Assembly (NCBI GenBank): GCA_964648215.1
Contig: CAZYMF010000004.1
Coordinates: 7,827-71,826 of the forward strand
Direction: 5' to 3'
Length of the DNA stretch: 64,000 nucleotides
From: an uncultured Candidatus Binatia bacterium
GTDB taxonomy: Bacteria > Desulfobacterota > Binatia > HRBIN30 > JACQVA1
The translations under genes and the position numbers were made by a program. Under the pieces are notes generated by a model. It had not been told where the DNA came from. It saw only the letters and a list, made by a program, of their open reading frames with translations, and did no database searches. Below are positions 1 to 64,000 of this stretch, piece after piece (position 1 is the first letter of the stretch; every line of letters starts with the position of its first letter).

Positions 1-1546
1 GCCGCTCGGTGTAGACCATCTGGAACACCTGCAGCTTGCTGTGATCGGGATCGAACGCCACCGACTCCGGCGCGGGCTCCTGCGGCGGGCCGGCGAAGCG
101 CCGGTACCAGGTCGCGTCCTTGGGCCCGGCGGTCTCCGTCATCCAGTGGCGGCCGAACTCCTTGTAGCCGGTGCCCGGGCGGGCGGTGTGGTTGTCGCTC
201 GAGGCGATGAAGCCGAGGTGGAAGCGCTGCGGCGCGGCCGGGTTGTCGAAGTTGCTGATGGCCAGGATGTACTGCGCCGAGTTGCCCGGTCGCAGGTTGA
301 ACGAGGGCAGGAAGCAGTCGCGGCACTGGCCGCAGTCCTTCCAGTCCTCGACCGTGGCGCCGGGCACCGTCAGATGGCCGGCGACGCCGGCGGCGAGGTA
401 GTTGGCCTGCGCCTCGCGCACGCGCTGGTCGCACTCCGCGGCGGGGATGTCGCCGCAGCGCGAGCGAATGATCTCGCCGGCGCGCCAGCAGCAGGGCTCG
501 AAGTCCTTGGTCGGCTCGGGGCAGACGGCGTTGCCGTCGGCGTCCCACTTCACCGCGCGCCAGTCGCGGTACTCCTCCGAGTTGCCGTGGCCGGAGTAGA
601 TCTCGATGAGGATCTGCTTCTGCGGATCGTTCTGCGCCGCCGTGAGCTGCTTGTCGAAGGTGGTGCCGGGGGGGGTGTAGAAACCCCAGGTGGTGCCGTG
701 CGGGATGACGATGGTGTCGAAGCCCCACTGGGACAGCTTCTCGTAGAGCTCCTGAGGCGTGTTGGCGGACTCGCTGCAATCGATCGGCAGCTTGCGCGTG
801 TCGACGCCCTTCGGGCATACGGGCGTGTCGCGCAGCTCCCGGGTGTAGACGCCGAAGTCGAGATAGCGCTGGCGGTGGGCGAAGTCGAGCAGCGGGAACT
901 CGATGCGCTGCCACAGCGGCGGCGGCGTGCGCAGCGCGCCGATCAGCCGCATGTTGAGAGCGCTGATCGGCCGCTTGGGCACCTTGTCCTCGGCGGTGTC
1001 GAGGAAGATCACGTTCTTGTGGCCGTAGTGATCCTTCGGCGTCTGGCCCACCTGGGTCCACTCCCAGCCGAGGAAGGCGACGATGTCGGGGTTCTTGGGG
1101 TCGCCGGCGACGGCGTTGCACTGGCGGATGGTCTCCTTGGTTTCCTGCCAGTGGCGCGGCGTGACCGCCTCGGCGTGATCGTTGATGCTCCAGAAGTCGA
1201 GGCCGGAGCAGAAGCGGGCGAAGTCGCAGGCGTCGGCGGGGGGATGCGCCCCTTCACCTTGCAGCATCGGCAGGCTGCGCAAGAAGGCGTCGGCGGAGAA
1301 GGTGGTGTGCACGTGGAGATCGCCGAAGAGGATCTGCTCGGTGGCGCCGGTCTCGGCGGTGGCGCCGAGATGCGCGACCGCCTGCTTCTGCCGCTCGCCG
1401 CGCGCGGCCACGGCGGCTGCGGGCACGGGCGAGCGTGTCACCACGCCCGGGCCTTCGTGGCGCCCGCCGCGCAGCGCCAGCAGCAGCGCCACCGGGACCA
1501 GGATCACCACGGCGAGCACGAACAGAACGACACGTTTGACGGTCAT
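1..1546 (-). CDS. DUF3604-type (PHP-like metal-dependent) exported protein; its C-terminal part lies beyond the left window edge
   Basis: Absent from the supplied ORF track because it runs off the edge. Hand translation of the minus strand from ATG 1546-1544 gives MTVKRVVLFVLAVVILVPVALLLAL (signal/TM) ... QILFGDLHVHTTFSADAF ... DFWSINDHAE ... VIPHGTTWGFY ... IASSDNHTARPGTGY. I associate this His/Asp metal-ligand pattern with DUF3604/PHP-fold proteins. The + strand ORF 41..1630 is an R/G/A-rich shadow. Confidence 0.75.
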   Translation of the reverse strand, partial: MTVKRVVLFVLAVVILVPVALLLALRGGRHEGPGVVTRSPVPAAAVAARGERQKQAVAHLGATAETGATEQILFGDLHVHTTFSADAFLRSLPMLQGEGAHPPADACDFARFCSGLDFWSINDHAEAVTPRHWQETKETIRQCNAVAGDPKNPDIVAFLGWEWTQVGQTPKDHYGHKNVIFLDTAEDKVPKRPISALNMRLIGALRTPPPLWQRIEFPLLDFAHRQRYLDFGVYTRELRDTPVCPKGVDTRKLPIDCSESANTPQELYEKLSQWGFDTIVIPHGTTWGFYTPPGTTFDKQLTAAQNDPQKQILIEIYSGHGNSEEYRDWRAVKWDADGNAVCPEPTKDFEPCCWRAGEIIRSRCGDIPAAECDQRVREAQANYLAAGVAGHLTVPGATVEDWKDCGQCRDCFLPSFNLRPGNSAQYILAISNFDNPAAPQRFHLGFIASSDNHTARPGTGYKEFGRHWMTETAGPKDATWYRRFAGPPQEPAPESVAFDPDHSKLQVFQMVYTER

Positions 1547-1610
1547 CGATCCCCCCCTTCGCGTGCGGCGCAGCATGCAACATTCGTATTTGCACTGTCA
1601 ATGCAAGGAA

Positions 1611-1642
1611 GTGAGTCACTGAATCAGTGAATCACTGAGTCA
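1611..1642. repeat. Tandem 8-bp repeat array A (4 units, consensus STGARTCA)
   Basis: Read directly: GTGAGTCA CTGAATCA GTGAATCA CTGAGTCA. Intergenic, upstream of the DUF3604 gene start. Confidence 0.9.
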
Positions 1643-1734
1643 TTGCCTCGGAGAAATGAGCCCAAAGGCAGATCTACAGTAGGATGACTCCCAAACGTGG
1701 GTGGCACCGGGCTCCGTCCGGTGCTCCGACACTC

Positions 1735-1774
1735 CGAATCACTGATTCAGTGATTCAGTGATTCAGTGATTCAG
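1735..1774. repeat. Tandem 8-bp repeat array B (5 units), inverted relative to array A
   Basis: Read directly: CGAATCAC TGATTCAG TGATTCAG TGATTCAG TGATTCAG, the reverse complement of CTGAATCA. The ampG-like stop codon (1765-1763) lies inside the array. Confidence 0.9.
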
Positions 1775-2953
1775 TTCTTCTTCGTGGATCCACCCCTTCA
1801 CCCACGGCAGCAGGCCGAAGGCGGGGAGGGCGAGCAGGAAGGTGAGCGCGAAGTAGTTGCCGTAGCCGAGGCGCGCGGCGCCCCAGCCGCTGACGCCGCC
1901 GGCCAGCGAGCGGGTGAAGCCGAAGATCGCCGACAGCAGCGCGTACTCGGTGGCCGCCTGGCGCTTGTCGCAGATGTGCATGAGGAAGGCGAGGAAGGCG
2001 GCGGTGCCGAGGCCGCCGGTGAAGCTCTCCAGCAGCGAGGCGCTGTAGATGCCGATCCGGCCGGCGTCGGCGTAGGCGACGGCGGCGTAGCCGAGGTTGG
2101 AGCAGGCCTGCAGCAGGCCGAGGGCCCACAGGCCGCGAAAGATGCCCCAACGCGTGGTCAGCACGCCGCCGGCAAGCGCGCCGGCGATGCTGGCGAGGAC
2201 GCCGAAGGTGGTCGACACCAGGCCGATCTCCGCCACCGTCAGGCCGCGGTCGACCCAGAACGGCTTGACCATCGGCCCCATGCTGCTGTCGCCGAGCTTG
2301 TAGGTGAGGACGAAGAGAAAGATCAGCGGTGCTCCCGGGCGCTGCAGCCAGGCGAGCAGCGGGGCGAACCAGCTACCTTGGGCCGATTCGCCTTGAAAGG
2401 CCGGCCGCGGGCTGCGCCAGGCGGCGGCGGCGAGCAGGGCGCAGATGGCGGCCGCCACCCAGAAGACCACCCGCCAGCCGAGCGTCCCGGCCAGAATCAC
2501 CAGGCCGCCGCCGCCGAGGATCAGCGCCACCCGGTAGGCGGAGACACGCACACCGTTGGCGACGCCTTCCTCGCCGGGCGCCAGCAGGCCGATGGTGTAG
2601 GCGTCGATGGCGATGTCCTGCGTCGCCGAGGCGGTGGTCAGGGCGAGCAGCAGCGCCCACAGCCAGAACGTCGGCCGGCCGGGATCGAGCAGCGGTAGCA
2701 CCACCAGCAGCGCGGACATCGACAGCAGCGCCGCCGTGATCCAGTGGCGCCGCTCGCCGAAGCGGTCGACCAGCGGCGCCCACAGCACCTTCAGCGTCCA
2801 CGGCAGGCCGAGCAGGCTGAGCAGCCCGATGTCGACCAGCGACACGCCGTGAACGCGGAAGTAGACGGGCAGGTTGTCGACCGCGATGCCGAAGGGGAAC
2901 CCCTCGGCGAAGTAGAGAACCGAGACCCAAAAGAGCTTCCGCCGTAGCTCCAT
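1763..2953 (-). CDS. ampG: AmpG-family MFS muropeptide permease
   Basis: 396-aa ORF with multiple TM segments. The N-terminus LYFAEGFPFGIAVDNLPVYFRVHGVSLVDIGLLSLLGLPWTLKVLWAPLVDRFG matches the conserved AmpG signature as I know it. Confidence 0.85.
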   Translation of the reverse strand: MELRRKLFWVSVLYFAEGFPFGIAVDNLPVYFRVHGVSLVDIGLLSLLGLPWTLKVLWAPLVDRFGERRHWITAALLSMSALLVVLPLLDPGRPTFWLWALLLALTTASATQDIAIDAYTIGLLAPGEEGVANGVRVSAYRVALILGGGGLVILAGTLGWRVVFWVAAAICALLAAAAWRSPRPAFQGESAQGSWFAPLLAWLQRPGAPLIFLFVLTYKLGDSSMGPMVKPFWVDRGLTVAEIGLVSTTFGVLASIAGALAGGVLTTRWGIFRGLWALGLLQACSNLGYAAVAYADAGRIGIYSASLLESFTGGLGTAAFLAFLMHICDKRQAATEYALLSAIFGFTRSLAGGVSGWGAARLGYGNYFALTFLLALPAFGLLPWVKGWIHEEELNH

Positions 2954-3112
2954 CCACCCCGCCGTCGTCCGGATCGTCGCGCCGCCGACAGTCGCTGGAG
3001 GTTGTCGATAAATGGCTTGCGGGGAAAGCGCAAGCGAATCGGGGCGGGGGATGGGAGACGGGAGAGCGGAAGATGGGCGATGGGAGGGACGGCCTACCGA
3101 CCGCTTCTCGGG

Positions 3113-3598
3113 TCAGGGCTCGCGCACTCGTTCGTCGGCGATCAGGCGCACCAGGTCCATCGTGCTGATGATACCGCGCACGCTCTTGCCCTCGGTGACG
3201 ATGACACGGTGGTGGTGCTGGCCGACGAGGAGGGCGGCAACCTCTTTGACGGGGGTGTCCGGAGCCACGGTGGGCGGCTCCGTCACCATGATGTCGCGGA
3301 CGACGCGACCGGCGAGCTCGGCCGGGGACACCGACCTCGTCGCCTTCGGGGCCACCTCTGCCGGGGCGAACTCGTCGAGCTCGACCCCGTCGTTGATCAA
3401 CCCCGCCAGCGCGCGATCCAGGCTCAGGCAGCGGACGAAGTCCGAGCGCGACACGACGCCCACCAGCTCTCCCGCCGTGAGCACCGGCGCGCCCATGATC
3501 CGGCGCGAGATCAACAGGTCGGCGAGGTCGCTGAGCGGCATACTCGGCGGCACGGCGACGATGTGGGGTTGCATCACGTCACGGGCGAGGAGAGTCAT
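3113..3598 (-). CDS. CBS-domain pair protein
   Basis: Two CBS-like modules (ARDVMQPHIVAVPPSMPLSDLADLL...GAPVL..GELVGVVSRSDF and VRDIMVTEPPTVAPDTPVKEVAALLV...HRVIV..SVRGIISTMDLV). I prefer the internal ATG at 3598 (MTLLARDVM) over the track start at 3685. Confidence 0.8.
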   Translation of the reverse strand: MTLLARDVMQPHIVAVPPSMPLSDLADLLISRRIMGAPVLTAGELVGVVSRSDFVRCLSLDRALAGLINDGVELDEFAPAEVAPKATRSVSPAELAGRVVRDIMVTEPPTVAPDTPVKEVAALLVGQHHHRVIVTEGKSVRGIISTMDLVRLIADERVREP

Positions 3599-3729
3599 CG
3601 ATTCACCGGATAGCAGGCGCGTCCGGGCGGAACAACATACCCGCCGACTGGCCCGATGCCCGGCGGTGGTGCTACGAACGGTCACCGGCGGCCGTCGCGG
3701 CCGGCACGGGAGCAGAGGCAGGAGCCGCT

Positions 3730-4521
3730 ATGAAGGAACAGACGTATTACCGCGATCACTGGATCGAGGTCGCGCCCGAGCGCGTCGATGTCTACGAGGA
3801 GATGTTTCGCTGGCGGCCGCAGATGGAGCCGCTGCTCCTGCCCGCCGCTCTCGCCCCGGGGCAGCACGTCGTGGACTATGGCTGCGGCCCGGGGATGCTC
3901 GCCCTCGAGCTGGCGCGCCGGGTCGGCACGGCGGGACACGTCCACGGCGTCGACCTGAACGAGGTCTTCCTCGACCGGGCGCGGCAGCACGCCGCGGCGG
4001 AAGGCTTCGCCGACCGGGTCAGCTTTCATCGCATCGTCGAGGATCGGGTGCCGCTGGCCGACGCCTCGGTGGACCGGGTGATCTGCAAGAACGTGCTGGA
4101 GTACGTCGGCGACGTGACGGCGACGCTGTCCGACTTCCGCCGCGTGCTGCGGCCCGGCGGCCTGGTGCACGCCATCGACAGCGACTGGGGCATGCTCGCC
4201 GTCGAGCCGATCGGTCCCGAGCGTCTGGGCGAGCTCTTCCGGGCCGCCAGCATCGCCTATCGCACGCCGCTGATCGGCCGCAAGCTGTACGGTTTCATGC
4301 GCGCGGCCGGCTTTCGTGAAGTCAAGGTCAAGATCCTGGCGACGGCGGACACGCAGGGCTTCCTCGCCCCGGTGGTCTTGAACATGGCCACCTACGCGCG
4401 CGAGTCCGGCCGCCTCGAGCCGTCCTGGGTGGATGCGCTGCTGGAAGATCTGCAGCGGGCGATGGCCGACGGCACCTACCTGCTGGTGCTGCCGCAGTTT
4501 CTGGTCACGGGCGCCGCCTGA
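3730..4521 (+). CDS. Class I SAM-dependent methyltransferase
   Basis: SAM-binding motif I VVDYGCGPGMLALELARRVG, later DRVICKNVLEYV and LRPGGLV, typical of the Methyltransf_11/25 type. Confidence 0.85.
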   Translation: MKEQTYYRDHWIEVAPERVDVYEEMFRWRPQMEPLLLPAALAPGQHVVDYGCGPGMLALELARRVGTAGHVHGVDLNEVFLDRARQHAAAEGFADRVSFHRIVEDRVPLADASVDRVICKNVLEYVGDVTATLSDFRRVLRPGGLVHAIDSDWGMLAVEPIGPERLGELFRAASIAYRTPLIGRKLYGFMRAAGFREVKVKILATADTQGFLAPVVLNMATYARESGRLEPSWVDALLEDLQRAMADGTYLLVLPQFLVTGAA

Positions 4522-4546
4522 CCGGCGCGAGAGAGAGGAGGAGGCA

Positions 4547-4951
4547 ATGAAGCGGTTGTCGATCCTGATGGTTGTCGTGGGGGTGACGATGATTGCGTTC
4601 CTGCCGTTCGCCTTCTCGGTGTGGCCGGCGGGTTTCCAGTGGGGACACCCGGGAGGGCACCCGGCCTACGAGCGTATGATCGTCGCCATCTACGTGTCGC
4701 TCGGCATCTGCCTGATCCTCGGCGCCCGCGACCCGCTGCGCAACGTGATCATCATCGACTTCACGATCATCTCCAGCCTGCTCCACGGCGGGGTGATGAC
4801 CTACGATGCCATCGCGCAGCATCACGAGCTGACGCACCTCGTCGGCGACGTGCCCTTGCTGTTCGGTCTGGCGGCGCTGTTCCTCTATCTGCATCCGAAA
4901 CGGTTGGCGAAGATGCCGCCGCCCGCCGACGCCGGCTCCGGACCGCTCTGA
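4547..4951 (+). CDS. Small integral membrane protein, unknown function
   Basis: ATG at 4547 preceded by GGAGGAGG. MKRLSILMVVVGVTMIAFLPFAF plus three further hydrophobic segments. No motif recognised. Confidence 0.6.
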   Translation: MKRLSILMVVVGVTMIAFLPFAFSVWPAGFQWGHPGGHPAYERMIVAIYVSLGICLILGARDPLRNVIIIDFTIISSLLHGGVMTYDAIAQHHELTHLVGDVPLLFGLAALFLYLHPKRLAKMPPPADAGSGPL

Positions 4952-5021
4952 CGGTGGGCATGCCGCGCCGGCGCCGTCCGCGGATTGCAGCGTCCGCGGA
5001 TTTCTGCTGACAAGCACGGAG

Positions 5022-7904
5022 ATGGAGAAGCTGGCGCGCTGGGCGCTCGTGCTGCTGGCGATGGCGGTCGTGCTGTGGGTGCGCACGCGGCCGCTCGCCC
5101 TGCCGATCACCGACGATTGGGCCGATCAACTCCTGCGGCGGCAGCTCGCCTACCGTATCGTTCAGGACGATCGGCACCGGGGTCGCGCGGCATCTCCGGC
5201 GCAGGTGGAACGGGAGGTGCAGTCCTGGATCGACGACCATGCCGAGCGCTTCGACGCGCAGCGTGCGGCCGCGTCGGAGAGTCTGCGCTCGCGCCTGCGC
5301 CACGTCGGGCCCGACGGCCGCGAGCACGTATTCCTCGGCGACGTCGACAGCTACCAATGGCTGCGCGCCGCGCGCAATTATCTCGATCACGGCACCACCT
5401 GCGACGCCGTCGTCGACGGCGAGTGCCGCGACACCCTGGCCGACGCGCCGGTGGGCGCGCGCATGATCTACAACCGCTCGCTGCACATTGCCGCCATCGT
5501 CGCCGTGCACGAGGTGATCACCTTCTTCCATCCCGGCTATCCGCTGTCGTCGAGCTCGTTCTGGGTGCCCGTGCTCGTCGGGGTGCTCGGCGTGCTGCCC
5601 GCCTTCGGCCTCGGCTGGCGCCTGGGCGGCAACGCGGGCGGCTTTTGCGCCGCGCTGCTGGTGGGGCTCGACTCGTCGCTGTTGACGCGCAGCATCGGCA
5701 GCGACAACGACGTGTGGAACGTCGTCCTGCCCTTGTTCCTGTTCTGGGCCGCGGTCGAGGCGCTGGCGGCCGGGAACCGGTGGCGTCGGATCGGCTTCGC
5801 CGTTCTCGCCGGCGTGTTCGCCGGCCTGCACGCGGCGACGTGGCGCGGATGGATCTTCGGCTACGTCGTGTTGCTGGCCGGCCTTGCCGGGACGCTGCTG
5901 TTCCACGCTCTGCGCCTGGCGTGGCAGCGGTGGCGTGGCGTTGCCGGGGCGGCAACCGCGGTCCGCGACGTTGCCGTCGTGCTCGCCGTCTTCTACGTCA
6001 GCGCGGGGGTCTTCACCACGCTTGCCGGCGCGCCGCAGTCCTATCTCGACTTGCCGTTGCGCCTGCTGGGTGGCGGCGTCGCCGAGGCCGCCGCGCCGCC
6101 ACCCAGCGCGGTCGACCTGTGGCCGAGCGCGCTGGCCACCGTTGCCGAGCTGGTGACGCCGAATCTGGGCAACATCGCCGATAGCAAGGGAGGCAAGCTC
6201 GCGCTCTTCGGTGCTCTGCTCGGGCTGTTGCTGTTGCTGCAACCGGAGGCGTGGTGGCGCCGACGCGGTCCCTGGCGCGACGCCTACGCGTCTGTCCTGG
6301 TGGCTGGCGTTGCCGCGGACGCGGTGCTGCTGTTCGCGGCGCCGTCGACCCGGTTCGCCGTCCTGGCTCTGGTGGTGGCGCCTTTGCTCGCGACCGTGCT
6401 GCTGCGGCTGGTCGATCCTGACGCAGAGAGCGAGCGCGCCAACGCGGCGCTCCTGATCGCGGTGTGGTTCCTAGCCGCCTTCTCTCTCAGCTTCGGCGCC
6501 GTGCGCTTTCTACTGCTGCTCGGCCCGCCCTTCGGTCTCGTGCTCGGAGGAGCGGCCGGTCGTCTGCAACGAGCGATCGCATCGGGCGCGCGCCGGCCGG
6601 CCGTTGCCGGGGCCGCGGTGCTCGCCGCCACCCTTCCGTTCGTGCTGCCACCCCTCTGGGGCGGCTACCGCGTCGCGCGCGCCTACGTTCCCAAGATCAG
6701 CGATGCCTGGTGGGGCACGCTGACCAACATCCGTGATCACTCGGCGCCCGATGCCATCGTCGATGCGCTGTGGGACTACGGCTACTGGGTGAAGTACGTG
6801 GCGCAGCGCCGCGTCAGCTGCGACGGCGGCACGCTGTCGACGCACGTGCACCACTGGTTCGGTCGCGCGCTGGTGACGCCGAGCGAGACCGAGAGCATCG
6901 GCCTGCTGCGCATGCTCAACTGCGGCTCCGACGCCACGCCGCACCCGGAGGGAGCCGAGGGAGCGTACGGCAAGATCGTCGCCAAGCTGCACGACCCGAT
7001 CGCCGCCGCCGCGCTGGTGACCGAGCTCGCCAGCCTCGACGAGAACGCGGCGCGCGTGGCGCTGGCGGCAAAAGGCTTCACGGCCGCGGAGCAGGCAAAC
7101 GTGCTGCGCTCCACCCACTGCCGGCCGCCGGAGTCGTTTCTGCTTCTCACCACCGAGCAGCTCGCCACGGCGACGACGTGGATGCAGTTCGGCCGCTGGG
7201 ATCTTGCCAAGGCGTACGTGGCGCAGGTGGCGCCTTACACACCGCAGCAAGAGCTGGTGCCGGAGCTGAGGAAACGCTTCGGCTACAGCGAGGAGAAGGC
7301 AACTTCGCTCTACACGCAGGCGCGCCAACTGCGCTCGCGGAAGGAACGCGAGAACTTCGCCGGACCGTCGGCGTGGTATCTGACGACGCAATGGGTACCC
7401 TGCCGCAGCGAGGCCGGCGGCAAGATGGTCTGCCCGCTGGGAATGACGGACAAGCAGACGGGGGACGTCCTCGAGGCCTTCGTCTACGATCCGGCCGCGC
7501 CCGAGCGCAGCCGACTGCGGGTGCGGCACGCGCCCGGCGGCGCTCTCGCCGCCGGCGTCACGGAGGAAACCCCGGCGGCGCTGTTGCTGGCCGACGCCGG
7601 GGGCGAGCGGGGCGTCACCCTGGGGCCGGCGACCGTGGCCCGGTTCGGCGCCCTGGTCGACGTTCCGAATCACCGGGTGCTGGTCGGCAGCCCGTTTCTG
7701 CTGCGCTCCACCTTCGTGCAGTTGATGTATCTCGATGGCCGCTACGCTCACCGCTACCAGAAGTTCGACGAGCGCGTCGCCTACAACGGCGAGCGCATCG
7801 AGGTGTGGCGGGTGAGGTGGGGAGTCACGGATCGGACCGATCGGACCGATCCGACTGATCGGACGGATCGGTCCGATCGGTCCGATGCCCCGCCCCCCGG
7901 CTGA
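5022..7904 (+). CDS. STT3/PglB/AglB-family oligosaccharyltransferase (GT66-like), 960 aa
   Basis: Polytopic N-terminal half followed by a large soluble C-terminal domain. Motifs: GDVDSYQWLRAARNY (first acidic loop motif), RSIGSDNDVWNVVLPLF (second acidic motif), ALWDYGYWVKYVAQRRVSCDGGT (the WWDYG hallmark followed by a DGGK-like element), and a tail STFVQLMYLDGRY resembling the PglB C-terminus as I recall it. Confidence 0.85.
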   Translation: MEKLARWALVLLAMAVVLWVRTRPLALPITDDWADQLLRRQLAYRIVQDDRHRGRAASPAQVEREVQSWIDDHAERFDAQRAAASESLRSRLRHVGPDGREHVFLGDVDSYQWLRAARNYLDHGTTCDAVVDGECRDTLADAPVGARMIYNRSLHIAAIVAVHEVITFFHPGYPLSSSSFWVPVLVGVLGVLPAFGLGWRLGGNAGGFCAALLVGLDSSLLTRSIGSDNDVWNVVLPLFLFWAAVEALAAGNRWRRIGFAVLAGVFAGLHAATWRGWIFGYVVLLAGLAGTLLFHALRLAWQRWRGVAGAATAVRDVAVVLAVFYVSAGVFTTLAGAPQSYLDLPLRLLGGGVAEAAAPPPSAVDLWPSALATVAELVTPNLGNIADSKGGKLALFGALLGLLLLLQPEAWWRRRGPWRDAYASVLVAGVAADAVLLFAAPSTRFAVLALVVAPLLATVLLRLVDPDAESERANAALLIAVWFLAAFSLSFGAVRFLLLLGPPFGLVLGGAAGRLQRAIASGARRPAVAGAAVLAATLPFVLPPLWGGYRVARAYVPKISDAWWGTLTNIRDHSAPDAIVDALWDYGYWVKYVAQRRVSCDGGTLSTHVHHWFGRALVTPSETESIGLLRMLNCGSDATPHPEGAEGAYGKIVAKLHDPIAAAALVTELASLDENAARVALAAKGFTAAEQANVLRSTHCRPPESFLLLTTEQLATATTWMQFGRWDLAKAYVAQVAPYTPQQELVPELRKRFGYSEEKATSLYTQARQLRSRKERENFAGPSAWYLTTQWVPCRSEAGGKMVCPLGMTDKQTGDVLEAFVYDPAAPERSRLRVRHAPGGALAAGVTEETPAALLLADAGGERGVTLGPATVARFGALVDVPNHRVLVGSPFLLRSTFVQLMYLDGRYAHRYQKFDERVAYNGERIEVWRVRWGVTDRTDRTDPTDRTDRSDRSDAPPPG

Positions 7905-9036
7905 GGAGGGCTTCGCACTCGCCCACGATCCGTGCCGCGGCATCGACGGTTGCCCACTGCCGCAAGCGGCGCGAGGCGGCGGTCCAGCCGGCGGTGTCGC
8001 GCAGCAGCGAGACGAGGCGCGAGGCCAGCGCCTCCACCCGCCACTGCTCCTCGCGCACCCACCAGCCACCGGCCTCGTTGGCCCAGGTCGAAGCGTTCGG
8101 CGTCTGGTGGTCGTCGGCGGCCGACGGCAGCGGTACCAGCAGCGCCGGCAGACCGGCGACGGCGAGCTCGGCGATCGTCGCCGCGCCGGCACGGGCGAGG
8201 GCGAAGTCGGCCCAGCGATAGGCGCCGGCCATGTCGTCGAAGTATCGCTCCACCTGCGCCGCGATGCCCGCCCCGGCGTAGGCGGCAACGACGGGAGCCG
8301 GATCGTTCTCGCCGACCTGATGGCGGACCTCGACCGCGAGGCGACGAGCGGCCAGCTGCCGCGCGAGCTCGGGTGCCTGCCGGTTGAAGAAGCGCGCCCC
8401 CTGTGAGCCGCCGGTGATCAGGAGGTGCGCGGCTCTCTGCGACGGGTGCGGCGACTGGCGCGGCTCGTGGTACAGGGCGGCGATCTCCGGGCGCACCGGG
8501 TTCCCGGTGATGCGCCGGTGCGCCGCGGGGAGCTCGCGGCCGGCGGAGGCGAAGCCGAGGTAGACGCGATCGACGAGGCGGGCGAGCCACTTGTTGGTCA
8601 GCCCCGGCACCACGTTGGCCTCGTGGATCGCGCTGGGGATCCCGAGCAGGCGCGCCGCCAGCAGCGGGCCCGCCGAGGTGTAACCGCCGAAGCCGAGCAC
8701 GAGATGCGTCCCTTGCCGCCGGAACAGACGGCCCGCCTGGGCCGTTGCGGCGATCACGCCGGCGACGGCGCGCGCCTTTCCGGCCAGGCTCGCCCCGAAC
8801 AACGGTGCGCCCGCTACCTGCTCCAGCCGATAGCCGTGCCGCGGCACCAGGCGCGACTCGTATCCGGCGCGGGTACCGAGAAACAGCACGTCGACGTCCG
8901 GTCGGGCTTGGCGATAGGCGGCGGCGACGGCGAGGGCCGGGGAGACGTGCCCGGCGGTGCCGCCGCCGATCATGGCCACCCGCCGCGACGCGGCGGCCGC
9001 GGAAGAGGTGGGCTCGGGATCGGAGTGCGGCGGCAT
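7825..9036 (-). CDS. murG: MurG-like GT28 UDP-GlcNAc transferase (paralog-like context, outside any dcw cluster)
   Basis: This is the C-terminal 403 codons of the 813-aa track ORF. MIGGGTAGHVSPALAVAAAY, GFGGYTSAGPLLAARLLGIPSAIHEAN, LLITGGSQGA and ARAGAATIAELAVAGLPALLVPLP are classical MurG motifs. Start ATG at 9036 (or the inner ATG near 8973). The upstream part of the track ORF is antisense to the next gene. Confidence 0.85.
   Translation of the reverse strand: MPPHSDPEPTSSAAAASRRVAMIGGGTAGHVSPALAVAAAYRQARPDVDVLFLGTRAGYESRLVPRHGYRLEQVAGAPLFGASLAGKARAVAGVIAATAQAGRLFRRQGTHLVLGFGGYTSAGPLLAARLLGIPSAIHEANVVPGLTNKWLARLVDRVYLGFASAGRELPAAHRRITGNPVRPEIAALYHEPRQSPHPSQRAAHLLITGGSQGARFFNRQAPELARQLAARRLAVEVRHQVGENDPAPVVAAYAGAGIAAQVERYFDDMAGAYRWADFALARAGAATIAELAVAGLPALLVPLPSAADDHQTPNASTWANEAGGWWVREEQWRVEALASRLVSLLRDTAGWTAASRRLRQWATVDAAARIVGECEALLSRGAGHRTDRTDPSDQSDRSDRSDP
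7831..7886. repeat. 9-bp tandem repeat (ATCGGWCCG x6) forming a perfect long hairpin at convergent gene ends
   Basis: Units ATCGGACCG ATCGGACCG ATCCGACTG ATCGGACGG ATCGGTCCG ATCGGTCCG. Positions 7831-7851 are the exact reverse complement of 7866-7886 (21 bp), extendable by 2 bp inward. It lies inside both the STT3 ORF (stop 7902-7904) and the murG-like ORF (stop 7827-7825). Confidence 0.9.
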
Positions 9037-9150
9037 CGGCGTGCGACTGTAACGGGGCGCCGGGGGGCGAGGCAATCGCCCCGCGCCGGCGCACGCCGTT
9101 CGGCACCGGCGCCGTTCTCGTGTATAGGCGGCGTGGCGCTGTCCTTTCCC

Positions 9151-10224
9151 ATGTGGACTTACGGTCTCCTTTGCGGCACGGCGGCTGCGGTGGCGTTTCT
9201 CCTCACACCGGCGGTGCGCCTGCTGGCGTTGCATTTCGGCGCCGTCGACGAGCCCGGCGGCCGGCGGGCGCACCGCGGGCGGATCCCGCGCCTGGGCGGC
9301 CTGGCCGTGTTGGGTGCCGGCCTCCTCGGGCTGTTGTTGCCGTGGCTGGGCGGGGTGCCGGTGTTCGCCGCGCTGATCGCCCGCGGCTGGAGGCTGGGCT
9401 GGTTCTTGGCGGGAACGCTGCTGATCACCGCTGTCGGCGTTTTCGACGACTGCCGCGAGGCGACGCCGTGGCCCAAGCTCGCGTTCGAGACGCTGGCGGC
9501 GGTGGTCGCGGTCGCCGGCGGCTTCGGCTTCTCCGCCGTGTCGAATCCGTTCACCGGCGGCTCCATCGAGCTCGGCGCGCTGGGAGCCTTGCTCTCCGTG
9601 CTGTGGATCGTCGGCATCACCAACGCCTTCAACCTCATCGACGGACTGGACGGTCTGGCGGCCGGCGTTGCCCTGATCGCCGCGGCGACCATCTTCGTGC
9701 TCGCGGGGGTGCAGGCGCGCCCGGACGCGGCCGTGCTCACCGCCGTGCTCGCCGGCGCGCTGCTCGGCTTTCTGCGCTACAACTTTCATCCCGCCTCGAT
9801 CTTCCTTGGCGACTCCGGCAGCTTGTTGCTCGGCTACGTGCTCTCGGTGCTGTCCATCCAAGGGCAGCAAAAGGTCCCGACCGTCGTCGTCCTGCTGGTG
9901 CCGATCCTGGTGCTCGCCCTGCCGATCGTGGAGACCGTGGTCACCGTCGTGCGCCGCTACGGTCGCGAGGGCGCGGCGGGTCTCTTCCACGCCGATCGTG
10001 AGCACATCCACCACCGCCTGGTGATGCGGGGCATGGCGCCGCGGCGCGCGGTGTTGCTGCTCTACGGTATCTGCAGCGGCCTCGGCCTGCTGGCGGTGCT
10101 CGCCGTGGTCGCCGGCGGACCGGGCAGCGCGGTGCTCGTGCTGGTCGCCGCCCTCGCCGGCTATTTCGGGCTGCGCCGTCTGGGGTACGGCTTCGTGCGC
10201 GGCGGAACCCTGACCCATGACTGA
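9151..10224 (+). CDS. Polyprenyl-phosphate GlcNAc-1-phosphate transferase (WecA/MraY PNPT family)
   Basis: Starts at ATG 9151 (MWTYGLLCG). About 10 TM segments; VFDDCRE acidic motif; NAFNLIDGLDGLAAG; FLGDSGSLLLGY; HIHHRLV. Divergent from the murG-like gene. Confidence 0.85.
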   Translation: MWTYGLLCGTAAAVAFLLTPAVRLLALHFGAVDEPGGRRAHRGRIPRLGGLAVLGAGLLGLLLPWLGGVPVFAALIARGWRLGWFLAGTLLITAVGVFDDCREATPWPKLAFETLAAVVAVAGGFGFSAVSNPFTGGSIELGALGALLSVLWIVGITNAFNLIDGLDGLAAGVALIAAATIFVLAGVQARPDAAVLTAVLAGALLGFLRYNFHPASIFLGDSGSLLLGYVLSVLSIQGQQKVPTVVVLLVPILVLALPIVETVVTVVRRYGREGAAGLFHADREHIHHRLVMRGMAPRRAVLLLYGICSGLGLLAVLAVVAGGPGSAVLVLVAALAGYFGLRRLGYGFVRGGTLTHD

Positions 10225-10963
10225 AGCGTCACCCGGGCCCTCGTCGCCCACGGCGGGCTCGACCACACTGGTCCTGCTGTCCTACGACGAGCGCGAGGCC
10301 CTCGAGCGGCTCCTGCCGCTGATCCCCCTCCACCTCTTCGAGCGGGTCGTCGCCATCGACCCGGGCTCGACCGACGGCACGTTGGCTCTGTACGAGGCGC
10401 GCGGGATTCCGTGCGTGATTCAACCCGCGCGCGGGCGCGGCAATGCGTTCTTGCTGGCGGCGGAGATCGTCGACAGCGAGCGGGTGGTCTTCTTCAGCGC
10501 CGACGGCAACGAGAACCCGGAAGATCTGCCCCTGCTGCTCCGCTATCTCGACGAGGGCAACGACCTGGTCATCGGCGGCCGCTTCCTCCGCCCCGGATCG
10601 TGCAGCGACAACAGCGACGACCCCTGGCGGTTGCGCCGCGCCGGCTCGATCGGCTTCAGCCTGGTCGTCCGGCTGCTGTGGGGCTGCGACGTGTGGGACT
10701 CGTGCAACGGCTTTCGCGGCTTCCGCGTCGAGGCCATGCGGCGCCTGCGTCTGGACGCGCCGTTGCACGAGATCGAGCTGCAGAGCACCATCCGCGCCGC
10801 CAAGCTGGGCATGAAGATCAAGGAGTTCCCGACCCGCGAGCTGCGGCGGATGGGCGGCTGGCGCAAGCCGACCGCCGGGACCTGGACCCTGGGTTGGAGG
10901 ACGGCTCTCTATCTCGTGCGCGAGATCCTCATCGGCCGGCGCTTCGATGGCTCGCCGCGCTGA
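10217..10963 (+). CDS. Small GT2 glycosyltransferase, polyprenyl-phosphate sugar synthase-like (Dpm1/ArnC-like size and layout)
   Basis: LVLLSYDEREALERLLPLI, AIDPGSTDGT, FFSADGNENPEDLP, NGFRGFR. 248 aa and soluble. Its start overlaps the preceding stop by 8 nt and its end overlaps the next start. Confidence 0.75.
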   Translation: MTEASPGPSSPTAGSTTLVLLSYDEREALERLLPLIPLHLFERVVAIDPGSTDGTLALYEARGIPCVIQPARGRGNAFLLAAEIVDSERVVFFSADGNENPEDLPLLLRYLDEGNDLVIGGRFLRPGSCSDNSDDPWRLRRAGSIGFSLVVRLLWGCDVWDSCNGFRGFRVEAMRRLRLDAPLHEIELQSTIRAAKLGMKIKEFPTRELRRMGGWRKPTAGTWTLGWRTALYLVREILIGRRFDGSPR

Positions 10964-12422
10964 CCCCCCGGCCGCGCCCGCCGCCGTCCGCGGCTGGAAG
11001 CGGCACCTGCCCGTCCTGCTGCTGTGTCTGTTCTTCGTCGGGCTCTACGCCACGACGTTGCGGTCGCTGGGGATGCTGGGATGGGACGAGTCGGAGTACG
11101 CCTCGCTGGGCCGCTCGGTGCTGCGGGGCGAGGGATTCTCGATCAGCGGGCGGCCCAACTCGCTGCGCCCGCCGCTGCTGCCGCTGGCGGTGACGGCGAG
11201 CTTGCTGGTGACCGGCAGCGCCAGCGACGTCGCCGCGAAGCTGCCCAACCTCTCCTTCAGCGCGCTCGCCCTCCTGGTCGTCTACGCGGCGATGGCGCGC
11301 GAGCGGGACCGCCTCACCGCCTGGATCGCCACCGCCTTTCTCGGGCTGATGCCGACGTTCTGGCTCTTCACCCCCAGGTTGCTGACCGAGATTCCGTTCA
11401 TGGCGTTCTTCACCGCCGCGATCGCGTGCTTCTATTTCGGCCTCTACCGTGACGGGCGTTTCTTCTATGTCAGCTGGATCTCCGTCGCGCTGGCGTTGCT
11501 GAGCCGCTACACGGCGGTGCTGTTCGGGCCCATCGCGCTGGCTTTCACGCTGATGGCGCTTGCCGCCGCCGACGCCCGCCAACGGATCCGTGGGCGGCAC
11601 TTCTGGCTCTCCCCCTTCGCCGGCCTGGCGCTGTTGCTGCCCTGGCTGCTGCGCCAGCAGCTCGTCTTCGGCAGCGCCCTGGTCGGGTTTCAGCATGCCT
11701 CCGGGCAGCTGCAGGCGTACCTGCCGGGGGTCTCGATGCCGTGGTACTTCTACCCGGCCCACGTCCCGGGGATGGTCTCGCCGCTGCTGTGCGCGCCGTT
11801 GCTCGTCGGCATCGTCTGGGCGGTGCGGACGCGGGACCGCTTTGCCTTGCACTGCCTCTTCGTGGTCGGGTTCGTCTTGCTGTGGTTCAGCGCCTATCGC
11901 TTCAAGGAGATCCGCATGGCGACGTCGACGTTGCCCTTCCTGGCCATGGTGGCGGCGCTCGGTGTGACGCAGGTCGTTCTGCCGCGGCGGCTGACGGCAC
12001 CCGTGCTCGGCGGGGTCGCCGTCTTCCTGATCGGTGTCTTCGCCTTCTCCTTCGTCAGGACGCACCGATTCTTCTCGCGCGCGGTGACGCTCGGCTATCC
12101 CTCCTTCACCGAAGCGATGCGTGCGGTGCGCGAGCGCACGGCGCCCAACACCGTCCTGATGGGCGCCAGCGTGCCGCAGATCTTCTGGTACGCCGATCGT
12201 CACGTCGTCGATTTCCCCGACGAGAAGGATCTCCCCGGGGCCTTGCGGCGGTGCGACTGGGTGGTCGTGGTCAACTTCGAGCGCGGACAGAAGCCCTATG
12301 CGCGCCAGTTGCTGGCCAAGGTGACCCAGGAGGACGGTGCGCAAGGGAACGCGCTCGTCTCCCGCGATGTGCGTTTCACCACGGTGTTGATTCGCGCCTC
12401 GCTGTTGCGGGAGCGGTTGTAG
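10947..12422 (+). CDS. GT-C fold glycosyltransferase of ArnT/PMT (GT83/GT39) type
   Basis: 491 aa and polytopic. The first periplasmic loop carries LGWDESEYASLGRS (a DE-x-x-Y motif as in ArnT/PMT_2 proteins). The C-terminal soluble region is about 110 aa. Confidence 0.8.
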   Translation: MARRADPPAAPAAVRGWKRHLPVLLLCLFFVGLYATTLRSLGMLGWDESEYASLGRSVLRGEGFSISGRPNSLRPPLLPLAVTASLLVTGSASDVAAKLPNLSFSALALLVVYAAMARERDRLTAWIATAFLGLMPTFWLFTPRLLTEIPFMAFFTAAIACFYFGLYRDGRFFYVSWISVALALLSRYTAVLFGPIALAFTLMALAAADARQRIRGRHFWLSPFAGLALLLPWLLRQQLVFGSALVGFQHASGQLQAYLPGVSMPWYFYPAHVPGMVSPLLCAPLLVGIVWAVRTRDRFALHCLFVVGFVLLWFSAYRFKEIRMATSTLPFLAMVAALGVTQVVLPRRLTAPVLGGVAVFLIGVFAFSFVRTHRFFSRAVTLGYPSFTEAMRAVRERTAPNTVLMGASVPQIFWYADRHVVDFPDEKDLPGALRRCDWVVVVNFERGQKPYARQLLAKVTQEDGAQGNALVSRDVRFTTVLIRASLLRERL

Positions 12423-12443
12423 CCGGCCGCGGCGGTTCCCCTC

Positions 12444-13808
12444 TTGGCGGGGCTGTGCCATAAACCAACGCGATCGCGGAGACGTCCCCGGCATGGCGAT
12501 GACGAAAATCCTGGCGGCGGCCGCGCGGGTTTGAGCGACTTGCCGCGACCGCAGCGAGTGGCCGTCGTCGTGCTCGGTGATCTCGGGCGCAGCCCGCGGA
12601 TGCAGTACCACGCGCAGGCGCTGGCCGGCGCCGGCGTCGAGGTGGATCTGATCGGCTACGAGGGCAGCGAGCTGCCGCGCGAACTGCGCGAGAGCCCGCG
12701 CCTGCGCTGTCATTTGCTGCGCGCGAGCCGGCCGGCGCCGCGCCGGCCGCGGCTGCTCTTCGTCGCCGGCTCCGCCCTGCGCGTGCTGCGGCAATGCGGC
12801 CAACTGCTGTGGGTGCTGCTGTTTCGCATCGACCGACCCAACGTCGTCGTGGTGCAGAATCCGCCGGCGGTGCCGACGCTGTTGCTGGCCGTGCTGGCGG
12901 CGCGGGTGCGCCGGGCCAAGCTGGTGGTCGATTGGCACAATTTCGGGTACGCGATGCTCGCTCTGTCGCTCGACCCGCATCATCCGCTCGTTCGCGTCGC
13001 GCGCTGGTACGAGCGCCGTCTGGCGCGCTTTGCCGACGCGCACCTGTGCGTGTCGCGGGCGATGCAGGCGACGATGCGAACGCAGTGGGGCGTCGCGGCG
13101 GCGGTGCTCTACGATCGACCCGCGGCGCGCTTTCAAGCGGCGTCGGCCGAGGCGCGGCGGGAGCTGCGGCAACGGCTCGCAGAGGCGGTTCCCGAAATGG
13201 TCGTCGCCCGGCCGCCGGCCATCGTCGTCAGCCCGACGAGCTGGACGGCGGACGAGGACTTCGATCTCTTGCTCGACGCCGTTCAACGCTGCGACCGCTT
13301 GCTGTCCGAGCCCGCGCCAGGGTCCGAGCCGGAGCGCGTGGCGCTCCTCGTTCTTCTCACCGGCCGGGGCCCGCTGCGCGCGGCTTACGAGGAACGGATG
13401 CGCCGGATGCCGCTGCGACGGATTCGCCTGCGCGCGCTGTGGCTGAGCCCGCCGGACTATCCGCTGCTGCTGGCGGCCGCCGATCTCGGCCTCTGCCTCC
13501 ACCGCTCGGCCGCGGGAGTAGATCTGCCGATGAAGGTCAGCGACATGTTCGGCGCCGGCTTGCCCGTGTGCGCGTTCGACTACGGGCCCTGTCTCGCCGA
13601 GCTGGTGCACGCGGGCGAAAACGGGCTGCTGTTTTCCTCGGCCGAAGAGCTGGCGCGGCAGCTTTGCCGAGTCGCGGGCGAGCTTCCCGGCGGTGCGTCG
13701 TGGCTGGAGCGGTTGCGGGAGAACGTCCTTGCGCACCGCCAGACGTGGGAGGAAGGTTGGCAGCGGGAGGCCTGGCCGGTGCTCTCCCGGCTGCTGGGGG
13801 CCGAGTAG
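12444..13808 (+). CDS. ALG1-like beta-1,4-mannosyltransferase (GT33)
   Basis: Segment-by-segment resemblance to yeast Alg1 as I recall it: VLGDLGRSPRMQYHA, VQNPPAVPTL, VVDWHNFGY, VLYDRPAARFQ, VSPTSWTADEDFDLLLDA, LTGRGPL, LWLSPPDYPLLLAAADLGLCLHRSAAGVDLPMKVSDMFGAGLPVCA. The true start is uncertain; in-frame TTG 12531, TTG 12540 and GTG 12558 are alternatives. Confidence 0.85.
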   Translation: MAGLCHKPTRSRRRPRHGDDENPGGGRAGLSDLPRPQRVAVVVLGDLGRSPRMQYHAQALAGAGVEVDLIGYEGSELPRELRESPRLRCHLLRASRPAPRRPRLLFVAGSALRVLRQCGQLLWVLLFRIDRPNVVVVQNPPAVPTLLLAVLAARVRRAKLVVDWHNFGYAMLALSLDPHHPLVRVARWYERRLARFADAHLCVSRAMQATMRTQWGVAAAVLYDRPAARFQAASAEARRELRQRLAEAVPEMVVARPPAIVVSPTSWTADEDFDLLLDAVQRCDRLLSEPAPGSEPERVALLVLLTGRGPLRAAYEERMRRMPLRRIRLRALWLSPPDYPLLLAAADLGLCLHRSAAGVDLPMKVSDMFGAGLPVCAFDYGPCLAELVHAGENGLLFSSAEELARQLCRVAGELPGGASWLERLRENVLAHRQTWEEGWQREAWPVLSRLLGAE

Positions 13809-13844
13809 GATTCGACCCGGTCGCCCCACCTTGGTAGAGCTGGC

Positions 13845-15089
13845 ATGGGAAATGGTTCCGAAAGGCAGCGCTTGAAGATCGCCATCCTTCATCCCGACCT
13901 CGGCATCGGCGGCGCCGAGCGGCTGATCGTCGATGCCGCCGTGCAGCTCCAGGCTGCCGGACACCGGGTCACGATCTTCACCAATCACCACGACCCGGCG
14001 CACTGCTTCGCGCCCACCGCCGACGGCACCCTGGAGGTGCGAGTCTTCGGCGCGTCTCTCCCGAGCCACGTCGCGCAGCATCTGCGCGCGCCCTGTGCCG
14101 TGACGAGGATGCTCTACCTCTGCGGGGCGGCGGCCCGCCACGGCCCGTTCGACGTCTTCCTCTGCGACCTGGTGGCGCACGTGATCCCGGCGCTCAAGTG
14201 GCTCGCCCGGACCCCGGTCGTCTTCTACTGTCACTTTCCCGATCAGTTGCTGGTCACGCGCGATCGGTGGCCGTATCGCCTCTATCGCCTGCCCATCGAT
14301 CGTCTCGAGCAATGGGCCACGGGGCACGCCGATCGCGTCCTGGTCAACAGCCGCTTCACCGCGGCGATGTTTGGGAAGGCGTTTCCCCGTTTGCACTGGC
14401 TCACTCCCGACGTTCTCTATCCCGCCACCGGCGACGTCGACGGCTGCGTCGAAACGACCCCGGGGGACGAGCCCATGTTGCTGGCGATCGGGCGCTATGA
14501 TCGTTCCAAGAAGATGGTTCTCGCCGTCGAAGCCCTGGCGCACTTGCGCCAATGCCTGCCCGCGCCCGCGGCGGACAAGGTGCGCCTGGTGATCGCCGGT
14601 CACTACGACGCCGGCTCTCGCGAGAACGTGCTGGCGATGCGGGAGCTGGAGTCGGCCGTGCGCGCCTTCGGGCTGCAGGAGCAGGTGACGCTGCGGCGCT
14701 CGCTGTCGGATGCGGAGCGCATCGATCTCCTGGAGCGCTGCTCGTGCCTCGTCCACACCATGCCCAACGAGCACTTCGGCCTGGTTCCCGTCGAGGCGAT
14801 GGCCGCGGGCAGACCGGTGGTCGCGGTGCGCCGGGGCGGGGTGATGGAGACGGTGCGCCACGGCGAGACGGGCCTGCTGTGCGAGCCCAACCCGGAGGCT
14901 TTTGCCGCGGCCCTGGCGCGCTTGCTGCGCGATCGCGACGAGGCCGCGCGCATGGGGCGGGCGGCGCGGCTGCGTGCTCGGACGCTCTTTTCCCGCGCCG
15001 CCTTCGGCGAGCGTCTCGACGCCATCGTTCGCGAGGTGGCGGCCAAGAAGGCCGGCGCCGAGAGGGGAGCGGCGTGCTCGGCAGCCTGA
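13845..15089 (+). CDS. ALG2-like alpha-1,3/1,6-mannosyltransferase (GT4)
   Basis: [82 protein letters not shown] and [19 protein letters not shown] match the Alg2 pattern ([21 protein letters not shown] ... [10 protein letters not shown]) from memory. Confidence 0.85.
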   Translation: [414 protein letters not shown]

Positions 15090-16921
15090 AGAAATGCCTC
15101 CGCTTTCTCAGCCCCAGCGACCGCTGGCGCTGGGCGAGCTTGATCCCGCTGATCGTCGTGGCCGCCGCGATGGAGGCCGTCGGCGCCGCGGGCGTGTTCC
15201 TGCTCATCAAGCTCACCGCCGATCCGTCGCAGGTGTCCTCGGTGCCGGTCATCTCCGGTCTCTACGCGCGGCTGCCGTGGCACGGCGACAAGGCGATCAT
15301 TCTCGAAGCCACGTTTCTGATCGCGTCGTACTACCTGCTGAAGAACGCCTCGCTGGCCCTGATCTCGGCGCGGCAGAACAGGGTCGTCGGCGAATCGGTG
15401 GCGCGGCTGGGGCGCGAGATGCTGAAGGGCTACCTCGCGGTGCCTTTCGCCTTCCACCTGCGGCGCAACTCCGCCGATCTGATCCGCAACGCAACCGACT
15501 CGGTCGACCGCGTGTTCCGGTTCGTCCTGGCATCGATCGTGGCCGGGTGCGCCGAGGCTCTGATCGTCCTCGGCATCATCGTCGTGCTGCTGACGACGGC
15601 GCCTGGGCTGGCGCTCACCGCGGTGGTCATCCTGTTCGCGCTGCTGGCCGGTGTCATCCGCGGCACGCGACGGGTTCTGCTGCAATGGGGGCGCGAGGAT
15701 CAGCGGTTGCGGGGAGCGGCGCTGCAGACCCTGCAGCAGGCGCTGGCGGGCGTGAAGGAGGTGAAGCTCCGCGGCTGCGAGCCCTTCTACTTCGAGCGTT
15801 TCTGGGCGCAGGAGGACGATCTGGCGCGGGCGCGCGCGCGCTACGACACGTTGTCGATGGCCTCGCGGCTGCTGATCGAGGCGGTCTTCGTGTGTGGCCT
15901 GCTGCTGGTGATCACCCTGGTGACCCTGCGGGGGCGGGGCCCGGACCTCGTCCCGTTGCTCGGCCTCTACGCCTACGCGGGTTTTCGCATCATTCCCTCG
16001 CTCAATCGGATTCTCATGTACGTCAGCAGCATTCGCTACGGCGCCGGCGCCGTCGAGCCGCTCTACGAGGACTGGCAGATGTTCCTTCGCCTGCCGCCGC
16101 CACCGGAGGCCGTCTCCGCGCGTGCCGTGACCTTCGCCGACCGGCTGGTTCTCGACGGCGTGTCGTATCAGTACGAGGGGGCGTCGGCTGCCGCGCTGGA
16201 GAACGTCTCGCTGGCGATTCGACCCGGCGAATCGATCGGGATCGTCGGCCCGACGGGAGCCGGGAAGAGCACCCTGATCGACGTCGTGCTCGGGTTGCTG
16301 GTCCCCTCGCGGGGGCGGGTCACGGCCGACGGCGTGAACATCTTCGAGGCGCTGGCGGCGTGGCAACGGAAGATCGGCTATGTCCCCCAAACGGTGCATC
16401 TGACCGATGATACCCTGCGCCGCAACATTGCCTTCGGCATCGAGGACGACGGGATCGACGACGACAAGATCCGGCGGGCGCTGCGCATGGCGCAGCTGGA
16501 GGATGTCGTCGGCTCTCTTGCCCTCGGGCTGGAGACCACGATCGGTGAGCGCGGCGTGCGCCTGTCCGGCGGCGAGCGCCAGCGGGTTGCGATCGCCCGC
16601 GCCCTCTACCTGCAGCCCGAGGTGCTGGTGTTCGACGAGGCGACGTCGGCATTGGATGCGCAAACCGAGCGCGAGCTGACGCAGGCGATCGAAGCGCTGC
16701 AGGGGCAGAAGACGCTGATCATCGTGGCGCACCGCCTGAGCACGGTGCGGCGCTGCGACCGGCTGGTCTTTCTGCGACAGGGTCGCGTGGCCGACGTCGG
16801 CTCGTTCGACGAGCTGCTCGGGCGCAACGCCGCCTTCCGCGCGATGGCGGCGCCGAGCGGCGACGAGGGAATCGCGGCGATGCCGCCGCCGCTCGGTGCC
16901 GGCCGCAAAGCGACCGGGTAG
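15074..16921 (+). CDS. ABC transporter, fused permease/ATPase (MsbA/PglK-type exporter), candidate lipid-linked oligosaccharide flippase
   Basis: GTG 15074 (VLGSLKKCL) overlaps the ALG2-like stop by 16 nt. Six-TM exporter domain, then Walker [10 protein letters not shown], signature LSGGERQR and Walker [13 protein letters not shown]. The track ORF start at 14552 is an upstream extension across the previous gene. Confidence 0.85.
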
Positions 16922-16934
16922 AGCGCTTCGCCGT

Positions 16935-17474
16935 TCAGCCAGCGCCGGCCGCCGCCTGCTTCGGCGGCTGGTGCACGATCACCTGCTTCGGCGTCTCGAG
17001 CGGCGGGTGCGGGTCGGCGAGCAGGCGCTTGGCCTCCTCGCGATCCTTCGCGCCCAGGGCGTGGGTGGTCGTGCAGTACTCGATCAGGATGCCGTTGGGG
17101 TCGACGGTGTAGATCGAGGTGCAGAAGCCGTGGTCGATCTCGGTGACGGCCAGGCCGTGACCGAGCCAGCGCTGCTTGTGCGCCTCGATGTCGTCGAGGT
17201 CCGTGGCGCGGAAGGCGAGGTGGTTGATCCAGATGGGGAGGCCGATGCCGGTGGAGATCGCCGGCGACCACGGCGCGGTGATGCTGTCGTCGTGCAGATC
17301 CCAGAAGGCGATGTAGGTGTCCGGGCTGATCTCGTAGAATACGTGCTTGGCCCAGCCGCCACCTTCGGTGGGTCCGACGACGACCTTGACCAGATCGAAC
17401 CCCATGACCTCGGTGTAGAAGCGATGCGTGGCGTCGATGTCGCGCGTGGCGAACGCGGTATGATGAAAGCCCAT
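16935..17474 (-). CDS. VOC (glyoxalase/bleomycin resistance/dioxygenase) family protein
   Basis: ATG 17474 preceded by AGGAGG. MGFHHTAFATRDIDATHRFYTEVMGF ... INHLAFRATDLDDIEAH show typical VOC beta-alpha-beta-beta-beta modules. Confidence 0.8.
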   Translation of the reverse strand: MGFHHTAFATRDIDATHRFYTEVMGFDLVKVVVGPTEGGGWAKHVFYEISPDTYIAFWDLHDDSITAPWSPAISTGIGLPIWINHLAFRATDLDDIEAHKQRWLGHGLAVTEIDHGFCTSIYTVDPNGILIEYCTTTHALGAKDREEAKRLLADPHPPLETPKQVIVHQPPKQAAAGAG

Positions 17475-17609
17475 GACTCCTCCTGAACGGTGCCCCCAGC
17501 TTGGCAAAGTTCGGCCGCGGACACAACGCTCGTGCCGGCTCGCTCCGTCGCGGGCCCCGGGGTGCCGCCCTTGTTGCGCCGGGCGCCTTGTCGTACACGC
17601 TGAGCGCAG

Positions 17610-19151
17610 ATGAGCAAGCTCGTCTCCAATCTCGGCGATGCTCTCCGTCGCTGGGCCGAATCGTACGGGGAGCAGCCGGCCGTCGTCGGCGAGCGCGATT
17701 CGCTCGGCTTCGTCGCCCTCGATGCGGCGGCCGATCGCTGGGCCGCCGCGTGGACCACCGCGGGCTACGGTCCCGGCTCGCGCCTCGGGCTGCTGGCCGG
17801 CAACGGGCCCGAGTGGCTGGCGGCGGCGTTCGGCGTCTGGCGCGCCGGGGCGACGCTGGTGCCGCTGTCCACCTTCGTCACCGCGCGCGAGCTCGGCGAG
17901 ATCCTCGAGCACGCCGATATCGACGCGCTGGTCGTGCAGCCGCAGCTACGCTCGCACGATTACCTCGAGATGCTGGGCGGCCTGCCGTCGCTGCCGCGCT
18001 TGCGCGAGGTCGTGGTGCTGGGACAGGCGGCCCAGCCACCTCGCCGCAGCGCCGCCGCATTCCTCGGTGCCGCGCGTCCCTCGGCCGAGGTCTTGCCGGT
18101 GGCGCCCGAGTCGATCGCCTGCATGTTGTATACGTCGGGCACGACCGGACGCGCGAAAGGCGTGATGCTCAGCCACCGCGCGATTCTGGCGACCATGGCC
18201 CCGACGGCCGCGCGCACCGGACTGGACCGGGGCGACTCCCTGCTGTCCACGTTGCCCCTGTTCTGGGTGGCCGGGCTGGTGATCCGAGCGCTGCCGACGC
18301 TGGCCACCGGCTGCGCGCTGATTCTTCTCGAGACGTTCACCGCCGACGGCCTGGTGGCGGCGCTGCGGCGGCATCGGCCGACGGCGCTGCACCTGCGTCC
18401 GCCGCAGGTGGGGCAGCTGCTGGCGCACCCCGACTTCTCCCCGGCGTTGCTCGATCGCGTGCGCAAGGGTGGTGGTCGCGTCGAGTGGTTCGGCGGCGCG
18501 CTCCACCCGGGCGCGCGCTTCATCACCGGTTACGGCATGACCGAGATGGCCGGCTACGTTACCGCGCTCGACTGGCGCGACTCGGCCGAGGCCCGTCGCG
18601 CTCAGGTCGGCGCGGCACTGCCCGGAGTCGAGATCCGCATCGTGGCCGGCGAGGGCCGTCCCTGCCCGGTGGGCGAGGTGGGGGAGGTCCGCGCGCGCGG
18701 CCCCGGAATGTTCAGCGGCTACTACAAGCGGCCGCCGGGCACCGGGATCGACGCCGACGGCTGCTTCCGGACCGGCGACCTGGGCCGCATCGACGAAGCG
18801 GGGACGTTCCACTTCGTCGGTCGCGGCAAGGACCTCCTGCGGGTCAAGGGCATCAACGTGTCGCCGTTGGAGGTGGAGACGATTCTCGCCGCCCATCCGG
18901 CGGTCGATGGCGTCTATGTCGTCGGCCTGCCTCCCGACGGGCTCGAGCAGACATTGGTGGCGCTCGTCGTGGCCAAGGCCGGCGCCGCCGGCGCCCTGGA
19001 AGGAGAGCTGCGCGCCCTGGCGCACGAGCAGCTCTCCCACTACAAGCGCCCCGAGCGCTACGTCTTCCTCGAGCGCGACGAGGTTCCCCTCGGCGGTACC
19101 TCCAAGCCGCAGCGCGCCGCGCTGGCGGCGCTGGCGGCGCGTGCCGGCTAG
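17610..19151 (+). CDS. AMP-dependent synthetase/ligase (acyl-CoA synthetase family)
   Basis: AMP-binding motif MLYTSGTTGRAKGVMLSH, GYGMTE, TGDLGRIDEAGTFHFVGRGKDLLRVKGINVSPLEVE. Confidence 0.9.
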   Translation: MSKLVSNLGDALRRWAESYGEQPAVVGERDSLGFVALDAAADRWAAAWTTAGYGPGSRLGLLAGNGPEWLAAAFGVWRAGATLVPLSTFVTARELGEILEHADIDALVVQPQLRSHDYLEMLGGLPSLPRLREVVVLGQAAQPPRRSAAAFLGAARPSAEVLPVAPESIACMLYTSGTTGRAKGVMLSHRAILATMAPTAARTGLDRGDSLLSTLPLFWVAGLVIRALPTLATGCALILLETFTADGLVAALRRHRPTALHLRPPQVGQLLAHPDFSPALLDRVRKGGGRVEWFGGALHPGARFITGYGMTEMAGYVTALDWRDSAEARRAQVGAALPGVEIRIVAGEGRPCPVGEVGEVRARGPGMFSGYYKRPPGTGIDADGCFRTGDLGRIDEAGTFHFVGRGKDLLRVKGINVSPLEVETILAAHPAVDGVYVVGLPPDGLEQTLVALVVAKAGAAGALEGELRALAHEQLSHYKRPERYVFLERDEVPLGGTSKPQRAALAALAARAG

Positions 19152-19243
19152 CGGGGCGCGGCACGCGCCTCCGAACCCGTTGGACCGCAGGCCTCCGATC
19201 GCTTATGAACCGCTGAAGCACGCTGGGTGACGAAGGAGAGGGA

Positions 19244-20215
19244 TTGAAGACGTATCTGATCACCGGCGGCGCGGGCTTCATCGGCAGCCACCTCGCCGAG
19301 GCGCTGCTCGCCGCCGGAAATCGCGTGCTGGTGATCGACGACCTGTCGACCGGGAGCCTCGACAACGTCGCTTCGGTGCGGCAGCACCCGCGTTTCGAGA
19401 TCGCCGTCGACACCATCTTCAACCGCGAGCTGGTCGCCGATCTCGTGGCCCGGGCCGACGCCGTTTTTCACCTCGCCGCCGCCGTCGGCGTGCGCCTGAT
19501 CGTCGAGAGCCCGGTGCGCACCATCGAGACCAACGTCGCCGGCACCGAGCTGATCCTCGCCGCCGCCGCCAGGTCGCGCACCCGGGTGCTGATTGCCTCC
19601 TCCTCCGAGGTCTACGGCAAGGCGAACAAGGTGCCCTTCTGCGAGGACGACGACCTGGTGCTCGGCAACACCCGCACCGGGCGCTGGTCGTACGCCTGCA
19701 GCAAGGCCCTCGACGAGTTTCTCGCCCTCGCCTACTGCCGCGAGAAGCAGCTGCCGGCCATCGTCGTGCGGCTGTTCAACACCACCGGCCCGCGGCAGAC
19801 GGGACGCTACGGCATGGTGCTGCCGACCTTCGCCCGCCAGGCCCTGTCGGGGAGCCCGCTCACCGTCTTCGGCGACGGTAAGCAGAGCCGCTGCTTCTGC
19901 GACGTGCGCGACGTCGTCGCCGCCCTGACGGCGGTGATGGAGCACCCCGACGCGCCCGGTCGCGTGTTCAACATCGGCAGCCGGGAAGAGGTCTCCATCG
20001 AGGAGCTGGCGGTGCGCGTGAAGGCGCTGGCCGGCAGCCGGTCCGCGATCGTTCACGTTCCGTACGAGCAGGCGTGGGACGAGCAGTTCGAGGACATGCG
20101 CCGGCGGGTCCCGGATCTTCGCCGCATCCGCGAGCTGATCGGGTTCGAGCCGAGAACCACGCTCGAAGAGCTGATCCGGCGCGTCCTCGAGCACGAGCGC
20201 GTTGCCGGGGGATGA
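19244..20215 (+). CDS. NAD-dependent epimerase/dehydratase (extended SDR, nucleotide-sugar modifying)
   Basis: TTG start with GAAGGAG upstream. ITGGAGFIGSHLAEALL, catalytic YACSKALDE (YxxxK), FNTTGPRQ. Confidence 0.85.
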   Translation: MKTYLITGGAGFIGSHLAEALLAAGNRVLVIDDLSTGSLDNVASVRQHPRFEIAVDTIFNRELVADLVARADAVFHLAAAVGVRLIVESPVRTIETNVAGTELILAAAARSRTRVLIASSSEVYGKANKVPFCEDDDLVLGNTRTGRWSYACSKALDEFLALAYCREKQLPAIVVRLFNTTGPRQTGRYGMVLPTFARQALSGSPLTVFGDGKQSRCFCDVRDVVAALTAVMEHPDAPGRVFNIGSREEVSIEELAVRVKALAGSRSAIVHVPYEQAWDEQFEDMRRRVPDLRRIRELIGFEPRTTLEELIRRVLEHERVAGG

Positions 20216-21768
20216 GCGTGGCGACCAAGATCCTGTTCGTCGCCCTCGACGCCGCCGATCGCGATCACATCCTGCGGTGGGCGGAAGAGGGTCGGCTGCC
20301 GACCTTGCGCCGCCTGCTCGACGGCGGCGCGTCGGCGACCACGTTGGCGCCCCTCGGCATGCACGCCGCTTCGGTGTGGCACTCCTTTGTCACCGCGGTC
20401 ACACCGGGAAAGCACGGGCGTCACGGCGATCGTCAGGTTCGCCCCGGCACCTACGAGATGTACCGCTTCCAGCCTACGGACACGAAGCGGGAGTCGTTCT
20501 GGCACACGCTGAGCCGTGCCGGCCGCCGCGTGGCGGTGATCGACGCGCCGTATGTTCCCCTGTTGCGCGGCATCAACGGCATGCACGTGCTGGACTGGAC
20601 GACGCACGCAAAGGACACGGGCTTTTGCACCGAGCCGCCCGCGCTCGCAGGCGAGATACGGGCGCGCTTCGGGGACGATCCGATCGGCTTGTGCGATCAC
20701 CGGCACCTGCAGACGGGCGCCGAGATCGCCGCGTTTCGCGACGGGCTGACGGCCAAGGTGAGGCTCAAGCTCGATCTGTCGCGGCACTTCCTCGCGCGCG
20801 GCGAGTGGGACCTGTTTCTCACCGCCTTCGGCGAGAGCCACTGTGCCGGTCACCAGTGCTGGCACCTCAACGATCCACGCCATCCGCGGTTCGATGCCGC
20901 CGTGGCGCGCGTTGCCGGCAACCCGATGCTCGACGTGTACCGCGCCCTCGACGATGCCATCGGCGCGCTTGTCCGCGACGCCGGACCGGAGGCGACCGTG
21001 TGCGTGCTCGCCACGCACGGCATGGGCCCCTTCTACAACGGCGCGCACCTGCTCGGGGAGATCCTCGTCCGCCTCGGCCACGCGCCGCCGCCCCGGGCGC
21101 CGTCGCGCACCTGGGCGCTGCTGCGCCGGGGCTGGCGGCTGCTGCCGCTGCGCTTGCGGACGCGGCTGACGCCGCTGCACAAGGCCGCGGTGGATCGGGT
21201 GTGGCCGAAGCTCGATCGGAGAGCCGATTGCTTCGACATGCCCAACGGCGAAGTCTACGGGGCGATTCGTATCAACCTGGCGGGACGCGAGCCGGCCGGG
21301 CGTATCCGTCCCGGCGCCGACTACGAGGCGTTCTGCGAGCAGCTCAGTGCCGACCTCCGTGCCCTGATCAACGACGACACCGGCCAGCCGGCCGTCCGCC
21401 GGGTGCTGCGCACCGCCGAGCTCTATCCGGGCCCCTGTCTCGACGACCTGCCCGACCTGCTCGTGGAATGGAGCTCGGACGCGCCCCTGACCACGGTGTC
21501 GTCGGCGAAGGTCGGCACCATCCAGCGTCCCTTCGACGGGACGCGCACCGGCCATCACAAGCGCGAGGGGCTGTTCCTCGTCTGCGGCCCGGGCATCCGA
21601 CCCGGCCGCGCGCCGGCGCCCGTCTCCATCATGGACGTCGGGCCGACGGTGGCGGCGCTGCTCGGCTGCACCCTGCCCGACGTCGACGGAAAGCCCGTCA
21701 TCGCCTGTCTGCCGGAGGACGGTGTGGCTCGAGCAGACGGGCCAGGAGCCGTTCGGTCGCACGCGTGA
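20212..21768 (+). CDS. Alkaline-phosphatase superfamily / type I phosphodiesterase-nucleotide pyrophosphatase-like protein
   Basis: ATG 20212 overlaps the previous stop (ATGA). ILFVALDAADRDHILRW ... LTAFGESHCAGHQ ... VLATHGMGP ... TGHHKREGLF fit the metal-site pattern of the Phosphodiest family. The track start at 20074 is an upstream extension. Confidence 0.65.
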   Translation: MSVATKILFVALDAADRDHILRWAEEGRLPTLRRLLDGGASATTLAPLGMHAASVWHSFVTAVTPGKHGRHGDRQVRPGTYEMYRFQPTDTKRESFWHTLSRAGRRVAVIDAPYVPLLRGINGMHVLDWTTHAKDTGFCTEPPALAGEIRARFGDDPIGLCDHRHLQTGAEIAAFRDGLTAKVRLKLDLSRHFLARGEWDLFLTAFGESHCAGHQCWHLNDPRHPRFDAAVARVAGNPMLDVYRALDDAIGALVRDAGPEATVCVLATHGMGPFYNGAHLLGEILVRLGHAPPPRAPSRTWALLRRGWRLLPLRLRTRLTPLHKAAVDRVWPKLDRRADCFDMPNGEVYGAIRINLAGREPAGRIRPGADYEAFCEQLSADLRALINDDTGQPAVRRVLRTAELYPGPCLDDLPDLLVEWSSDAPLTTVSSAKVGTIQRPFDGTRTGHHKREGLFLVCGPGIRPGRAPAPVSIMDVGPTVAALLGCTLPDVDGKPVIACLPEDGVARADGPGAVRSHA

Positions 21769-22870
21769 TCTTCGTTGCGTCGAACCGCTGGCGGACCTCG
21801 CGGCGCGCGGCCTCGGCCAGTTGCCGGCGGAGCTGGGGTTCGCTCGCCAGGCGGCGCAGCGCCGCGGCCAGCGCGACGACGTCCCCGGGTGGAACCAGCA
21901 GACCGGTTTGCCCGTCCGTGATCACCTCGGCGGCGGCGCCGCCGGCATAGGCGGCGGTTGGGACACCCGCCGCCGCGGCCTCGATAAGGACGCGGCCGAA
22001 GGCCTCGTTGCTGCTCGCGTGCGCGACGATGTCGAGGGCGGCGAGGGTGGAGGGCATGTCTTCCTGGTGGCCGGCGAAGACGACGCGGCCGGCGAGGTTG
22101 CGCGAGCGCACCGCATTTTTGATCTCGCGCTCGTAGGTGGCCGCGTCGTGGAAGATGTCGCCGCCGATGAGGGCGAAGTAGACGCCGTCGAGATCGCGCA
22201 GCAGCTCGGCCGCGGCGATGACGTCGCGCTGACCCTTCCACGGCTGCAGGCGGGCGACGTGCCCGATGAGGATGGCGTCGGGCGGCACTCCCCACGCGCG
22301 GCGAAGGCGCGCCGCCTCTTCGCCGCGATCCGCGGCGAAGTCGTCGGCGCGCACGCCATTGTAGACCACCTCTACCTTTTCGGCGCACGGCAGCGGCGCC
22401 GCGGCCGCCTGCGAGACGGCGATCGCCAGTCGGCAGCGGCGACAGATCCAGCGCACATAGGCGCTCGCCGGCAGGATGTCGTGCACATGCCAGACAAGAG
22501 GGCGCCCAGTCAGCAGCGCCGCCGCGCCGGCGTACGCGCTGGCGCGCAGGCTGTTGGCGTGGACCAGGGCGCAGCCTTCGCGGTGGATGAGGCGGGTCAG
22601 CGTGGCGGCGCCGCGGGCAAGCAGCCACGGTGCCGCGGGGCGGTGGCGCAGACGCGGCAGCGGCACCTCGTGCACCGCCACGCCGAGAGAGCGCGCCGCC
22701 TCGGCGAGCGTGCCCGGCTGCGTCGCCAGGTGAGGCGCGAATCGGCTGCGGTCGATCTGCTCGAGCAACAGGAGCAGGGCGTTCTGCGCTCCACCGCGGG
22801 CCTGGGCGTGGTCCACGAAGAGCAGCGGCGTCGGGGAGGTGCGGTGGGTTGCGGTGGCCATCTCGTCCAC
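21698..22870 (-). CDS. GT4 glycosyltransferase
   Basis: LLFVDHAQARGGAQNALLLLLE ... GHVARLQPWKGQ ... ASSNEAFGRVLIEAAAAGVPTAAYAGGAAAEVITDGQTGLLVPPGD (GT-B, E-x7-E region). Start is GTG 22870 or ATG 22861. Confidence 0.85.
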   Translation of the reverse strand: MDEMATATHRTSPTPLLFVDHAQARGGAQNALLLLLEQIDRSRFAPHLATQPGTLAEAARSLGVAVHEVPLPRLRHRPAAPWLLARGAATLTRLIHREGCALVHANSLRASAYAGAAALLTGRPLVWHVHDILPASAYVRWICRRCRLAIAVSQAAAAPLPCAEKVEVVYNGVRADDFAADRGEEAARLRRAWGVPPDAILIGHVARLQPWKGQRDVIAAAELLRDLDGVYFALIGGDIFHDAATYEREIKNAVRSRNLAGRVVFAGHQEDMPSTLAALDIVAHASSNEAFGRVLIEAAAAGVPTAAYAGGAAAEVITDGQTGLLVPPGDVVALAAALRRLASEPQLRRQLAEAARREVRQRFDATKITRATERLLARLLEPHRPPADRR

Positions 22871-22941
22871 GCACCGTTACCACGCGCCGCTCGGCAAGAC
22901 ACGTTCGGGCCGCGCGGATCTGTGCTAAGGGGAGCGCGCCG

Positions 22942-24048
22942 ATGACGCCCTCGCTCAGTGTGGTGCACGTCTACAAGAGCTTCCCTCCGGTGCGCGGCGG
23001 CATCGAAGGCCACGTCGATCTGCTCACGCGGCTGCTGGCGCGACAGGGCCTGCGGCCCGAGGTTCTGTGCGCGTCCGCTCCCGGCGCGCCGGCGGACGAG
23101 GTGCGGGACGGCGTAAGGATTCACCGCTGTACGCCGTTGCTGACGCTCGCCTCGACACCGTTGCCGCCGGCGTTGCCGTGGCGGTTGCGCCGCAGCCCGG
23201 CGGAGATCGTGCACCTGCACTATCCGTGGCCGCCGGCCGAGCTCGCCTATCTGCTCGGCGGTCGCGGCCGCCCCCTGGTGGTAACGCTGCACTGCGAGGT
23301 GATTCGCTATCCCGGTCTGGCAAGGGCCCTGCGGCCGCTCACCCGACGCGTGCTGCGCGCGGCACGACGCATCGTCGTATCGAGCCCGGCGCTGGCCGGA
23401 ACCCCGTTGCTCGCGAAGCATGCCGGGCGCGTCCGGGTGATTCCGTTCGGCGTCGACGTCGAGCGCTTCCGGCCCGCTCCCACGGCGGCCGATCCGATCC
23501 CGCATGTTCCCCGTCCGCGCATCCTGTTCGTCGGCCGGCTGCGCCACTACAAGGGGCTGCCCGTGCTCGCGGCGGCGCTCGGGCGCCTGCCGCGAGCCCA
23601 CCTGGTCGTCGTCGGCGACGGCCCGGAGCGTGCCGCGCTGGAACGAGCCCTGGAGGTGCACGGCTGTCGCGAGCGAGCGCACCTGCTCGGCGAGGTCGCC
23701 GACGACCTGTTGCTGCGGCTGTTGCAGAGCGTCGACGCAGCGGCTCTGCCTTCGATCTCGCGTGCCGAAGCCTTCGGCCTGTCGATCGCCGAGGCGCAGG
23801 CGTGCGGCGTGCCGGCGGTGACGACCGACGTCGGCACCGGGACGACGGAGACCGTGCGCGACGGCGTGTCGGGCCGCGTCGTGCCGCCGGGAGACGTCGA
23901 TGCCCTGGCGCAGGCACTGGCCTGGTGCCTCGACCCGGAGCACGCGAGCGCTCGGCGAGCGGCGGCGCGGGCGCACGCCGAGGATCGTCTCGGCTCCGGC
24001 CGGATGACGGCGGCGATCGCGGAGCTCTACGACGAGGTGATGCGGTAG
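22942..24048 (+). CDS. GT4 glycosyltransferase
   Basis: ATG 22942 (MTPSLSVVHVYKSFPPVRGGIEGHV) ... FVGRLRHYKGL ... PSISRAEAFGLSIAEAQACGVPAVTTDVGTGTTETVRDGVSGRVVPPGD. Confidence 0.85.
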   Translation: MTPSLSVVHVYKSFPPVRGGIEGHVDLLTRLLARQGLRPEVLCASAPGAPADEVRDGVRIHRCTPLLTLASTPLPPALPWRLRRSPAEIVHLHYPWPPAELAYLLGGRGRPLVVTLHCEVIRYPGLARALRPLTRRVLRAARRIVVSSPALAGTPLLAKHAGRVRVIPFGVDVERFRPAPTAADPIPHVPRPRILFVGRLRHYKGLPVLAAALGRLPRAHLVVVGDGPERAALERALEVHGCRERAHLLGEVADDLLLRLLQSVDAAALPSISRAEAFGLSIAEAQACGVPAVTTDVGTGTTETVRDGVSGRVVPPGDVDALAQALAWCLDPEHASARRAAARAHAEDRLGSGRMTAAIAELYDEVMR

Positions 24049-24204
24049 CCAGGAGCACGCCGAGCATCCGCTGGCGTTCGAGGCAGCGGGACCAAGCGAT
24101 AGATCGGCCCGCGGCGCTCGAGACGGAAATGCCGGCGAATGCCGTCGACGTCGTAGCAGCTCCATTTCCCCTGACGCGACGAATCGCCTAGAACCCGCGC
24201 ACCG

Positions 24205-25338
24205 ATGAGGATCTGCTTCGACGCCCGCTGCGTGCAGCAACATTTCCCCGGGATCGGCCGCTACGCGATCGGCCTGGTGCGAGCGATGCAGCCGCTGCTC
24301 GGCGAGGATGACGAGCTGGTCTTGCTGCGCGATCCGCGAGCGGCATCGCATTGGGATCTTGCGGCATGGCGCGGCGATCGGGTGACGATCTGGGACGTGC
24401 CGCTGTCGCCGTTCTCGCTGCGCCAGCAGTGGCAGCTGCCGCACCTGCTGCGCCGGCGCCACGTCGAGCTCTACCACAGCCCGTACTACCTGATGCCGTA
24501 TCGGCCGGGAGTCGCCGGCGTCGTGAGCATTCACGATCTCATCCCCTTGCACTACCCGCGGCTGTTCTCCCCGGCGCAGCGGCTGATCTTCGCCCTGACG
24601 GTTCGCCTGGCCGTGCGCGCGGCGACCACGGTGATCGCGCCGTCGGCGACGACGGCCGGCGACTTGCGGCAGAGGCTGGGGGTGCCGGCCGAGCGTCTGG
24701 TGACCATCCCCCTCGGTGTCGACGAGACCTTCCGTCCGCAGAGCGCGCAGGAGGTTGCGGCCGCGCGCGAGCCGCTCGGCCTGCCGCAGGGCTACGCTCT
24801 CTACGTCGGCTCGAACAAGCCGCACAAGAATCTGGTGCGGCTGGTCGAGGCGTGGGCGAAGCTGCGGGATCGCGTGCCGGTGCTGGTCGTCGCCGGTCCC
24901 TGGGATGCGCGCTTCCCCGAGGCCCGGGAGAGCGCGGCAGCGTTGAAGCTGGAGGAGAGCGTGCGCTTCCTCGGCGCCGTGGCCGAAAGCCGGCTCCCCG
25001 CGTTGTACGGCGGCGCCTCGCTGTTCGTCTTCCCGTCGTGCTACGAGGGCTTCGGCCTGCCGGTCCTCGAGGCCATGGCCTGCGGTGTCCCGGTTGCCTG
25101 CTCCAATGGCGGCAGCCTGCCGGAGGTCGTCGGCCCGGCGGCGGAGCTCTTCGATCCGTCGGCAGTCGACGCCATTGCCGCTGCGGTCGAACGTCTCCTG
25201 GACGATCCTGACCGCCGGCGGGAGCTGTCCCGGCGCGGTCTGGAGCGGGCGGCCCGGTTTCGTTGGCAGGGGACCGCGGCGGCCGTGGTGCAGGTGTATC
25301 GCCGCGTGTTGCGCCGCGGCGACGAGGTCTCAGGATAG
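24205..25338 (+). CDS. GT4 glycosyltransferase (mannosyltransferase-like)
   Basis: MRICFDARCVQQHFPGIGRY ... YVGSNKPHKNL ... FVFPSCYEGFGLPVLEAMACGVPVACSNGGSLPEVVG. Confidence 0.85.
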   Translation: MRICFDARCVQQHFPGIGRYAIGLVRAMQPLLGEDDELVLLRDPRAASHWDLAAWRGDRVTIWDVPLSPFSLRQQWQLPHLLRRRHVELYHSPYYLMPYRPGVAGVVSIHDLIPLHYPRLFSPAQRLIFALTVRLAVRAATTVIAPSATTAGDLRQRLGVPAERLVTIPLGVDETFRPQSAQEVAAAREPLGLPQGYALYVGSNKPHKNLVRLVEAWAKLRDRVPVLVVAGPWDARFPEARESAAALKLEESVRFLGAVAESRLPALYGGASLFVFPSCYEGFGLPVLEAMACGVPVACSNGGSLPEVVGPAAELFDPSAVDAIAAAVERLLDDPDRRRELSRRGLERAARFRWQGTAAAVVQVYRRVLRRGDEVSG

Positions 25339-26370
25339 GCCCTTGGTGCCGGCGGCCGCCGCGAGCGCTCCGAGCGCGCAGAAGAGCAGTGCCAGCAGCA
25401 GCGGCGCCTCTTGGGAGCCGACCGTGGGCAGCAGCAGCGCGGCCAGGCCGCAGGCTGCCGCCGCCGACCACAGGGTGACCACGGCGGTGGCCGGATGCAT
25501 GCCGCGCCGGACCAGCCGGTGACTGATGTGCCGGCGGTCGCCGACCCAGGGGGGGTGGCCCAGGCGCAGTCGCAGGACGGTGACCAGAACGAGATCGAGA
25601 ACGGGCACGGCGAGCACGAACAGGGGAGTGAACACGGCCAGGACCGGAATGTGCGCGCCGCGCGTGTAGACGCCCATCACCGACAGGGCGGCGAGCAGGA
25701 AGCCGATCAACATCGAGCCGGTATCGCCGAGAAAGATCCGCGCCCGCGGCCAGTTGTAGGGCAGGAAGCCGAGGCAGGCGCCGCCGAGCGCCGCCGCCAC
25801 CACGGCCACGGTCAGCTCTCCCGAGCGCAGGTTGATGACCGCCAGCGATACTGCGGCGACGGCCCCGAGACCGGCGCAGAGGCCGTTCATGTTGTCGAGG
25901 AAGTTCAGCGCGTTGGTGATTCCCACCACCCAGAGAATGGTGAGCAGTATGATCGGCAGGGGCGGCCAGGGCAGGAACAGGCTGAGGTGGACGCCGAGCA
26001 GGGCCAGGCAGAGTCCCGCCAGACTGGTGGCGACGACTTGGAACCCGAACTTGTGCCGCGGCACCAGCCCGCGGATGTCGTCGAGCAGGCCGGCGCCGAC
26101 GATGACCAGCGCCCCGAGGGCCAGCGCGGCCAAGCCCGCCATGCCCGCTCGGCTGCCGCCCGGCAGAAACGGCACCACCCCGGCGACGATGCCGGCAAGG
26201 ACGCCCAGGCCGCCGAGCAGAGGAGTCGCCGCGGCGTGCGCCTTGTACCCGGCAGGCTGGTCGAGGACGCCGAGGCGGCGTGCCACCCAGGCCATCAACC
26301 CGGTGGCGAGCAAAGAGGCGACAGCGGCGGCCAGCCCCGCCCCGAGCAGATCGACGTGATGGAGCTCCAT
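25330..26370 (-). CDS. Second PNPT-family polyprenyl-phosphate phospho-sugar transferase, atypical motif
   Basis: 346 aa and polytopic. LLDDIRGL acidic motif; NALNFLDNMNGLCAGLG in place of the bacterial N-x-x-N-x-x-DG-x-DGL; FLGDTGSMLIGF; HISHRLV. Confidence 0.8.
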   Translation of the reverse strand: MELHHVDLLGAGLAAAVASLLATGLMAWVARRLGVLDQPAGYKAHAAATPLLGGLGVLAGIVAGVVPFLPGGSRAGMAGLAALALGALVIVGAGLLDDIRGLVPRHKFGFQVVATSLAGLCLALLGVHLSLFLPWPPLPIILLTILWVVGITNALNFLDNMNGLCAGLGAVAAVSLAVINLRSGELTVAVVAAALGGACLGFLPYNWPRARIFLGDTGSMLIGFLLAALSVMGVYTRGAHIPVLAVFTPLFVLAVPVLDLVLVTVLRLRLGHPPWVGDRRHISHRLVRRGMHPATAVVTLWSAAAACGLAALLLPTVGSQEAPLLLALLFCALGALAAAAGTKGLS

Positions 26371-26522
26371 CGTGGCCGTCTCTTATAGGCCGATGGAGTC
26401 GGCGAAGGTAGAGGCGGCCGCGGTCGGTCGAACGACTCCCGCGTCCCTGGCGATGAGCGCCGCACCCTCCGTCCCGCGGGGTTGACGCCCGCCGCGACAA
26501 CTGACAGGACGACCCTCGGGTC

Positions 26523-29500
26523 ATGCAGTCCAAGCTGAGCGGCGTGGCGGCGAGCTGGGTGGAGAGCGCCTGGCTGGCCGCCGTGGTGGCGGTCCCGGTC
26601 TTCTTCAACTTTCACTCCGAGCGCATCTTCGAGCCCGACAAAGTGCTGCTGCTGCGGTCGATCGCGACCGCGCTCGCCGCTGGCCTCGCCGTGTGGGCGA
26701 TCGAGAGCGGACCGCGGACCCTGCGGCTCGAATCGCGGCTCCTCTGGCGCACACCCCTGGGGACGGCGGCGCTCGTGCTCACCGCCGCCTACCTGGCGGC
26801 CACGGCCTTCAGCATCGTTCCCGCGGTGTCGTGGTGGGGCGGCTACGACCGCTGTCAGGGAGCCTACACCTGGCTCGCCTACATGGCGGTGTTCGCCGGC
26901 ATCGCTCTGCTGGTCCGTCGGCGCGAGCAGGTCGAGCGAGTCGTCACGGCCGCTTTGCTGGCCAGCTTCCCGGTGGCGGCCTACGCCGCGATCCAGCACT
27001 TCGACCATGACCCGATTGCCTGGGGGTTCGGTGTCAGCGATCGGGTGACCAGCACGGCCGGCAACGCCATCTTCCTCAGCGCCTATCTGATCATGGTGCT
27101 GCCGCTCACCCTGGCGCGCTTGCTCGCCCGGATCGAGCGAGCCGCCGCCCGCGGCTCGCGGTCGGGAGCTGCCCCGGGGCGATTCGCCGCTGTACTGCTG
27201 GCCGTTGCCTACCTGCTGCTGGCGGTGCTGCAGATATTGGCGATCGTGTACTCGGAGAGCCGCGGGCCTTTTGCCGGGCTGCTGGTGGGAGTGGTGTTCT
27301 TCGGCTTCGTCTTCGCTCTGTACCGCCGCTGGCGCTGGCTGGTCCGGGCGGTCGCGCTGGCGGCGGCTGCGGGACTGCTGGCGCTCTTGCTCTTGAACGC
27401 TCGCGGCCCGGGCGCCGACGACCGAGCTCCGGCCAGCGGTATCGGCCGCCTCAGCCAGGTCTTCGCCCTGGAGCAGGGCTCGGGCAAGGTTCGGGTTTTG
27501 ATCTGGCAGGGGGTGTCCAATCTACTGCGCGCGGATCCGCTGCGTGACCTGATCGGCTACGGCCCGGAGACCCTCTTCTTCGCCTACAATCGCTTCTACC
27601 CCCCCGACCTCGCCCACTTCGAGAGCCGCACGGTGTCCGCCGACCGCGCGCACAACGAGCTCTTCGATGCCGTCGTGACCACCGGCGTGTTCGGGCTGCT
27701 GGCGGAGCTCGCCGTTTTCCTCTCCCTGGTGGTGCTGGTGCTGTGGCAGCTCGGCCTGCTGGAGACGGCTCGGCGGCGGCGGGCCTGCGCCGCCGTCGCG
27801 GCCGCCGGCGCGCTGTCGGGAGCTGCCGTCGCCGGTGGCCTGGGAGGCTTGCGCTTCTGCGCAATCGGCTTGGCGGCGGGTCTGGTCGCTGGTGTGCTCG
27901 TCTATCTCGTCAGCCTGGGGCTCGGCCGGATGCCGGAGCGGAGCGAGGGCGGGCATCCCCAGGGTCTGCTGCTCATCGCGCTCCTTGCCGCGGCCGTGGC
28001 GCACTTCGTCGAGCTGCAGGTGGGCATCGCGGTGGCCGCGACGCGACTCTACTTCTGGGTCTATGCCGGCCTGGCAGTCGTCCTCGCGCGCACGGCGAGC
28101 GAAAGTTGCGCCCGAGAGCCTGGGCCGCCGCTCCCGCAACGGCCGTCCAGTGGCGGCGTGCTCGTTCTCGGCTCGCTCGTCGGTCTCCTGCTGGTGGTGC
28201 TGACCTTCGACTTCTACAAGCCGACCGCCGTGTTGAGCACGCAGGGGTACGTCCTGGTGTGGCTGTTCGCGGGCGCGTGGCTCTTCGCCGCGATCGTGGT
28301 GATCGCCGAGTCCGCGGCCGACGGCGAAGAGTTGGGGGCCCGGGCTCTCGGCTACGCCGGCATCAGTCTCGGCGCGTGGCTGCTGTTCCTGGCCGTGTAT
28401 CGCGCTTGGATGACGTGGAGGCCGGCGGACGCCGGCCCCGAAGAGATTCAACAGCTCGCCGTGCATCTCACCCACGGGACCTCGGTGCTCTACGGCTTCG
28501 TCGTCTTCGTCGTGGCGCTCACCGCCGCGGCGCTTGCCGGCCGGCGCGGCTTGCCGGCCGCAACCCTGGTGCGGCCGCCCGGCTGGCAGGTGATCCTCTA
28601 TCCGGCCCTGTTTCTCGCGGCGGCGTTCGTCGCCGTGCGCACCAATCTCGACGCCGCCCGCGCCGACGTCTTCAGCCGGCAGGCCGGCTACTACGAATCA
28701 CAGAACCACTGGTCGACGGCGCTGCCCTTGCGCCAGGAGACGACGCGTCTGGTGCCGTACCTCGACTACTACATGCTCGACGTTGCCCGCACCTTCATGG
28801 AGCTGGGCCGGCGCGCGGGAGAGCCGCGGCGGCGTGATGACGACATGGAGCAGTCGGAAGCCTGGATGCAGCGCGCCTGGCGGGCGGTGCCGTTGAACAT
28901 GGACAACCCGCGCGCTCTGGGCCGCCTGCACCGCACCTGGGCGCAGCTGGTCGCCGATCCCGCCGCGCGCGCGCGTCATTTCGATCAGGCGGAGAGCTAC
29001 TATCGGCGAGCTCTCGAGATCAGCCCGAACAATGCATCTCTGTGGGACGAGCTCGCGTTGCTCTTTGTCCAGCGACACGATCACGAGAAGGCGCTGGCGA
29101 CGCTGAAGCAATCCCTGGTGATCGACAACCTCTACCCCAGGACCTACTTCATCCGGGGCAACATCTATGCCGGTCTCGGTCGCTTCGACGAGGCGCTGGC
29201 CGACTACGATCGCGGGCTGGCCGTCCATCCCGGCCTGGTTCCGCTGCTGAGCGCGAAGGCGTTCGTGCTCAACCGCGTCGGCCGTCTCGACGCGGCGATC
29301 GACCTGAATCGGCGGATCTTGAAGAGCAACCCCAAGGACCTGATCGCGCACCGCAACCTCGCCGTGTTCTACCGCCAGAAGGGCGATCCCGAGCGGGCTC
29401 TGAGCGAGGCGCGGGCCGCCCTGGCGGTCGCTCCCCCGTGGGCCAAGCCGCCGCTGCGGACGTTCATCGAGGAGCTGGGACAGGAGAAGGGACCGTTGAC

Positions 29501-29528
29501 CAAGCTGCCGCCGCCGCTGCTGCGCTAG
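26523..29528 (+). CDS. Wzy_C-domain (O-antigen ligase / O-oligosaccharyltransferase family) membrane protein fused to C-terminal TPR repeats
   Basis: 1001 aa. About 12 or more TM segments with a periplasmic loop containing SADRAHNELFDAVVTTGVFGLLAE (Wzy_C-like RxxHN motif). The C-terminal ~280 aa hold TPR-like repeats (YYRRALEISPNNASLWDELALLF, GNIYAGLGRFDEALADYDRGLAVHP, YRQKGDPERALSEARAAL). Confidence 0.8.
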   Translation: MQSKLSGVAASWVESAWLAAVVAVPVFFNFHSERIFEPDKVLLLRSIATALAAGLAVWAIESGPRTLRLESRLLWRTPLGTAALVLTAAYLAATAFSIVPAVSWWGGYDRCQGAYTWLAYMAVFAGIALLVRRREQVERVVTAALLASFPVAAYAAIQHFDHDPIAWGFGVSDRVTSTAGNAIFLSAYLIMVLPLTLARLLARIERAAARGSRSGAAPGRFAAVLLAVAYLLLAVLQILAIVYSESRGPFAGLLVGVVFFGFVFALYRRWRWLVRAVALAAAAGLLALLLLNARGPGADDRAPASGIGRLSQVFALEQGSGKVRVLIWQGVSNLLRADPLRDLIGYGPETLFFAYNRFYPPDLAHFESRTVSADRAHNELFDAVVTTGVFGLLAELAVFLSLVVLVLWQLGLLETARRRRACAAVAAAGALSGAAVAGGLGGLRFCAIGLAAGLVAGVLVYLVSLGLGRMPERSEGGHPQGLLLIALLAAAVAHFVELQVGIAVAATRLYFWVYAGLAVVLARTASESCAREPGPPLPQRPSSGGVLVLGSLVGLLLVVLTFDFYKPTAVLSTQGYVLVWLFAGAWLFAAIVVIAESAADGEELGARALGYAGISLGAWLLFLAVYRAWMTWRPADAGPEEIQQLAVHLTHGTSVLYGFVVFVVALTAAALAGRRGLPAATLVRPPGWQVILYPALFLAAAFVAVRTNLDAARADVFSRQAGYYESQNHWSTALPLRQETTRLVPYLDYYMLDVARTFMELGRRAGEPRRRDDDMEQSEAWMQRAWRAVPLNMDNPRALGRLHRTWAQLVADPAARARHFDQAESYYRRALEISPNNASLWDELALLFVQRHDHEKALATLKQSLVIDNLYPRTYFIRGNIYAGLGRFDEALADYDRGLAVHPGLVPLLSAKAFVLNRVGRLDAAIDLNRRILKSNPKDLIAHRNLAVFYRQKGDPERALSEARAALAVAPPWAKPPLRTFIEELGQEKGPLTKLPPPLLR

Positions 29529-29741
29529 CGATCCTGGCCGAGGGGCTCGAAATGCGGAACTTCCCCTTTCGGGTTGCAACGAGTCGCCGGGGAGAGCGGC
29601 GCACGGGAGCGCCGGGCGAAGTCTCTCGCCGGGGCCATCCAGTCGGCGCAGGAACTCCAGGACCAGTCGCTGCACATATTGCGGGCCCGGCTCGTCGCCC
29701 GACAAAAGCGCTCGTCATCGCCCCGAGCCTCGCTCGGGTGT

Positions 29742-31187
29742 CTACGCGTGCAGCGCCGGACGCCGGCGGTTCCACGGCCGCGCCTGCTCGAGCTGCGCGG
29801 CCACGCGCAGCAGCACGTCCTCCCGGCCGTAGGCGGCCACCAGCTGCATGCCGATCGGTAGCCCCGCCTCGTTCCAGTGCAGCGGCAGCGACAGCGCCGG
29901 CTGCCCGGTGATGTTGAAGGGCGGGGTGAACGGGATCAGACCCATGCCGCGCGCCAGGCCGGCCAGCAAGTTGTCGCGCGGTGGCACCAGCTCCCCCAGC
30001 TTCGGCGGCGGCTCGCCCAGGGTCGGCGTGAGCAGGAGATCGAAGCCGCTCTGCCACCAGCTCGCCATTCTTCGCGTGTAGCCGTGGAGCTCGTCGATGG
30101 TGCGGATGTACTGCGCCGCCGAGACGCCGCGGCCCATCTCGGCGAAGAGCCAGGTGGCGGGCTCGACGCCGTCGGCGCTCACCGGCCGGCCGAGCTCTGC
30201 CCCCCAGGCATCCAGGCCCGCCGCCGTCCAGCTGGTGACCAGGGTCATGAAGTGCTGCGACGTCGCCTCCGTCTCCGCCAGCGCCGCGGGATGAGCGAGC
30301 TCGACGCGGTGGCCGAGCGACTCGAGCAGCTTGCCGGTCTCGCGCACGCCGGCGGCGCAGTCGGGATGCAGCGTGACGGCGCCGCCGGGGATCTCGTCGA
30401 CGAGGCCGATGCGCAGGCGGCCCGCAGCGGCGCCGATTTCGGCGGCGAACGGCCGTGCCGGCGGCGGCGCCGTGTAGGGGTCGCCCGGCATGGCGCCGGC
30501 CACGGCGTCGAGGATCGCGGCGCAGTCGCGCACCGAGCGGCTGACGACGTGCGAGATCACCAGCCCGTGCCAGTACTCGCCGTGCTCCGGACCCATGGAG
30601 ATACGCCCGCGCGACGGCTTGAGGCCCACCAGGCCACATTCACTGGCCGGAATGCGAATCGAGCCGCCGCCGTCGCTGGCGTGCGCCGCCGGTACCATGC
30701 CCGACGCCACCGCCGCGGCCGACCCGCCGCTGGAGCCGCCCGTCGAGTGCTCCGGGTTCCAGGGATTGCGGCTGGCGCCGTAGCTCTCGGGCTCGGTGGT
30801 GACGTTGAGGCCGAACTCCGGCGTGTTCGTCTTGCCGACGACGACGAAGCCCGCGGCGCGGAACTTTGCCACCAGATGAGAGTCGTGCGGCGCGGTCCAG
30901 CCGGCGTCGCGCAGGAACTTGGTGCCGGCGTAGAAGGGATCGCCGGCGGAGAACACGTCGAGGTCCTTGAGCAGAAACGGCACGCCACGAAATGGGCCGG
31001 CGGGCAGGTCCTTGGCGGCGCGCGCGCGGGCCTGCTCGAAGAGGGGAATGATCACCGCGTTGAGTGTCGGGTTGATGCGTTCGATGCGGGCGATGGCCGC
31101 GTCGACGAGCTCGGTGGGGCTCAACTCGCCGTTGCGGACGAGCTCGGCCTGGGCGGTGGCATCGAGGGTTGCCAGATCGTTGGTCAT
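29742..31187 (-). CDS. Amidase (amidase signature family)
   Basis: [47 protein letters not shown] prefer ATG 31187 (MTNDLATL). Confidence 0.9.
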
Positions 31188-31197
31188 GGCCGGGAAG

Positions 31198-32493
31198 CTA
31201 CGACGCGATCGGGGTCGAAGTCCAGTCACCGGCGTCGGCAGCGGTCAGGGCGGGCACGTGGGTCTGCAGCGGCTCGGACTTGCCTTTCACCCGCATCGGC
31301 TCGGCGGGAGTGAAGGCGATGTCGCCGCCGATCCGGCGCCTGGTCTCCTCGGAGACCAGGATGGGAACGCCGTGCACCTTGGTGAGCTGTTCGATGCGCG
31401 CGGCGACGTTCACCGTGTCGCCGACCGCGGTGTAGTCGCGCCGCCGGGGCGCGCCGATGTCGCCCAGAGTCACCCGGCCGGTGTGGATGCCGATGCCCAT
31501 GCGCAGCGCGCTCTGCCCGCGCTGCCGACGCTCGTCGTTGAGTCGTCCGAGCTCTCGCTGCATGGCGAGGGCGCAGCGAACGGCGCGCTCGGCGTGATCC
31601 GGCTGGGTCACCGGGGCGCCGAAGTACGCCATGAGGCCGTCGCCCATGTACTTGTCGAGCGTGCCGCCGAACGAGAACAGCTGCTCGACCATGCGAGTGT
31701 GGAAGGCGTTGAGCGTGGCGACGATCTCGCGGCCGTCGAGCTTCTCGGCGAGCGCGGTGAAATCGCGCAGGTCGGCGAACAGCAGCGTGACCTCGCGCGT
31801 CTCGCCGTCGCCCAGCTCGGCGGAGTGCTGCTCGAGGTGCTCGGCGACCTGCGGCGAGAAGTAGCGGCCGAGGCGCTCGCGCCGTAGCTGCTCTCGCGCC
31901 ACCACCTCGACGAGGGTCACGATGCGGCCGCGCGCGTAGACGCACAGCAGCGTGGTCATCCCGAGAGTCAGGACGGTCTCGAGAATGACGAAGACCAGAT
32001 CGGGGCGCTCGGCATAGATGAGCCAGGCCTGCAGCCCGATCGCCACCGCCGCCGCCAGGTAGATCTGGACCACGTCGAGCGACAGCGAGGCGAGAAAGAT
32101 CAGCAGCGCGAAGTACACGACGCCCTGCAGCGGAACCGCGCTGGCGTCGGCGTGGGCGCCGACCTCGTGCAGCCGCTGGGTGGAAACCCACAGCAGCAGG
32201 GAGACCATCGGCATGTCGACCAGAGGAATCGCCAGCGCGTCGAGCTGCGCCGCGCGCGAGGTGCGCTGGCGCACCCACAGAACGACGCCGGCGGCGACGA
32301 CGTACAAAGCGAGGACGTTGTTCGGCGCGCCGATGAAGCCGGGGTGCAACGCGGAGTAGACGAGGGAGAGCAACAGCAGCCCGGAGGCGGCCAGGAAGCG
32401 AAGGACCGCGATCTGCCGGCTGTTCCACCGCCTCTCCTCGGCGAGCACCCGGGCGAACCCCTCAGTCCAATCGGGACGCGCGTTCTTCTCCAC
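31198..32493 (-). CDS. Membrane-anchored class III adenylate/guanylate cyclase
   Basis: This is the C-terminal 431 codons of the 1226-aa track ORF. About 6 TM segments, then VTLLFADLRDFTALAE, GDGLMAYFGAP, IGIHTGRVTLGDIG, DYTAVGDTVNVAARIE. The start is assigned to GTG 32493, just after the plsB stop; this is uncertain. Confidence 0.8.
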   Translation of the reverse strand: MEKNARPDWTEGFARVLAEERRWNSRQIAVLRFLAASGLLLLSLVYSALHPGFIGAPNNVLALYVVAAGVVLWVRQRTSRAAQLDALAIPLVDMPMVSLLLWVSTQRLHEVGAHADASAVPLQGVVYFALLIFLASLSLDVVQIYLAAAVAIGLQAWLIYAERPDLVFVILETVLTLGMTTLLCVYARGRIVTLVEVVAREQLRRERLGRYFSPQVAEHLEQHSAELGDGETREVTLLFADLRDFTALAEKLDGREIVATLNAFHTRMVEQLFSFGGTLDKYMGDGLMAYFGAPVTQPDHAERAVRCALAMQRELGRLNDERRQRGQSALRMGIGIHTGRVTLGDIGAPRRRDYTAVGDTVNVAARIEQLTKVHGVPILVSEETRRRIGGDIAFTPAEPMRVKGKSEPLQTHVPALTAADAGDWTSTPIAS

Positions 32494-32525
32494 GGTGGAT
32501 CTCTCGTGGTCGGCGCCCGTCGGGC

Positions 32526-34928
32526 TCACTCGATCAGCCCCGCGCGCCGGCTGGCGGCGAGGGTGTCGATGGTGTCGATGCGGCGGGCGGCGTCGTGGAT
32601 CTCCGCGGCGAAGGCGCGCCGTCGGGCGGCGAGCTCGGCGCCGGCGCCGAGCAGATTGCGATTGCGGGCCAGGCGCAGCGCGTTCTCGAACAGCACCTTG
32701 GAGACCGACTCGGCGCTGCGGATGCGGCGCTGGAGCTGGTACTGCTTGCCCCACGCCAGGCACTTGGAGAGGAAGGCGGTCTCGTCCAACGCGGCGTCGG
32801 TGGGTTGCTGCTGCAGGGCATCGGCGACCACGGCGTAGGCTTCGACGAAGGGCCGCAGCACGCGATGGGCGCTGAAGGGGCGAAAGCGCCGCACCACCGC
32901 CTGGATCTCGGCGGCGCCGCCGGTCAGATGCTGCTCCCAGCCGGGGTCCTGCAAGGTGATCTCCGCGCGCAGCTCGTCGCGGAACTCTTCCTTGTCGGCG
33001 AAGAAGAACTCGAACTTGAGCAGGTCGCGCAGGCGCATGGCCTCGTCCCAGAACTCGAGCTCCGCGTCTGCGGCCGGCCTTGCCGCGACCGTCTCGGCGG
33101 CTTTGAGCAGCGCCAGCTCGGCGATGGCGCCGTTGACGAAGAAGTGAATGATGGTGTTGCGGTAATAGGCCGCGGTCAGGTGCTGGTCGGGGCCGATGGC
33201 GTAGACGGCCTCGGGGCCCTCGGCGAAGCAGGTGACGACGCCGTTCTCGATCAGCGCCTCGAGCGCGCGGCGCACGCCGTCGGGCGTGTCGAGATCGATC
33301 TCGCCGGTGGTGGGCAGGCGGCGCCGGCGGACGTAGTCGAGCAGGTTCTGCAGCATGACCACGGTCTCGCCGACGCTGACGGCGCGGTCGCCGGCGCCGA
33401 GCAACGCCAGCGTCACCAGCGAGGTGGCGGTCATCGGTGTGACCCGGTTGATGCGCACCATGACCTCGAAGGCGAGCTTCTGCAGCGGCAGGTTCTGCTC
33501 GTCGGGATGCGGCTCGGCCTCGGGGTCGGCGGGGCCGATGACCTTGGCCAGCGAGAGCGGCTCGCCGAGGCGGATGTGGATGTTGCCGTAGCGATGCCGC
33601 AGGCGGCGCAGCACGCCGAGGAACCAGCCGAAGCTCTCGCGTTGCTTGGCGCCGCCGCGCTGCTCGGCGACGTAGTCGCCGACGTCCTGGATCTGATCGT
33701 AGGCGATCGAAACCGGCAGGAGGAAGACGTCCTCGCTCTTGCCGCGCCGGTAGGAGTCGACCACGTAGGCGAGCATGCCGAAGCGCGGCGGCAGCAGCTT
33801 GCCCGAGCGCGAGCGGCCGCCCTCGATGTACCACTCGAGCGGGAACCGCTTCTCCACCAGGTAGTCGATGTACTGCCGCAGAACGAACTTGTAGACGGCG
33901 TTGTCCTTGAACGTGCGCCGGATGAAGAACACCCCGCTGCGCCGCAGCAGCGGACCCATGGGAAAGAAGTTCATGTTGATGCCGCCGGCGGTGTGGTTGG
34001 GCGGGTGGCCGTTCTCGTAGAGCGCGTACTGGAGGACGAGGTGGTCGAGGTTCGACTTGTGCGAGGGCAGGAACACCACCGGGTGGCGCTGCGCCAGGGC
34101 GTAGATCGATTCGAGCTGCGCGCGATCGTAGTGCAGCGCCTCGCCGTAGCCGCGCGTGTACATGAAGCGAATCAGGTTGGCCACCAGATCGATGACGTAC
34201 GGGCTGTGCGTGGCGGCGATCTCGCGCAGGTAGCGCGAGGCCTCGCGTGCCACGCGCGCCTCGCTCTTGCCGAGCTCGCGCCCCAGCCGGGCGACGCCGC
34301 CGCGAAAGCCCGGCCGGGCGAGGATGTCCTCGTATACCAGGCGCGGCACCTTGTAACGGGTGCCGCGCAAGCGGCGCTCGGCGCGCTCGAGGGCGAGGGC
34401 GGCCTGGCGGGCGACGAAGTCGGGCAGCCCGGTGGTCTGCGCCAGATCGGTCCCGCCGGCGCGGCGCCAGCGCTCGCGCAGCTCGGAGACCGGCGCCGGC
34501 TCGCCGGCCACGATGGTGCAGCGATCGGGATGGCGATGCAGCGTCCAGCGCTGCCGCAGGACGCCGGGATCGCGCGGATCGCCGAAGGTGAGCAGATCGG
34601 TCAGGCGCACCGCCCGCACGCCGTCTCGTTGCTCCGGTTGCCAGGCGACGCGCAGCGGCGCGAGGAGGGGATCGTCCTCCGTGGCCAGCGCCGCCTCCAG
34701 CCGCGGATCGAGCGGGCGCCGGCGGCCGCGCGACGGGGGAAGCGGGATCTCCTCGAAGCCGCCGCCGTCGATCTCGCCCGGGCGGTGCCGCTCGATCCAG
34801 TCGTGCAGCAGGCGCCGCTCGAGCGCGCTCGAGGCGTCGAGCAGAAACACGACCCGATGCCGTCTTGCCGCCGGCCACTCGGGCTCCTCGGGCGCCTGTC
34901 GCTGTTCGACCGCCACGCCCGCTCTCAT
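32526..34928 (-). CDS. plsB: Glycerol-3-phosphate 1-O-acyltransferase
   Basis: 800 aa. FLPSHKSNLDHLVL (HX4D), GINMNFFPMGPLLRRSGVFFIRR, EWYIEGGRSRSGKLLPPRFGML; PlsB-length architecture. Confidence 0.9.
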   Translation of the reverse strand: MRAGVAVEQRQAPEEPEWPAARRHRVVFLLDASSALERRLLHDWIERHRPGEIDGGGFEEIPLPPSRGRRRPLDPRLEAALATEDDPLLAPLRVAWQPEQRDGVRAVRLTDLLTFGDPRDPGVLRQRWTLHRHPDRCTIVAGEPAPVSELRERWRRAGGTDLAQTTGLPDFVARQAALALERAERRLRGTRYKVPRLVYEDILARPGFRGGVARLGRELGKSEARVAREASRYLREIAATHSPYVIDLVANLIRFMYTRGYGEALHYDRAQLESIYALAQRHPVVFLPSHKSNLDHLVLQYALYENGHPPNHTAGGINMNFFPMGPLLRRSGVFFIRRTFKDNAVYKFVLRQYIDYLVEKRFPLEWYIEGGRSRSGKLLPPRFGMLAYVVDSYRRGKSEDVFLLPVSIAYDQIQDVGDYVAEQRGGAKQRESFGWFLGVLRRLRHRYGNIHIRLGEPLSLAKVIGPADPEAEPHPDEQNLPLQKLAFEVMVRINRVTPMTATSLVTLALLGAGDRAVSVGETVVMLQNLLDYVRRRRLPTTGEIDLDTPDGVRRALEALIENGVVTCFAEGPEAVYAIGPDQHLTAAYYRNTIIHFFVNGAIAELALLKAAETVAARPAADAELEFWDEAMRLRDLLKFEFFFADKEEFRDELRAEITLQDPGWEQHLTGGAAEIQAVVRRFRPFSAHRVLRPFVEAYAVVADALQQQPTDAALDETAFLSKCLAWGKQYQLQRRIRSAESVSKVLFENALRLARNRNLLGAGAELAARRRAFAAEIHDAARRIDTIDTLAASRRAGLIE

Positions 34929-35014
34929 AGCGCGGCCGTCGTCGCGATGTCCAAGGGCCGGCGCGCGGTGCGACTTGGACGCCGGCCGCGCGACTGTGCT
35001 ACGGGAAGCCGCCC

Positions 35015-36448
35015 ATGGGCGTCCACGCCAACCTGACGCGGGAGATCGACGAGGGGCCGGCCGGTCCGCGGATCGGCGCGTTCTTCGACGTCGACCGGAC
35101 CTTGATCGCCGGCTTCTCGGCCACGGAGTTCCTGCGCGACGGCCTGCGCAGCGGCTTGTTCGGGGCGCGCGAGTTCGCCGACGCCCTGGTCACGGCCACG
35201 CGCTTTCAGCTCGGCCAGATCGGCTTCTCGGCGTTCGTCGCCGGCACCGCCGGGATGCTGCGCGGCACGTCCGAGGCCGAGTTCACGCTGGCGGGCGAGC
35301 GCCTGTTTCGCGACCGACTGGCGGCTGGGATCTACCCGGAGTCGCGGGCGCTGGTCGACGCGCACCGGCGCCGGGGCCACACGCTGGCGGTGGTCTCGGC
35401 GGCGACGCGCTACCAGATCGAGCCGCTGGCGCGGGATCTCGGCATCGATCACGTCCTGTGCACGCGGCTGCGCGTGCGGCAGGGCCGTTTCACCGGCGAG
35501 CTGGTGCGGCCGACGTGCTACGGCAAGGGCAAGGCGCGCGCCGCGCGCCGGCTGGCCGCCGCCGCCGGCGTGGATCTCGCGCAGAGCTATTTCTACACCG
35601 ACAGTGACGAGGATCTCCCTCTGCTCGACGTCGTCGGCCGCCCGCGACCGACCAACCCGAATGCGCCGCTGGCGCGCATCGCCGCGCGGCGCGGCTGGCC
35701 GGCGCGGCGGTTCACCAGCCGTGGCACGCCGGGCGTCATGGACGTCGTGCGCACCACCCTGGCCATCGGCAGCCTGGTGCCGTCGTTCGCTCTCGGCCTG
35801 CCGACCGCCGTGCTCGACGGCGGCTGGCGCCGCGCGGTCAACATCGCCACCGCCACGTGGGGGGAGCTGGGCACCGCCCTGGCCGGGATCGAGCTGCAGG
35901 TGACGGGCGAGCAGCACCTGTGGTCGCATCGCCCCGCCGTCTTCATCTTCAATCACCAGAGCGGCGTCGACGTGCTGCTGCTGTGCAAGCTGCTGCGCCG
36001 CGACATGGTCGGCGTGGCCAAGCAGGAGATGCGGCGCAACCCGGTCTTCGGGCCGGCGTTCTCGCTGGCGGGCACGGTGTTCATCGATCGCTTCAACCGG
36101 GAGAAGGCGATCGCCGCGCTCGAGCCGGCGATCGCCGCGCTGCGCCAGGGCCTGTCGCTGGCCATCGCCCCCGAAGGGACGCGCAGCCCGACGCCGCGGC
36201 TCGGGCGTTTCAAGAAGGGAGCCTTCCACCTGGCGCTGGCGGCCCAGGTGCCGATCGTCCCGATCGTGTTCCGCAACGCGCTCGACGCCCTGCCCAAGCA
36301 CGGCGTCGTCGTGCGCCCGGCCACGGTGGAGGTGGTCGTCCACCGGCCGATTCCGACCGCGAGCTGGAACCCGGAGAACCTCGACGGCGAGATCGAAGCC
36401 GTTCATCGCCTCTACCGCGAGACGCTCGAGTTGTCGGGGGCGCCCTAG
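35015..36448 (+). CDS. Fusion of a HAD-IB hydrolase domain and a 1-acyl-sn-glycerol-3-phosphate acyltransferase (PlsC-like) domain
   Basis: N-terminal half: FFDVDRTLI (DxDxT), VSAATRYQI, CYGKGKA, YTDSDEDLPLL. C-terminal half: FNHQSGVDVLLL (HX4D), IDRFNREKA, APEGTRS. Confidence 0.85.
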   Translation: MGVHANLTREIDEGPAGPRIGAFFDVDRTLIAGFSATEFLRDGLRSGLFGAREFADALVTATRFQLGQIGFSAFVAGTAGMLRGTSEAEFTLAGERLFRDRLAAGIYPESRALVDAHRRRGHTLAVVSAATRYQIEPLARDLGIDHVLCTRLRVRQGRFTGELVRPTCYGKGKARAARRLAAAAGVDLAQSYFYTDSDEDLPLLDVVGRPRPTNPNAPLARIAARRGWPARRFTSRGTPGVMDVVRTTLAIGSLVPSFALGLPTAVLDGGWRRAVNIATATWGELGTALAGIELQVTGEQHLWSHRPAVFIFNHQSGVDVLLLCKLLRRDMVGVAKQEMRRNPVFGPAFSLAGTVFIDRFNREKAIAALEPAIAALRQGLSLAIAPEGTRSPTPRLGRFKKGAFHLALAAQVPIVPIVFRNALDALPKHGVVVRPATVEVVVHRPIPTASWNPENLDGEIEAVHRLYRETLELSGAP

Positions 36449-36509
36449 CGGCGCTGGAGCGGTCGACGGGCGGCGGTCTCTTCCGCTATAGCGAGTCTAG
36501 CGAGGTTCT

Positions 36510-37454
36510 ATGGAGCTGAGGCAAATCGCCAAAGACGTGTACGCCTGCCTGCAGGAGGACCGCGGGCTGGGGACGAGCAACTCGGGATTCGTCGACCGCG
36601 GCGGCGGCCTGGTGGTGGACACGTTTTGGGATCTGCCCCACACCCGCGAGCTGATCGCGAACTACGCTCGCGTGTGGAAGGAGCCGGCGCGACGAGTCGT
36701 GAACACCCATCACAACGGCGATCACGCCTGGGGCAATCAGCTGTTTCGCGGCGCCGAGATCATCGGGCACCGTCTCTGCGCCCAGGCCTTCGGCAAGGAA
36801 AAGCCCGAGGCGATGCAGATCCTGCGCAACGCCGCGGGCAGCGACAACCCGGCGGTGGCGGCCCTGGCGCAGTCCCTCTCGGGATGGGACTTCTCCGGCA
36901 TCGAGCTCACCCCGCCGACGACGCTGATCGAGGATCGTCTGGCTCTCGATCTCGACGGCACCGCCGTCGAGCTGCTCTACGTCGGCCCGGCGCACACCGC
37001 CGGCGACGTGATCGCGCATCTGCCGGAGAAGCGGGTGATGTTCGTCGGCGACATCTTGTTCCGCCTGTGCACCCCGATCGGCTGGGAGGGAACCTACGCC
37101 AAGTGGATCGCCGCGCTCGACCGCATCGTCGCCCTGGCCCCCGAGGTGATCGTCCCGGGGCACGGCCCCCTGTGCGGCATCGAGGGGCCCAAGGAGATGA
37201 AGGCGTACCTGCAGTACGTGCGCTCCGAATCGCAGCGGTTCTTCAACGCCGGCCTGTCGGCCCTGGCGGCGGCGAAGAGGATCGATCTCGGTCCCTATGC
37301 CGGCTGGACCGAGCCCGAGCGGCTCCTCTTCAACGTCGAGCGGGCCTACCGCGAGTTTCGCGGCGAGCCCTTCGATGCCCCGATCGACGTGCCGAGCATG
37401 TTCGCCGGGATGTACGAGCTGCGGCGCGGGCGACAGGCTTCGGCCGTTGCCTGA
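36510..37454 (+). CDS. MBL-fold metallo-hydrolase
   Basis: VNTHHNGDHAWGN (HxHxDH), GPAHTAGDVIAHLP, VPGHGP. Confidence 0.85.
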   Translation: MELRQIAKDVYACLQEDRGLGTSNSGFVDRGGGLVVDTFWDLPHTRELIANYARVWKEPARRVVNTHHNGDHAWGNQLFRGAEIIGHRLCAQAFGKEKPEAMQILRNAAGSDNPAVAALAQSLSGWDFSGIELTPPTTLIEDRLALDLDGTAVELLYVGPAHTAGDVIAHLPEKRVMFVGDILFRLCTPIGWEGTYAKWIAALDRIVALAPEVIVPGHGPLCGIEGPKEMKAYLQYVRSESQRFFNAGLSALAAAKRIDLGPYAGWTEPERLLFNVERAYREFRGEPFDAPIDVPSMFAGMYELRRGRQASAVA

Positions 37455-37495
37455 GCGCCGTTCTGGCGTTGCCCGGTTTCTGCTAGTCTCGTGCG

Positions 37496-38167
37496 ATGGC
37501 ACTCTCGGTTCAACTCGACCCGATCGAAGCTCGACTCTTCGCCGTGCTCGTCGAGAAGCAGCTCACGACGCCGGACCAGTACCCGCTGTCGCTCAATGCC
37601 GCGACCAACGGGGCCAACCAGAAATCGAACCGCGATCCCGTCCTCGCCCTCGACGAGGACCAGGTGGCCGAGGGGCTTCATCGGCTGGAGCAGAAGTATC
37701 TCGTGCGCAAGGTCTTCAGCCGCGTCGAGCGCTACCTTCACAACGGCCGGGAAACGCTCAGCCTGGAGACGCCGCAGCTGGCGATCGTGGCGGAGCTGCT
37801 GATGCGCGGGCCGCAGATGCCGGGCGAGCTGCGCACGCGCGCAAGCCGGATGAGCCCGATCGATTCGCAAGAGCACTTGCACCAGCTGTTGCAGCCGCTT
37901 CTGGAAGGCGGCTTCATCGAGCGTCTGCCCCCGTCGCCGGGGGCGCGCGCCGAGCGCTACGTGCAGCTGCTCAGCCCGGGGCTGCACCCGGTGGAGGTCG
38001 CCGCACCGTCCTCCGTCTCCGGGCCGGAAGCGCGCGCGGCGAGCCCGACCACGCCGGCGCTCGAGGCGCGGGTGGTGGAGCTCGAAGGGGAGGTGGCGCG
38101 GCTGCGCTCGCAGCTCGAGACGCTGGCGGCCAAGCTGGGCGAGCCGATCGACCAGCCGGCGGACTGA
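37496..38167 (+). CDS. yceH: YceH/DUF480 family protein
   Basis: LDPIEARLFAVLVEKQLTTPDQYPLSLNAATNGANQKSNRDPV closely parallels the YceH N-terminus. C-terminal coiled-coil LEARVVELEGEVARLRSQLE. Confidence 0.8.
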   Translation: MALSVQLDPIEARLFAVLVEKQLTTPDQYPLSLNAATNGANQKSNRDPVLALDEDQVAEGLHRLEQKYLVRKVFSRVERYLHNGRETLSLETPQLAIVAELLMRGPQMPGELRTRASRMSPIDSQEHLHQLLQPLLEGGFIERLPPSPGARAERYVQLLSPGLHPVEVAAPSSVSGPEARAASPTTPALEARVVELEGEVARLRSQLETLAAKLGEPIDQPAD

Positions 38168-38198
38168 GTCGGCGGGGAGGGCGAACGGCTCGCGTCAA

Positions 38199-38570
38199 TC
38201 AATAAATGCTGCGCTTCTTCGCGCGTAGCCCGCGACGGCTACCGCCCTCTTTGCGGAACGGGGGCGCCGACATTCCGAAGCCGCCGCCGGGAGAGGAGAA
38301 ATCCCCCCGCGGGGCACGCGGCGCGCGTTCCCGCGCTTCGCTGACGTTGATGGTGCGTCCCTGCAGCTCGCGCCCATTCAGCTCGGCGACGGCGCGCGCG
38401 GCCTCGTCCGAAGATCCCATCTCGACGAAGGCAAAGCCCCGCGAGCGCCCTGTGTTGCGATCGGTAATCACGGACGCAGACTCGCAGGTGCCGACCTGCG
38501 TGAAGAAGTCCTTCAGATCCAGACTGGTCGTGTTGAAGGACAGATTACCGACGAACAGCTTGTTACCCAT
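38199..38570 (-). CDS. RRM-type RNA-binding protein with Gly/Arg-rich tail
   Basis: KLFVGNLSF (RNP-2) and RGFAFVEM (RNP-1). Confidence 0.9.
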   Translation of the reverse strand: MGNKLFVGNLSFNTTSLDLKDFFTQVGTCESASVITDRNTGRSRGFAFVEMGSSDEAARAVAELNGRELQGRTINVSEARERAPRAPRGDFSSPGGGFGMSAPPFRKEGGSRRGLRAKKRSIY

Positions 38571-38695
38571 TACCTGCTCCTTGGTCTCCAGACCGAATTG
38601 CGCCGTCGACGACGGCCGTTGCCGTGGTGGCGGTGTAGCCGGTTGAGGCGCGTTGGCGCGCCCCCATCATGTGAGGGGATGCAATCAGAAACTCC

Positions 38696-38725
38696 TTTAT
38701 AGCAATGCGAAGGCGATCCGTGCAA
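38696..38725 (-). promoter_or_regulatory. Candidate sigma-70 type promoter for the RRM gene
   Basis: On the minus strand: TTGCAC (38725-38720), 18-nt spacer, TATAAA (38701-38696). Located in a locally AT-richer patch. It would give a structured leader of roughly 120 nt. Confidence 0.4.
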
Positions 38726-38832
38726 TGGGGGTGCAGCCATTTTCCGCTTGGGGGACAGAGTATGGCCGGCGGCAGCTCGGCTGGTGACGCAGGCGCCAGC
38801 TTCCGACCGCGCATGACCGCGCGGGAGACCTG

Positions 38833-41139
38833 ATGCCTGGCTTACCGGACACGGAGGTGGCGGCCCCCTTCTTGCGACTGCTCGAGCAGCGCGCGCCGCG
38901 CCCGCTCTCGATCCAGGAGATGGCTCGTTTGCTCGAGCTGCCGCGCTACGACCGGCGCCGGATCCGCGAGGCGCTCGAAGCCGAGGTGGCAACGCGCAAG
39001 CTCCGCCGCATCGGCAAGACACGCTACCAGTGGATTCGCGACCTCGAGCGCGCGGCGGTGCCGCGCTCCCGCCGCGCGACCGGGTACGACCGCGACGGCG
39101 CTCGGCCGAGCGCGGCCGCTCGGGTGGAGGGCCGCTATGCCCGCGTGCGCGCCGGCTACGGTTTCGTCGAGGTGCTGGGACGCGCGGCGCACCGGTTTCC
39201 GCGCGACATCCTGATCCCGGCGGGGATGGAAGGCGACGCGCTGCACGGCGATCGGGTGGAGGTGGAGATCGTTCGCCGTGATGCGCGCCAGCACCGCGTT
39301 GTCGGTCGCGTCGCCGGCGTGACCGGCGCCGTACACGAGCAGGTGATCGGCACGCTCGAACGCGAACGTGGTCGCTGGCGCCTGCTGCCGCACAGCGAGC
39401 TGCTGCCGCCGGTGCTCCTGCTCACGGCCGCCGGTGGCGCGGCGCCGCGGGCGAGCGATGCCGGTCTGGTCGCCCTCGCTCGCCTGCGCCGTCCAGCGAC
39501 CGCCCCGGGCGGTCTGGCGGGCGAGCTCGAGCGCGTCCTCGGCCCCGCCGACGATGCCGAGGTGCAGTTCCTCGGTATTGCTTTCGAGCACGGTCTGCGT
39601 GTCGACTTCCCGCCGCAGGTGCAGGCCGAGGCGGAGGAGCTGCCGTCCGATCCCGGCGAGGGTGACCTGGTCGGCCGCGAGGACCTGCGCGCGCTGCCGT
39701 TCGTGACCATCGACGGCGAGACGGCTCGGGATTTCGATGACGCGGTCTGTCTCGAGGAGGCGGCCCAGGGCGGCTGTCGGCTGTGGGTGGCGATCGCCGA
39801 CGTGTCGCACTACGTGCGCCCGGGCACGGCGCTCGACGCCGAGGCGGCGCGTCGCGGCACCAGCGTGTACTTCCCCGATCGCGCCATCCCGATGCTGCCG
39901 CCCTCGCTGTCCAGCGGCCTGTGCTCGCTCCAGCCGGAGCGCGATCGCCTCGTTCTCGTCGCCGAGATGAGCTTCGATCGTTTGGCGCGCCGGCGCCAGG
40001 CGCGATTCTACCGCGCGGTGATTCGCAGTCGCGCGCGTCTGACCTATGCCCGGGTGGCGGCGGTGCTGTCCGACGTCGAGACCGGGGAGGTCGCGAAATG
40101 GCGCGGGCAGCTGCAGTCGCTCGTCGACCAGCTCCGGCGCATGCGCGAGATGATGATCAAGCTCTACCGCCGTCGCGTCGAAGCGGGATCGCTCGACCTC
40201 GACCTGCCCGAGGCGCTCGTCGACCTCTCGGAGGAGGGACGCAGCATCGGCGTGCGCCTGTTCCGGCGCAACGATGCGCACCGCATCATCGAGGAGTTCA
40301 TGCTGGAAGCCAACCGCGCCGTGGCGGCACATCTCGAGGCGCAGCAGCTGCCGTTTCCCTACCGCATCCACGAGCCGCCCAACCCCGAGGACATCGACGA
40401 CCTGAATCGGTTCCTGGGCGCCTTCGGGTTCCACGTCGACTACCAGGGCCGGGTGCAGCCCGAGGACGTGCAGCGACTGTTGACGCAGCTCGAGGGCCAT
40501 CGCCTGGCCCGCGTGCTGTCGCGCCAGGTCCTGCGCTCGCTGACCCAGGCGCAGTACAGCACCCGCAATGCCGGCCACTTCGGCCTCGCCTTCCCGATCT
40601 ACTGCCACTTCACCTCGCCCATCCGGCGCTATCCCGACCTGATCGTCCACCGCCAGCTCGGCCGTCTCTTCGACGGCCACCTCGAGATTGCGCGCGCCGA
40701 CGCCGAAGCCATCGAGGGGGCGAGCGTGCAGAGCTCGCAGGCCGAGCGCGAGGCGATGGAGGCCGAGCGCGCCATGCTCGATCTGAAAAAGGCCGAGTTC
40801 ATGCTCGACCATCTACTCGAGCCCGAGCCGGGGACGATCGTCTCCGTCACCTCGTTCGGGTTCTTCGTCGAGCTCGACGCCTACCCGATCGAGGGCCTGG
40901 TGCGGCTGCAGGATCTGGAGGACGACCGCTACGTCTTCCTCGAGGAGGAGCGTGCCCTCAAGGGGACGCGCAAGGGGAAACGGTTCCGCCTCGGCGACCG
41001 TGTCGAGGTCGAGGCGATCGACGTCTCGCTGCGCCGGCGGGAGATCGACTTCGCGCTGCTCGAGAGGTTGGCCCCCGCCGTGACGGAAGCCGGCGGGAGT
41101 CGTGCGCCGGCGCCGAAGCGCCGGCGGCGGGGGCGCTGA
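38833..41139 (+). CDS. rnr: Ribonuclease R
   Basis: RNB domain FVTIDGETARDFDDAV, YFPDRAIPMLP, HFGLAFPIYCHFTSPIRRYPDL. C-terminal S1 domain GTIVSVTSFGFFVELD and a basic tail. Confidence 0.9.
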   Translation: MPGLPDTEVAAPFLRLLEQRAPRPLSIQEMARLLELPRYDRRRIREALEAEVATRKLRRIGKTRYQWIRDLERAAVPRSRRATGYDRDGARPSAAARVEGRYARVRAGYGFVEVLGRAAHRFPRDILIPAGMEGDALHGDRVEVEIVRRDARQHRVVGRVAGVTGAVHEQVIGTLERERGRWRLLPHSELLPPVLLLTAAGGAAPRASDAGLVALARLRRPATAPGGLAGELERVLGPADDAEVQFLGIAFEHGLRVDFPPQVQAEAEELPSDPGEGDLVGREDLRALPFVTIDGETARDFDDAVCLEEAAQGGCRLWVAIADVSHYVRPGTALDAEAARRGTSVYFPDRAIPMLPPSLSSGLCSLQPERDRLVLVAEMSFDRLARRRQARFYRAVIRSRARLTYARVAAVLSDVETGEVAKWRGQLQSLVDQLRRMREMMIKLYRRRVEAGSLDLDLPEALVDLSEEGRSIGVRLFRRNDAHRIIEEFMLEANRAVAAHLEAQQLPFPYRIHEPPNPEDIDDLNRFLGAFGFHVDYQGRVQPEDVQRLLTQLEGHRLARVLSRQVLRSLTQAQYSTRNAGHFGLAFPIYCHFTSPIRRYPDLIVHRQLGRLFDGHLEIARADAEAIEGASVQSSQAEREAMEAERAMLDLKKAEFMLDHLLEPEPGTIVSVTSFGFFVELDAYPIEGLVRLQDLEDDRYVFLEEERALKGTRKGKRFRLGDRVEVEAIDVSLRRREIDFALLERLAPAVTEAGGSRAPAPKRRRRGR

Positions 41140-41222
41140 GCCGGTTCCGCGCCCGGTCCGATGGCGTGCGTCGGCGCATTCTTTCCCTTCTCTAGGGGGT
41201 TGGATCTGGTAGGGTAGGACCC

Positions 41223-42968
41223 ATGAGCGAATCCGGAGCCTCGTGTGCTGCCGAGCGGCAGGGCGGTCCCCCCGGCTCGCCGACCGCCACGCAGACCGCC
41301 TTCCTCGGTGTGAGATCCCAGTGGACGGAGGAGGAGCTGGCCGCTCTCGCCGAGATCGGCTCGGTGCTCTCCGGGCAGGTGGCGGAGGTGGGCCGTGCCT
41401 GGACCGAAACGGTGGTGGATGCGGCGGCGGCTCACGGGTATCGCGGCCTGTCCGCCGAAGCCCTGATCCAGGTCCACAGCTGGCTTCTCGAAGGGCTCTT
41501 GGTGGGTTTGCGGTCGGGGAAGCTGGACGAAATCTTTCAGGCCACGCTGGACTACAACCTCGCCTTGCTCCGTTCGCAATCCGATCCCGCCCTCCGCTCA
41601 AAGCTCGACCAGCTCTACCAGTCGCTGGAGGCGTGTGCATCGCTCATCCTCGAGCGGGTGCGCGTGCTGTGCGCCGACAACCCCCGGCTGCCGCTGATGC
41701 TGTCGGCGTACAGCAAGGTCGCCTTGCAGTTTGCCAGCATCCTCGGGCAGGCCTTCTATCAGGTGCGCTCCGCGGAGCTGAGCGAGGCGCTGCGGGTCAG
41801 CGCGTCGATGCTGGAAACCTCGCGCGAGCTCAACACGCGCGCGGCCTCGCTCGACGGCGTCCTGCTGCACCTGACGCAGGTCGTCGATCGGCTCATCCGC
41901 GCCGAGAGCAATCTCACCCTGCACTGGGACGCAAACGGCGGCTCGTACGTCGTGCACTCGGGCCGCGGCTTCTCGCCCACCGAGCTGCAGCGCCTGCGAA
42001 GCTGCAGGTTTGGCCCCGAGGTGCTCGGGTTGGCGCCCGGGGCGTCCGCGGCCGGGATCGTCGGCAGCGCCGGCGGCAAGCTGGGAGAGCTGCTCGCTGC
42101 CGGCCGCGCCCGCTGCGCCGCGGTCGCTCCGCTGGCCGGTTCGGATGGCTCTCCGCTCGGCGCGCTCGCGATCTTCGGCCGCGACAAGGGCCATTGGTCC
42201 TCGAGCGAGCTGCGCATCTTGCGCGGCGTGGCCCAGAACGGCGCCCTGGCGCTGGAGAACGCCTCGTTGCTGACGCAGCTGGGGCGCCAGGCGCAGCTGC
42301 GCGAGCAGGCGGCCGGCGCCGCCCGTGACGCCGAGCGCCTGCGACTCGGTCGCGAGCTGCACGACAGCGTTCTGCAAGACCTCGGGGCGGTCAAGCTCGG
42401 TCTGGAGTCGGCGCTCAAGCGGGGCTCGGTGGACGCGCTGCCTGCGGTGATCGACGCCGTCATCACGACCATGCAAGAGGTCCGACGGGTGGTCGACGAC
42501 CTGCGCCCGGCGGATCTGAGCGCGGCCAGCCTGCGCGACGCCATTGCCGGATACGCGCAGGTGATCGAGAACGGGCACGACATCGCCTGCGACGTGGACT
42601 TGTCCGCGGAGGTCGAGATCCCTTCCTGGGCGACGCGCGACGTCTACCGGATCGCACAAGAAGCCGTGACCAACGCCGTCCGACACGCCCAGCCGACGAC
42701 GATTCGGATCCAGCTCGTCGGCGACGGCACGAACGCCATTCTGATCGTGCGGGACGACGGGTCGGGCTTCTCCCTCGACGACGCCGTGCTCGGCGGCGGC
42801 CTGGTCGGGATGCGCGAGCGCTCGATGGCCATCGGGGCGACGCTCGATGTCATCACCGCCGCCGGTGCCGGCACGGTGGTGCGGCTCGCGATGCCATCCA
42901 CCACAGCCCAGACCCTCGGCCCCATGGCGGCCGCCACCGGCCGGGGGAGCCCGCCGCCGTCCCCGTAA
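41223..42968 (+). CDS. Cytoplasmic sensor histidine kinase (unknown N-terminal sensor + GAF + HisKA_3 + HATPase_c)
   Basis: GAF-like region (GALAIFGRDKGHWSSSELRILRGVAQNGALALENA), then ERLRLGRELHDSVLQDL (HisKA_3 H-box), VTNAVRHA, DDGSGF, GLVGMRER. No adjacent response regulator. Confidence 0.85.
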   Translation: MSESGASCAAERQGGPPGSPTATQTAFLGVRSQWTEEELAALAEIGSVLSGQVAEVGRAWTETVVDAAAAHGYRGLSAEALIQVHSWLLEGLLVGLRSGKLDEIFQATLDYNLALLRSQSDPALRSKLDQLYQSLEACASLILERVRVLCADNPRLPLMLSAYSKVALQFASILGQAFYQVRSAELSEALRVSASMLETSRELNTRAASLDGVLLHLTQVVDRLIRAESNLTLHWDANGGSYVVHSGRGFSPTELQRLRSCRFGPEVLGLAPGASAAGIVGSAGGKLGELLAAGRARCAAVAPLAGSDGSPLGALAIFGRDKGHWSSSELRILRGVAQNGALALENASLLTQLGRQAQLREQAAGAARDAERLRLGRELHDSVLQDLGAVKLGLESALKRGSVDALPAVIDAVITTMQEVRRVVDDLRPADLSAASLRDAIAGYAQVIENGHDIACDVDLSAEVEIPSWATRDVYRIAQEAVTNAVRHAQPTTIRIQLVGDGTNAILIVRDDGSGFSLDDAVLGGGLVGMRERSMAIGATLDVITAAGAGTVVRLAMPSTTAQTLGPMAAATGRGSPPPSP

Positions 42969-43041
42969 AGCCGTCCAGCGCGACCCTCGCTTCGTTCGCC
43001 GCGGCTTGCCACGGTGGCGTCCCGCTGCTCTAGTTGCGCTC

Positions 43042-43989
43042 ATGGCGAAGCCCCGTATCGGCGTGGCGCTCGGCAGCGGCTCGGCGCGCGGCTGGGCGCA
43101 CATCGGCGTGCTGCGCGCTCTCGAGCAGATGCGTCTGGCCCCCGACATCGTCTGCGGTACGTCGATCGGGGCTCTCGTGGGGGGAGCGTACGTGGCCGGC
43201 CAGCTCGACGAGCTCGAGCGCTGGGCGCGCTCGATCACCTTGCTCGACATCGTCGGCCTGATGGACGTGACGCTCACGCGCGGAGGAGTCATCGAGGGCA
43301 ACAAACTCTTCCGCAGTCTGCGCAATACCCCGGCGGACGTCGCGATCGAAAAGCTGAGGAAGCCTTTTGCCGCCGTCGCCACCGACTTCGCCACCGGTCG
43401 CGAGATCTGGCTGCAGAAGGGGGCCTTGCTCGACGCGGTGCGGGCCTCCATCTCGCTGCCCGGTCTGCTGTCGCCGGTGCAAGACGGCAACCACTGGCTC
43501 GTCGACGGCGGCCTGGTCAACCCGGTGCCAGTGTCGGTTTGCCGCGCCTTGGGAGCGGACATCGTGATCGCGGTGAACCTCAACGGTGATATCGTCGGAC
43601 GCAACGTCGCCCCGCGGCGGGCCAAGCGCCAAAGCCGCAAGCCCCGGCGCAAGGCCGAGGTGGGCAAGTTGTCGGCGCGGCTGCGGCAACAATTTCGCGG
43701 CACGACCAGCCTGCTCGCCGCCCAGATTCTCTCCGCCAAGCACGAGAGCCCAGGGTTCTTCGAGGTCCTGGCCGGCGCCATCTACATCATGCAGGACCGC
43801 ATCACCCGCAGCCGCATGGCCGGCGATCCGGCCGACATCGTCCTGACGCCGCGGTTGGGTCACATTCGCCTGTTCGATTTCGATCACGGCGAGGAGGTGA
43901 TTGCCGAGGGGCAGGCCTGTGCGGCGGCGGCCGAGCCGGCACTGCGGGCATTGCTCCCACTCGGCGGCGACACGGGCGGCGCCACCTGA
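43042..43989 (+). CDS. Patatin-like phospholipase
   Basis: ATG 43042. GVALGSGSARGWAHIGVL (oxyanion GxGxxG type), GTSIGALVG (GxSxG), LVDGGLVNPVP (DGG). Confidence 0.9.
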   Translation: MAKPRIGVALGSGSARGWAHIGVLRALEQMRLAPDIVCGTSIGALVGGAYVAGQLDELERWARSITLLDIVGLMDVTLTRGGVIEGNKLFRSLRNTPADVAIEKLRKPFAAVATDFATGREIWLQKGALLDAVRASISLPGLLSPVQDGNHWLVDGGLVNPVPVSVCRALGADIVIAVNLNGDIVGRNVAPRRAKRQSRKPRRKAEVGKLSARLRQQFRGTTSLLAAQILSAKHESPGFFEVLAGAIYIMQDRITRSRMAGDPADIVLTPRLGHIRLFDFDHGEEVIAEGQACAAAAEPALRALLPLGGDTGGAT

Positions 43990-44083
43990 GTCCGCCGCCG
44001 CGTTTTGGCGGTCGTGCTTCGCGAATTGACGCTCGGCGCCAAAATGCGCCTGCATGTGAGGTGGCATAGGAGCCGGATTGTTG

Positions 44084-45469
44084 ATGCTTGCCGTGTCACC
44101 GCCTGCGGCACCGAGCTTGCTGGTGGGGGTGCTCGTGCCCATCGGACAGGTCGTCATAGGCCCCGGCGATGATCTGCCGCGGAGCAGAGCCTTTCTTCTC
44201 CTGCGCTACACGCTGATCCTCGCCACGGCCTATTTGTTGTTGGTGGAGGAAGGATTCCACTTGCCCCCGACGGGAGTCAGCTTGCTGCTGGCCGGGGCCC
44301 TGGCGTCCAACCTCGTCCTGACCGCGTTGCACCCCCGTGTGGCGCGTTGGCCCTATCTGGACACCTGCATCGTCCTTGGGGACACGATCTGGATCACGCT
44401 GGCACTGGTCTGGAGCGGGAAGTTCAACGCCGATTTCTTCTTCCTCTACTTCTTCGTCGTTCTCCTGGCGGCCATCGGGGAGAACCTCGGCTTGATAGCG
44501 ATCGGCGCCGTGCTCGTCTGCGCGGCCTACGTATATCTGCTGACGGTGACGGGACGGAACTGGTCCCTGTGGAGCTCGCCCTCGCTGATCCGCATTCCAT
44601 TCCTGTTCACGGCGGCGGCCTTCTACGGCTATCTGGTGGACGAGACGCGCCGGCAACGACGCAAGGCGGACGAGGCCGACCGCATCAAGTCGGAGTTCCT
44701 CGGCACCATCTCCCACGAGCTGCGTACGCCGCTCAACGTCATGCTCGGTTACCTCGACCTCTTGCTCGATCACACCTTCGGCTCGCTCCACGCCGAGCAG
44801 GAGCAGGTCCTGCGGCAGGTTCGGCATGCGGGCGGGACGCTCCACGCGTTCATCGGTGGCCTGCTCGACGTCAGTCGCATGGTCAATCGCCTCGAGTCCG
44901 GCCAGGAGCGAGTGGAATGCCGCGAAGTCGACTTGGTGGAGCTCTTCGGCGATCTGAGGGCGGAGTTTCCCTCGAGCCTGACGACGCCCGTGGAATGGCG
45001 CCTGGCTGCGGGCTTGCCGAATCTCTATACCGATCGCGACAAGCTCGCCACGATTCTGCGCAATCTGGTGCAGAACGCCATCAAGTATACCCCGCAGGGA
45101 TCGGTGACGGTGGAGGGGGATCGGTGCGAGGGGAGCGACGGCCTCGAGATCCGTGTGGTCGATACCGGCGTGGGAATCCCCCGCGAGGAGCTGCCGCACA
45201 TCTTCGACAAGTTCCGGCGTGCCGCGACCAACTCGACCCAGAACCTGGTCTCGGGTGTGGGGCTCGGCCTCTACATCGTCCAGCAGTTCGTCGAGCTGCT
45301 CGGTGCCAAGATCCAGGTGACCTCGACGGTCGGCAGCGGATCGACGTTCAGCGTGCAGCTACCGCGCCGGTTCGGCCAGCCGATCGGCACGACGCGAAAG
45401 GACAGGCGGAGCGCGACGACCAGTGCCCACGGCACCGCGGCGGCATTCCGGCCCGCCGTCTCGCCGTGA
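44084..45469 (+). CDS. Membrane sensor histidine kinase (HisKA + HATPase_c)
   Basis: Five to six N-terminal TM segments, FLGTISHELRTPLN H-box, NLVQNAIKYT, DTGVGI, GVGLGLYIV. An in-frame TTG at 44078 is an alternative start. Confidence 0.85.
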   Translation: MLAVSPPAAPSLLVGVLVPIGQVVIGPGDDLPRSRAFLLLRYTLILATAYLLLVEEGFHLPPTGVSLLLAGALASNLVLTALHPRVARWPYLDTCIVLGDTIWITLALVWSGKFNADFFFLYFFVVLLAAIGENLGLIAIGAVLVCAAYVYLLTVTGRNWSLWSSPSLIRIPFLFTAAAFYGYLVDETRRQRRKADEADRIKSEFLGTISHELRTPLNVMLGYLDLLLDHTFGSLHAEQEQVLRQVRHAGGTLHAFIGGLLDVSRMVNRLESGQERVECREVDLVELFGDLRAEFPSSLTTPVEWRLAAGLPNLYTDRDKLATILRNLVQNAIKYTPQGSVTVEGDRCEGSDGLEIRVVDTGVGIPREELPHIFDKFRRAATNSTQNLVSGVGLGLYIVQQFVELLGAKIQVTSTVGSGSTFSVQLPRRFGQPIGTTRKDRRSATTSAHGTAAAFRPAVSP

Positions 45470-45485
45470 ACCCCAGCACCCGCTC

Positions 45486-46286
45486 TCACTCGGGGTCGCT
45501 GAATCGCGGGTCGCGTTTCTGCAGATTGGCCTGAACCGCTTCGACCTGATTGGCCGTGCCGATCAGGCCGCGCTGCAACGACTCCTCCAGACGCAGGCCT
45601 TCTTCGACGCCGACCACGCCCGCCCGGTTGAGCAGCTCCTTGGCGGCGCGGACGGCATCAGGCGACTTGCCGGCAATCTCGCGGGCCAGCGCGAGCGCGT
45701 CCTCCAGGGGATGGTCGCTGACGCGCGTGGCCAGCCCCAGCGTCGCCGCCTCGCTGCCCGAGAAGATGCGGCCGGTGAACGTGAGCTCCTTGGCAACGTC
45801 GAGACGCACCAAGCGGCGCAGGGTCTGGGTGCCGCTCATGTCGGGGATCAGGCCCCACTTGATCTCCATGACCGAGAGCCGCGCGTCGGCGCTGACGTAG
45901 CGGATGTCGGCCCCGAGCGCGATCTGCAGACCGCCGCCGAAGGCGACGCCGTGAACGGCGGCGATGACCGGAACCGGCAGCTCGGCCCACACCCAGGCGG
46001 CCTGCTGCGCATAGTTGGCGGGGCCGTCGCCGCGGTCGAGCAGGTTGCGCGCGGGGCGCTCGCTGCCGGCCATGGCCATGAAGCTGGCGAAGTCGAGGCC
46101 GGCGCAGAACGCCCGCCCCTCGCCCGAGAGCACGACGGCGCGCAGCGAGCGGTCGTCGGCAAGCGCTCTGGCGGTTGCCACGATGCCCTCGAACATCGCG
46201 GCATCGAGGGCGTTCATCTTCTCCGGACGATTGAGGCGAACATCGGCGACGCCGTCCTGCTTCGATACTTTCACTCGCTCGGACAT
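45486..46286 (-). CDS. Enoyl-CoA hydratase/isomerase (crotonase) family protein
   Basis: LNRPEKMNALD, AVVLSGEGRAFCAGLDF, IAAVHGVAFGGGLQIAL. Confidence 0.9.
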   Translation of the reverse strand: MSERVKVSKQDGVADVRLNRPEKMNALDAAMFEGIVATARALADDRSLRAVVLSGEGRAFCAGLDFASFMAMAGSERPARNLLDRGDGPANYAQQAAWVWAELPVPVIAAVHGVAFGGGLQIALGADIRYVSADARLSVMEIKWGLIPDMSGTQTLRRLVRLDVAKELTFTGRIFSGSEAATLGLATRVSDHPLEDALALAREIAGKSPDAVRAAKELLNRAGVVGVEEGLRLEESLQRGLIGTANQVEAVQANLQKRDPRFSDPE

Positions 46287-46327
46287 GGACCTCTCCCTTC
46301 TCGAAGGTGCTTTGCTCGGGACTCTCG

Positions 46328-47194
46328 CTACCGGCGACGGGCCGTGACCAGCCAGGTGGCGGAAGCCATGCGGATGCCTTCCGGGGTTTGAAACCGCTGC
46401 AAGGCTTCGCGCACCGACACGGCTACCTTGGCGCGTTGCTCGGGGGCGGCCTCGCGCAGGAGCGCGCCGAGCGGTCCCATCCGGGCGACGAAGTCCACCG
46501 CCTGCGCCAGGTCGGCTCCGCCGGCGACCGCGATCGTCTCGTCGTGGCTCTCGATCGCGACGTCGTCGAATCCGGCGGCAATGAGGATATCGTGGACACG
46601 GTCACGATCGGCGAAGGCGAACGGCCCCGGCGCACCGGGGGCGGGAAGCGGCGGCGGGGGCATGTGCTGCAGCGCGGCGCCGAGGGGGACCGTCATCCAC
46701 GGATTGTCCGGCAACGCGCGCCAGCAGATGAACGCCAGCCGTCCCCCCGGGCGCAGCGCCGCGTGCAGGTTGCGGAAGGCTTCTTCGGGCTGGGCGAAGA
46801 ACATGATGCCGAAGCGCGAGAACAGGACATCGAACGAGCCGGGCGCGAAGCGATGGGTTTGGGCGTCGGCGTTGGTGCACTCGACGTGGGCGAGGCCGGC
46901 GTCACGCGCCGTCGCCCGTGCCCGTTCGATCATGACGGTCGAGACGTCGACGCCGGTTACCGATCCCGTGGGGCCGACGCGACGGGCCAGCTCGACGGTC
47001 GTCGAGCCGCAGCCGCAGCCCACGTCGAGCACCCGCTCTCCGCCGCGCACGGCGGCCCTGTCGATGGCGCGCAGCCCGAGGGGTGTGATCTGGGCGTCGA
47101 TGAGGCGATAGAGCCCCACCCACTTGGGTCCGGCGAGCTCGTTCCAGTACTGGATCTGCTGCGCGTTGGGACCGTCGTACTCGATTCCTGCCAT
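46328..47194 (-). CDS. Class I SAM-dependent methyltransferase
   Basis: I prefer ATG 47194 (MAGIEYD; GAGAGGAAAC upstream). VLDVGCGCGSTTVELARRVG, FDVLFSRFGIMFF, LRPGGRLAF. Confidence 0.85.
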   Translation of the reverse strand: MAGIEYDGPNAQQIQYWNELAGPKWVGLYRLIDAQITPLGLRAIDRAAVRGGERVLDVGCGCGSTTVELARRVGPTGSVTGVDVSTVMIERARATARDAGLAHVECTNADAQTHRFAPGSFDVLFSRFGIMFFAQPEEAFRNLHAALRPGGRLAFICWRALPDNPWMTVPLGAALQHMPPPPLPAPGAPGPFAFADRDRVHDILIAAGFDDVAIESHDETIAVAGGADLAQAVDFVARMGPLGALLREAAPEQRAKVAVSVREALQRFQTPEGIRMASATWLVTARRR

Positions 47195-47318
47195 CGTTTC
47201 CTCTCGTGCGTGCTTTGTAGCGGCTCTTCGCCTGCGGGTCGAACTCTGGCTTGCCACAGTCGCCTGTCAGCCTCGGGTGGGGGAGGATCTCGCCGGTGAT
47301 GGCAGCATTGCCAGCGGC

Positions 47319-48278
47319 TCACTCGACGACGTGGATGGGGTGGCCGGCAAGGAAAGCGCGTACGTTGTCCACCGTCGTCGCCATCAAGCGCCGGCGGGCG
47401 GCGAGGCTGCCCCAGGCCATGTGCGGTGTGATGATGCAGTTGGCCGCGCCGGCAAGGGGGTTGTCCGCTCGCATCGGCTCGACGGAGACGACGTCCACGG
47501 CGGCGCCGGCCAGCCGGCGGGCGTTCAGCGCGGCGGCGAGGGCGTGCTCGTCGACCAGCCCGCCGCGAGCGGTGTTGATCAGGAAGGCGCTCGGCTTCAT
47601 GCGGGCGAGCAAGGCGGCGTTGACGAAGCTCCGGTTCTCGGGAGTCAGCGGGCAGTGCAAGCTGACCACGTCGGCCTGGGCGAACAGCTCCTCCACGCTT
47701 TCCTGCCAGGCGAAGGGCGCGTAGGCCGGCGGCAGGCGGCGCGCCCCGCCGCTGGCGACGACGCTCATGCCGAAGGTATGGGCCAGCTCGCCGACGCGGC
47801 GGCCGATGCGACCGAAACCGACGAGCCCCATGGTGCGGCCGGCGAGCTCGATGGGCGAGTCGTGCCAGAAGCAGAAGTCCGGTGCCCGGCTCCACTCGCC
47901 GGCGTGCACCGCGGCATCGTGGTGACCGACCTGGTGACAGAGCTCGAGCAGGAGGGCGAAGACGTGCTGCGCCACGGAGTCGGTGCCGTACTCGGGCACG
48001 TTGGCGACCGGGATGCCGCGCTCGCGCGCCGCCGCGACGTCGACGATGTTGTAGCCGGTCGCCAGCACGGCGATGAAACGCAGCTGGGGAAGCTGGCGCA
48101 ACGTGGCGGCGGTGAGCGGCGTCTTGTTGGTGAGCAACACGTCGGCGGGCCGTGCTCGCTCGACGATGCGGTCCGGTGGTGTCCGCTCGTACACCGTCAG
48201 GCGGCCGAGCTGCTCGAGCGCGTCCCAGGGATTGTCGCCCGGGTTCAGCGTGTGCCCGTCGAGAACGACGATGTTCAT
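47319..48278 (-). CDS. D-isomer specific 2-hydroxyacid dehydrogenase (glycerate dehydrogenase-like)
   Basis: ATG 48278 (MNIVVLDG). GLVGFGRIGRRVG NAD fold, FLINTARGGLVDE, DVVSVEP, ITPHMAW. The rest of the 597-aa track ORF is an upstream extension. Confidence 0.9.
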   Translation of the reverse strand: MNIVVLDGHTLNPGDNPWDALEQLGRLTVYERTPPDRIVERARPADVLLTNKTPLTAATLRQLPQLRFIAVLATGYNIVDVAAARERGIPVANVPEYGTDSVAQHVFALLLELCHQVGHHDAAVHAGEWSRAPDFCFWHDSPIELAGRTMGLVGFGRIGRRVGELAHTFGMSVVASGGARRLPPAYAPFAWQESVEELFAQADVVSLHCPLTPENRSFVNAALLARMKPSAFLINTARGGLVDEHALAAALNARRLAGAAVDVVSVEPMRADNPLAGAANCIITPHMAWGSLAARRRLMATTVDNVRAFLAGHPIHVVE

Positions 48279-49093
48279 CGCAGGGAGGGGCGGAGCTGGC
48301 TGCAGATGATCTCGGCGGCGCGCTGGAAGGCGTCGGCGTCGGGGTAGCGCCAGGCGTGAATCACTCGCGTCACGCCGATCTCGCGCAGCGAGTGCAGCTG
48401 CGCCATCGCCCGGGGCGGGTCGTTGAGCGGGAGCCGGGCGATCACCACCACCTCGGGCATCGAGCGCCCCGCCTGCTCGGCGGCCTCGCTCAGCTGGGCG
48501 ATCCGCGGCACCAGACCTTCCGGGTCGGCGCCGGTGAGGATCCAGCCGTCGCCGAAGCGCACCGTGCGCCGCAGGGCGTACGGCGGCGCACCGCCGACGA
48601 AGATCGGCGGGCGCGGCGGACGCGGCAAGAAGAGGAAGCGCTGCCCGTTGCTCTCGACCTCGTCCGCGGCGAAACAGCGATGGAGAAACTCCAGCGTGGC
48701 ATCGGTGACCTTGCCGCGCTGCGAGCGCAGCGCGCCGATGGCGCGAAACTCCGCGTCCATCCAGCCGACGCCGACGCCGAGGAGCAGGCGGCCGCCGGAC
48801 AGCTCTTGAATGGTGGCGATCCACTTGGCCGTTGCCAGGGACGGGCGGTAGGGGAGAACCAGCACGCCCGTGCCCAGGCCGATGTGGCTGGTCGCGCCCG
48901 CCAGAAAGGCGAGCGTCGCCAGCGGATCGAGATAGCGCCCGCCCGAGCCCTCGGCGTCGTCCGGCGGTATGGCGACGTGATCGGCAACCCACAGGTCGTC
49001 GATCCCCGCCGCCTCGGCGCCGCGGGCACACGCGACGACGGTGGCGCGCGTCGACTGCGGCCCCATGTTGCGCAGGTACATGCCGAGCTTCAT
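48275..49093 (-). CDS. LLM-class (luciferase-like) flavin/F420-dependent oxidoreductase
   Basis: ATG 49093 (MKLGMYL). AEAAGIDDLWVADH, LGTGVLVLPYR, SGGRLLLGVGVGW. Its stop overlaps the next start (ATGA). Confidence 0.8.
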   Translation of the reverse strand: MKLGMYLRNMGPQSTRATVVACARGAEAAGIDDLWVADHVAIPPDDAEGSGGRYLDPLATLAFLAGATSHIGLGTGVLVLPYRPSLATAKWIATIQELSGGRLLLGVGVGWMDAEFRAIGALRSQRGKVTDATLEFLHRCFAADEVESNGQRFLFLPRPPRPPIFVGGAPPYALRRTVRFGDGWILTGADPEGLVPRIAQLSEAAEQAGRSMPEVVVIARLPLNDPPRAMAQLHSLREIGVTRVIHAWRYPDADAFQRAAEIICSQLRPSLR

Positions 49094-49147
49094 CGCCTCT
49101 CGCTCCCCGCATCGTCGAGTGGAGCGTCGCACCGGGATGCTCTCACG

Positions 49148-49570
49148 CTAGCGCCCCACCTCGACCCAGCCGACCACCTCGACCGAGGTCTCGAAGTGGC
49201 CGTCCTGTCGGTCCGGCAATGGAGGGTCGGGACGATAGGTGAAGTTGACGCTGACCTCGGGAGGGATCTCGTTGTAGACGGTGTGATACGCGACCCGCCC
49301 CGGGTTGTTGCTGCCCGGGTGTCGCTCGTCCTGCCACACCCACTGGTAACGGATCAGGAGCTTGATGTCGCGCAGGGGTGTCGCCGCGTCGTTGACGATC
49401 AGGCCGGAGACCACGCCGCCGTCGCGCACGCGCACGTCGCGAACGGCGACGACCTGTTCGGCGTGCCGTTCCGGCACGATGGTCCCGCCGCCTTCGGCCG
49501 CAGGGGCGCCGGCGGCCAGTGTGAGCAAGAGTCCCGGCAAGACCGCCAGCGTGAGACGTGCGACCCTCAT
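49148..49570 (-). CDS. Secreted hypothetical protein
   Basis: Signal peptide MRVARLTLAVLPGLLLTLAAGAPAAEG, non-shadow composition, and position at the head of a minus-strand operon. No motif recognised. Confidence 0.55.
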   Translation of the reverse strand: MRVARLTLAVLPGLLLTLAAGAPAAEGGGTIVPERHAEQVVAVRDVRVRDGGVVSGLIVNDAATPLRDIKLLIRYQWVWQDERHPGSNNPGRVAYHTVYNEIPPEVSVNFTYRPDPPLPDRQDGHFETSVEVVGWVEVGR

Positions 49571-49754
49571 CCCTTCTCCTTGCGAATCCTCTCGTCGTTA
49601 CGTGCGGTGAGGTCGGTGCGTGCCCGGCCGCACCTTGTTTCTCTAGCCGCCGCGCAACCCGGCGGCAAGACGAGGAGGCCGGAAAGCCGGCGCGGCGCTT
49701 CCCTTGACTTGCGCCGGGATCGGCGCCAGGCGATGCTGGTCTCCAGGAGCGAGG

Positions 49755-50468
49755 ATGGCGAACGTCTGCGTGTTGCAGCACGTGCAAGCGGAAACTCCCG
49801 GCCTCATCGACGAGGCCCTGCAAGCGGCTGGCGTGGGCGTTCGTTCGGTGCAGGTCTTCCGCCCGCAGCCGGTGCCGGCAGCCCTGGACGACGCCGGCGG
49901 CTTGATCGTGATGGGCGGGCCGATGGGTGTCTACGAGCAGGCGCGCTATCCCTTCTTGGCGGACGAGATGCGTCTGATCGAGCGCGCGTTGCGCGCCGAC
50001 AAGCCGGTGCTCGGTGTCTGCCTCGGCAGCCAACTGCTGGCCGCGGTGCTGGGGGCGTCGGTGAACCCGGGGCCGCGCAAGGAGATCGGCTGGCATCGCG
50101 TCACCCTGGCGCCGCCGGCGGCATCGGACCCCTTGTGGATGGGGATGCCGAGCTCCTTCACCGCCTACCACTGGCACGGCGACGTCTTCGAGCTTCCTCG
50201 CGGCGCCACGGCTCTGGCTGCCTCGGAGCTGACGGCGTGTCAGGCGTTTCGTCACGGTCGCTCCGCGTACGGGCTGCTGTTCCACCTGGAAGTCACCGAA
50301 TCCATCATCGCCGCGATGGTGGCGGCCTTCGCGGACGAGTGCCGCGCCGCGGGCGTCGACGGCGCCGATATCGTACGGTCGATCCCGCATCATCTGCCGC
50401 CGTTGCAGGCCATCGGCCGCACCGTGTTCGCGCGCTGGACGGGAATGGTCGCGGGGGCGACGAGATAA
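49755..50468 (+). CDS. Class I glutamine amidotransferase-like protein
   Basis: ATG 49755. VLGVCLGSQLLA (nucleophile elbow), YHWHGDVFELP. Confidence 0.8.
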   Translation: MANVCVLQHVQAETPGLIDEALQAAGVGVRSVQVFRPQPVPAALDDAGGLIVMGGPMGVYEQARYPFLADEMRLIERALRADKPVLGVCLGSQLLAAVLGASVNPGPRKEIGWHRVTLAPPAASDPLWMGMPSSFTAYHWHGDVFELPRGATALAASELTACQAFRHGRSAYGLLFHLEVTESIIAAMVAAFADECRAAGVDGADIVRSIPHHLPPLQAIGRTVFARWTGMVAGATR

Positions 50469-50777
50469 CGGTCCCGGGCGATTCGGATCGAAAGAGCCGA
50501 GGTCCTGCGCGTCGACGGGCGCTCGCATCTCGGGCTGTGCGGCCGCCTCGGCGCGCTCGACGGCATCGTCGATCGCCAGCGTGCCGAGCGATACGCGGAT
50601 CGCGGGGCAGGATCTGGTCCTGGTGAACCCGCCCGACCGCATCTATCTGGTGACGGCGATCCCGGTGGTGAAGGAGCTCGAGAACCTGCCGCCGGCGCGC
50701 GGGAGCTTCGGCTGAGGCATGTGCGGAGATCTCCGGTGCGGGTTTCCTCCTGGCCTCGCCGGCGGCGATCGCTGCCA

Positions 50778-50805
50778 TTGCTACTTCGAATTATCATGAT
50801 AAATT
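50778..50805 (+). promoter_or_regulatory. Candidate promoter in a short AT-rich patch upstream of the AAA ATPase gene
   Basis: TTGCTA (50778-50783), 16-nt spacer, TAAATT (50800-50805). This would put a transcription start at about the ATG at 50813, a possibly leaderless mRNA. Pattern match only. Confidence 0.3.
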
Positions 50806-51958
50806 GAAGTGCATGTTCAGGCGTGCTCTGCGCTTACCGCCCTCGGGGAAGGAGACCTTCTTTCTCTGGGGGCCGCGCCAGACGGGCAAGACGACGTTGC
50901 TGCGGGAGGCTTACCCGGACGCTCTATGGATCGACCTCCTGCGCTCGGAGGAATATCGGCGTTATCTGCAGAACCCCGAGCGGCTGCGCCAGGAGCTGAG
51001 CCAGAGGCCCAGCGCGGAGGTCGTCATCGACGAGGTGCAGAAGGTGCCGCAGATCCTCGACGAGGTCCACTGGCTCATCGAGAACCGCGGCGTCCATTTC
51101 GCTCTCTGCGGCTCGAGCGCCCGCAAGGTCAAGCGCGGCGCTGCCAACCTGCTCGGCGGTCGCGCCGTGCGCTACGAGCTCCACGGCCTCACGGCGGCGG
51201 AGATCGGCTCTGACTTCGATCTCACCCGAATGCTGAACCACGGCTATCTGCCGCGCCACTACTTGGCCGAGCGCCCGCAGCGGCTCGTGAACGCCTACGT
51301 CGCCGACTACCTGAAGGAGGAGATCGCCGCCGAGGGATTGGTGCGCAACCTGCCCGTCTTCTCTGCTTTCCTCAACGTTGCGGCCCTGTCGGATGCGGAG
51401 CTGGTCAACTTCTCGACCATTGCGCGCGATTGCGGAGTCTCCAGCCACACGGTCCAGTCGTATTTCCAGATTCTCGAGGATACGCTCCTGGGTCGCTGGC
51501 TGCCGGCGTACACCAAGCGCCCCAAGCGGCGCGTCATCGGGGCTCCGAAGTTCTACTTCGCCGACGTCGGAATGGTGAACCACCTGGCTCGGCGTGGTCC
51601 ACTGCGGCCGGGCTCGGAGCTGTACGGGAAGGCGTTCGAGAGCTGGGTCTTTCACGAGCTCTCGGCCCACAACGCCTATGCCGAAGCATTCGCCCAGCTG
51701 AGCTACTGGCGGCTGGCCAGCGGGATCGAGGTGGACTTCGTGGTGGACGACATGCGCCTCGCCGTTGAGGCCAAGGCCACCGCCAAGGTGACCGCGGATC
51801 ACTTGAAGGGGCTGCGCGCCCTGCGCGAGGACCATCCGCGGGTCAAGCGCCGCGTGGTTGTGTCGCTCGAGCCCAGGAGTCACAGGACGGATGACGGCAT
51901 CGAGGTCCTCCCGGCGCGGGAGTTCTGCGACCTGTTGGGCGCAGGTGAGCTCTTCTGA
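50804..51958 (+). CDS. AAA+ ATPase with DUF4143-type C-terminal domain
   Basis: FFLWGPRQTGKTTLL Walker A, VVIDEVQKVP Walker B, then the pattern I associate with AAA_14/DUF4143 proteins (KFYFADVG, EVDFVV). The ATG at 50813 may be the true start. Confidence 0.8.
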   Translation: MKCMFRRALRLPPSGKETFFLWGPRQTGKTTLLREAYPDALWIDLLRSEEYRRYLQNPERLRQELSQRPSAEVVIDEVQKVPQILDEVHWLIENRGVHFALCGSSARKVKRGAANLLGGRAVRYELHGLTAAEIGSDFDLTRMLNHGYLPRHYLAERPQRLVNAYVADYLKEEIAAEGLVRNLPVFSAFLNVAALSDAELVNFSTIARDCGVSSHTVQSYFQILEDTLLGRWLPAYTKRPKRRVIGAPKFYFADVGMVNHLARRGPLRPGSELYGKAFESWVFHELSAHNAYAEAFAQLSYWRLASGIEVDFVVDDMRLAVEAKATAKVTADHLKGLRALREDHPRVKRRVVVSLEPRSHRTDDGIEVLPAREFCDLLGAGELF

Positions 51959-52048
51959 ACCCGCGCCGTCGAGGTGTCTGCACTCCTTGGCGGCCGATCA
52001 AACGGGGGTCGGGGGTCGGACGGGCGCGAGAGCTCCGAGCGCCTTCGT

Positions 52049-52849
52049 TTAGGAAGGCCGCGTCGGAACGAGGCGCGTCAGCCAGCCGGCGAACCATCCC
52101 AGTCGGGAATACGGAACGAGATGGTTGAGAGCGATGGCGATCTTGTTGTGGATCCCCGGGACGCAGAACCCTCGTCCTGCTTCCAGTGCCGCCAGGGCTG
52201 CGGCGGCGACTTCGGAGGCATCCTGCCAGAGGAACTGTGGCACACGACTCACCTCGAAGCGCGCGCGAGCCTGGAACTCCGTGCGCGTGAAGCCCGGGAA
52301 TACGGTGACGACCTCGATACCCGAATCCCTCAGCTCCTCGGCGATCGTGAGAGAGAGGATCGCGAGGTAGGCCTTGGTTCCGGAGTACGCGGCGTTGTAG
52401 AGGCTGGGCACGAAGGCCGCGCCGGAAGAAACGTTGATCAGAGCCCCGCGGCCCCGCGGAAGCATGCCGCGGATCGCGGCGTGAGCGAGCCGGGTCGGGG
52501 CGAGAACGTTGACTCGGATCTGCGTCTCCGCCGCCTCGACGCTGACATCGCTGAACCGCCCGGAGACGCCGAGCGCCGCGTTGTTGACGAACAGATCGAT
52601 GGCGGGGCCGGTCCCGAGTCTTTCTTCGACCCGGCCGAGCTCCCTTGGATTCTCGAGGTCGGCGACCAGTACTTCCGCACGTGCGCCCGTCGCTTCGATC
52701 TCGGACGCAAGCTGCTCGAGTCGGGCTCTGTCGCGCGACACCAGAATCACCTGAAGGCCGCGCGCGGCCAGGGCCTTCGCGAAGGCCCGGCCGATTCCGG
52801 AAGAGCTGCCCGTAACCAGCGCCGTCTGTCCAGCTTCAAGCTTTGCCAC
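52049..52849 (-). CDS. SDR-family oxidoreductase
   Basis: GTG 52849 with GGAGGA 6 nt upstream. ALVTGSSSGIGRA, NNAA, YSGTKAY (YxxxK). Confidence 0.85.
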   Translation of the reverse strand: MAKLEAGQTALVTGSSSGIGRAFAKALAARGLQVILVSRDRARLEQLASEIEATGARAEVLVADLENPRELGRVEERLGTGPAIDLFVNNAALGVSGRFSDVSVEAAETQIRVNVLAPTRLAHAAIRGMLPRGRGALINVSSGAAFVPSLYNAAYSGTKAYLAILSLTIAEELRDSGIEVVTVFPGFTRTEFQARARFEVSRVPQFLWQDASEVAAAALAALEAGRGFCVPGIHNKIAIALNHLVPYSRLGWFAGWLTRLVPTRPS

Positions 52850-53201
52850 GACCGTTCCTCCAGTCTCAACCGTCTTGGCAGTCGCGCTCGGCACATTGAG
52901 TGCCGCTCGGTGCCGTCCTGGCCGTCCTGTATGAGCATACTACTCGCCATGGCGAAATGGGACTTGTCCCCTTTTCGGGTGTCTGCGGCGTCGTGGTCGC
53001 CGAGTCACTTACCGCAACCAGCGCCGTCCAGCTGCTTGGTCGTCTACACCGCTGAAACAACGATTGACAACCCCGTCCGCCTCCGTGTTAACGGCCATGT
53101 CGAATTGGACGGCAGAGGAGAAAGGGGGGCGCCGAGGTGATGGAGGCCACGGCGGGCGACCCGCGCACTTCGACTAGCGGGGCTGTTCCAGGGAGAGTCC
53201 G

Positions 53202-54341
53202 ATGACCACGATGACCACGGCTCTGATCGTCGCGGCGCTCTTTGGCTTGCTGGCCGTGATCGTCGTCTGGACGGCCCGCACGGATCGCCGGAACAAGCGG
53301 CGCATGGCGAAGCTGGCGAGCGCGCTCGGCGCCGTGCCGTCGGGCACGGGCGGGGAGGGGGTGTGCGACGGGGTTGCCTATCGCTTCCACTATTCGCCCG
53401 CGGCGAGGAACAGCCCGGCGACGTTGAAGGTCTCGATCGACAGCCCGGCCGGCCAGCCGCTTCGGATCGTGCGTGAAGGCCGGGCGGAGCGCTTGTCGAA
53501 GCGGATCGGGCTGTCGGCCGAGATCCAGACGGGCGATCCTGCCTTCGACGCGGACCTCTACATCGAGACCGAGGCCGATGAGTTCACGAGAACCCTCCTG
53601 ATGCGCGACGACGCGCGCCAGGCGGTGCGCGACGTCTTCCAGCTCGGCTTCACCGCCGTGCACCAGGACGGCCGGCGGCTGCAGGCCGTCTGGTCGCCGT
53701 TCAAGCTGCGCGACGACATGGATCCAGCGCTGATCACCGGCGCCGTCGCGCCGTTGGCGACACTGGCAAGCAGGATGCCGGCGATGCCCCCGCCGGCACG
53801 GCCGGCGCGTACCCCCATCGCCAAGGCCGTCGTCGCCGCGGCGGTGGTGATGGCGATCGCCGCCCTGGTCCTATGGCTCGTTGCCGACCGCTTTCGGCCG
53901 CTCGATGGCGGTGCCGTCCTGCGCGACTCGCTTCGCTACAGCATCCCGGCGCTGGTGGTGTGGCTCGCCTTCGCGTTCGTCCAGCTCCGCGGCCGCTCGA
54001 CGGCGCACAAGGAGCTGGTGCTCGTGGTCTGCCTGTCCGCCTTCGCCTTTGGTCTCGGGGGCGACGCGCTCGAAGTCGCCTTCAACGGCTGGGCCGATCT
54101 GGGCTCGCCCACCTCGCATGACACGGAGGTGATCCGGACGTACCGCCGCGGCGGCCGGACGACGACCTACCATGTCGTGGTGACGTCGTGGCGCCGACCG
54201 AGACAAGCGGAAAACCTGGTCGTCTCCTCCGGCCTGTATCGCGCCGCGCGACCGCACCAGCACGTCACGGTCGTGACCAAGCCCGGCCGCCTCGGCTTCG
54301 AGTGGATCGTCAGCTACGCGCTGGCGGGGGCGGTGCGATGA
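53202..54341 (+). CDS. Hypothetical membrane protein
   Basis: N-terminal TM (ALIVAALFGLLAVIVVW), a soluble middle part, three further TM segments, and a C-terminal beta-rich part. Plausible codon composition; no motif recognised. Confidence 0.55.
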   Translation: MTTMTTALIVAALFGLLAVIVVWTARTDRRNKRRMAKLASALGAVPSGTGGEGVCDGVAYRFHYSPAARNSPATLKVSIDSPAGQPLRIVREGRAERLSKRIGLSAEIQTGDPAFDADLYIETEADEFTRTLLMRDDARQAVRDVFQLGFTAVHQDGRRLQAVWSPFKLRDDMDPALITGAVAPLATLASRMPAMPPPARPARTPIAKAVVAAAVVMAIAALVLWLVADRFRPLDGGAVLRDSLRYSIPALVVWLAFAFVQLRGRSTAHKELVLVVCLSAFAFGLGGDALEVAFNGWADLGSPTSHDTEVIRTYRRGGRTTTYHVVVTSWRRPRQAENLVVSSGLYRAARPHQHVTVVTKPGRLGFEWIVSYALAGAVR

Positions 54342-54501
54342 TCTCCCCGAAGTTTGTCGGCCGTTGCTGACCAGGCTGGTCTGCCCCGGCGAGCAACCGT
54401 TTGCGCGGGGTTCTTCGGCGGGCGGGTCGATCTGCCATCACCGTTTCCGCCCCCCGATTTGACGTTTGCTCCGGTCTCATGCAGTAGCCTGAAGCTCGCT
54501 C

Positions 54502-55518
54502 ATGAGTGACGTGACCGCAGTCGTGCTGAGCATCGGGGAGCCCTACACGGAGCGGGCGTTGGCGAGCGTAGGGCGCCAGACGCTGCCGGTCGCCGAGACC
54601 GTTATGGTGCGTGGCGTCTCGCCATTTCACTGTGCCTTGAATAGAGGGGCGGCGCAGGTGCGCACGCCCTTCTTCCTTCACGTCGACGCCGACATGGTCC
54701 TCGACGAGGGCTGCCTCGCGGCGCTGCGCCCGCTCATGAGGGATCGGGTCGGCCTGGTCCAGGGCCGCCTGCGCGATCCGCTGTGCGGCCGGATCGCCGG
54801 GATTCGCCTGGTTCGCACCGAGTGCTGGGCTGAGACCCCGTACGCCGATTCGATTGCGCCCGAGTCGTTGTTCACTCGCGACCTCGCCGGGAATGGCTGG
54901 TTGTTCGTCGAGGCGCTCCGGTACGAGGGGGCGAACCCCAGGGCGTGGCACTCCTTCGGCGAGCACAGCCCCGCGTACGATCTCGTCTACACGCTGTCGA
55001 AGTTCCGCATCAACGGTGCGCGCTATCGCCATCTGGGACGAGCCGACTTCCTGATGAAAATGACCGAGCGCGTGCGACGCAGCGACCACCCCTCCGCCCT
55101 CATCGCCCTGCTCGGCTTGACCCACGGTGTCTTCGGCCTGGTCGGCGGCAGCGCCGACGCGCTGCGCCCATACACGGCCGACGCGGAGCACGCTTTCGTC
55201 GAGCGCTTTCTGACGCGGCCCGCGACGGGAGAAGATTGCGCGGCCCCTCTCGGGCTGACAGCGCCTCCGGCGGGCGTTTTCCGTACGTGCTACCGCCGCG
55301 GGGCGGAGATCGGGCGAGTCGGCGGGGCCGACGATCTGCGGGCCGTGGTGCGCAGCCTGGACGGGACCTCCGCGGACCTACGGTTGGCGGCCCTACTGGG
55401 TCTCGGCCACGGCTTCTTCCACGCGTTGCGAGCGGCCGATTCTCTCGGCCCCGAGCTCGCCATCCTCGCCGAGTTCCTTCCCCAAATCACTGATTCGGTG
55501 ACTCAGTGGACTCAGTGA
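54502..55518 (+). CDS. GT-A (GT2-like) glycosyltransferase domain protein with an uncharacterised C-terminal half
   Basis: VVLSIGEPYTERALASVGRQTLP ... FFLHVDADMVL (DxD). The last residues ITDSVTQWTQ and the stop are encoded by repeat array C. Confidence 0.5.
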   Translation: MSDVTAVVLSIGEPYTERALASVGRQTLPVAETVMVRGVSPFHCALNRGAAQVRTPFFLHVDADMVLDEGCLAALRPLMRDRVGLVQGRLRDPLCGRIAGIRLVRTECWAETPYADSIAPESLFTRDLAGNGWLFVEALRYEGANPRAWHSFGEHSPAYDLVYTLSKFRINGARYRHLGRADFLMKMTERVRRSDHPSALIALLGLTHGVFGLVGGSADALRPYTADAEHAFVERFLTRPATGEDCAAPLGLTAPPAGVFRTCYRRGAEIGRVGGADDLRAVVRSLDGTSADLRLAALLGLGHGFFHALRAADSLGPELAILAEFLPQITDSVTQWTQ

Positions 55519-55523
55519 TTCAC
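55483..55523. repeat. Tandem 8-bp repeat array C (TGAYTCRG-type, about 5 units)
   Basis: ...AAATCAC TGATTCGG TGACTCAG TGGACTCAG TGATTCAC. Same unit family as arrays A and B. It sits between convergent genes ending at 55518 and 55536. Confidence 0.85.
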
Positions 55524-55535
55524 TGCATCCATCCC

Positions 55536-56333
55536 TCACCTCAGACGCTTGGTGAAGAACTCGATGATCTCCGCCACCGCCTGGCGCGTCGGCTGATTCT
55601 GCTCGTCGATGAGGTGCAGCGTCACGACGCTGTGCGGGTTCTTCATCGGCGCGTCGGGGTTGGCGGCGCTGTCGGGCAGCACCCGGGGCTGGAATCGGTC
55701 TCCCAACGCCTGGCGATACGCGGCGAAGCGCTGCGCGCGGCAGAAGCTGTCGCCCTCGAAGCGATAGGCGAGCACGGTGAGGTTCTCGCGATCGAGCCGC
55801 TCCTTGACCGCCGCCAGCTCGTCGGGCGCGATGTGCATGCCGGCCGCCTGTAGCAGCGGCAGCGACGGCTGCGACAGCACCGGCGCCAGCATCGCCGGCT
55901 CGAGCATCATCGACAGGGCGAAGTTGCCGGTGAAGCACATCCCGATCGCGCCGACGCCCTTGCCGCCGCAGAGCGGGTGGGCGTGCGCCGCCAGGGCCCG
56001 CAGCCATTGTGTCACCGGGCTCGACGCGTTGGCGGCGAAGGCACGGAACTCGGCGCTGACGCACCCTTTGACCATCGAGCGGAGGCTGTAGCCGGTCGAC
56101 ACCGGGCGTCCGGGATCGCCGAACAGATTCGGCATCCACACGGCGAAGCCGGCGTCGCGGATCCAGCGCGCGAAGCGGGCGACGTGCGGCGAGATGCCTG
56201 GCATCTCGGTCATGACGATGACCGCGGGTCCGCTGCCGGCGACGAAGACGAGCTTGGTCTTGCCCTGTAGCGTCACCTGGCGGCGTTCGAAGTCCGCGAG
56301 CGCATCCGGCTTTTCCAGATCGGTCTCTGCCAT
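55536..56333 (-). CDS. Dienelactone hydrolase family (alpha/beta hydrolase) protein
   Basis: ATG 56333 (MAETDLEKP). VIVMTEMPGISPHVARFARWIRDAGFAVWMPNLFG, GAIGMCFTGNFAL (nucleophile region). Confidence 0.6.
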   Translation of the reverse strand: MAETDLEKPDALADFERRQVTLQGKTKLVFVAGSGPAVIVMTEMPGISPHVARFARWIRDAGFAVWMPNLFGDPGRPVSTGYSLRSMVKGCVSAEFRAFAANASSPVTQWLRALAAHAHPLCGGKGVGAIGMCFTGNFALSMMLEPAMLAPVLSQPSLPLLQAAGMHIAPDELAAVKERLDRENLTVLAYRFEGDSFCRAQRFAAYRQALGDRFQPRVLPDSAANPDAPMKNPHSVVTLHLIDEQNQPTRQAVAEIIEFFTKRLR

Positions 56334-56496
56334 GGTCTCGGTCCCCTTCTGTCGGTCGGTGCGCCACCGTAGCCAACTTCGACCGAACGCGCCACCCGCC
56401 GCGGGGACGCACACCTCGGCCTGTGGTAGTGTCCTACTTTGCGGCAGACCATGGGTTGACAAGCTGTTTGGGATTGAAACCGAAGTCTGGGGGCAA

Positions 56497-56661
56497 GGGT
56501 TCCTTCTCCCGGATGGGAGAAGGCCAGGATGAGGGCGATGGAAGGTGTCCGAAGCCCACCGATGAATTCCGTTGCATGAATCGCCTGGCCCACAACGATC
56601 GTGGCCTGCGGCGCCACTAGGTCCCCCTCACCCTGACCCTCTCATCCGCGAGAGGGAACCG
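56497..56661. repeat. 165-bp intergenic element bounded by ~38-nt inverted repeats, each itself a hairpin (REP/MITE-like)
   Basis: Left arm 56497-56535 GGGTTCCTTCTCCCGGATGGGAGAAGGCCAGGATGAGGG (9-bp stem CCTTCTCCC/GGGAGAAGG). The right arm 56625-56661 is its imperfect reverse complement (7-bp stem CCCTCTC/GAGAGGG). By hand count about 31 of 37 aligned positions match. Confidence 0.75.
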
Positions 56662-56783
56662 GATCGCATGCGGGCGGATGATGAGGATGCCAAGACTCAA
56701 AGGAGGACAGCACCTCGCCCTGTCGCCCGGCTGGCGTTGTCGGCCGTCCCTCGCTAAGAAGCGAAGAGCCGGAGGGAGGTGTG

Positions 56784-57233
56784 ATGGTAGACGGTTTCAA
56801 GTGCATCATGGTGCCGATCGACTTCTCCACCCATTGCGACCAGGCCGCGGAGTACGCGTCCTGGTTCGTGCAGATCTCGAAGGCCGCGATTCACGTCGTC
56901 CACGTCATCGCCAACCCGGCCGATGCCGTATACGAGCCGGAGGAAGTGCCGAACTGGGACATGGTCGATCATGCCGAGAAGAAGGCCCGGCAGATGATCG
57001 AGGCCTTCGCCCGGCGGTGCGTCAAGGCGCACGTCTCTCCCGAGATCCACGTCCTGCACGGTGACCCGTACCAGAAGCTGATGGAGGCGGCGAGGGAGAT
57101 CCACCCCGATCTGATCGTCATGTCGACGCGCGGTCGGGGCAGTGTGGCGCACCTGGTCATCGGTAGCGTGACCGAGAAGATCGTGCGTCACGCGCCGTGC
57201 CCGGTGTTCGTCGCGCACGGCGAGGCCGAGTGA
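56784..57233 (+). CDS. Universal stress protein (UspA family)
   Basis: IMVPIDFS, DLIVMSTRGRGSVAHLVIGSVTEKIVRHAPCPVFV. GGAGGGAGG upstream. Confidence 0.9.
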   Translation: MVDGFKCIMVPIDFSTHCDQAAEYASWFVQISKAAIHVVHVIANPADAVYEPEEVPNWDMVDHAEKKARQMIEAFARRCVKAHVSPEIHVLHGDPYQKLMEAAREIHPDLIVMSTRGRGSVAHLVIGSVTEKIVRHAPCPVFVAHGEAE

Positions 57234-57322
57234 TCTCGAGCGGTCGGAGACGGCTGTTTGTGGGCGCGGCCGACCTCGGCTATGCTTCCAATTTCGAGCA
57301 ACGACCGGCGCCGGAGAGCTGA

Positions 57323-57988
57323 ATGGATTTGATCCGCCAACTGTTCGAGATCTTCTTCCACCTCGACGTCCACCTCAACCAATGGGCCGGGATGCTGGGC
57401 CCGTGGATCTACGTCCTGCTCTTCGTGATCCTGTTCTGCGAGACGGGCCTGGTGGTGACGCCGGTGCTGCCGGGCGACTCGCTGCTCTTCGCCGTCGGCG
57501 CCCTGGCCTCGATCGACAACTCGCCGCTGAGCCTGCCGCTGCTCCTGGCTCTGCTGTGCATCGCCGCCGTCGGTGGCGATGCCGTCAACTATGCCATCGG
57601 CTATCGCGTCGGGCCCAAGGTGTTCACGCGCGAGGACTCCTGGCTGCTCAACAAGAAGCACCTGATGCAGACCGAGGCGTTCTACGAACGGCACGGGGGC
57701 AAGACCATCATCCTGGCGCGCTTCATGCCGATCATCCGCACCTTCGCCCCTTTCGTCGCCGGCATCGGCAAGATGGGCTACCCGCGCTTCGCCGCCTTCA
57801 ACGTCATCGGCGGCTTGGCCTGGGTCTTCCTATTCCTCCTCGGCGGCTACTTCTTCGGCAACGTCCCCGCGGTCAAGCGCAACTTCCACTACGTGATCGT
57901 CGCCATCATCATCCTGTCGATTCTGCCGCCGATCATCGAGTACCTGCGCTCGCGCCGCGCGCCGCGGACGGCCGCCGCGCTCGACTGA
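57323..57988 (+). CDS. dedA: DedA-family membrane protein
   Basis: LLFVILFCETGLVVTPVLPGDSLLFAVGALA, HGGKTIILARFMPIIRTFAPFVAGIGKM. Confidence 0.9.
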   Translation: MDLIRQLFEIFFHLDVHLNQWAGMLGPWIYVLLFVILFCETGLVVTPVLPGDSLLFAVGALASIDNSPLSLPLLLALLCIAAVGGDAVNYAIGYRVGPKVFTREDSWLLNKKHLMQTEAFYERHGGKTIILARFMPIIRTFAPFVAGIGKMGYPRFAAFNVIGGLAWVFLFLLGGYFFGNVPAVKRNFHYVIVAIIILSILPPIIEYLRSRRAPRTAAALD

Positions 57989-58253
57989 GGCGCCGGCGCC
58001 GCCGATGGGGGTGGCAGGCCTCTATTCCAGTATTGCCGCAAGCCTGCGCGCGGCGCGAAGATTTGCGCCACCGGGCACGCCCGACTCCCAAAATCACCGA
58101 GCATTGCTGCGTCGAGATGAAGCGCAGCGTTGGGGCGAGGTTGCCGGTGATGCTCCGGTGGGTTCTCTCGGGCCGCTCTCTGTGTCCTCTGCACCTCTGT
58201 GGTTCGGCGTTTCCGTTTTGGAGGCGGCGGAGGGTTGAGACTCGAACCCCGGT

Positions 58254-60581
58254 TTAGAAGGGGATCTGCGTCGGCGTCGCCGCGCGCGGATCGACGCCGT
58301 CGATCACGTCCTGCCCGTCGGCCTCGCCGTCGCCATTGGTGTCGAAGTCGCTCGGATCGGTCCCCAGCGTCTCCTCCTGGGCGTCGGTCAGCCCGTCGCC
58401 GTCGGTGTCCGTCTCGCGGCGGCAGACGAGGTCCGGCTCCGCTTCGTCACTCAATGTGTTGATCGGCGTGAGCACCGGGGGGTTCTGGGTCGTGTCGAGC
58501 GTGAAGACGTCCCAGACCGTGCCCAGGGCGTTGGGCACCAGGAACTCGGCCTGCTGCACGTTGTCGATGAAGACGCGGACGCGACCTTCCGAGTTCGCCA
58601 GGCCGTCCGACTGCGGGATGTCGGAGTCGGTATAGTCGTGGACGCAGAAGTGGTAGACGCCGGGCGCGAGCGCGTCGACGGTGCTGGTTTCCGGGCCGCT
58701 GTAGTCGGTGGCATCGATGTCCAGCGTCGCATGGCTGCCGGTGGGAAACGTAATGTCGGAATTTCTGTAGTAGGTGTGGAACTCCACCGGGCTGCCCCCG
58801 ACGTCGGTGCCCGGAGCCGGGCCGCGCAGGTGTGAGTCGAGGTCGGGCGGAGCCGGGTCAGCGCTGCCCCACGTGAGCACGATCCGCAGGAAACTGCTCC
58901 CGGGTGTCGGCGTCGTGGCCGGGCAGAGCGCCAGCGTGATGTTCTGCTCGACGTGATCGGCGTCGAGAGTCACCAGGGAGCCCGAAGATATGTAGCCCGG
59001 GGTCGAGCCGTTCACGACGTATCCGCCGAAACCGAGCGCCTCGAAGCTGAACGTGCCGTCGGCACCGGTCGTTCGCGATAGCAAACCCTGGGGCGCAACC
59101 GTCGTCACCAGCGCCCCCTCGATCGGCGTATCGGTCAGGCAATCGACCACCGTGCCGCTGATCACGGCGATCCCGGGCGTGAACGTCACGCTGGGGCTGG
59201 GCGTGGCGGTGGGGCTGGGGGTGCTGGTGGCGGTTTCGGTCAGCGTCGCCGTGCTCGTCTCCGTCGGCGTGACCATGGTGGTGTCGGTGGGCGTGACGCT
59301 CGGGGTCTCGCTCAGGGTCGGGGAGGGAGTGGCCGTGCTCGTCTCCGTCGGCGTGACCACGGTGGTGTCGGTGGGCGTGGCGCTCGGGGTCTCGCTGACG
59401 GTCGGGGAGGGAGTGGCCGTGCTCGTCTCCGTCGGCGTGATCATGGTGGTGTCGGTGGGCGTGGCGCTCGGGGTCTCGCTGACGGTCGGGGACAGGGTCG
59501 GCGTCCTCGTCTCGGTTGCCGTGATCATCGCGGTCTCGGTGAGCGTGGCGGTCGGCGTCTCGGCCTCGGTGTCCGTTGGCCTCGGTGTCGCCGTGGCGGT
59601 CTCTGTCTCGTGGGCAGTTATGGTCGGAGTGGTCGTCGCCGTCGGAGAGGGGACGGTCGGGGTCCCGGTCGGCGCGAGCGTTTGGACCACCGTCGCGCTC
59701 TGCGTCGGCATGCTCGTCGCGGTTGCGATCGTCGTTGGCGTTGCGATCGCGTTCCCCGTGGTGAAGCTGTAGGCGAACGACGGGTTTGGCAGCATCGGTT
59801 GCCCGTTCTGATCGGTCGCGCCGACCGTCACCGGGACCGAACTCCGCGGGGCAAACGCGCTGAGGATGCTGAAGTGGAAGCCGCTGATACCGCGGGGAGG
59901 GGAGACGCACGGGGTCTCGCCATTGTCGTCGCAGGAATCGAAGGTGACGGCTTGGCTCGTTGCGACGCCACCGGCGACCAGAAGTTGCTGCGTTACCGTG
60001 ACAGCGACGCTGGAGGCGGCGATCGCTCCGTCACCGATGCCGACGACGAAGGACACGCCGGCTTGCGGCGGTACATCGGTCGCTCCCGGCAGGGGCGAGA
60101 ACTCGGTGACGAACGGACGGGCGAACAGCTCCACGGTGCCGACGTCGGTGGTCCGCCCCGGCCCCACCGACGTATCGATCTCGTTGCTGGCGTATGACGG
60201 GGGCAGGGCGACGGTGTTGAGATCCGGCGGCCCGCCGAACGGAACGTCGTAGCCGAAGACGAAGATGCGCACCGGTCCGGCAGGGACGTTGTCGATGACG
60301 GCCTGGCGGGCAGCCGGATCGACGAATTGCCGAATGGTGAACGTGGGGGTCGCGACGCCTTCGATGCGCACCTCCACCGTGCGTACGGACAAGGGCAGCT
60401 CCGCGGTGGCCGCCGCCGCGTGTTGCCAGACCGCGTGCAGCGTGAGGCCGCCACTCGTGGCCGACTTGTTGCCGCCGCCGCTGCCGCCACAGCCGCTCAT
60501 CGGCAGCAGGAGCGCCAATCCAATCAAGGCGAATGCGACCGAGGCCAGGGCGGAATGTTTCCGATTCGTCGACACGACCAC
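58254..60581 (-). CDS. Large lipoprotein: Ig-like/beta N-terminal region, Thr/Pro-rich repeat linker, CarboxypepD_reg-like domain, unknown domain, C-terminal thrombospondin type-3-like Ca-binding repeats
   Basis: Signal plus lipobox (ALLLPMSGCGG). About 190 aa of T/P/S/E repeats (SETPSATPTDTTMITPTETSTATPSPTV x3 plus degenerate copies). ISGTVVDCLTDTPIEGALV...GADGTFSFE. DTDGDGLTDAQEETLGTDPSDFDTNGDGEADGQD. Confidence 0.85.
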   Translation of the reverse strand: MVVSTNRKHSALASVAFALIGLALLLPMSGCGGSGGGNKSATSGGLTLHAVWQHAAAATAELPLSVRTVEVRIEGVATPTFTIRQFVDPAARQAVIDNVPAGPVRIFVFGYDVPFGGPPDLNTVALPPSYASNEIDTSVGPGRTTDVGTVELFARPFVTEFSPLPGATDVPPQAGVSFVVGIGDGAIAASSVAVTVTQQLLVAGGVATSQAVTFDSCDDNGETPCVSPPRGISGFHFSILSAFAPRSSVPVTVGATDQNGQPMLPNPSFAYSFTTGNAIATPTTIATATSMPTQSATVVQTLAPTGTPTVPSPTATTTPTITAHETETATATPRPTDTEAETPTATLTETAMITATETRTPTLSPTVSETPSATPTDTTMITPTETSTATPSPTVSETPSATPTDTTVVTPTETSTATPSPTLSETPSVTPTDTTMVTPTETSTATLTETATSTPSPTATPSPSVTFTPGIAVISGTVVDCLTDTPIEGALVTTVAPQGLLSRTTGADGTFSFEALGFGGYVVNGSTPGYISSGSLVTLDADHVEQNITLALCPATTPTPGSSFLRIVLTWGSADPAPPDLDSHLRGPAPGTDVGGSPVEFHTYYRNSDITFPTGSHATLDIDATDYSGPETSTVDALAPGVYHFCVHDYTDSDIPQSDGLANSEGRVRVFIDNVQQAEFLVPNALGTVWDVFTLDTTQNPPVLTPINTLSDEAEPDLVCRRETDTDGDGLTDAQEETLGTDPSDFDTNGDGEADGQDVIDGVDPRAATPTQIPF
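59251..59586. repeat. 84-bp tandem repeats inside the lipoprotein gene (three near-identical units plus a degenerate one)
   Basis: The string GTGCTCGTCTCCGTCGGCGTGA... recurs at 59251, 59335 and 59419 (period exactly 84 bp), with a degenerate copy from 59503. Confidence 0.85.
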
Positions 60582-60691
60582 TCCACTTCCGCGCCGCGGA
60601 AACTCCTGGCGCTGGCAGCATATAGAGCCGGGATCTCGGCGTGGTCAAGTAGACGTACGGCGTCGGCTCGTTGCGGCCCAGTGGCTGCCGC

Positions 60692-61090
60692 TCACTCCAC
60701 CGATCCGTCCGGCGTGCACGCGATCTCCCGCAAATGGCCGTCGGGATCGGCGAAGTAGCCGGAGTAGCCGCCCCAGTCGGCGACGCGCGGCGGTTGCACG
60801 ATCTTGCCGCCGCCGGCCGCGGCCTCTTCGAGAGTCTGATCGACCTCGGCGCGCGAGCGGACGTTGTGGGCGAGGGTGATACCTGCGAAGCCGCTGCCGT
60901 CCGCCGGCACGTTGGCGTCCTTGGCCAGCAGGGGCCGCGGATACAGCCCGAGCGTCACCCCGCCGAGGCGGAAGAACGCCGCATCGGGATAGCGATCGCG
61001 CAGCGGCAGTCCGAGGCCGTCGCGGTAGAAGCGAATCGACGCGTCGAGATCGAGCACGCCGAGCGTGACGATGGTGATCCGCGGCTCCAT
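60692..61090 (-). CDS. VOC (glyoxalase) family protein
   Basis: MEPRITIVTLGVLDLDASIRFYRDGLGL ... GYSGYFADPDGHLREI. Confidence 0.85.
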   Translation of the reverse strand: MEPRITIVTLGVLDLDASIRFYRDGLGLPLRDRYPDAAFFRLGGVTLGLYPRPLLAKDANVPADGSGFAGITLAHNVRSRAEVDQTLEEAAAGGGKIVQPPRVADWGGYSGYFADPDGHLREIACTPDGSVE

Positions 61091-61290
61091 GGCGAGCTCC
61101 CCTTTCTGCGCTCCTCTATCGCGACCGGTCGCGGTGGATCAACGACGCCTGCGACGCCGCGCCGAGTAAGCCAGCCGGAGCGATGCAGTCGGTGCCAATG
61201 TGTCGAGTCCGGGTGTTGAACCCCACGCCTCGCCGTCGAGCGTCCCGGCTGACGGGAAGCGCCTCGGCGTGCTTACCGGGAAGAGACGTT

Positions 61291-61716
61291 TCAATCGAGG
61301 ACCGGCAGTGCCGTTAGTCGCGAGAAATCCCGATCATGCGTCACCAGCGCGTCTGCATTCACGGCGATGGCGCTGGCTGCCTGCACCGCGTCCGGCAGTT
61401 TGAGCTTCAGAGTGGCGCGCAGCCGTGCGGCGCCTTCCGCAATGTCCGCCGTCAGCTCGACCACGTACCAGGATTCGAGCACCGCCTTGTAACGCTCGGC
61501 GAGCGCTTCGTCGCCGACGCTGAGCGGCCCGGTGAGAACTTCGGCAATGGTGATGGTGGTGACGGCGAAGGCGATTTCCCCCCTCGCGTGGCGGTCGAAC
61601 AGTGGCCGGAAACGACGCGCGAGGGTCGGGTGGCCTTCGAGAACGTAGATGATGGGAGCGGTATCGACGAGCACCAGCGCCCCCTCGGCCAACGCCGCCG
61701 CCCCTAGTCGACCCAT
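61291..61716 (-). CDS. vapC: PIN-domain toxin (VapC type)
   Basis: ATG 61716 overlaps the antitoxin stop by 13 nt. LVLVDTAPIIYVLEG (first acidic D), ITIAEVL, LPDAVQAASAIAVNADALVTHDRDF (C-terminal acidic D). Confidence 0.8.
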   Translation of the reverse strand: MGRLGAAALAEGALVLVDTAPIIYVLEGHPTLARRFRPLFDRHARGEIAFAVTTITIAEVLTGPLSVGDEALAERYKAVLESWYVVELTADIAEGAARLRATLKLKLPDAVQAASAIAVNADALVTHDRDFSRLTALPVLD

Positions 61717-61955
61717 TCGTCGCGTAGCCGCCGCACGGTGGTCGTACTGTCGTCGCCCCACATTCCTTTGCCGGAGCCCGCCAGCGCGGTGAGCGGCATC
61801 TGTCGCGACCCCGCAACCCCTTTCACCGGAACCAGGGCCGCGACCGATCGCCCGTGGCGCGTGATGATGGTCGTCCGTCCCTTCTCCGCGTCCGCCAACA
61901 GGGAAGGCAATTGCGCACGCGCTTCCTCGGCGCCCTTCTGTTCGAGCTTTGCCAC
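61704..61955 (-). CDS. Phd/YefM-type antitoxin
   Basis: EEARAQLPSLLADAEKGRTTIITRHGRSVAALVPV is the classic Phd/YefM N-terminal fold motif. Start assigned to GTG 61955. The track N-terminal extension to 62054 is VOC-remnant sequence read in another frame. Confidence 0.7.
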   Translation of the reverse strand: MAKLEQKGAEEARAQLPSLLADAEKGRTTIITRHGRSVAALVPVKGVAGSRQMPLTALAGSGKGMWGDDSTTTVRRLRDEWVD

Positions 61956-61957
61956 TC

Positions 61958-62119
61958 CAGGACCGTACAGACCGTACGGAACGGAGTCAAGGGGGCGGAT
62001 CAAGAACGCCGCGTCGGGATGCGATCGCGCAGCGGTAGCCGGAGGCCATCGCACTAGAAGCGAATCGATCTCTCCCGGTCGCGCACGCCGAGCATGACGA
62101 CGGGGATCCGCGGCTCCAT
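61958..62119 (-). pseudogene. Decayed 5' fragment of a VOC gene, paralogous to 60935..61090
   Basis: Minus-strand translation from ATG 62119: MEPRIPVVMLGVRDRERSIRF then a stop. After a 1-nt deletion it continues in another frame as RSHPDAAFLIRP...GLYGPG (compare MEPRITIVTLGVLDLDASIRFYRDGLGLPLRDRYPDAAFFRLGG...GLYPRP). The nucleotide alignment to 60935-61090 is obvious by eye. Confidence 0.75.
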
Positions 62120-62192
62120 GGCTCGTCCCTGCCGTGCTCGCCTACTGCAACCCGTCACCGCGGAGCAAGCGTTTCCTCGCCGCTCCCGGCCG

Positions 62193-62627
62193 TCAGGGCG
62201 AAAAGCTCGTTCGCGCCAGCCCGCGCAGGGCGTTGCGGAACATGCGTGTGACGAGTGCGCGGAAGAGCCCGCCGAGGCCGGGGATGGTCGAGTCGAACTG
62301 GCAACGCCAGGTCACCAGCGTGCGGCCGTCGCGCGGTTCGAACAGCACCTCGCCAAGGTGATCCTTGAACGGGACCGCACCGCGCACGACGCGGTAGGTC
62401 ATCCGCCGCGGCGGCTCGAACGACAGCACTTCTTCGTACACTACCTTCAACCCGGCGTTGGAGAAGACTCGCACGCAGCCCACGCCGTTGGGCGACGGTG
62501 TACCTTCGCGCTCGAGGCGAACCTTGCCGAGGCCGGCCCAGTCGCTCCAGGAGACGTGATCCGTGTAGCGATCCCACACGGCTTGGGCCGGCGCGTCGAT
62601 GATCTCCGTGACCTCTACGTGCTGCAT
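62193..62627 (-). CDS. SRPBCC (START/polyketide cyclase-dehydrase-like) family protein
   Basis: VEVTEIIDAPAQAVWDRYTDHVSWSDW ... YRVVRGAVPFKDHLGEVLFEPRDGRTLVTWRCQF. Confidence 0.75.
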   Translation of the reverse strand: MQHVEVTEIIDAPAQAVWDRYTDHVSWSDWAGLGKVRLEREGTPSPNGVGCVRVFSNAGLKVVYEEVLSFEPPRRMTYRVVRGAVPFKDHLGEVLFEPRDGRTLVTWRCQFDSTIPGLGGLFRALVTRMFRNALRGLARTSFSP

Positions 62628-62752
62628 GACTCACCTCCAGCGGGGCAAAGGATGAACCATGCACGCCGAGAAGAAAAGCAGATGGGTTCGACGGGCCCGC
62701 CGATCGCAAGCAATCGCGTCGAATCGGGCGGTAGCGCAGGCCTGTCAGCGTG

Positions 62753-63901
62753 CTAGCTCAGATGGTACAGTCGCGCCGCGTTCTCGCCGAGGAGGCGCTG
62801 GCGCGTTGCGGGCGCCAGGCCGGCGCTGAGCTCGTGGAGCTCTTCCATGTAGTCGGCGCCGTGGTCGCTGTGGGGATAGTCCGTCGCCCACAGGAAGCGA
62901 TCGTCGCCGGCGTACTCGATCGTGCGCGGCAGGAAGCGCTCGTCGGGATCGGCGGAGATCCAGCACTGGCGGCGCACGTACTCGCTCGGGCACTCGCGCA
63001 GCGCCATCGTCACCCGCAGCGGACCTTTGTAGAGCGCGTCCATCCGATCCATCCAGAAGCCCAGCCAGCCGGCGCCGGACTCGAGCAGCACCAGCTTCAG
63101 GCGCGGGAAGCGATCGAAGGTGGCGAAGACGAAGAAAGTCGAGAATGCCTGCTGCACGGCCTGGGCAAACATCATCTGCAGGTACCAGATTCCCGTCAGC
63201 ACACCCTCGGGCCAGGTGAGTCCGTCGAAACGGCGGTGGAGATCGCGTGCCGGCGGATCGACGCCCGTGTGGATCGCGATCGGCACGTCGAGCTCCTGCG
63301 CCGCCGCCCACAGCGGGTCGTGCGCCGGATGGCCGTGGGGAACGCCGCTGAGCGTGAACGGTAGCACGAAGGCTCCCTTCGCCCCGGCGCGCACCGCGCG
63401 ACGAAGCTCGGCCACCGCGCCGTCGACGTCGCCGAGCGAGAGGTGCGCGATCGGCACCAGTCGCCCGCCGCTGCCGGCGCAGAACTCCTCGATCCAGCGG
63501 TTGTACGCGCGGCAGTGCGCCAGCGCGTAGCCGGCGTCGCTCACCTCCGCCTCCCACTGCAGGCCGAGACTGGGGTAGAGCAGGGCGTGGGCGATGCCGT
63601 CGCGATCGAGCAGCGCCAGGCGCGCGCCCGGATCCGTGGCCGCCGCCGGCGCGTTCTCGGCGTACTGGCCGGAGAGCGAAGCCGTGGCCAGCTCCTCGAG
63701 CGACTTCCCCATGCCGCCGAAACCGCCGAGCATCTCCGATGTCGTCAGGCGCGCCGGGTACCCGTCGATCTCCAGAAAATCGCGGCCGTCGCTGCGGCGA
63801 CGCACCCGCATCGCACGCGCCCGATAGGCCGGATCGATGTAGCGCTCCCACACGTTCCCCGGCTCGAGCACGTGCCCGTCGGCGTCGACGACGAGATCCA
63901 T
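62753..63901 (-). CDS. Amidohydrolase_2 (ACMSD-like metal-dependent hydrolase/decarboxylase) family protein
   Basis: VVDADGHVLEP, IAIHTG, LLESGAGW, FLWATDYPHSDH. Confidence 0.85.
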   Translation of the reverse strand: MDLVVDADGHVLEPGNVWERYIDPAYRARAMRVRRRSDGRDFLEIDGYPARLTTSEMLGGFGGMGKSLEELATASLSGQYAENAPAAATDPGARLALLDRDGIAHALLYPSLGLQWEAEVSDAGYALAHCRAYNRWIEEFCAGSGGRLVPIAHLSLGDVDGAVAELRRAVRAGAKGAFVLPFTLSGVPHGHPAHDPLWAAAQELDVPIAIHTGVDPPARDLHRRFDGLTWPEGVLTGIWYLQMMFAQAVQQAFSTFFVFATFDRFPRLKLVLLESGAGWLGFWMDRMDALYKGPLRVTMALRECPSEYVRRQCWISADPDERFLPRTIEYAGDDRFLWATDYPHSDHGADYMEELHELSAGLAPATRQRLLGENAARLYHLS

Positions 63902-64000
63902 CGTCCACCTGCCCTACTCCTGTTGCGCGTCGGCCGTCAACGCCCTCCCCCTTTGACCTTTCCGACTCTCTGGCTTGATTCGCCTGGTCCCCTGTGAAAC

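What the first reader, a model, noticed from the sequence alone, without database searches (positions are those of the whole stretch)
7823..7904. Convergent STT3 and murG-like ORFs overlap by 80 bp across a 9-bp tandem array that is also a perfect 21-23 bp hairpin
Six ATCGGWCCG units (7831-7884) form an array. Its first 21 nt (7831-7851) are the exact reverse complement of 7866-7886.

Both ORFs read through the array. Because the unit is nearly palindromic, both acquire similar (T/S)DR tails: + strand VTDRTDRTDPTDRTDRSDRSDAPPPG, and - strand HRTDRTDPSDQSDRSDRSDP.

Three readings are possible:
- A bidirectional transcription terminator or RNA-stabilising stem shared by two functionally linked genes. 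There is no U-tract on either side.
- A slippage-prone repeat that varies the C-termini.
- A genome-wide REP-like element captured by ORF ends.
Basis: seen in the sequence. Interest (0 to 1): 0.6.

Follow-up and report, generated by a model that had tools for sequence, protein, structure and literature searches.

The report
Variable palindromic 9-bp repeat joining two genes
Two glycosylation genes that face each other both read through a fast-changing 9-base tandem repeat; it is one copy of a scattered, apparently undescribed repeat family, and it looks like a tolerated passenger rather than a purpose-built terminator.

Summary
Window 7830-7886 holds 6.3 units of GATCSGWCS. They fold into a 23-bp stem (-65 and -68.5 kcal/mol). 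They lie inside an 80-bp 3' overlap of an STT3-type oligosaccharyltransferase (+, 5022-7904) and a second, non-dcw MurG-like GT28 gene (-, 7825-9036).

The array is one copy of a dispersed family:
- In this genome the same word builds the three arrays of the only four-helix-bundle-suffix/zinc-ribbon gene (contig C27).
- It occurs in 11 of 41 genomes of the order, at up to about 30 places per genome, and in 3 of 400 other genomes of the phylum. Reversed-word controls gave 0.
- It also occurs in many other phyla and in viral contigs.

The unit has no stop codon in any of the six frames. Both ORFs therefore run through it and gain (S/T)DR tails; the GT28 tail is predicted to be unstructured.

A near-identical strain has 3 units instead of 6, plus 6 substitutions within 21 bp. 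Orthologues at 72-84% identity have 2-5 units at the same junction. More distant orthologues have none, and both genes stay intact. Hairpin strength is not conserved.

Best reading: a tolerated, REP-like, slippage- and template-switch-prone repeat. A terminator role is untested and unlikely to be essential. No RNA data could be obtained.

The parts
7830..7886 (.). Tandem array of 6.3 GATC-phased 9-bp units (GATCSGWCS; equivalently the 9-bp palindrome TCGGWCCGA in tandem). It has no stop codon in any of the six frames.
   Evidence: The same word occurs elsewhere in the genome.
7831..7853 (.). Left arm of the 23-bp stem.
   Evidence: Compared with the sister strain, three substitutions here (7831, 7834, 7843) each create complementarity with the right arm.
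7864..7886 (.). Right arm of the 23-bp stem.
5022..7904 (+). STT3/PglB-type oligosaccharyltransferase gene, 960 aa. The conserved body ends near residue 933. Residues 934-960 (GVTDRTDRTDPTDRTDRSDRSDAPPPG) are the array-encoded tail plus the old end.
   Evidence: Pfam STT3 E 9.5e-27 and STT3-PglB_core. A WDYG motif is visible in the translation. Homologues align only up to residues 931-943.
7825..9036 (-). MurG-like GT28 glycosyltransferase gene, 403 aa. It is a second paralogue outside the dcw cluster. The tail RTDRTDPSDQSDRSDRSDP is encoded by the array.
   Evidence: TIGR01133 266.6 bits against a cut-off of 250, and both GT28 Pfam domains. Start as in the called orthologue P0004. The AlphaFold2 body has pLDDT 90.6; the last ~20 residues score about 47-54. 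The canonical murG sits between ftsW and murC on C42.
7825..7904 (.). 80-bp 3' overlap of the two convergent ORFs. Without the six units it would be about 26 bp, close to the 20-29 bp seen in family-level relatives.
1608..1777 (.). Second gene-less hairpin in the window, of the same class but built from another word. Its arms are arrays of the 8-bp word TCAGTGAW, the word that flanks the four-helix-bundle gene on contig C17.
   Evidence: I1; -95.1 kcal/mol, z -8.65. The genome has 26 clusters of this word.
55483..55536 (.). Third array of the 8-bp word family. It lies at another convergent gene junction and supplies the stop codon of ORF 54502-55518.

Best explanation
The 57-bp stretch is one copy of a dispersed family of GATC-phased 9-bp tandem repeats.

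What it is related to. In this genome the same word forms the upstream and linker arrays of the single four-helix-bundle-suffix/zinc-ribbon gene on contig C27. In the order, genomes that carry that gene's orthologue are the ones with many solo arrays.

Where it sits. This copy lies in what was a short 3' overlap of a conserved convergent pair in a glycosylation cluster: an STT3-type oligosaccharyltransferase and a MurG-like GT28 transferase.

Why both genes read through it. The unit is three codons long and has no stop codon in any of the six frames. Both ORFs therefore run on to the next stop and acquire (S/T/P)D(R/P) tails as a by-product; the GT28 tail is predicted to be unstructured.

How it changes. 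The array turns over quickly, by 9-bp gains and losses and by clustered substitutions that make its two halves complementary. That pattern is the signature of quasi-palindrome template switching. The perfect 23-bp hairpin is therefore mainly a product of the palindromic unit and this mutational process, not a conserved device.

Likely consequence. It probably places a very stable stem-loop at the 3' end of both mRNAs, which could impede read-through or exonucleases, or be cut by RNase III.

Shown: the anatomy, the dispersal, the variation between strains and orthologues, the absence in more distant orthologues, and the predicted disordered GT28 tail. Inferred: the slippage and template-switch mechanism, the link to the four-helix-bundle gene as source or partner, and any effect on RNA.
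For: 1. Dispersed family.
- In the own genome the same word is found only at C27 (three arrays in and around the TIGR04258 plus TIGR02436 plus zinc-ribbon gene), at C297, and here.
- It is in 11 of 41 order relatives, with all reversed-word controls at 0.
- It is in 3 of 400 other genomes of the phylum.
- It gave at least 120 stretches across many phyla and 37 viral contig stretches.

2. Link to the gene.
- All 4 array-bearing genomes of the phylum sample are among the 53 of 401 with TIGR04258 (hypergeometric p about 3e-4).
- In the order, 5 of the 6 genomes with multi-site arrays carry a full-length orthologue of the C27 gene, which only 7 of 40 genomes have (p about 2e-4).
- Orthologues at 64-77% identity keep arrays at the same positions.

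3. Same pattern for other words.
- The other PF05635 genes of this genome are flanked by arrays of their own words, in inverted orientation on both sides where both flanks are held (C65, C17).
- Two of those words (TCAGTGAN, GGGTGWY) also occur as solo arrays: 26 and 13 clusters.
- Two of these solo arrays lie in this window.

4. Rapid turnover.
- Against contig L207, 3.75 kb outside the array differs by 4 substitutions and one 18-bp indel.
- The array differs by a 27-bp indel plus 6 substitutions within 21 bp. The three in-array changes each restore pairing.
- Template switching at quasi-palindromes is an established mechanism (PMC7202029, PMC8794818).

5. History at this junction.
- Orthologues at 99, 84, 76 and 72% identity have 3, about 4, 2 and 4-5 units. 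The 73% orthologue has none but keeps the right-hand edge CCGATGC.
- That array-less orthologue is nested inside the array-bearing clade (support 99/97).
- Homologues at 60% identity or less, and family-level relatives, lack the array and overlap by 20-29 bp.

6. The hairpin is not specially selected.
- 20 of the 180 distinct unit orders fold as well here.
- Across 85 arrays the real order is only 1.0 kcal/mol better than shuffled orders.
- Hairpin z-scores among orthologues range from -1.0 to -5.3.

7. The GT28 tail is predicted to be unstructured.

8. Arrays elsewhere favour gene edges.
- 48% lie at an ORF edge against 23% expected.
- Among arrays in GC-rich loci there are 11 at convergent junctions and 1 at a divergent junction. 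The share inside one gene is 15% against 36% for random places.
Against: - Persistence of an array at one junction across 72-99% protein identity is long for purely neutral DNA.
- GATC is the best-kept part of every unit, even in tails under little coding constraint. This hints at selection on the DNA or RNA.
- Two lineages (this one and L271) independently carry very strong palindromes. Selection for a stem would also produce that.
- Only 6 of 120 array loci have a four-helix-bundle-suffix ORF within 8 kb, and that protein has no known transposition activity. The proposed link to the gene is therefore correlative and is not corrected for phylogeny.
- No reads or RNA data could be examined. 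Copy number in this metagenome-assembled genome and the transcript ends are unverified.
Confidence: 0.6

Rival explanations
1. Selected bidirectional RNA hairpin. The stem-loop serves both convergent transcripts. It would act as a U-tract-less terminator or roadblock, as a 3' stabiliser against exonucleases, or as an RNase III site, as the long stems of 23S rRNA intervening sequences do.
For: - The stem is very stable on both strands.
- An array has stayed at this junction in five orthologues at 72-99% identity.
- A second lineage (L271) has an independent long palindrome that includes both stop codons.
- Arrays elsewhere favour 3' junctions: 11 convergent against 1 divergent, and many begin 0-25 nt after a stop in genome G038.
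- Another convergent junction in this window carries an array of a different word.
Against: - The stem shrinks to about 8 bp in the near-identical sister strain and is weak in L269 and L270 (z -1.0 to -1.6).
- The array-less orthologue L208 and the family-level relatives keep the same convergent pair.
- The stem lies inside both ORFs, so translating ribosomes would unwind it.
- There is no U tract.
- In G038 the gene flanks next to arrays split 18 at 3' ends against 13 at 5' ends (my tally), which is only a weak bias.
- Unit order is not better than chance for pairing.
Confidence: 0.25
2. DNA-level site array. The phased GATC nonamers would be bound or modified by a protein: the zinc-ribbon four-helix-bundle protein itself, or an enzyme acting on GATC, CGATCG or GGWCC. 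They could serve as docking or recombination sites, for example for the four-helix-bundle cassette.
For: - GATC is nearly invariant in units whose other positions drift.
- The unit is two overlapping palindromes, which is typical of dimeric DNA-binding sites (read from the sequence).
- Arrays co-occur with a gene that carries a topoisomerase-I-type zinc ribbon.
- The same word is kept across phyla.
Against: - GATC is neither over- nor under-represented in the genome (observed/expected 0.98).
- No binding, methylation or recombination data exist.
- Four-helix-bundle genes with other words use non-palindromic words with periods of 7-9 bp. GATC is therefore not general to the class.
- No cassette was seen at this junction in any orthologue.
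Confidence: 0.1
3. Contingency locus. Copy-number change would be selected because it tunes the C-terminal tails of the periplasmic oligosaccharyltransferase domain or of the GT28 enzyme.
For: Copy number differs between strains and orthologues.
Against: - Changes are always in frame, so there is no on/off switching.
- The same DNA is read in every frame elsewhere, and also lies outside genes.
- The GT28 tail is predicted to be unstructured, and both tails are absent from most homologues.
Confidence: 0.03
4. Assembly artefact. The six-unit palindrome would be a mis-assembly in this metagenome-assembled genome.
For: - The genome is a 432-contig assembly.
- Another array of the word abuts a 100-N gap on C297.
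- Reads could not be checked.
Against: Independent assemblies carry arrays at the same junction (L207, L269, L270, L271). Both reading frames remain open through the array.
Confidence: 0.02

Closest known systems
REP/REPIN elements and their RAYT transposases (PMC3116915, PMC3337134, PMC2817692)
   Same: - They are short, hairpin-forming palindromic repeats dispersed at gene boundaries.
- One protein-coding gene is flanked by the same repeat in inverted orientation, while gene-less copies are scattered in the genome.
- Their presence is patchy and lineage-specific.
   Different: - The unit here is a 9-bp tandem word of variable copy number, not a fixed 20-40 bp palindrome with a GTAG head.
- Copy number per genome is low (about 5 here, up to about 30 places in relatives).
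- The associated gene encodes a four-helix-bundle protein with no known transposase activity.
- The two Y1-transposase genes of this genome are flanked by other palindromes.
23S rRNA intervening sequences carrying an S23p / PF05635 ORF (PMC4990558)
   Same: The protein family is the same (PF05635/TIGR02436). Inverted flanks form a long stem, which in rRNA is an RNase III substrate.
   Different: This site is not in rRNA and holds no ORF: it has only the two arms and a 10-nt loop. The arms are tandem short words.
Rickettsia palindromic elements and other MITEs that insert in frame into ORFs (reviewed in PMC10969869)
   Same: They are palindromic repeats tolerated inside coding sequence, which add peptide segments to unrelated proteins.
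   Different: Those are 100-150 bp discrete elements confined to one genus. This is a 9-bp word array found in many phyla that changes length in 9-bp steps.
Quasi-palindrome template-switch hotspots (PMC7202029, PMC8794818)
   Same: Clustered substitutions perfect an imperfect inverted repeat. Mutation density is strongly raised locally compared with the flanks.
   Different: That literature describes a mutational process, not an element family. Here the process is inferred from a two-strain comparison only.
Intrinsic bidirectional terminators between convergent genes
   Same: A GC-rich stem-loop between convergent genes can be read as a hairpin on both strands.
   Different: There is no U tract on either side, the stem lies within both coding sequences, and it is not conserved in strength among orthologues.

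Membership tests
REP/REPIN-RAYT system | Short imperfect palindrome able to form a hairpin, located at gene boundaries | tested here: met
REP/REPIN-RAYT system | A RAYT (Y1 transposase) gene flanked by the same repeat | tested here: not met
   The two PF01797 genes (C356, C70) are flanked by unrelated palindromes and by no word arrays.
REP/REPIN-RAYT system | High copy number, typically more than 100 per genome | tested here: not met
   About 5 sites in the own genome and at most about 30 places in relatives.
Intrinsic (Rho-independent) terminator | GC-rich stem followed by a U tract, downstream of the stop codon | tested here: not met
   The stem is present, but there is no T run on either strand. 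The stem lies upstream of both stop codons.
Intrinsic (Rho-independent) terminator | Transcript 3' ends at the stem | not testable with these tools
Simple-sequence contingency locus | Tandem short repeat with copy-number differences between strains | tested here: met
   3 units against 6 in a near-identical strain; 2-5 units in orthologues.
Simple-sequence contingency locus | Length change switches frame or expression | tested here: not met
   The unit is 9 bp, and all observed variants keep both frames open.
Four-helix-bundle (PF05635/TIGR02436) cassette with inverted word arrays / rRNA IVS type | PF05635 ORF between the inverted arms | tested here: not met
   Only a 10-nt loop lies between the arms. 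No such ORF is at this junction in any orthologue.
Four-helix-bundle (PF05635/TIGR02436) cassette with inverted word arrays / rRNA IVS type | Arms built from the same word as a resident cassette | tested here: met
   The C27 gene carries three GATCSGWCS arrays.
MurG (TIGR01133 equivalog) | Score above the curated cut-off | tested here: met
   266.6 bits against 250.25.
MurG (TIGR01133 equivalog) | Position in the dcw cluster between ftsW and murC | tested here: not met
   The window gene lies among STT3, GT4, GT2 and PMT_2 genes. The paralogue on C42 has the murD-ftsW-murG-murC context (neighbours named from motifs read in the translations).
STT3/PglB oligosaccharyltransferase | STT3 N-terminal membrane domain plus core domain with the WWDYG-type motif | tested here: met
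   PF02516 E 9.5e-27 and PF21436 E 1.7e-5. LWDYGYW is visible in the translation. Activity was not tested.

The most novel reading that the evidence does not exclude
Short-word tandem arrays, including the GATC nonamers, would be the non-autonomous partners of PF05635 four-helix-bundle gene cassettes. This would be a widespread, undescribed REPIN/RAYT-like system that lacks a recognisable transposase. 23S rRNA intervening sequences would be its special case. The gene-less copies would settle at gene 3' junctions and act there as strand-symmetric RNA hairpins, either processing or termination sites, that are tolerated even inside reading frames.
Probability: 0.2. Interest if true: 0.75.

Novelty: new variant of a known kind. 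Interest (0 to 1): 0.5.

Why it matters
This locus is a clean natural example of three things at once:
- Two convergent genes share one stretch of DNA that is open in every frame.
- A quasi-palindrome is being perfected and resized between strains that otherwise differ at about 0.1% of positions.
- The repeat word belongs to a family that is shared across bacterial phyla and tracks a small four-helix-bundle gene of unknown role.

If the link to that gene is causal, it would give the 23S-IVS protein family a function in repeat spread or processing. It would also define a new class of dispersed bacterial repeats.

In practice, such arrays inflate ORF ends, create spurious peptide tails in annotation, and break assemblies.

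Tried and rejected
There is therefore no check of copy number, population variants or 3' ends.
- An exact look-up of the STT3 protein found nothing.
- Literature: there were no hits for the DNA word or for its peptide translations. I therefore cannot cite any description of this repeat.
- Genome-wide REP: rejected for this word in this genome, which has only about 5 sites. The C21 match is an ordinary coding sequence.
- Hairpin selected through unit order: only weakly supported.
- Fixed-size element with polarity: the length distribution decays from 3-4 units, and no consistent end-specific unit was found.
- GATC avoidance or enrichment: observed/expected is 0.98, which is uninformative.
- Pro-rich sequence after the array as a remnant of the C27 gene: rejected. 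GCTGAGG and the neighbouring bases are shared with array-less relatives, so this flank is ancestral.
- RAYT as the mobiliser: rejected.
- Rfam: nothing at gathering thresholds. The sub-threshold miRNA-precursor hits merely reflect a long hairpin.
- My home-made profile for classical four-helix-bundle genes had only two seed sequences and found nothing. The figure of 6 of 120 loci therefore counts only the suffix-type genes.
- A first script for the hairpin test timed out.
Full report
**Observation**

Window 7830-7886 holds 6.3 tandem 9-bp units: GATCGGACC, GATCGGACC, GATCCGACT, GATCGGACG, GATCGGTCC, GATCGGTCC, then GAT. Positions 7831-7851 are the exact reverse complement of 7866-7886.

Either strand folds as RNA into a 23-bp stem. 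The + strand gives -64.9 kcal/mol (z -5.9) and the - strand -68.5 kcal/mol (z -6.9). This is one of the two best inverted repeats in the whole 64-kb window.

The word is far above chance: 8 matches in the window against 0.11 expected.

The unit is itself a near-palindrome. In another register it is TCGGWCCGA, built from the overlapping palindromes CCGATCGG and CGGWCCG. Any such array can therefore fold. Of the 180 distinct orders of these six units, 20 fold at least as well as the real one.

**The genes**

The + ORF 5022-7904 is an STT3/PglB-type oligosaccharyltransferase. It hits Pfam STT3 at 9.5e-27, hits the core domain, and shows a WDYG motif.

The - ORF 7825-9036 (403 aa) passes the MurG equivalog cut-off and has both GT28 domains. 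GC3 of 0.88-0.89 supports both as real genes.

The genome has a second MurG homologue on contig C42. It lies between genes whose translations read as murD, ftsW and murC. The window gene is therefore an extra paralogue.

Its neighbours are a methyltransferase, DUF6632, a GT4 (MraY/WecA/Alg7-type) gene, a GT2 gene and a PMT_2 gene. Together these form a lipid-linked glycosylation cluster.

The convergent STT3/GT28 arrangement is conserved in family- and order-level relatives.

**History of the junction**

- Two same-family genomes (L020, L022; 43% and 52-53% protein identity) have the same convergent pair overlapping by 20-29 bp, with no array.
- Removing the six units from the window would leave about 26 bp of overlap. 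The STT3 stop context GCTGAGG is shared with those relatives.
- Metagenome and protein searches gave a graded series of closer orthologues:

| Orthologue | Identity | Units at the junction |
|---|---|---|
| this window | – | 6 |
| L207 / P0004 | 99% | 3 |
| L269 / P0005 | 84% | about 4, one with a 3-nt deletion |
| L270 / P0006 | 76% | 2 |
| L271 / P0008 | 72% | 4-5 |
| L208 / P0007 | 73% | none, but keeps the right edge CCGATGC |

- All homologues at 60% identity or less have no array.
- In a tree built without the tails, the array-less P0007 is nested inside the array-bearing clade (99/97).
- The array, or its seed, therefore dates to the ancestor of this clade. Since then it has been resized, degraded or lost.
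- GATC is the best-conserved part of every unit.

**Rate and mode of change**

Contig L207 is almost the same strain. Outside the array, 3.75 kb differs by four substitutions and one 18-bp microhomology indel.

The array region differs by a 27-bp indel and by six substitutions within 21 bp (7823, 7825, 7826, 7831, 7834, 7843). The L207 state of the left flank matches the 84% orthologue, so the window carries the derived form.

The three in-array changes each turn a mismatch into a Watson-Crick pair with the right arm. This is the published signature of quasi-palindrome template switching (PMC7202029, PMC8794818). The mechanism is inferred here, not shown.

Hairpin strength is not conserved among orthologues:

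| Locus | z-score |
|---|---|
| this window | -5.3 |
| L271 | -4.3 |
| L207 | -1.6 |
| L269 | -1.2 |
| L270 | -1.0 |

**The tails**

The unit has no stop codon in any of the six frames (read from the sequence). Both ORFs therefore run through it. An AlphaFold2 model of the GT28 protein is confident (pLDDT 90.6, pTM 0.88), except for about the last 20 residues, which score about 47-54. STT3 homologues align only up to residues 931-943 of 960. The tails are dispensable extensions.

**A dispersed family**

In the own genome the word occurs at three places:
- here;
- on contig C297, inside a cyclase/ATPase ORF next to a 100-N gap;
- three times on contig C27.

The C27 arrays lie upstream of, and as two linkers inside, a 255-aa gene with TIGR02436 and TIGR04258 domains and a topoisomerase-type zinc ribbon. 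The upstream array also extends the C-terminus of the preceding gene.

Across genomes:
- The word is in 11 of 41 order relatives, at up to about 30 places per genome, with reversed-word controls all at 0.
- It is in only 3 of 400 other genomes of the phylum.
- It gave at least 120 stretches from Planctomycetota, Verrucomicrobiota, Lentisphaerota, Acidobacteriota, Myxococcota, Hydrogenedentota and others, including isolates.
- It gave 37 viral contig stretches.

Placement:
- Arrays are read in every frame or lie outside genes.
- They favour ORF edges, 48% against 23% expected.
- In GC-rich loci 11 lie at convergent junctions and 1 at a divergent junction. They are depleted inside genes, 15% against 36% for random places.

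**Link to four-helix-bundle genes**

- All four array-bearing genomes in the phylum sample are among the 53 of 401 with TIGR04258 (p about 3e-4).
- In the order, five of the six genomes with multi-site arrays have a full-length orthologue of the C27 gene, which only 7 of 40 genomes carry (p about 2e-4). Neither figure is corrected for phylogeny.
- Orthologues at 64-77% identity keep arrays at the same positions.
- Other suffix-type genes use other 9-bp words.
- The three classical PF05635 genes of this genome are flanked by arrays of their own words; for C65 and C17, where both flanks are held, the two arrays are inverted.
- Two of those words (TCAGTGAN, GGGTGWY) also occur as solo arrays, 26 and 13 clusters.
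- Two of these solo arrays are in this window: a gene-less hairpin at 1608-1777 (-95 kcal/mol, z -8.65) and an array at a second convergent junction, 55483-55536.
- Against this, only 6 of 120 array loci have a suffix-type gene within 8 kb. Most arrays are solo.
- The genome's two Y1-transposase genes carry unrelated palindromes.

**Interpretation**

The best-supported reading is a REP-like, translation-tolerant tandem word that lodged in a 3' gene overlap. It persists there because it harms neither gene. It changes by slippage and template switching, and the striking hairpin and the twin tails are by-products.

A selected RNA-hairpin role (terminator, stabiliser or RNase III site) remains a serious rival. 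Two observations favour it: the array has persisted at this junction, and arrays in general are biased toward 3' junctions. Three observations weigh against it:
- the hairpin is weak in the sister strain;
- array-less orthologues function without it;
- the stem lies inside both ORFs and has no U tract.

No Rfam family matches. I found no description of the word or of its peptides in the searchable literature.

**Earlier notes and limits**

Earlier notes of this scan on other genomes had flagged the same GATC nonamers and hairpin-wrapped four-helix-bundle cassettes. I re-derived those points here from this genome and its relatives.

Limits:
- No reads or RNA data could be examined.
- The associations are correlative.
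- The mutational mechanism rests on a two-strain comparison.

Noticed in passing
window 1608-1777: Gene-less hairpin whose 46-nt arms are arrays of the 8-bp word TCAGTGAW around a 78-nt spacer (-95.1 kcal/mol, z -8.65). The same word flanks the PF05635 four-helix-bundle gene on contig C17 and forms 26 clusters in the genome.
   Followed up: partly
window 55483-55536: Another array of the TCAGTGAW word sits at a second convergent gene junction. It supplies the last codons and the stop of ORF 54502-55518, and the facing ORF 55536-56462 ends right beside it.
   Followed up: partly
window 3730-12422: Glycosylation cluster: SAM methyltransferase, DUF6632, STT3-type oligosaccharyltransferase, MurG-like GT28, GT4 (MraY/WecA/Alg7-type), GT2 and PMT_2. 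The GT4 + GT28 + STT3 trio mirrors the Alg7, Alg13/14 and STT3 steps of eukaryotic N-glycosylation. The convergent STT3/GT28 pair is conserved across the order.
   Followed up: partly
window 7534-7551: An 18-bp in-frame indel inside the STT3 gene relative to the near-identical strain contig L207. It is bounded by the direct repeat CCGGCG, as expected for a microhomology deletion or duplication.
   Followed up: no
own genome contig C297:3916-4041: A GATCSGWCS array inside a zinc-ribbon/adenylate-cyclase/AAA-ATPase ORF abuts a 100-N scaffold gap. Such arrays may break or mis-join assemblies.
   Followed up: partly
L271 (Ga0568866_0578372), STT3/GT28 junction: In this 72% orthologue the palindrome extends beyond the nonamers and includes both genes' stop codons (GTTACGGCGGATC...GATCCGCCGTAGTC). 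One gene end appears to have been copied as the reverse complement of the other.
   Followed up: no
L030 (G015:C76), STT3/GT28 junction: A genome from another family of the order has a degenerate 9-bp periodic stretch (GATTCCGCA GATCGAACC GATTCCGTG GATTCTGAC) at the same junction, with a 76-bp ORF overlap. This may be an old or an independent array.
   Followed up: no
own genome contig C65:1671-1761 and 2165-2195; C65:2460-2531: A four-helix-bundle gene is wrapped by GGGTGWY arrays. Next to it is a further gene-less pair built from GGGGTTR and its complement.
   Followed up: no
own genome contigs C356:1124-1456 and C70:2207-2536: Two Y1-transposase (RAYT/IS200-like) genes are each flanked by their own classical REP-like palindromes, which are unrelated to the word arrays.
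   Followed up: partly
window 59248-59562: An 84-bp tandem repeat, 3.8 copies at 90% identity, with a 42-bp sub-period. It is probably a coding repeat.
   Followed up: no

What the first reader, a model, noticed from the sequence alone, without database searches (positions are those of the whole stretch)
12444..15089. Adjacent ALG1-like and ALG2-like mannosyltransferases with near full-length motif conservation
The 454-aa protein carries essentially every block I remember from yeast/human ALG1: GDLGRSPRMQYHA, VQNPPAVPTL, DWHNFGY, LYDRPA..FQ, TSWTADEDF, TGRGP, and W..P.DYP.LL..ADLG.CLH.S..G.DLPMKV.DMFG.GLPVCA.

The next gene carries the ALG2 blocks: [36 protein letters not shown]..E. GT33 is, to my knowledge, essentially a eukaryotic/archaeal family.

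The ALG1-like protein appears to lack the N-terminal TM anchor. The region before VAVVVLGD is short and basic, and the start codon is ambiguous (TTG 12444, TTG 12531, TTG 12540, GTG 12558).
Basis: partly seen in the sequence, partly recalled or inferred. Interest (0 to 1): 0.75.

Follow-up and report, generated by a model that had tools for sequence, protein, structure and literature searches.

The report
Bacterial ALG1/ALG2 genes in N-glycosylation locus
Two neighbouring bacterial genes are true counterparts of the eukaryotic enzymes ALG1 and ALG2 that build the mannose core of N-linked glycans; such bacterial enzymes were shown to work in a 2025 preprint, but here they sit in a conserved locus with every other part needed to make that core and probably attach it to proteins.

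Summary
ORF 12444-13808 is 37% identical over its full length to Xenopus ALG1 (E 9e-109). ORF 13845-15089 is 45% identical to mammalian ALG2 (E 2e-109).

The rarity premise is wrong. ALG1 homologues occur in many bacterial phyla, including Binatia, Methylomirabilota, Acidobacteriota and Myxococcota. A 2025 preprint (10.1101/2025.10.15.682550) showed that such bacterial homologues make Man1GlcNAc2 and Man3GlcNAc2 and complement yeast mutants. The genes themselves are therefore a new member of a known kind.

The genomic context is not mentioned in that preprint. The window encodes:
- an STT3/AglB-like oligosaccharyltransferase;
- a MurG-like GT28;
- a WecA-like initiator;
- a Dol-P-Man-synthase-like GT2 plus a GT-C;
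- ALG1 and ALG2;
- a PglK/MsbA-like ABC flippase.

In 37 related loci with full flanks, ALG1 is linked to GT28 in 30, the ABC transporter in 28, ALG2 in 22 and the OST in 14. Natural ALG1-ALG2 fusion proteins also exist.

The best reading is an undecaprenyl-linked, eukaryote-type Man3GlcNAc2 assembly line that probably feeds N-glycosylation.

The true ALG1 start is TTG 12531, TTG 12540 or GTG 12558. It is not TTG 12444, and it is not the ATG 12600 used in the public gene call.

The parts
5022..7904 (+). STT3/AglB-like oligosaccharyltransferase (960 aa, about 11 predicted TM segments plus a large C-terminal periplasmic domain). Motifs: DVDSYQW (aa 107-113), SDNDVW (aa 227-232, DxD), TVAEL (aa 373-377, TIxE-like), LWDYGYW (aa 583-589, WWDYG).
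   Evidence: Pfam STT3 scores 95 bits against a cutoff of 24.5, and STT3-PglB_core also hits. D109, D228, E376 and W584 are invariant in 19 homologues. The family profile aligns these regions to fungal STT3, PglB, AglB and human STT3A at E 4e-9 to 2e-6. 731 clusters at 50% identity match at E <= 1e-30. A full-length relative at 30% identity comes from a genuine DPANN archaeon.
7825..9036 (-). MurG-like GT28 glycosyltransferase (403 aa). It is proposed to add the second GlcNAc, making GlcNAc2-PP-undecaprenol, the same job as ALG13/ALG14. It is transcribed divergently from the WecA-to-ABC gene row.
   Evidence: Pfam Glyco_transf_28 N- and C-terminal domains hit. TIGR01133 murG scores 266.6 bits against a cutoff of 250.25, and PDB MurG matches at E 1e-54. 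A GT28 gene lies next to ALG1 in 59 of 80 loci and in 30 of 37 with full flanks. In the annotated loci L081, L084 and L085 it has no cell-division/cell-wall (dcw) neighbours. ALG1-linked GT28 proteins score 218-288 bits on the murG model, straddling its cutoff.
9151..10224 (+). WecA/MraY-family polyprenyl-phosphate HexNAc-1-phosphate transferase (357 aa; ALG7 analogue), the initiating enzyme.
   Evidence: Pfam Glycos_transf_4 scores 143 bits. TIGR02380 wecA scores 132.7 bits, below its cutoff, so sugar specificity is inferred. The true start, ATG 9151, was set from the GC3 rise and the first TM segment. A WecA-like gene is linked to ALG1 in 28 of 80 loci.
10217..10963 (+). Soluble GT2 of the polyprenyl-phosphate hexose synthase type (DPM1/AglJ-like, 248 aa). 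It overlaps the WecA stop by 8 nt.
   Evidence: Pfam Glycos_transf_2 hits. The best NCBIfam hits are AglJ (73.6 bits) and dolichyl-phosphate hexose transferase. The only PDB sequence hit is Pyrococcus Dol-P-Man synthase 5mlz, E 3e-6. The gene junction is shown.
10947..12422 (+). GT-C membrane glycosyltransferase (491 aa, about 10 TM; PMT_2 type, with a sub-threshold ALG9-like hit). It overlaps the GT2 gene by 17 nt. It is proposed to add a sugar from polyprenyl-P-hexose on the periplasmic side.
   Evidence: Pfam PMT_2 scores 46.7 bits against a cutoff of 26.1. Glyco_transf_22 scores 21.6 bits, below its cutoff of 23.8. There is no PDB sequence hit. The gene is present only in the window and a few Binatia loci (L001, L002, L066).
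12531..13808 (+). ALG1 orthologue (GT33 beta-1,4-mannosyltransferase), with no TM anchor. The start is most likely TTG 12531 or TTG 12540, with GTG 12558 possible. The 12444-12530 stretch of the listed ORF is probably non-coding.
   Evidence: Identity to Xenopus ALG1 is 37%, E 9e-109. There are 52 invariant columns across 19 bacterial homologues, 3 vertebrate ALG1 sequences and the window protein. GC3 is 0.59 for 12444-12530 against 0.90 and 0.87 downstream. Homologues carry 8-14 residues before GDxGRSPRM. The public gene call (P0001, 402 aa) starts at M53 and cuts off the conserved Gly loop.
13845..15089 (+). ALG2 orthologue (GT4 alpha-1,3/alpha-1,6-mannosyltransferase, 414 aa), with the G-rich loop GIGGAER and the EX7E motif EHFGLVPVE including the conserved Val.
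   Evidence: Identity is 45% to mammalian ALG2 and 42% to Klebsormidium ALG2. The motifs are defined and tested by mutagenesis in the preprint. An NJ tree groups the protein with ALG2 and far from a generic GT4.
15074..16921 (+). ABC exporter of the MsbA/PglK type (615 aa), the proposed flippase for the lipid-linked oligosaccharide. Its GTG start overlaps the ALG2 stop by 16 nt.
   Evidence: Pfam ABC_membrane and ABC_tran hit. NCBIfam gives MsbA 286.7 bits and PglK 265.6 bits, both below their cutoffs. The gene is linked to ALG1 in 51 of 80 loci and 28 of 37 with full flanks.

Best explanation
The two ORFs encode bacterial orthologues of ALG1 and ALG2. They are peripheral GT-B enzymes without membrane anchors that work one after the other at the cytoplasmic face of the inner membrane.

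Proposed pathway:
1. The WecA-like enzyme makes GlcNAc-PP-undecaprenol.
2. The MurG-like GT28 adds a second GlcNAc, giving lipid-linked chitobiose.
3. ALG1 adds a beta-1,4-mannose from GDP-mannose.
4. [quoted passage not shown]
5. The ABC transporter flips the product to the periplasm.
6. The Dol-P-Man-synthase-like GT2 and the GT-C may add one more sugar there.
7. The STT3/AglB-like enzyme transfers the glycan to asparagine residues of exported proteins.

Shown here: orthology, motif conservation, gene order and its conservation across phyla. Shown by others for related bacterial homologues, not for these proteins: the ALG1 and ALG2 activities. Inferred: the chitobiose step by GT28, flipping, the periplasmic extension, and protein N-glycosylation as the end use.
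For: Orthology and specificity:
- Full-length identity of 37% and 45% to authentic ALG1 and ALG2, E about 1e-109.
- Reciprocal specificity within the window.
- 52 invariant ALG1 columns shared with vertebrate sequences.
- The ALG2 GIGGAER and EX7E(Val) signatures are present. The preprint shows they are required for activity.

Activity in relatives:
- ALG1 homologues from Gammaproteobacteria, Polyangia and Binatia, and ALG2 homologues from Gammaproteobacteria and Polyangia, complement yeast alg1/alg2 deletions; these, plus a weakly active Deltaproteobacteria ALG2, make M1GN2 or M3GN2 on GlcNAc2-PP-phytanyl.

Operon structure:
- Coding overlaps of 8, 17 and 16 nt, and a 36-nt ALG1-ALG2 gap, join WecA through the ABC gene.

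Conserved neighbourhood in 80 loci from about 10 phylum-level groups:
- GT28 in 59, ABC in 51, ALG2 in 38, WecA in 28, OST in 28.
- Independent gene calls on L081, L084 and L085 show the same core.

Other support:
- Natural ALG1-ALG2 fusion proteins of about 830 aa exist, one of them in a locus with STT3, GT28 and an ABC gene.
- The OST has all catalytic motifs.
Against: - No biochemical data exist for these particular proteins. In the preprint 2 of 5 bacterial ALG1 homologues were inactive, and of 4 ALG2 homologues one was inactive and one only weakly active.
- OST linkage is lineage-restricted: 14 of 37 full-flank loci, and none in Methylomirabilota or Acidobacteriota. The ALG1 module therefore need not always feed N-glycosylation.
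- The GT28 passes the MurG equivalog cutoff, so a role as ordinary MurG is not formally excluded.
- The WecA and ABC proteins score below their family cutoffs, so substrate assignments are by analogy.
- The OST is on a separate transcription unit, convergent with GT28.
- No GDP-mannose synthesis genes were identified among the window genes that were scanned.
Confidence: 0.7

Rival explanations
1. The ALG1/ALG2 module does build a mannosylated chitobiose on undecaprenyl pyrophosphate, but the product feeds a non-protein glycoconjugate such as a surface polysaccharide, a lipoglycan or an LPS-like molecule. On this reading the STT3-like gene next door is functionally separate.
For: The OST is absent within 10 kb of ALG1 in all Methylomirabilota and Acidobacteriota loci, and in 23 of 37 full-flank loci overall. 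In the window the OST lies in a different transcription unit. A second glycan locus with a Wzy_C (O-antigen-ligase-type) protein lies 10 kb downstream.
Against: The STT3-like gene lies beside the GT28/ALG1 genes in Binatia, 'delta', Verrucomicrobiia, Gammaproteobacteria and Thermodesulfobacteriota loci, and next to the ALG1-ALG2 fusion. The only function I know of for STT3-family enzymes is N-glycosylation (own knowledge). The Wzy_C gene is not conserved near ALG1 elsewhere.
Confidence: 0.2
2. The two proteins are ALG1/ALG2-family glycosyltransferases whose donor or acceptor specificity has changed, for example a different nucleotide sugar or a non-chitobiose acceptor such as lipid II or a GlcNAc-MurNAc lipid. 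The glycan would then not be the eukaryotic core.
For: Two of five bacterial ALG1 homologues and one of four ALG2 homologues showed no activity in the canonical assays. The linked GT28 is very MurG-like.
Against: Motif conservation with eukaryotic enzymes is near complete. The closest genome-resolved relatives are Binatia (56-58% identity), and the tested Binatia ALG1 was active. A WecA-type initiator is encoded in the same operon.
Confidence: 0.08
3. The genes are eukaryotic contamination of the assembly, or a recent eukaryote-to-bacterium transfer.
For: Identity to eukaryotic proteins is high for a bacterial gene.
Against: - GC is 70% with GC3 about 0.87, the same as the whole window.
- The genes have overlapping bacterial-style junctions.
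- Homologues lie on multi-megabase bacterial contigs in many phyla.
- In an NJ tree the eukaryotic ALG2 sequences are monophyletic (98 of 100 bootstraps), with the bacterial sequences paraphyletic around them rather than nested inside any eukaryotic group.
Confidence: 0.02

Closest known systems
Bacterial ALG1 and ALG2 homologues characterised by Xu et al., bioRxiv 10.1101/2025.10.15.682550 (Gammaproteobacteria, Polyangia, Binatia, Deltaproteobacteria, Methylomirabilota)
   Same: Same protein families and the same bacterial phyla. The same signature motifs are present (GIGGAER, EX7E with Val). The expected activities are beta-1,4-ManT on GlcNAc2-PP-lipid and dual alpha-1,3/alpha-1,6-ManT.
   Different: The window proteins themselves are untested, and their identity to the tested proteins is unknown because those sequences are not held. 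The preprint's main text does not contain 'gene cluster', 'operon', 'PglB', 'STT3' or 'synten'. The conserved locus and the fusion proteins are therefore additional to it.
Eukaryotic ALG1 (GT33) and ALG2 (GT4) of the ER dolichol pathway
   Same: Full-length homology at 37-45% identity with conserved catalytic blocks. The order of action is consecutive. Physical coupling in eukaryotes (the Alg1-Alg2 complex cited in Lombard 2016) is mirrored by gene adjacency and by natural fusions in bacteria.
   Different: There is no N-terminal TM anchor on ALG1. The genes are encoded in an operon. The lipid carrier is presumably undecaprenyl rather than dolichyl. No ALG11-like gene lies in the window locus, although an extra GT4 follows the fusion gene in L081.
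Campylobacter jejuni pgl N-glycosylation locus (PglC/A/J/H/I, PglK, PglB)
   Same: The logic is the same: a phosphoglycosyl transferase initiator, cytoplasmic GT-B enzymes building a lipid-linked oligosaccharide on a polyprenyl pyrophosphate, an ABC flippase (PglK-like, 265.6 bits), and a single-subunit STT3-family OST.
   Different: The glycan differs: a GlcNAc2-Man core is predicted instead of a bacillosamine-based heptasaccharide. The GTs are ALG orthologues, not Pgl enzymes. The OST is not PglB-like: the single sequence gives no PglB hit at E <= 1, and its full-length relatives include an archaeal DPANN STT3.
Engineered E. coli Man3GlcNAc2 pathway (yeast Alg13/14, Alg1 and Alg2 with host WecA and PglB; own knowledge, Valderrama-Rincon et al. 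2012)
   Same: The enzyme set and order are the same: WecA, a GlcNAc transferase, ALG1, ALG2, flipping, OST. The window locus looks like a natural version of this synthetic design.
   Different: It is natural rather than engineered. It uses a MurG-like single polypeptide in place of Alg13/14, a dedicated ABC flippase, and its own AglB-like OST.
Archaeal Agl pathways (AglB; Agl24 chitobiose synthase)
   Same: The OST clade is related to archaeal STT3/AglB (30% identity to a DPANN protein). The chitobiose core idea parallels Agl24 (eLife 2022, PMC8993221; title and abstract seen).
   Different: According to the preprint, archaea lack reliable ALG1 homologues and the tested archaeal ALG2-like proteins were inactive. 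The host here is bacterial.

Membership tests
ALG1 / CAZy GT33 (chitobiosyldiphosphodolichol beta-mannosyltransferase) | Full-length sequence homology to authenticated eukaryotic ALG1 | tested here: met
   37% identity over 457 aligned positions to X. laevis ALG1, E 9e-109. 36-40% identity to three vertebrate ALG1 proteins in the alignment.
ALG1 / CAZy GT33 (chitobiosyldiphosphodolichol beta-mannosyltransferase) | Reciprocal specificity: ALG1 rather than another GT-B family is the best match in both directions | tested here: met
   Eukaryotic ALG1 proteins hit only this ORF in the window. Generic models score far lower, with WcaI at 39.9 bits. Close homologues are named beta-1,4-mannosyltransferase by JGI.
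ALG1 / CAZy GT33 (chitobiosyldiphosphodolichol beta-mannosyltransferase) | Conserved family blocks (GDxGRSPRM, QNPP, DWHN, YDRPA, SWTxDEDF, TGxGP, DLPMK) | tested here: met
   All blocks are present. There are 52 invariant columns across 19 bacterial homologues, 3 vertebrate sequences and the window protein.
ALG1 / CAZy GT33 (chitobiosyldiphosphodolichol beta-mannosyltransferase) | N-terminal transmembrane anchor (a feature of the eukaryotic enzymes, not of catalysis) | tested here: not met
   No hydrophobic N-terminal segment was found. All 120 closest homologues start 8-14 residues, or a short non-hydrophobic stretch, before the Gly loop.
ALG1 / CAZy GT33 (chitobiosyldiphosphodolichol beta-mannosyltransferase) | Transfer of beta-1,4-mannose from GDP-Man to GlcNAc2-PP-polyprenol | not testable with these tools
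   Shown for Gammaproteobacteria, Polyangia and Binatia homologues in the preprint, not for this protein.
ALG2 (GT4 alpha-1,3/1,6-mannosyltransferase) | Full-length homology to authenticated eukaryotic ALG2, separate from generic GT4 | tested here: met
   45% identity to Ictidomys ALG2 and 42% to Klebsormidium ALG2, E about 1e-110. Identity to the window's other GT4 is 25%. The NJ tree places the protein in the ALG2 group.
ALG2 (GT4 alpha-1,3/1,6-mannosyltransferase) | N-terminal G-rich loop G-I-G-G-A-E-R | tested here: met
   [12 protein letters not shown] at aa 16-27. The motif and its mutational importance are described.
ALG2 (GT4 alpha-1,3/1,6-mannosyltransferase) | EX7E motif E-H-F-G-I-V-P-L-E with the conserved Val | tested here: met
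   EHFGLVPVE at aa 309-317, with Val at the sixth position (criterion).
ALG2 (GT4 alpha-1,3/1,6-mannosyltransferase) | [quoted passage not shown] | not testable with these tools
   Shown for three of four tested bacterial homologues.
OST-dependent N-glycosylation locus (pgl/agl type) | STT3-family oligosaccharyltransferase with catalytic DxD, TIxE/SVSE and WWDYG motifs | tested here: met
   Pfam STT3 scores 95 bits. The residues are invariant in 19 homologues. They align to PglB, STT3 and AglB.
OST-dependent N-glycosylation locus (pgl/agl type) | Initiating polyprenyl-phosphate phosphoglycosyl transferase and a lipid-linked oligosaccharide flippase in the locus | tested here: met
   A WecA-family gene is present, as is an MsbA/PglK-like ABC gene. 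Both score below the equivalog cutoffs, so the assignment is at family level only.
OST-dependent N-glycosylation locus (pgl/agl type) | Conserved genomic linkage of the glycan-assembly genes with the OST | tested here: inconclusive
   The OST lies within 10 kb in 14 of 37 full-flank loci. It is present in Binatia-type, Verrucomicrobiia and Gammaproteobacteria loci and absent in Methylomirabilota and Acidobacteriota loci.
OST-dependent N-glycosylation locus (pgl/agl type) | Asn-linked glycoprotein product | not testable with these tools
   No proteomic or glycan data are available.
MurG (housekeeping lipid II synthase) | Score above the TIGR01133 equivalog cutoff, and location in the dcw cell-wall cluster | tested here: inconclusive
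   The window protein scores 266.6 bits against a cutoff of 250.25. Counting the window protein, 4 of 9 ALG1-linked GT28 proteins are above the cutoff and 5 below. No dcw genes neighbour the gene in the window, L081, L084 or L085. Whether a second murG exists in these genomes could not be checked.

The most novel reading that the evidence does not exclude
Several uncultivated bacterial lineages (Binatia and relatives, and some Verrucomicrobiia, Gammaproteobacteria and Thermodesulfobacteriota) may naturally run a complete eukaryote-type N-glycosylation pathway. It would consist of a WecA/ALG7-like initiator, a MurG-derived ALG13/14-like chitobiose synthase, ALG1, ALG2, an ABC flippase, an optional Dol-P-Man-synthase-like GT2 plus GT-C periplasmic extension, and an AglB-like OST that transfers Man3GlcNAc2 (or an extended form) to Asn. 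If so, the whole cytosolic half of the eukaryotic pathway, not only ALG1 and ALG2, would exist as one transferable bacterial gene block that could have been donated during eukaryogenesis. It would also provide a native bacterial OST already adapted to the eukaryotic core glycan.
Probability: 0.45. Interest if true: 0.85.

Novelty: new member of a known kind. Interest (0 to 1): 0.6.

Why it matters
In 2016 the origin of ALG1 was called unknown and possibly a eukaryotic innovation (Lombard, PMC4973528). The 2025 preprint moved it to bacteria but did not ask what these enzymes do in their bacterial hosts.

The conserved locus described here suggests an answer that can be tested directly: a native bacterial assembly line for the Man3GlcNAc2 core, in several lineages coupled to an STT3-family transferase.

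That matters in two ways:
- **Eukaryogenesis.** It bears on whether the cytosolic half of the pathway could have arrived as one block of genes.
- **Glyco-engineering.** It offers anchor-free ALG1/ALG2 enzymes, a single-chain chitobiose synthase, a matched flippase, and an OST that may prefer the eukaryotic core.

Tried and rejected
- **PDB sequence searches.** Searches with the ALG1-like protein and the GT-C found nothing. No solved ALG1 or ALG2 appeared.
- **Source organism.** The look-up of the public ALG1 gene call P0001 found no contig on record. Cluster look-ups gave no organism names. The ALG2 protein is found only on two 2.6-kb metagenome contigs. The source organism stays unidentified. 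The closest genome-resolved relatives are Binatia, with ALG1 56-58% identical and GT2 69% identical in L002.
- **Preprint sequences.** The preprint's supplementary sequence tables are not held, so identity to the tested enzymes could not be computed.
- **Obtaining eukaryotic references.** I used human ALG1 and ALG2 sequences recalled from memory only as bait. A concatenated ALG1+ALG2 query returned only ALG1 proteins. A second query joining the window ALG2 to recalled human ALG2 was needed to get authentic ALG2 sequences. All comparisons in this report use database proteins, not the recalled sequences.
- **Promoter and terminator scan.** The scan of 3000-17600 gave no promoter-like sites and fewer terminator-like sites than shuffled sequence, so it is uninformative.
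- **Apparent ALG6/8-ALG2 fusions.** P0311, P0313 and P0284 looked like such fusions. On inspection P0311 looks like a gene-calling artefact on a eukaryotic contig with split ALG6/8 fragments, so I rejected it as a bacterial feature.
- **Wzy_C-TPR gene downstream.** It is not conserved near ALG1 in other genomes, so I did not count it as part of the system.
- **Literature.** Six of the eight full-text searches combined OST, PglB or STT3 terms with ALG1/ALG2 or the relevant bacterial phyla. They found no paper describing this locus. That covers only the held library.

Full report
**Observation**

The window has about 70% G+C throughout.

Pfam and NCBIfam see only generic GT4/GT1-type domains. 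The PDB holds no sequence relative of the first protein. I therefore fetched authentic eukaryotic proteins from the large protein collection, using remembered human sequences only as bait. All comparisons below use the named database proteins that came back.

**Identity of the two proteins**

- The first protein is 37% identical to Xenopus laevis ALG1 over 457 aligned positions, E 9e-109.
- The second is 45% identical to a mammalian ALG2 (E 2e-109) and 42% identical to the ALG2 of the streptophyte alga Klebsormidium (E 8e-111).
- In the reverse direction, eukaryotic ALG1 proteins hit only the first ORF in the whole window. ALG2 proteins hit the second ORF at about 280-310 bits, against 40-55 bits for the next GT4 gene.
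- An alignment of the window ALG1 with 19 bacterial homologues and 3 vertebrate ALG1 proteins has 52 invariant columns. These include the G-loop, QNPP, DWHN, SWTxDEDF and DLPMK blocks.
- The ALG2-like protein carries the two signatures that a 2025 preprint showed by mutagenesis to be needed for ALG2 activity: the loop GIGGAER, and EX7E with its valine, here EHFGLVPVE.
- In a neighbour-joining tree rooted on another GT4 from the window, eukaryotic ALG2 proteins are monophyletic in 98 of 100 bootstraps. The bacterial sequences, including the window protein, are paraphyletic around them. This is a rough tree, but it argues against contamination or a recent transfer from a eukaryote. So do the uniform base composition and the overlapping gene junctions.

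**Start codon and anchor**

- Third-position G+C is 0.59 for 12444-12530. It is 0.90 for 12531-12800 and 0.87 for 12531-13808, so the first 29 codons of the listed ORF are probably not coding.
- The 120 closest homologues typically carry 8-14 residues before GDxGRSPRM. This fits TTG 12531 (15 residues) or TTG 12540 (12 residues) best; GTG 12558 (6 residues) remains possible.
- The public gene call for this very protein (P0001, 402 aa) starts at Met53 (ATG 12600). That removes the first strand and the conserved Gly loop. Several homologues show the same truncation, so it is most likely an annotation error.
- Neither the window protein nor any homologue has an N-terminal membrane anchor.

**What is already known**

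- Lombard (2016, PMC4973528) could not find prokaryotic relatives of Alg1 and considered it a possible eukaryotic innovation.
- Xu et al. (bioRxiv 10.1101/2025.10.15.682550, October 2025) found 204 bacterial ALG1 homologues and no reliable archaeal one.
- They showed that ALG1 homologues from Gammaproteobacteria, Polyangia and Binatia complement a yeast alg1 deletion and make Man1GlcNAc2 on GlcNAc2-PP-phytanyl.
- They also showed that bacterial ALG2 homologues make Man3GlcNAc2.
My own search agrees. It found 2732 homologues with E <= 0.001 among the 8000 scored candidates; all 120 listed carry only bacterial or generic names, and JGI already labels many 'beta-1,4-mannosyltransferase'. In addition, 112 species-representative bacterial genomes encode a relative.
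- The two genes are a new member of a known kind.

**The locus**

The surroundings are the more informative part. Reading outwards from the two genes:

- An STT3-family oligosaccharyltransferase (5022-7904).
- A MurG-like GT28 on the opposite strand (7825-9036).
- A WecA-family initiating transferase (9151-10224).
- A soluble GT2 whose only solved relative is Pyrococcus dolichol-phosphate-mannose synthase (10217-10963).
- A PMT_2-type GT-C membrane transferase (10947-12422).
- ALG1, then ALG2.
- An MsbA/PglK-like ABC exporter (15074-16921).

The genes from WecA to the ABC transporter are joined by overlaps of 8, 17 and 16 nt and one 36-nt gap, plus a gap of about 110 nt before ALG1.

The OST has all catalytic hallmarks of the STT3 superfamily: DVDSYQW, SDNDVW (DxD), TVAEL (TIxE-like) and LWDYGYW. 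The key residues are invariant in 19 homologues. A profile of these homologues aligns the same regions to fungal STT3, Campylobacter PglB, archaeal AglB and human STT3A at E 4e-9 to 2e-6.

This OST is not a PglB. The single sequence finds no PglB at E <= 1. The clade is large, with 731 clusters at 50% identity matching at E <= 1e-30. One full-length relative at 30% identity lies on a contig that is clearly archaeal, carrying eIF-1A, diphthamide synthase and RFC; its source calls it Nanoarchaeota.

**Conservation of the locus**

I fetched 80 loci around ALG1 homologues from species-representative genomes: Binatia, unclassified 'delta' and other Proteobacteria MAGs, Methylomirabilota/Rokubacteria, Acidobacteriota, Polyangia, Verrucomicrobiia, Phycisphaeraceae, Gammaproteobacteria and Thermodesulfobacteriota. 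I then searched them with the window's proteins.

Linkage to ALG1:

| Neighbour gene | All 80 loci | 37 loci with at least 8 kb on both sides |
|---|---|---|
| MurG-like GT28 | 59 | 30 |
| ABC exporter | 51 | 28 |
| ALG2 | 38 | 22 |
| OST | 28 | 14 |
| WecA-like | 28 | 13 |

- The GT28 gene usually sits immediately upstream of ALG1 and divergent from it. ALG2 usually sits immediately downstream.
- OST linkage is found in the Binatia-type, Verrucomicrobiia, Gammaproteobacteria and Thermodesulfobacteriota loci. It is absent from all Methylomirabilota and Acidobacteriota loci.
- Independent gene calls with precomputed Pfam hits show the same core. L084 has STT3, GT28, GT2 | ALG1, ALG2, ABC. L085 has GT28 | ALG1, ALG2, ABC. 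Neither has cell-wall (dcw) genes next to the GT28.
- Proteins of about 830 aa are natural ALG1-ALG2 fusions, about 50% identical to each window protein. One of them lies between a GT28/STT3 pair and a further GT4 plus an ABC gene (L081).
- Gene fusion, adjacency and conserved order all point to consecutive action of the two enzymes. This matches the physical Alg1-Alg2 complex of eukaryotes mentioned by Lombard.

**Proposed mechanism**

1. The WecA-like enzyme loads GlcNAc-1-P on undecaprenyl phosphate.
2. The MurG-like GT28 adds a beta-1,4-GlcNAc. This is the chemistry MurG performs on lipid I and that the MurG-related ALG13/14 pair performs in eukaryotes.
3. ALG1 adds beta-1,4-Man.
4. ALG2 adds alpha-1,3- and alpha-1,6-Man.
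5. The ABC exporter flips Man3GlcNAc2-PP-lipid to the periplasm.
6. In this window and a few Binatia loci, the Dol-P-Man-synthase-like GT2 and its translationally coupled GT-C could add a further hexose on the periplasmic side. This would formally resemble the lumenal Dol-P-Man-dependent steps of eukaryotes.
7. The STT3/AglB-like enzyme transfers the glycan to Asn.

Orthology, motifs and synteny are shown here. The ALG1 and ALG2 activities are shown by others for relatives only. Steps 1, 2, 5, 6 and 7 are inferred.

**Weak points**

- The GT28 scores just above the MurG equivalog cutoff: 266.6 bits against 250.25. Counting the window protein, ALG1-linked GT28 proteins range from 218 to 288 bits, with 4 of 9 above the cutoff. 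I could not check for a second murG copy in these genomes.
- The WecA and ABC assignments are at family level only.
- The OST is on its own transcription unit and is not linked to ALG1 in two large phyla. The ALG1 module may therefore serve another glycoconjugate in those lineages.
- Some bacterial homologues were inactive in the preprint's assays.

**Novelty and score**

The finding as given, adjacent ALG1-like and ALG2-like genes in a bacterium, is real but no longer new in kind. The preprint's main text contains no mention of 'gene cluster', 'operon', 'PglB', 'STT3' or 'synten'. Six of my eight full-text searches combined OST terms with ALG1/ALG2 or the relevant phyla, and they found no paper describing the locus.

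Within the limits of the held library, the following appear to be undescribed:
- the conserved GT28-ALG1-ALG2-ABC core;
- its frequent coupling to an AglB-like OST;
- the ALG1-ALG2 fusions.

These features turn a sequence curiosity into a testable hypothesis: a natural bacterial pathway for the eukaryotic N-glycan core. I score interest at 0.6.

Noticed in passing
window 7825-7904 (tandem repeat 7830-7886): The 3' ends of the convergent OST and MurG-like genes overlap by 80 nt inside a short tandem repeat (period 9, 6.3 copies). The repeat encodes (T/S)DR-type low-complexity tails on both strands: OST ...TDRTDRTDPTDRTDRSDRSD, and GT28 ...TDRTDPSDQSDRSDRSDP. It is unclear whether both tails are really translated.
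   Followed up: partly
window 19244-29528: A second glycan-related gene group lies here. It contains an NAD-dependent sugar epimerase/dehydratase, a type I phosphodiesterase, two GT4 genes (21698-22870 on the minus strand; 24205-25338 on the plus strand), a second WecA/MraY-family transferase (25330-26370, minus strand) and a 1001-aa Wzy_C (O-antigen-ligase-type) protein with TPR repeats (26523-29528). The Wzy_C gene is not conserved near ALG1 in other genomes.
   Followed up: partly
P0270, P0291, P0293, P0295, P0300, P0307, P0325; locus L081 10001-12496: Natural single-chain ALG1-ALG2 fusion proteins of about 830 aa exist (ALG1 at the N-terminus, ALG2 at the C-terminus, about 50% identical to the window proteins). 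In L081 the fusion gene sits next to STT3, GT28, an extra GT4 (possibly ALG11-like) and an ABC gene.
   Followed up: yes
window 12600 (public gene call P0001); also P0004, P0034, P0059, P0080, P0084, P0094, P0108, P0114: Public gene calls for several bacterial ALG1 homologues start at the internal Met of GRSPRMQYHA. This deletes the conserved first strand and Gly loop, and it looks like a systematic start-site error on GC-rich genomes with non-ATG starts.
   Followed up: partly
P0480 / locus L086 10001-12955: A DPANN (Nanoarchaeota) archaeal STT3 is 30% identical over its full length to the window OST (E 4e-118). The locus has archaeal marker genes, plus GT2 genes and a PMT_2 GT-C nearby. This suggests the bacterial OST clade is related to a specific archaeal AglB group.
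   Followed up: partly
window 3730-4951: A SAM-dependent methyltransferase (3730-4521) and a DUF6632 protein (4433-4951) lie directly upstream of the OST on the same strand and may be co-transcribed with it. Neither is conserved in the 80 related loci.
   Followed up: partly
P0311, P0313, P0284; locus L087: These proteins combine an ALG6/ALG8-family Pfam domain with ALG2. The one contig inspected has fragmented ALG6/8 gene calls and looks like eukaryotic DNA with merged gene models rather than a bacterial fusion.
   Followed up: partly
window 53202-55518 and 58254-60581: Three sizeable ORFs with coding-like GC3 (379 aa, 338 aa, and 775 aa on the minus strand) have no Pfam hit at E <= 1e-6. A 239-aa ORF with high GC3 on the opposite strand (59053-59772) overlaps the 775-aa ORF.
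   Followed up: no

What the first reader, a model, noticed from the sequence alone, without database searches (positions are those of the whole stretch)
19244..29528. Second glycan locus ending in a 1001-aa Wzy_C-TPR protein: possible O-linked protein glycosylation system beside the N-linked one
The locus contains:
- A nucleotide-sugar epimerase/dehydratase, coupled by an ATGA overlap to an alkaline-phosphatase-superfamily enzyme.
- Three GT4s.
- Its own initiating phospho-sugar transferase (25330-26370).
- Divergently from that transferase, a Wzy_C-domain membrane protein (AHNELFD loop motif) fused to about 280 aa of TPR repeats.

Wzy_C is shared by O-antigen ligases/polymerases and by the PglL/PilO O-oligosaccharyltransferases. 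A protein-interaction TPR module fits a protein acceptor better than lipid A-core. If so, the region encodes both N- and O-glycosylation machineries within 25 kb.
Basis: partly seen in the sequence, partly recalled or inferred. Interest (0 to 1): 0.6.

Follow-up and report, generated by a model that had tools for sequence, protein, structure and literature searches.

The report
Borrowed glycan ligase module with TPR
A seven-gene sugar-chain locus ends in a large, unstudied membrane enzyme with the O-antigen-ligase fold and an outward-facing TPR arm; this probable Binatia bacterium took it from Chloroflexota, and it most likely attaches a short glycan to secreted proteins, though nothing has been tested at the bench.

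Summary
Three details need correcting. One GT4 lies on the minus strand. The second GT4 starts at 22942. The AHNELFD motif is the generic Wzy_C histidine motif, found in at least five of the genome's seven Wzy_C paralogues.

The 1001-aa protein has 19 predicted TM helices. Its only significant solved fold match is WaaL (7tpg), and its seven TPR hairpins face outward.

Its family has 2272 representatives at 50% identity with E<=1e-30. Nearly all are from Chloroflexota. All 22 Chloroflexota host genomes tested lack the Kdo transferase WaaA, so the family is not a lipid A-core ligase. The window's copy nests inside Ardenticatenia, which points to horizontal transfer.

The conserved partners are a WecA-like phosphotransferase (37/44 loci), GT4s, and often an extracytoplasmic cyclophilin (21/50 loci, sometimes fused) and DedA. 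Wzx is rare (4/44), and no Wzz family appeared among the recurrent neighbour families.

Two unrelated Wzy_C-TPR paralogues in this genome sit in complete Wzc/Wzx clusters. A TPR tail alone therefore does not indicate a protein acceptor.

Odds:
- protein O-oligosaccharyltransferase-like: about 0.45
- polymerase or ligase of a non-protein envelope glycan: about 0.33

The PglL markers PF15864 and PF11846 are absent.

The parts
19244..20215 (+). NAD-dependent SDR nucleotide-sugar epimerase/dehydratase. Best NCBIfam matches are LegB, RmlB and ArnA-like, all below the curated cut-offs.
   Evidence: PF01370 1.5e-55 and PF16363 2.6e-56; NCBIfam. An orthologous SDR lies directly upstream of the ligase gene in 18-21 homologous loci.
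20212..21768 (+). Cytoplasmic alkaline-phosphatase-superfamily (type I phosphodiesterase) protein, translationally coupled to the SDR by an ATGA overlap. It is an accessory gene of this lineage.
   Evidence: PF01663 1.7e-19; ATGA at 20212-20215 and no signal peptide; no counterpart in about 80 homologous loci.
21698..22870 (-). GT4 glycosyltransferase (GT4a) on the minus strand. Its 3' end overlaps the phosphodiesterase gene tail-to-tail by 71 bp. Accessory gene.
   Evidence: PF00534 1.5e-33 and PF13439 4e-18; found in only 3 homologous loci.
22942..24048 (+). GT4 glycosyltransferase (GT4b), part of the conserved core.
   Evidence: PF13692 7.4e-34 and PF00534 1.9e-33; ATG at 22942; 68-69% identical orthologues upstream of the ligase in Binatia loci L085, L089 and L016, and 35-42% identical ones in 17 further loci, mostly named Chloroflexota.
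24205..25338 (+). GT4 glycosyltransferase (GT4c), part of the conserved core.
   Evidence: PF00534 1.3e-36; 61% identical orthologue in L085/L089 and 43-51% identical ones in Chloroflexota loci (23 loci in all).
25330..26370 (-). WecA/MraY-family polyprenyl-phosphate HexNAc-1-phosphate transferase (PNPT), the initiating enzyme. It is divergent from the ligase gene and carries the variant motif NFLDNMNGL.
   Evidence: PF00953 2.7e-36; TIGR02380 WecA 1.2e-30, below cut-off. A PNPT of this type lies next to the ligase gene in 37 of 44 fully flanked homologous loci, with a median gap of 2 nt.
26523..29528 (+). 1001-aa Wzy_C / WaaL-fold membrane glycan transferase with an extra membrane module and a periplasmic TPR arm (P0001).
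27219..27704 (+). Wzy_C domain (residues 233-394). It includes the large outward loop 292-388 and the family-invariant residues R247, R324, D374, R375, H377 and D382.
   Evidence: PF04932 62.8 bits; invariant columns; hhalign places H377 on E. coli WaaL H338, at low probability.
27753..28700 (+). Extra membrane module (TM11-TM19, residues 411-726) with invariant H494 and E497. No match to any Pfam or NCBIfam model or to any solved fold.
28710..29492 (+). Seven TPR hairpins (residues 730-990), predicted to be extracytoplasmic.
   Evidence: TPR_1/2/16 hits. AlphaFold helices 730-989, pLDDT mostly above 90, whole-protein pTM 0.89. Best fold matches are the OGT and SPINDLY TPRs. Nineteen TM helices plus positive-inside loops place the C-terminus outside.
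15074..16921 (+). ABC half-transporter of the neighbouring STT3 locus. It is the only flippase-type gene on the contig and so a candidate flippase for this pathway as well. This is inference only.
   Evidence: PF00005 and PF00664; no Wzx-type match on contig C4.

Best explanation
The locus is a self-contained module for making a lipid-linked oligosaccharide. This probable Binatia lineage acquired it from Chloroflexota.

Proposed pathway:
1. The WecA-like transferase puts a HexNAc-phosphate on undecaprenyl phosphate.
2. The conserved GT4b and GT4c, and here also GT4a, add two to three sugars. The SDR enzyme supplies a modified nucleotide sugar.
3. The chain is flipped by a transporter not encoded in the module. 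The neighbouring ABC exporter is a candidate.
4. The 1001-aa WaaL-fold enzyme transfers the short glycan en bloc to Ser/Thr (or Tyr) of extracytoplasmic proteins. Its periplasmic TPR arm holds these proteins over the catalytic loop that carries R247, R324 and H377.

Shown here: the gene content, the fold, the family's distribution and its gene linkage. Predicted from helix count and loop charges: the topology. Inferred: the identity of the sugars, the flippase and, above all, the protein acceptor.
For: 1. WaaL fold. The only significant solved-structure match of the membrane part is WaaL 7tpg (E 2.6e-4, probability 1.0, TM-score 0.51). Wzy_C scores above its cut-off.
2. Not a lipid A ligase. 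WaaA is absent from 22/22 Chloroflexota genomes that carry the family, and present only in 2 Binatia and 1 Syntrophaceae-labelled genome.
3. Not in a Wzy-type context. There is no Wzx or Wzz on the whole contig. Wzx occurs in 4/44 homologous loci, and no PCP family is among the recurrent neighbour families. Within the same genome, the two unrelated Wzy_C-TPR paralogues do sit beside Wzc and Wzx.
4. Conserved short-glycan toolkit. PNPT is present in 37/44 loci, and GT4b and GT4c are orthologous across two phyla. That is unlike hypervariable O-antigen or EPS loci.
5. Link to protein folding. An extracytoplasmic cyclophilin is linked in 21/50 informative loci, with at least 9 gains or losses on the tree. 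Some are lipoproteins. In several roughly 1500-aa relatives the cyclophilin is fused after the TPR.
6. The TPR is predicted to be outside.
7. Candidate acceptor. In the Binatia relatives L085 and L089, a 398-aa secreted protein with a C-terminal sorting-type anchor lies between the PNPT and the ligase. Proteins carrying the same C-terminal module lie next to two STT3 paralogues in this genome.
8. Precedent. The predicted S-layer O-OTase WsfB of P. alvei is described as Wzy_C plus a C-terminal TPR (PMC2943079). The pilin OTase TfpW has a periplasmic TPR (bioRxiv 10.1101/2020.04.19.049825).
Against: - The PglL/PglS marker domains PglL_A (PF15864) and Wzy_C_2 (PF11846) are absent even at E<=10.
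- No NCBIfam model matches.
- A family profile finds no solved structure by sequence.
- TPR tails occur on probable Wzy polymerases in this very genome.
- The cyclophilin is absent from the window and from the Binatia loci, and from 29/50 informative loci overall.
- The candidate acceptor gene is missing from the window, where the intergenic gap is only 152 bp.
- No glycoprotein from any host of this family is on record in the papers searched.
- The 9-helix extra membrane module has no explained role.
Confidence: 0.45

Rival explanations
1. The enzyme is a polymerase or ligase for a conserved envelope glycan that is not attached to protein, for example a teichuronic-acid-like or common-antigen-like polymer. 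The TPR arm would act as a scaffold towards other envelope machinery.
For: - Wzy_C covers polymerases as well as ligases.
- Two other Wzy_C-TPR proteins of this genome lie in Wzc/Wzx EPS clusters.
- A UDP-sugar 6-dehydrogenase (13/44 loci) and an SDR (11/44) suggest uronic or modified acidic sugars.
- GT4c has a weak TuaC match.
- TPRs are known scaffolds of polysaccharide export (reference cited within PMC2943079).
- DedA linkage (14/44) fits any pathway that uses undecaprenyl phosphate.
Against: - No co-polymerase family recurs in the homologous neighbourhoods, and Wzx is present in only 4/44.
- There is no export or LCP-type ligase partner in the conserved neighbourhood.
- Cyclophilin fusion is hard to explain for a polysaccharide enzyme.
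- P0001 is unrelated in sequence to the EPS-type paralogues.
Confidence: 0.33
2. In this LPS-bearing host the enzyme has been recruited as the WaaL that joins the glycan to lipid A-core.
For: - The genome has LpxB (2.7e-91) and WaaA (7e-54) on contig C5.
- The fold is that of WaaL.
- None of the seven Wzy_C paralogues is assigned as WaaL.
Against: - The family is native to WaaA-less Chloroflexota.
- The gene is not near the lpx/waa genes, which are on a different contig.
- It is absent from 26/26 genomes of the other families of the same order and from one of four other genomes of its own family. These would still need a WaaL if they carry O-antigen.
- Six other Wzy_C paralogues are available for that role.
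Confidence: 0.07
3. The second locus mainly supplies or modifies the lipid-linked glycan used by the neighbouring STT3 N-oligosaccharyltransferase. The two loci would then form one system, with the Wzy_C-TPR protein in an accessory role.
For: - Within the family, STT3 and the Wzy_C-TPR orthologue share one presence/absence pattern: both present in 4 genomes and both absent in 1.
- The only flippase gene on the contig lies in the STT3 locus.
- Homologues of the secreted protein adjacent to the ligase in L085/L089 lie beside STT3 paralogues in this genome.
Against: - The genes are on different contigs in all three relatives.
- The STT3 locus already has its own PNPT, GTs and flippase.
- Most Chloroflexota carriers have no convincing STT3 (12/25 no hit; most other hits at or below the cut-off).
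- One Binatia carrier (G005) has none.
Confidence: 0.05

Closest known systems
WaaL O-antigen ligase (Cupriavidus metallidurans, PDB 7tpg/7tpj; E. coli K-12 WaaL)
   Same: - Same membrane fold for the first 10-12 helices (Foldseek E 2.6e-4).
- Same Pfam family.
- A large outward loop with a histidine that hhalign places on E. coli WaaL H338.
- Arg-Arg-His spacing of 77/53 residues, against 73/50 in WaaL (values from PMC3643930).
   Different: - 1001 aa against about 400-420.
- Nine extra TM helices and seven TPR hairpins.
- No sequence-level match to 7tpg, even with a family profile.
- The family lives in organisms without Kdo-lipid A.
- Not located in an LPS core locus.
PglL / PglS general and pilin-type O-oligosaccharyltransferases (Neisseria, Acinetobacter)
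   Same: - Wzy_C core.
- Predicted en bloc transfer from an Und-PP-linked short glycan that starts with a 2-acetamido sugar.
- Not embedded in an LPS locus.
   Different: - Lacks PglL_A (PF15864) and Wzy_C_2 (PF11846).
- Much larger, with a different extra membrane module.
- Tightly paired with its own initiating transferase.
- No adjacent pilin.
WsfB (Paenibacillus alvei) / WsaB+WsaA (Geobacillus stearothermophilus), predicted S-layer O-oligosaccharyltransferases
   Same: Wzy_C domain plus a C-terminal TPR, as described in PMC2943079. Both work in a monoderm setting without LPS, and both are encoded in a dedicated glycan gene cluster.
   Different: Sequence relatedness to WsfB was not tested, because no WsfB sequence was at hand. 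No S-layer gene is adjacent. This family has a 19-TM architecture and is linked to cyclophilin and DedA.
Wzy O-antigen/EPS polymerases in Wzx/Wzy/Wzc pathways, including the two Wzy_C-TPR paralogues of this genome on C14 and C86
   Same: Same Pfam domain, the same H(N/S) motif and a C-terminal TPR.
   Different: Those paralogues have Wzc and Wzx as direct neighbours, and P0001 has neither. P0001 shows no sequence similarity to them outside the TPR and the motif.
TfpW (P. aeruginosa pilin arabinosyl OTase) and eukaryotic TMTC/OGT-type TPR-bearing protein glycosyltransferases
   Same: A membrane or soluble glycosyltransferase carries a TPR array on the side where the protein acceptor is met (for TfpW; TMTC and OGT from general knowledge). 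The nearest fold matches to the TPR arm are the OGT and SPINDLY TPRs.
   Different: The catalytic folds differ: GT-C ArnT-like or GT-B, against the WaaL fold here. This is an analogy only.

Membership tests
Wzy_C / WaaL-like superfamily (PF04932) | Match to the Wzy_C profile above the curated cut-off | tested here: met
   62.8 bits against a cut-off of 31.7, residues 233-394.
Wzy_C / WaaL-like superfamily (PF04932) | WaaL-type membrane fold | tested here: met
   AlphaFold model with pLDDT 85.4 and pTM 0.91. 7tpg_B is the only hit with E<0.001 (E 2.6e-4, TM-score 0.51 on the target).
Wzy_C / WaaL-like superfamily (PF04932) | Conserved Arg, Arg and His on outward loops (E. coli WaaL R215, R288, H338) | tested here: inconclusive
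   R247, R324 and H377 are invariant in 24-26 family members, with matching spacing. Only H377=H338 was aligned by hhalign, at 5% probability.
WaaL sensu stricto (lipid A-core O-antigen ligase) | The host makes a Kdo-lipid A acceptor | tested here: not met
   For the family as a whole, WaaA is absent from 22/22 Chloroflexota carriers. The window's own genome does have LpxB and WaaA, so the acceptor exists in this host.
WaaL sensu stricto (lipid A-core O-antigen ligase) | The gene lies within or beside LPS core or O-antigen genes | tested here: not met
   lpxB and waaA are on contig C5. The neighbours here are the PNPT, the GT4s and an amidase.
PglL / PglS O-oligosaccharyltransferases | PglL_A (PF15864) and/or Wzy_C_2 (PF11846) flanking Wzy_C (PMC3643930, PMC12645811) | tested here: not met
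   Only PF04932 is reported for residues 1-726, even at E<=10.
PglL / PglS O-oligosaccharyltransferases | Transfers Und-PP-linked glycan to Ser/Thr of proteins | not testable with these tools
   Needs glycoproteomics or a heterologous assay.
TfpO/PilO and TfpM pilin O-OTases | Gene lies next to its pilin substrate | tested here: not met
   The flanking genes are the PNPT and an amidase. No pilin family was among the recurrent neighbour families.
Wzy polymerase of a Wzx/Wzy-dependent pathway | Co-located Wzx flippase and Wzz/Wzc co-polymerase | tested here: not met
   None on the 72.6-kb contig. Wzx is present in 4/44 homologous loci, and no PCP family is among the recurrent neighbour families. 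The paralogues on C14 and C86 do meet this criterion.
WsfB-type S-layer O-OTase | Wzy_C plus C-terminal TPR architecture | tested here: met
   Architecture; WsfB description from PMC2943079.
WsfB-type S-layer O-OTase | Sequence homology to WsfB, and an S-layer structural gene in the cluster | not tested

The most novel reading that the evidence does not exclude
The 19-TM Wzy_C-TPR enzyme and its dedicated WecA-like partner form the core of a general protein O-glycosylation system native to Chloroflexota. It would be a fifth class of O-oligosaccharyltransferase, sometimes with a built-in prolyl isomerase. The system moved as a module into Binatia. This bacterium would then run both an STT3 N-linked and a WaaL-fold O-linked en bloc glycosylation pathway, possibly on the same family of anchored surface proteins.
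Probability: 0.4. Interest if true: 0.75.

Novelty: new variant of a known kind. Interest (0 to 1): 0.55.

Why it matters
No protein O-glycosylation enzyme was found for Chloroflexota or Binatia in the papers searched. If this reading is right, the family would be that enzyme. It is large: 2272 clusters at 50% identity with E<=1e-30.

It would add a structurally distinct class to the four known O-OTase classes. These enzymes are sought as tools for bioconjugate vaccines, because acceptor and glycan specificities differ between classes.

The cyclophilin fusions would be a bacterial parallel to the folding-modulating subunits of the eukaryotic OST.

For this genome in particular, a bacterium with an STT3 pathway and a second, independently acquired en bloc pathway could show how such pathways share lipid carriers, flippases and substrates.

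Tried and rejected
- The raw ORFs 20202-21950, 21722-22945 and 23067-24191 gave no Pfam hits and were the wrong frames. They were re-called.
- Sequence searches of P0001, of its membrane part and of a 24-sequence family profile against PDB chains found only TPR proteins or noise.
- The fold search with the full-length model was swamped by TPR hits, so a membrane-only model had to be made.
- hhalign against E. coli WaaL aligned only the histidine motif, at low probability.
- An earlier scan note mentions a solved PglL (9rmk). It did not appear in my fold search, nor in a PDB sequence search with E. coli WaaL. No comparison with PglL was therefore possible.
- I first took the AHNELFD/His motif and the Arg-Arg-His pattern as a discriminator between ligase and polymerase. 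I dropped this because the EPS-type paralogues carry the same motif.
- I checked the TPR repeats by eye for an OGT-like asparagine ladder and found none.
- Literature searches for this family in Anaerolineae or Binatota returned nothing.
- LpxC was not found although LpxB and WaaA are present. I did not pursue this.


Full report
**Observation**

The window is about 70% G+C, so raw ORF lists are full of spurious frames. I combined Pfam and NCBIfam scans with a GC3 filter to get the following map of the finding:

- SDR epimerase/dehydratase, 19244-20215 (+).
- Alkaline-phosphatase-superfamily protein (PF01663), 20212-21768 (+). Its ATG overlaps the SDR stop as ATGA.
- GT4a, 21698-22870, on the minus strand.
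- GT4b, 22942-24048 (+) (start).
- GT4c, 24205-25338 (+).
- A PF00953 WecA/MraY-family phosphotransferase, 25330-26370 (-).
- The 1001-aa protein P0001, 26523-29528 (+), divergent from the phosphotransferase with a 152-bp gap.

P0001 carries Wzy_C at residues 233-394 (62.8 bits against a cut-off of 31.7), the string DRAHNELFD at 374-382, and TPR matches towards the C-terminus. The locus is bounded upstream by an acyl-CoA synthetase and downstream by an amidase.

**Anatomy of the large protein**

AlphaFold with a 26-sequence alignment gives a confident model (pLDDT 87.4, pTM 0.89). It has 19 transmembrane helices, a structured loop at 292-388 and 14 C-terminal helices forming seven TPR hairpins (730-989).

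Loops after even-numbered helices are rich in Arg and Lys. This puts the N-terminus inside, and the 292-388 loop and the TPR arm outside. This topology is predicted, not measured.

A membrane-only model (pLDDT 85.4, pTM 0.91) has a single significant solved relative, the O-antigen ligase WaaL 7tpg (E 2.6e-4, probability 1.0). The next hits are noise. Helices 11-19 match nothing.

At the sequence level neither the protein nor a family profile finds any solved structure. No NCBIfam model matches the membrane part. hhalign against E. coli K-12 WaaL aligns only the histidine motif, placing H377 on H338.

R247, R324, D374, R375, H377, D382, H494 and E497 are invariant across the family. The histidine motif is not specific, however. 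At least five of the seven Wzy_C paralogues in this genome have it.

**The family and its hosts**

The word-indexed search returned 355 relatives. The best are 930-1230 aa Wzy_C-TPR proteins annotated only as O-antigen ligase family or TPR proteins. An exhaustive profile search with the membrane part finds 2272 representatives at 50% identity with E<=1e-30.

Of the 80 best loci in named genomes, nearly all are Chloroflexota (Anaerolineae, Ardenticatenales, Caldilineales, Thermoflexus). Two are Candidatus Binatia and one is a Syntrophaceae-labelled bin.

In a tree of 78 sequences, the window's protein groups with the Binatia sequences (support 99). That group is nested inside Ardenticatenia (support 99-100). 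The remaining 69 sequences form the other side of the tree and come from Chloroflexota-named bins, apart from the Syntrophaceae-labelled bin and two records without a phylum name.

Among 30 relatives of the window's genome, the gene is present in three of the four other genomes of its own family and in none of 26 genomes from other families of the same order. The simplest reading is transfer from a Chloroflexota donor into this Binatia family. The direction is inferred from the nesting.

**Is it a WaaL?**

The window's genome makes lipid A. LpxB (2.7e-91) and the Kdo transferase WaaA (7e-54) are on contig C5, although LpxC was not found.

WaaA is absent from all 22 Chloroflexota genomes that carry a family member. 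It is present only in the two Binatia genomes and the Syntrophaceae bin. The family therefore did not evolve as a lipid A-core ligase. Recruitment to that role after transfer is possible but nothing supports it.

**Is it a Wzy polymerase in a conventional O-antigen/EPS cluster?**

No Wzx match lies on the 72.6-kb contig, and no Wzz/PCP or OPX gene was seen among the contig genes examined.

I examined homologous loci by all-against-all clustering of neighbouring ORFs and by targeted tblastn. In 44 loci with at least 3 kb on both sides, the counts are:

| Neighbour | Loci (of 44) |
|---|---|
| WecA-like PNPT | 37 |
| GT4 | 19 |
| Cyclophilin | 17 |
| DedA/VTT | 14 |
| UDP-sugar 6-dehydrogenase | 13 |
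| SDR | 11 |
| Wzx | 4 |

The PNPT usually starts within a few bases of the ligase stop. No co-polymerase family was among the recurrent neighbour families. Pfam identities of representatives are, and two annotated examples are.

GT4b and GT4c are orthologous between Binatia and Chloroflexota (61-69% identity within Binatia, 35-51% across phyla). The glycan-building set is thus small and conserved, unlike O-antigen or capsule loci.

**An internal control from the same genome**

Two other Wzy_C+TPR proteins exist, on C14 (14839-17766) and C86. They are unrelated to P0001 outside the TPR and the motif. Each lies directly downstream of a Wzz-GNVR-AAA_31 tyrosine-kinase co-polymerase and next to a Wzx-type gene.

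This has two consequences:
- P0001 lacks exactly the partners that those polymerase-type paralogues have.

A further paralogue on C48 is a full-length TIGR03097 [quoted passage not shown] (424 bits).

**Evidence pointing to a protein acceptor**

- *Cyclophilin linkage.* A cyclophilin gene lies within 6 kb downstream in 20 of 50 informative loci and is fused in one. The trait needs at least nine changes on the tree, so it is not a quirk of one clade. Several database relatives of about 1500 aa carry the cyclophilin domain fused after the TPR. Some free-standing copies have a signal peptide and lipobox, which matches the predicted outward position of the TPR arm.
- *An adjacent secreted protein.* In the closest Binatia loci (L085, L089) a 398-aa secreted protein lies between the PNPT and the ligase. 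It has a Cys-rich repeat, a choice-of-anchor-U-like domain and a C-terminal sorting-type anchor.
- *The same anchor module beside STT3.* In the window's genome, three proteins gave strong matches to its C-terminal module. Two of them lie directly beside STT3 paralogues on C210 and C195. This is the arrangement expected of dedicated OTase substrates.
- *Precedent.* The predicted S-layer O-OTase WsfB is described as Wzy_C plus a C-terminal TPR (PMC2943079). The pilin OTase TfpW has a periplasmic TPR domain.

**Evidence against**

- The PglL/PglS marker domains PF15864 and PF11846 (PMC3643930, PMC12645811) are absent even at E<=10.
- The cyclophilin and the candidate acceptor gene are both missing from the window.
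- No paper in the library mentions this family or glycoproteins of these hosts.

**Relation to the neighbouring STT3 locus**

STT3, a first PNPT, a GT2, a GT-C, two GT4s and an ABC exporter lie at 5022-16921. Within the family, STT3 and the P0001 orthologue share the same presence/absence pattern: four genomes have both and one has neither. In the three relatives that have both, the genes sit on different contigs.

Most Chloroflexota carriers have no convincing STT3. The adjacency seen here is therefore not conserved, and the module works without STT3 elsewhere. Sharing of the ABC flippase is a reasonable guess for this genome, but only a guess.

**Verdict**

The best-supported mechanism is a horizontally acquired pathway in which a WaaL-fold enzyme with an outward TPR arm transfers a short HexNAc-initiated glycan en bloc to secreted proteins.

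| Reading | Odds |
|---|---|
| Protein O-oligosaccharyltransferase-like | about 0.45 |
| Polymerase or ligase for a conserved non-protein envelope glycan | about 0.33 |
| True WaaL role | about 0.07 |
| Accessory role in the STT3 pathway | about 0.05 |
| Unassigned | remainder |

The protein is a member of the Wzy_C/WaaL-fold superfamily. It meets none of the tests for the WaaL, PglL/PglS, TfpO/TfpM or Wzy subfamilies. I file it as a new variant of a known kind.

Earlier notes of this scan describe the same family in Chloroflexota and reach a similar reading. I treat them as leads only. The cyclophilin fusion and the PNPT pairing were found here independently, before those notes were read.

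Noticed in passing
Genome contigs C14:14839-17766 and C86:about 11135-15571 (outside the window): Two further Wzy_C+TPR proteins. Each lies directly downstream of a Wzz-GNVR-AAA_31 (Wzc-like) tyrosine-kinase co-polymerase and near a Wzx-type gene. These are apparently two complete Wzx/Wzy/Wzc EPS clusters whose polymerase carries a TPR tail.
   Followed up: partly
Genome contigs C210:1063-5864 and C195:1852-6923 (outside the window): Two extra STT3 paralogues. Each is adjacent to a large secreted protein that ends in the same C-terminal module (choice-of-anchor-U-like domain, hydrophobic anchor, Arg tail) as the 398-aa protein found beside the Wzy_C-TPR gene in Binatia loci L085 and L089. A third such protein on C10 has a long Thr/Pro-rich linker. 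These are candidate dedicated glycosylation substrates.
   Followed up: partly
Whole genome G000: LpxB and WaaA are present on contig C5, but no LpxC match was found in a bin estimated to be 98% complete.
   Followed up: no
window 21698-21768: The convergent phosphodiesterase-like gene and GT4a overlap tail-to-tail by 71 bp. Either both C-termini are real or one ORF is over-extended in this high-GC sequence.
   Followed up: no
window 25330-26370: The PNPT reads NFLDNMNGL where Chloroflexota partners read NFLDNMDGL and WecA reads DG-x-DGL. The second acidic residue of the motif is Asn in this copy.
   Followed up: no
G026:C119:70650-76508 (loci L097, L098): One relative from the same family carries two tandem copies of the Wzy_C-TPR gene (43% and 38% identical to P0001).
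   Followed up: no
Genome contig C48:6946-8292: A full-length TIGR03097 [quoted passage not shown] (424 bits). The genome therefore also has a PEP-CTERM/XrtA-type system with its own Wzy_C protein.
   Followed up: no
L091:14405-15781 and 13 other loci: A DedA/VTT-domain protein, of the family implicated in undecaprenyl-phosphate recycling, follows the ligase-PNPT-cyclophilin genes in 14 of 44 Chloroflexota loci.
   Followed up: partly
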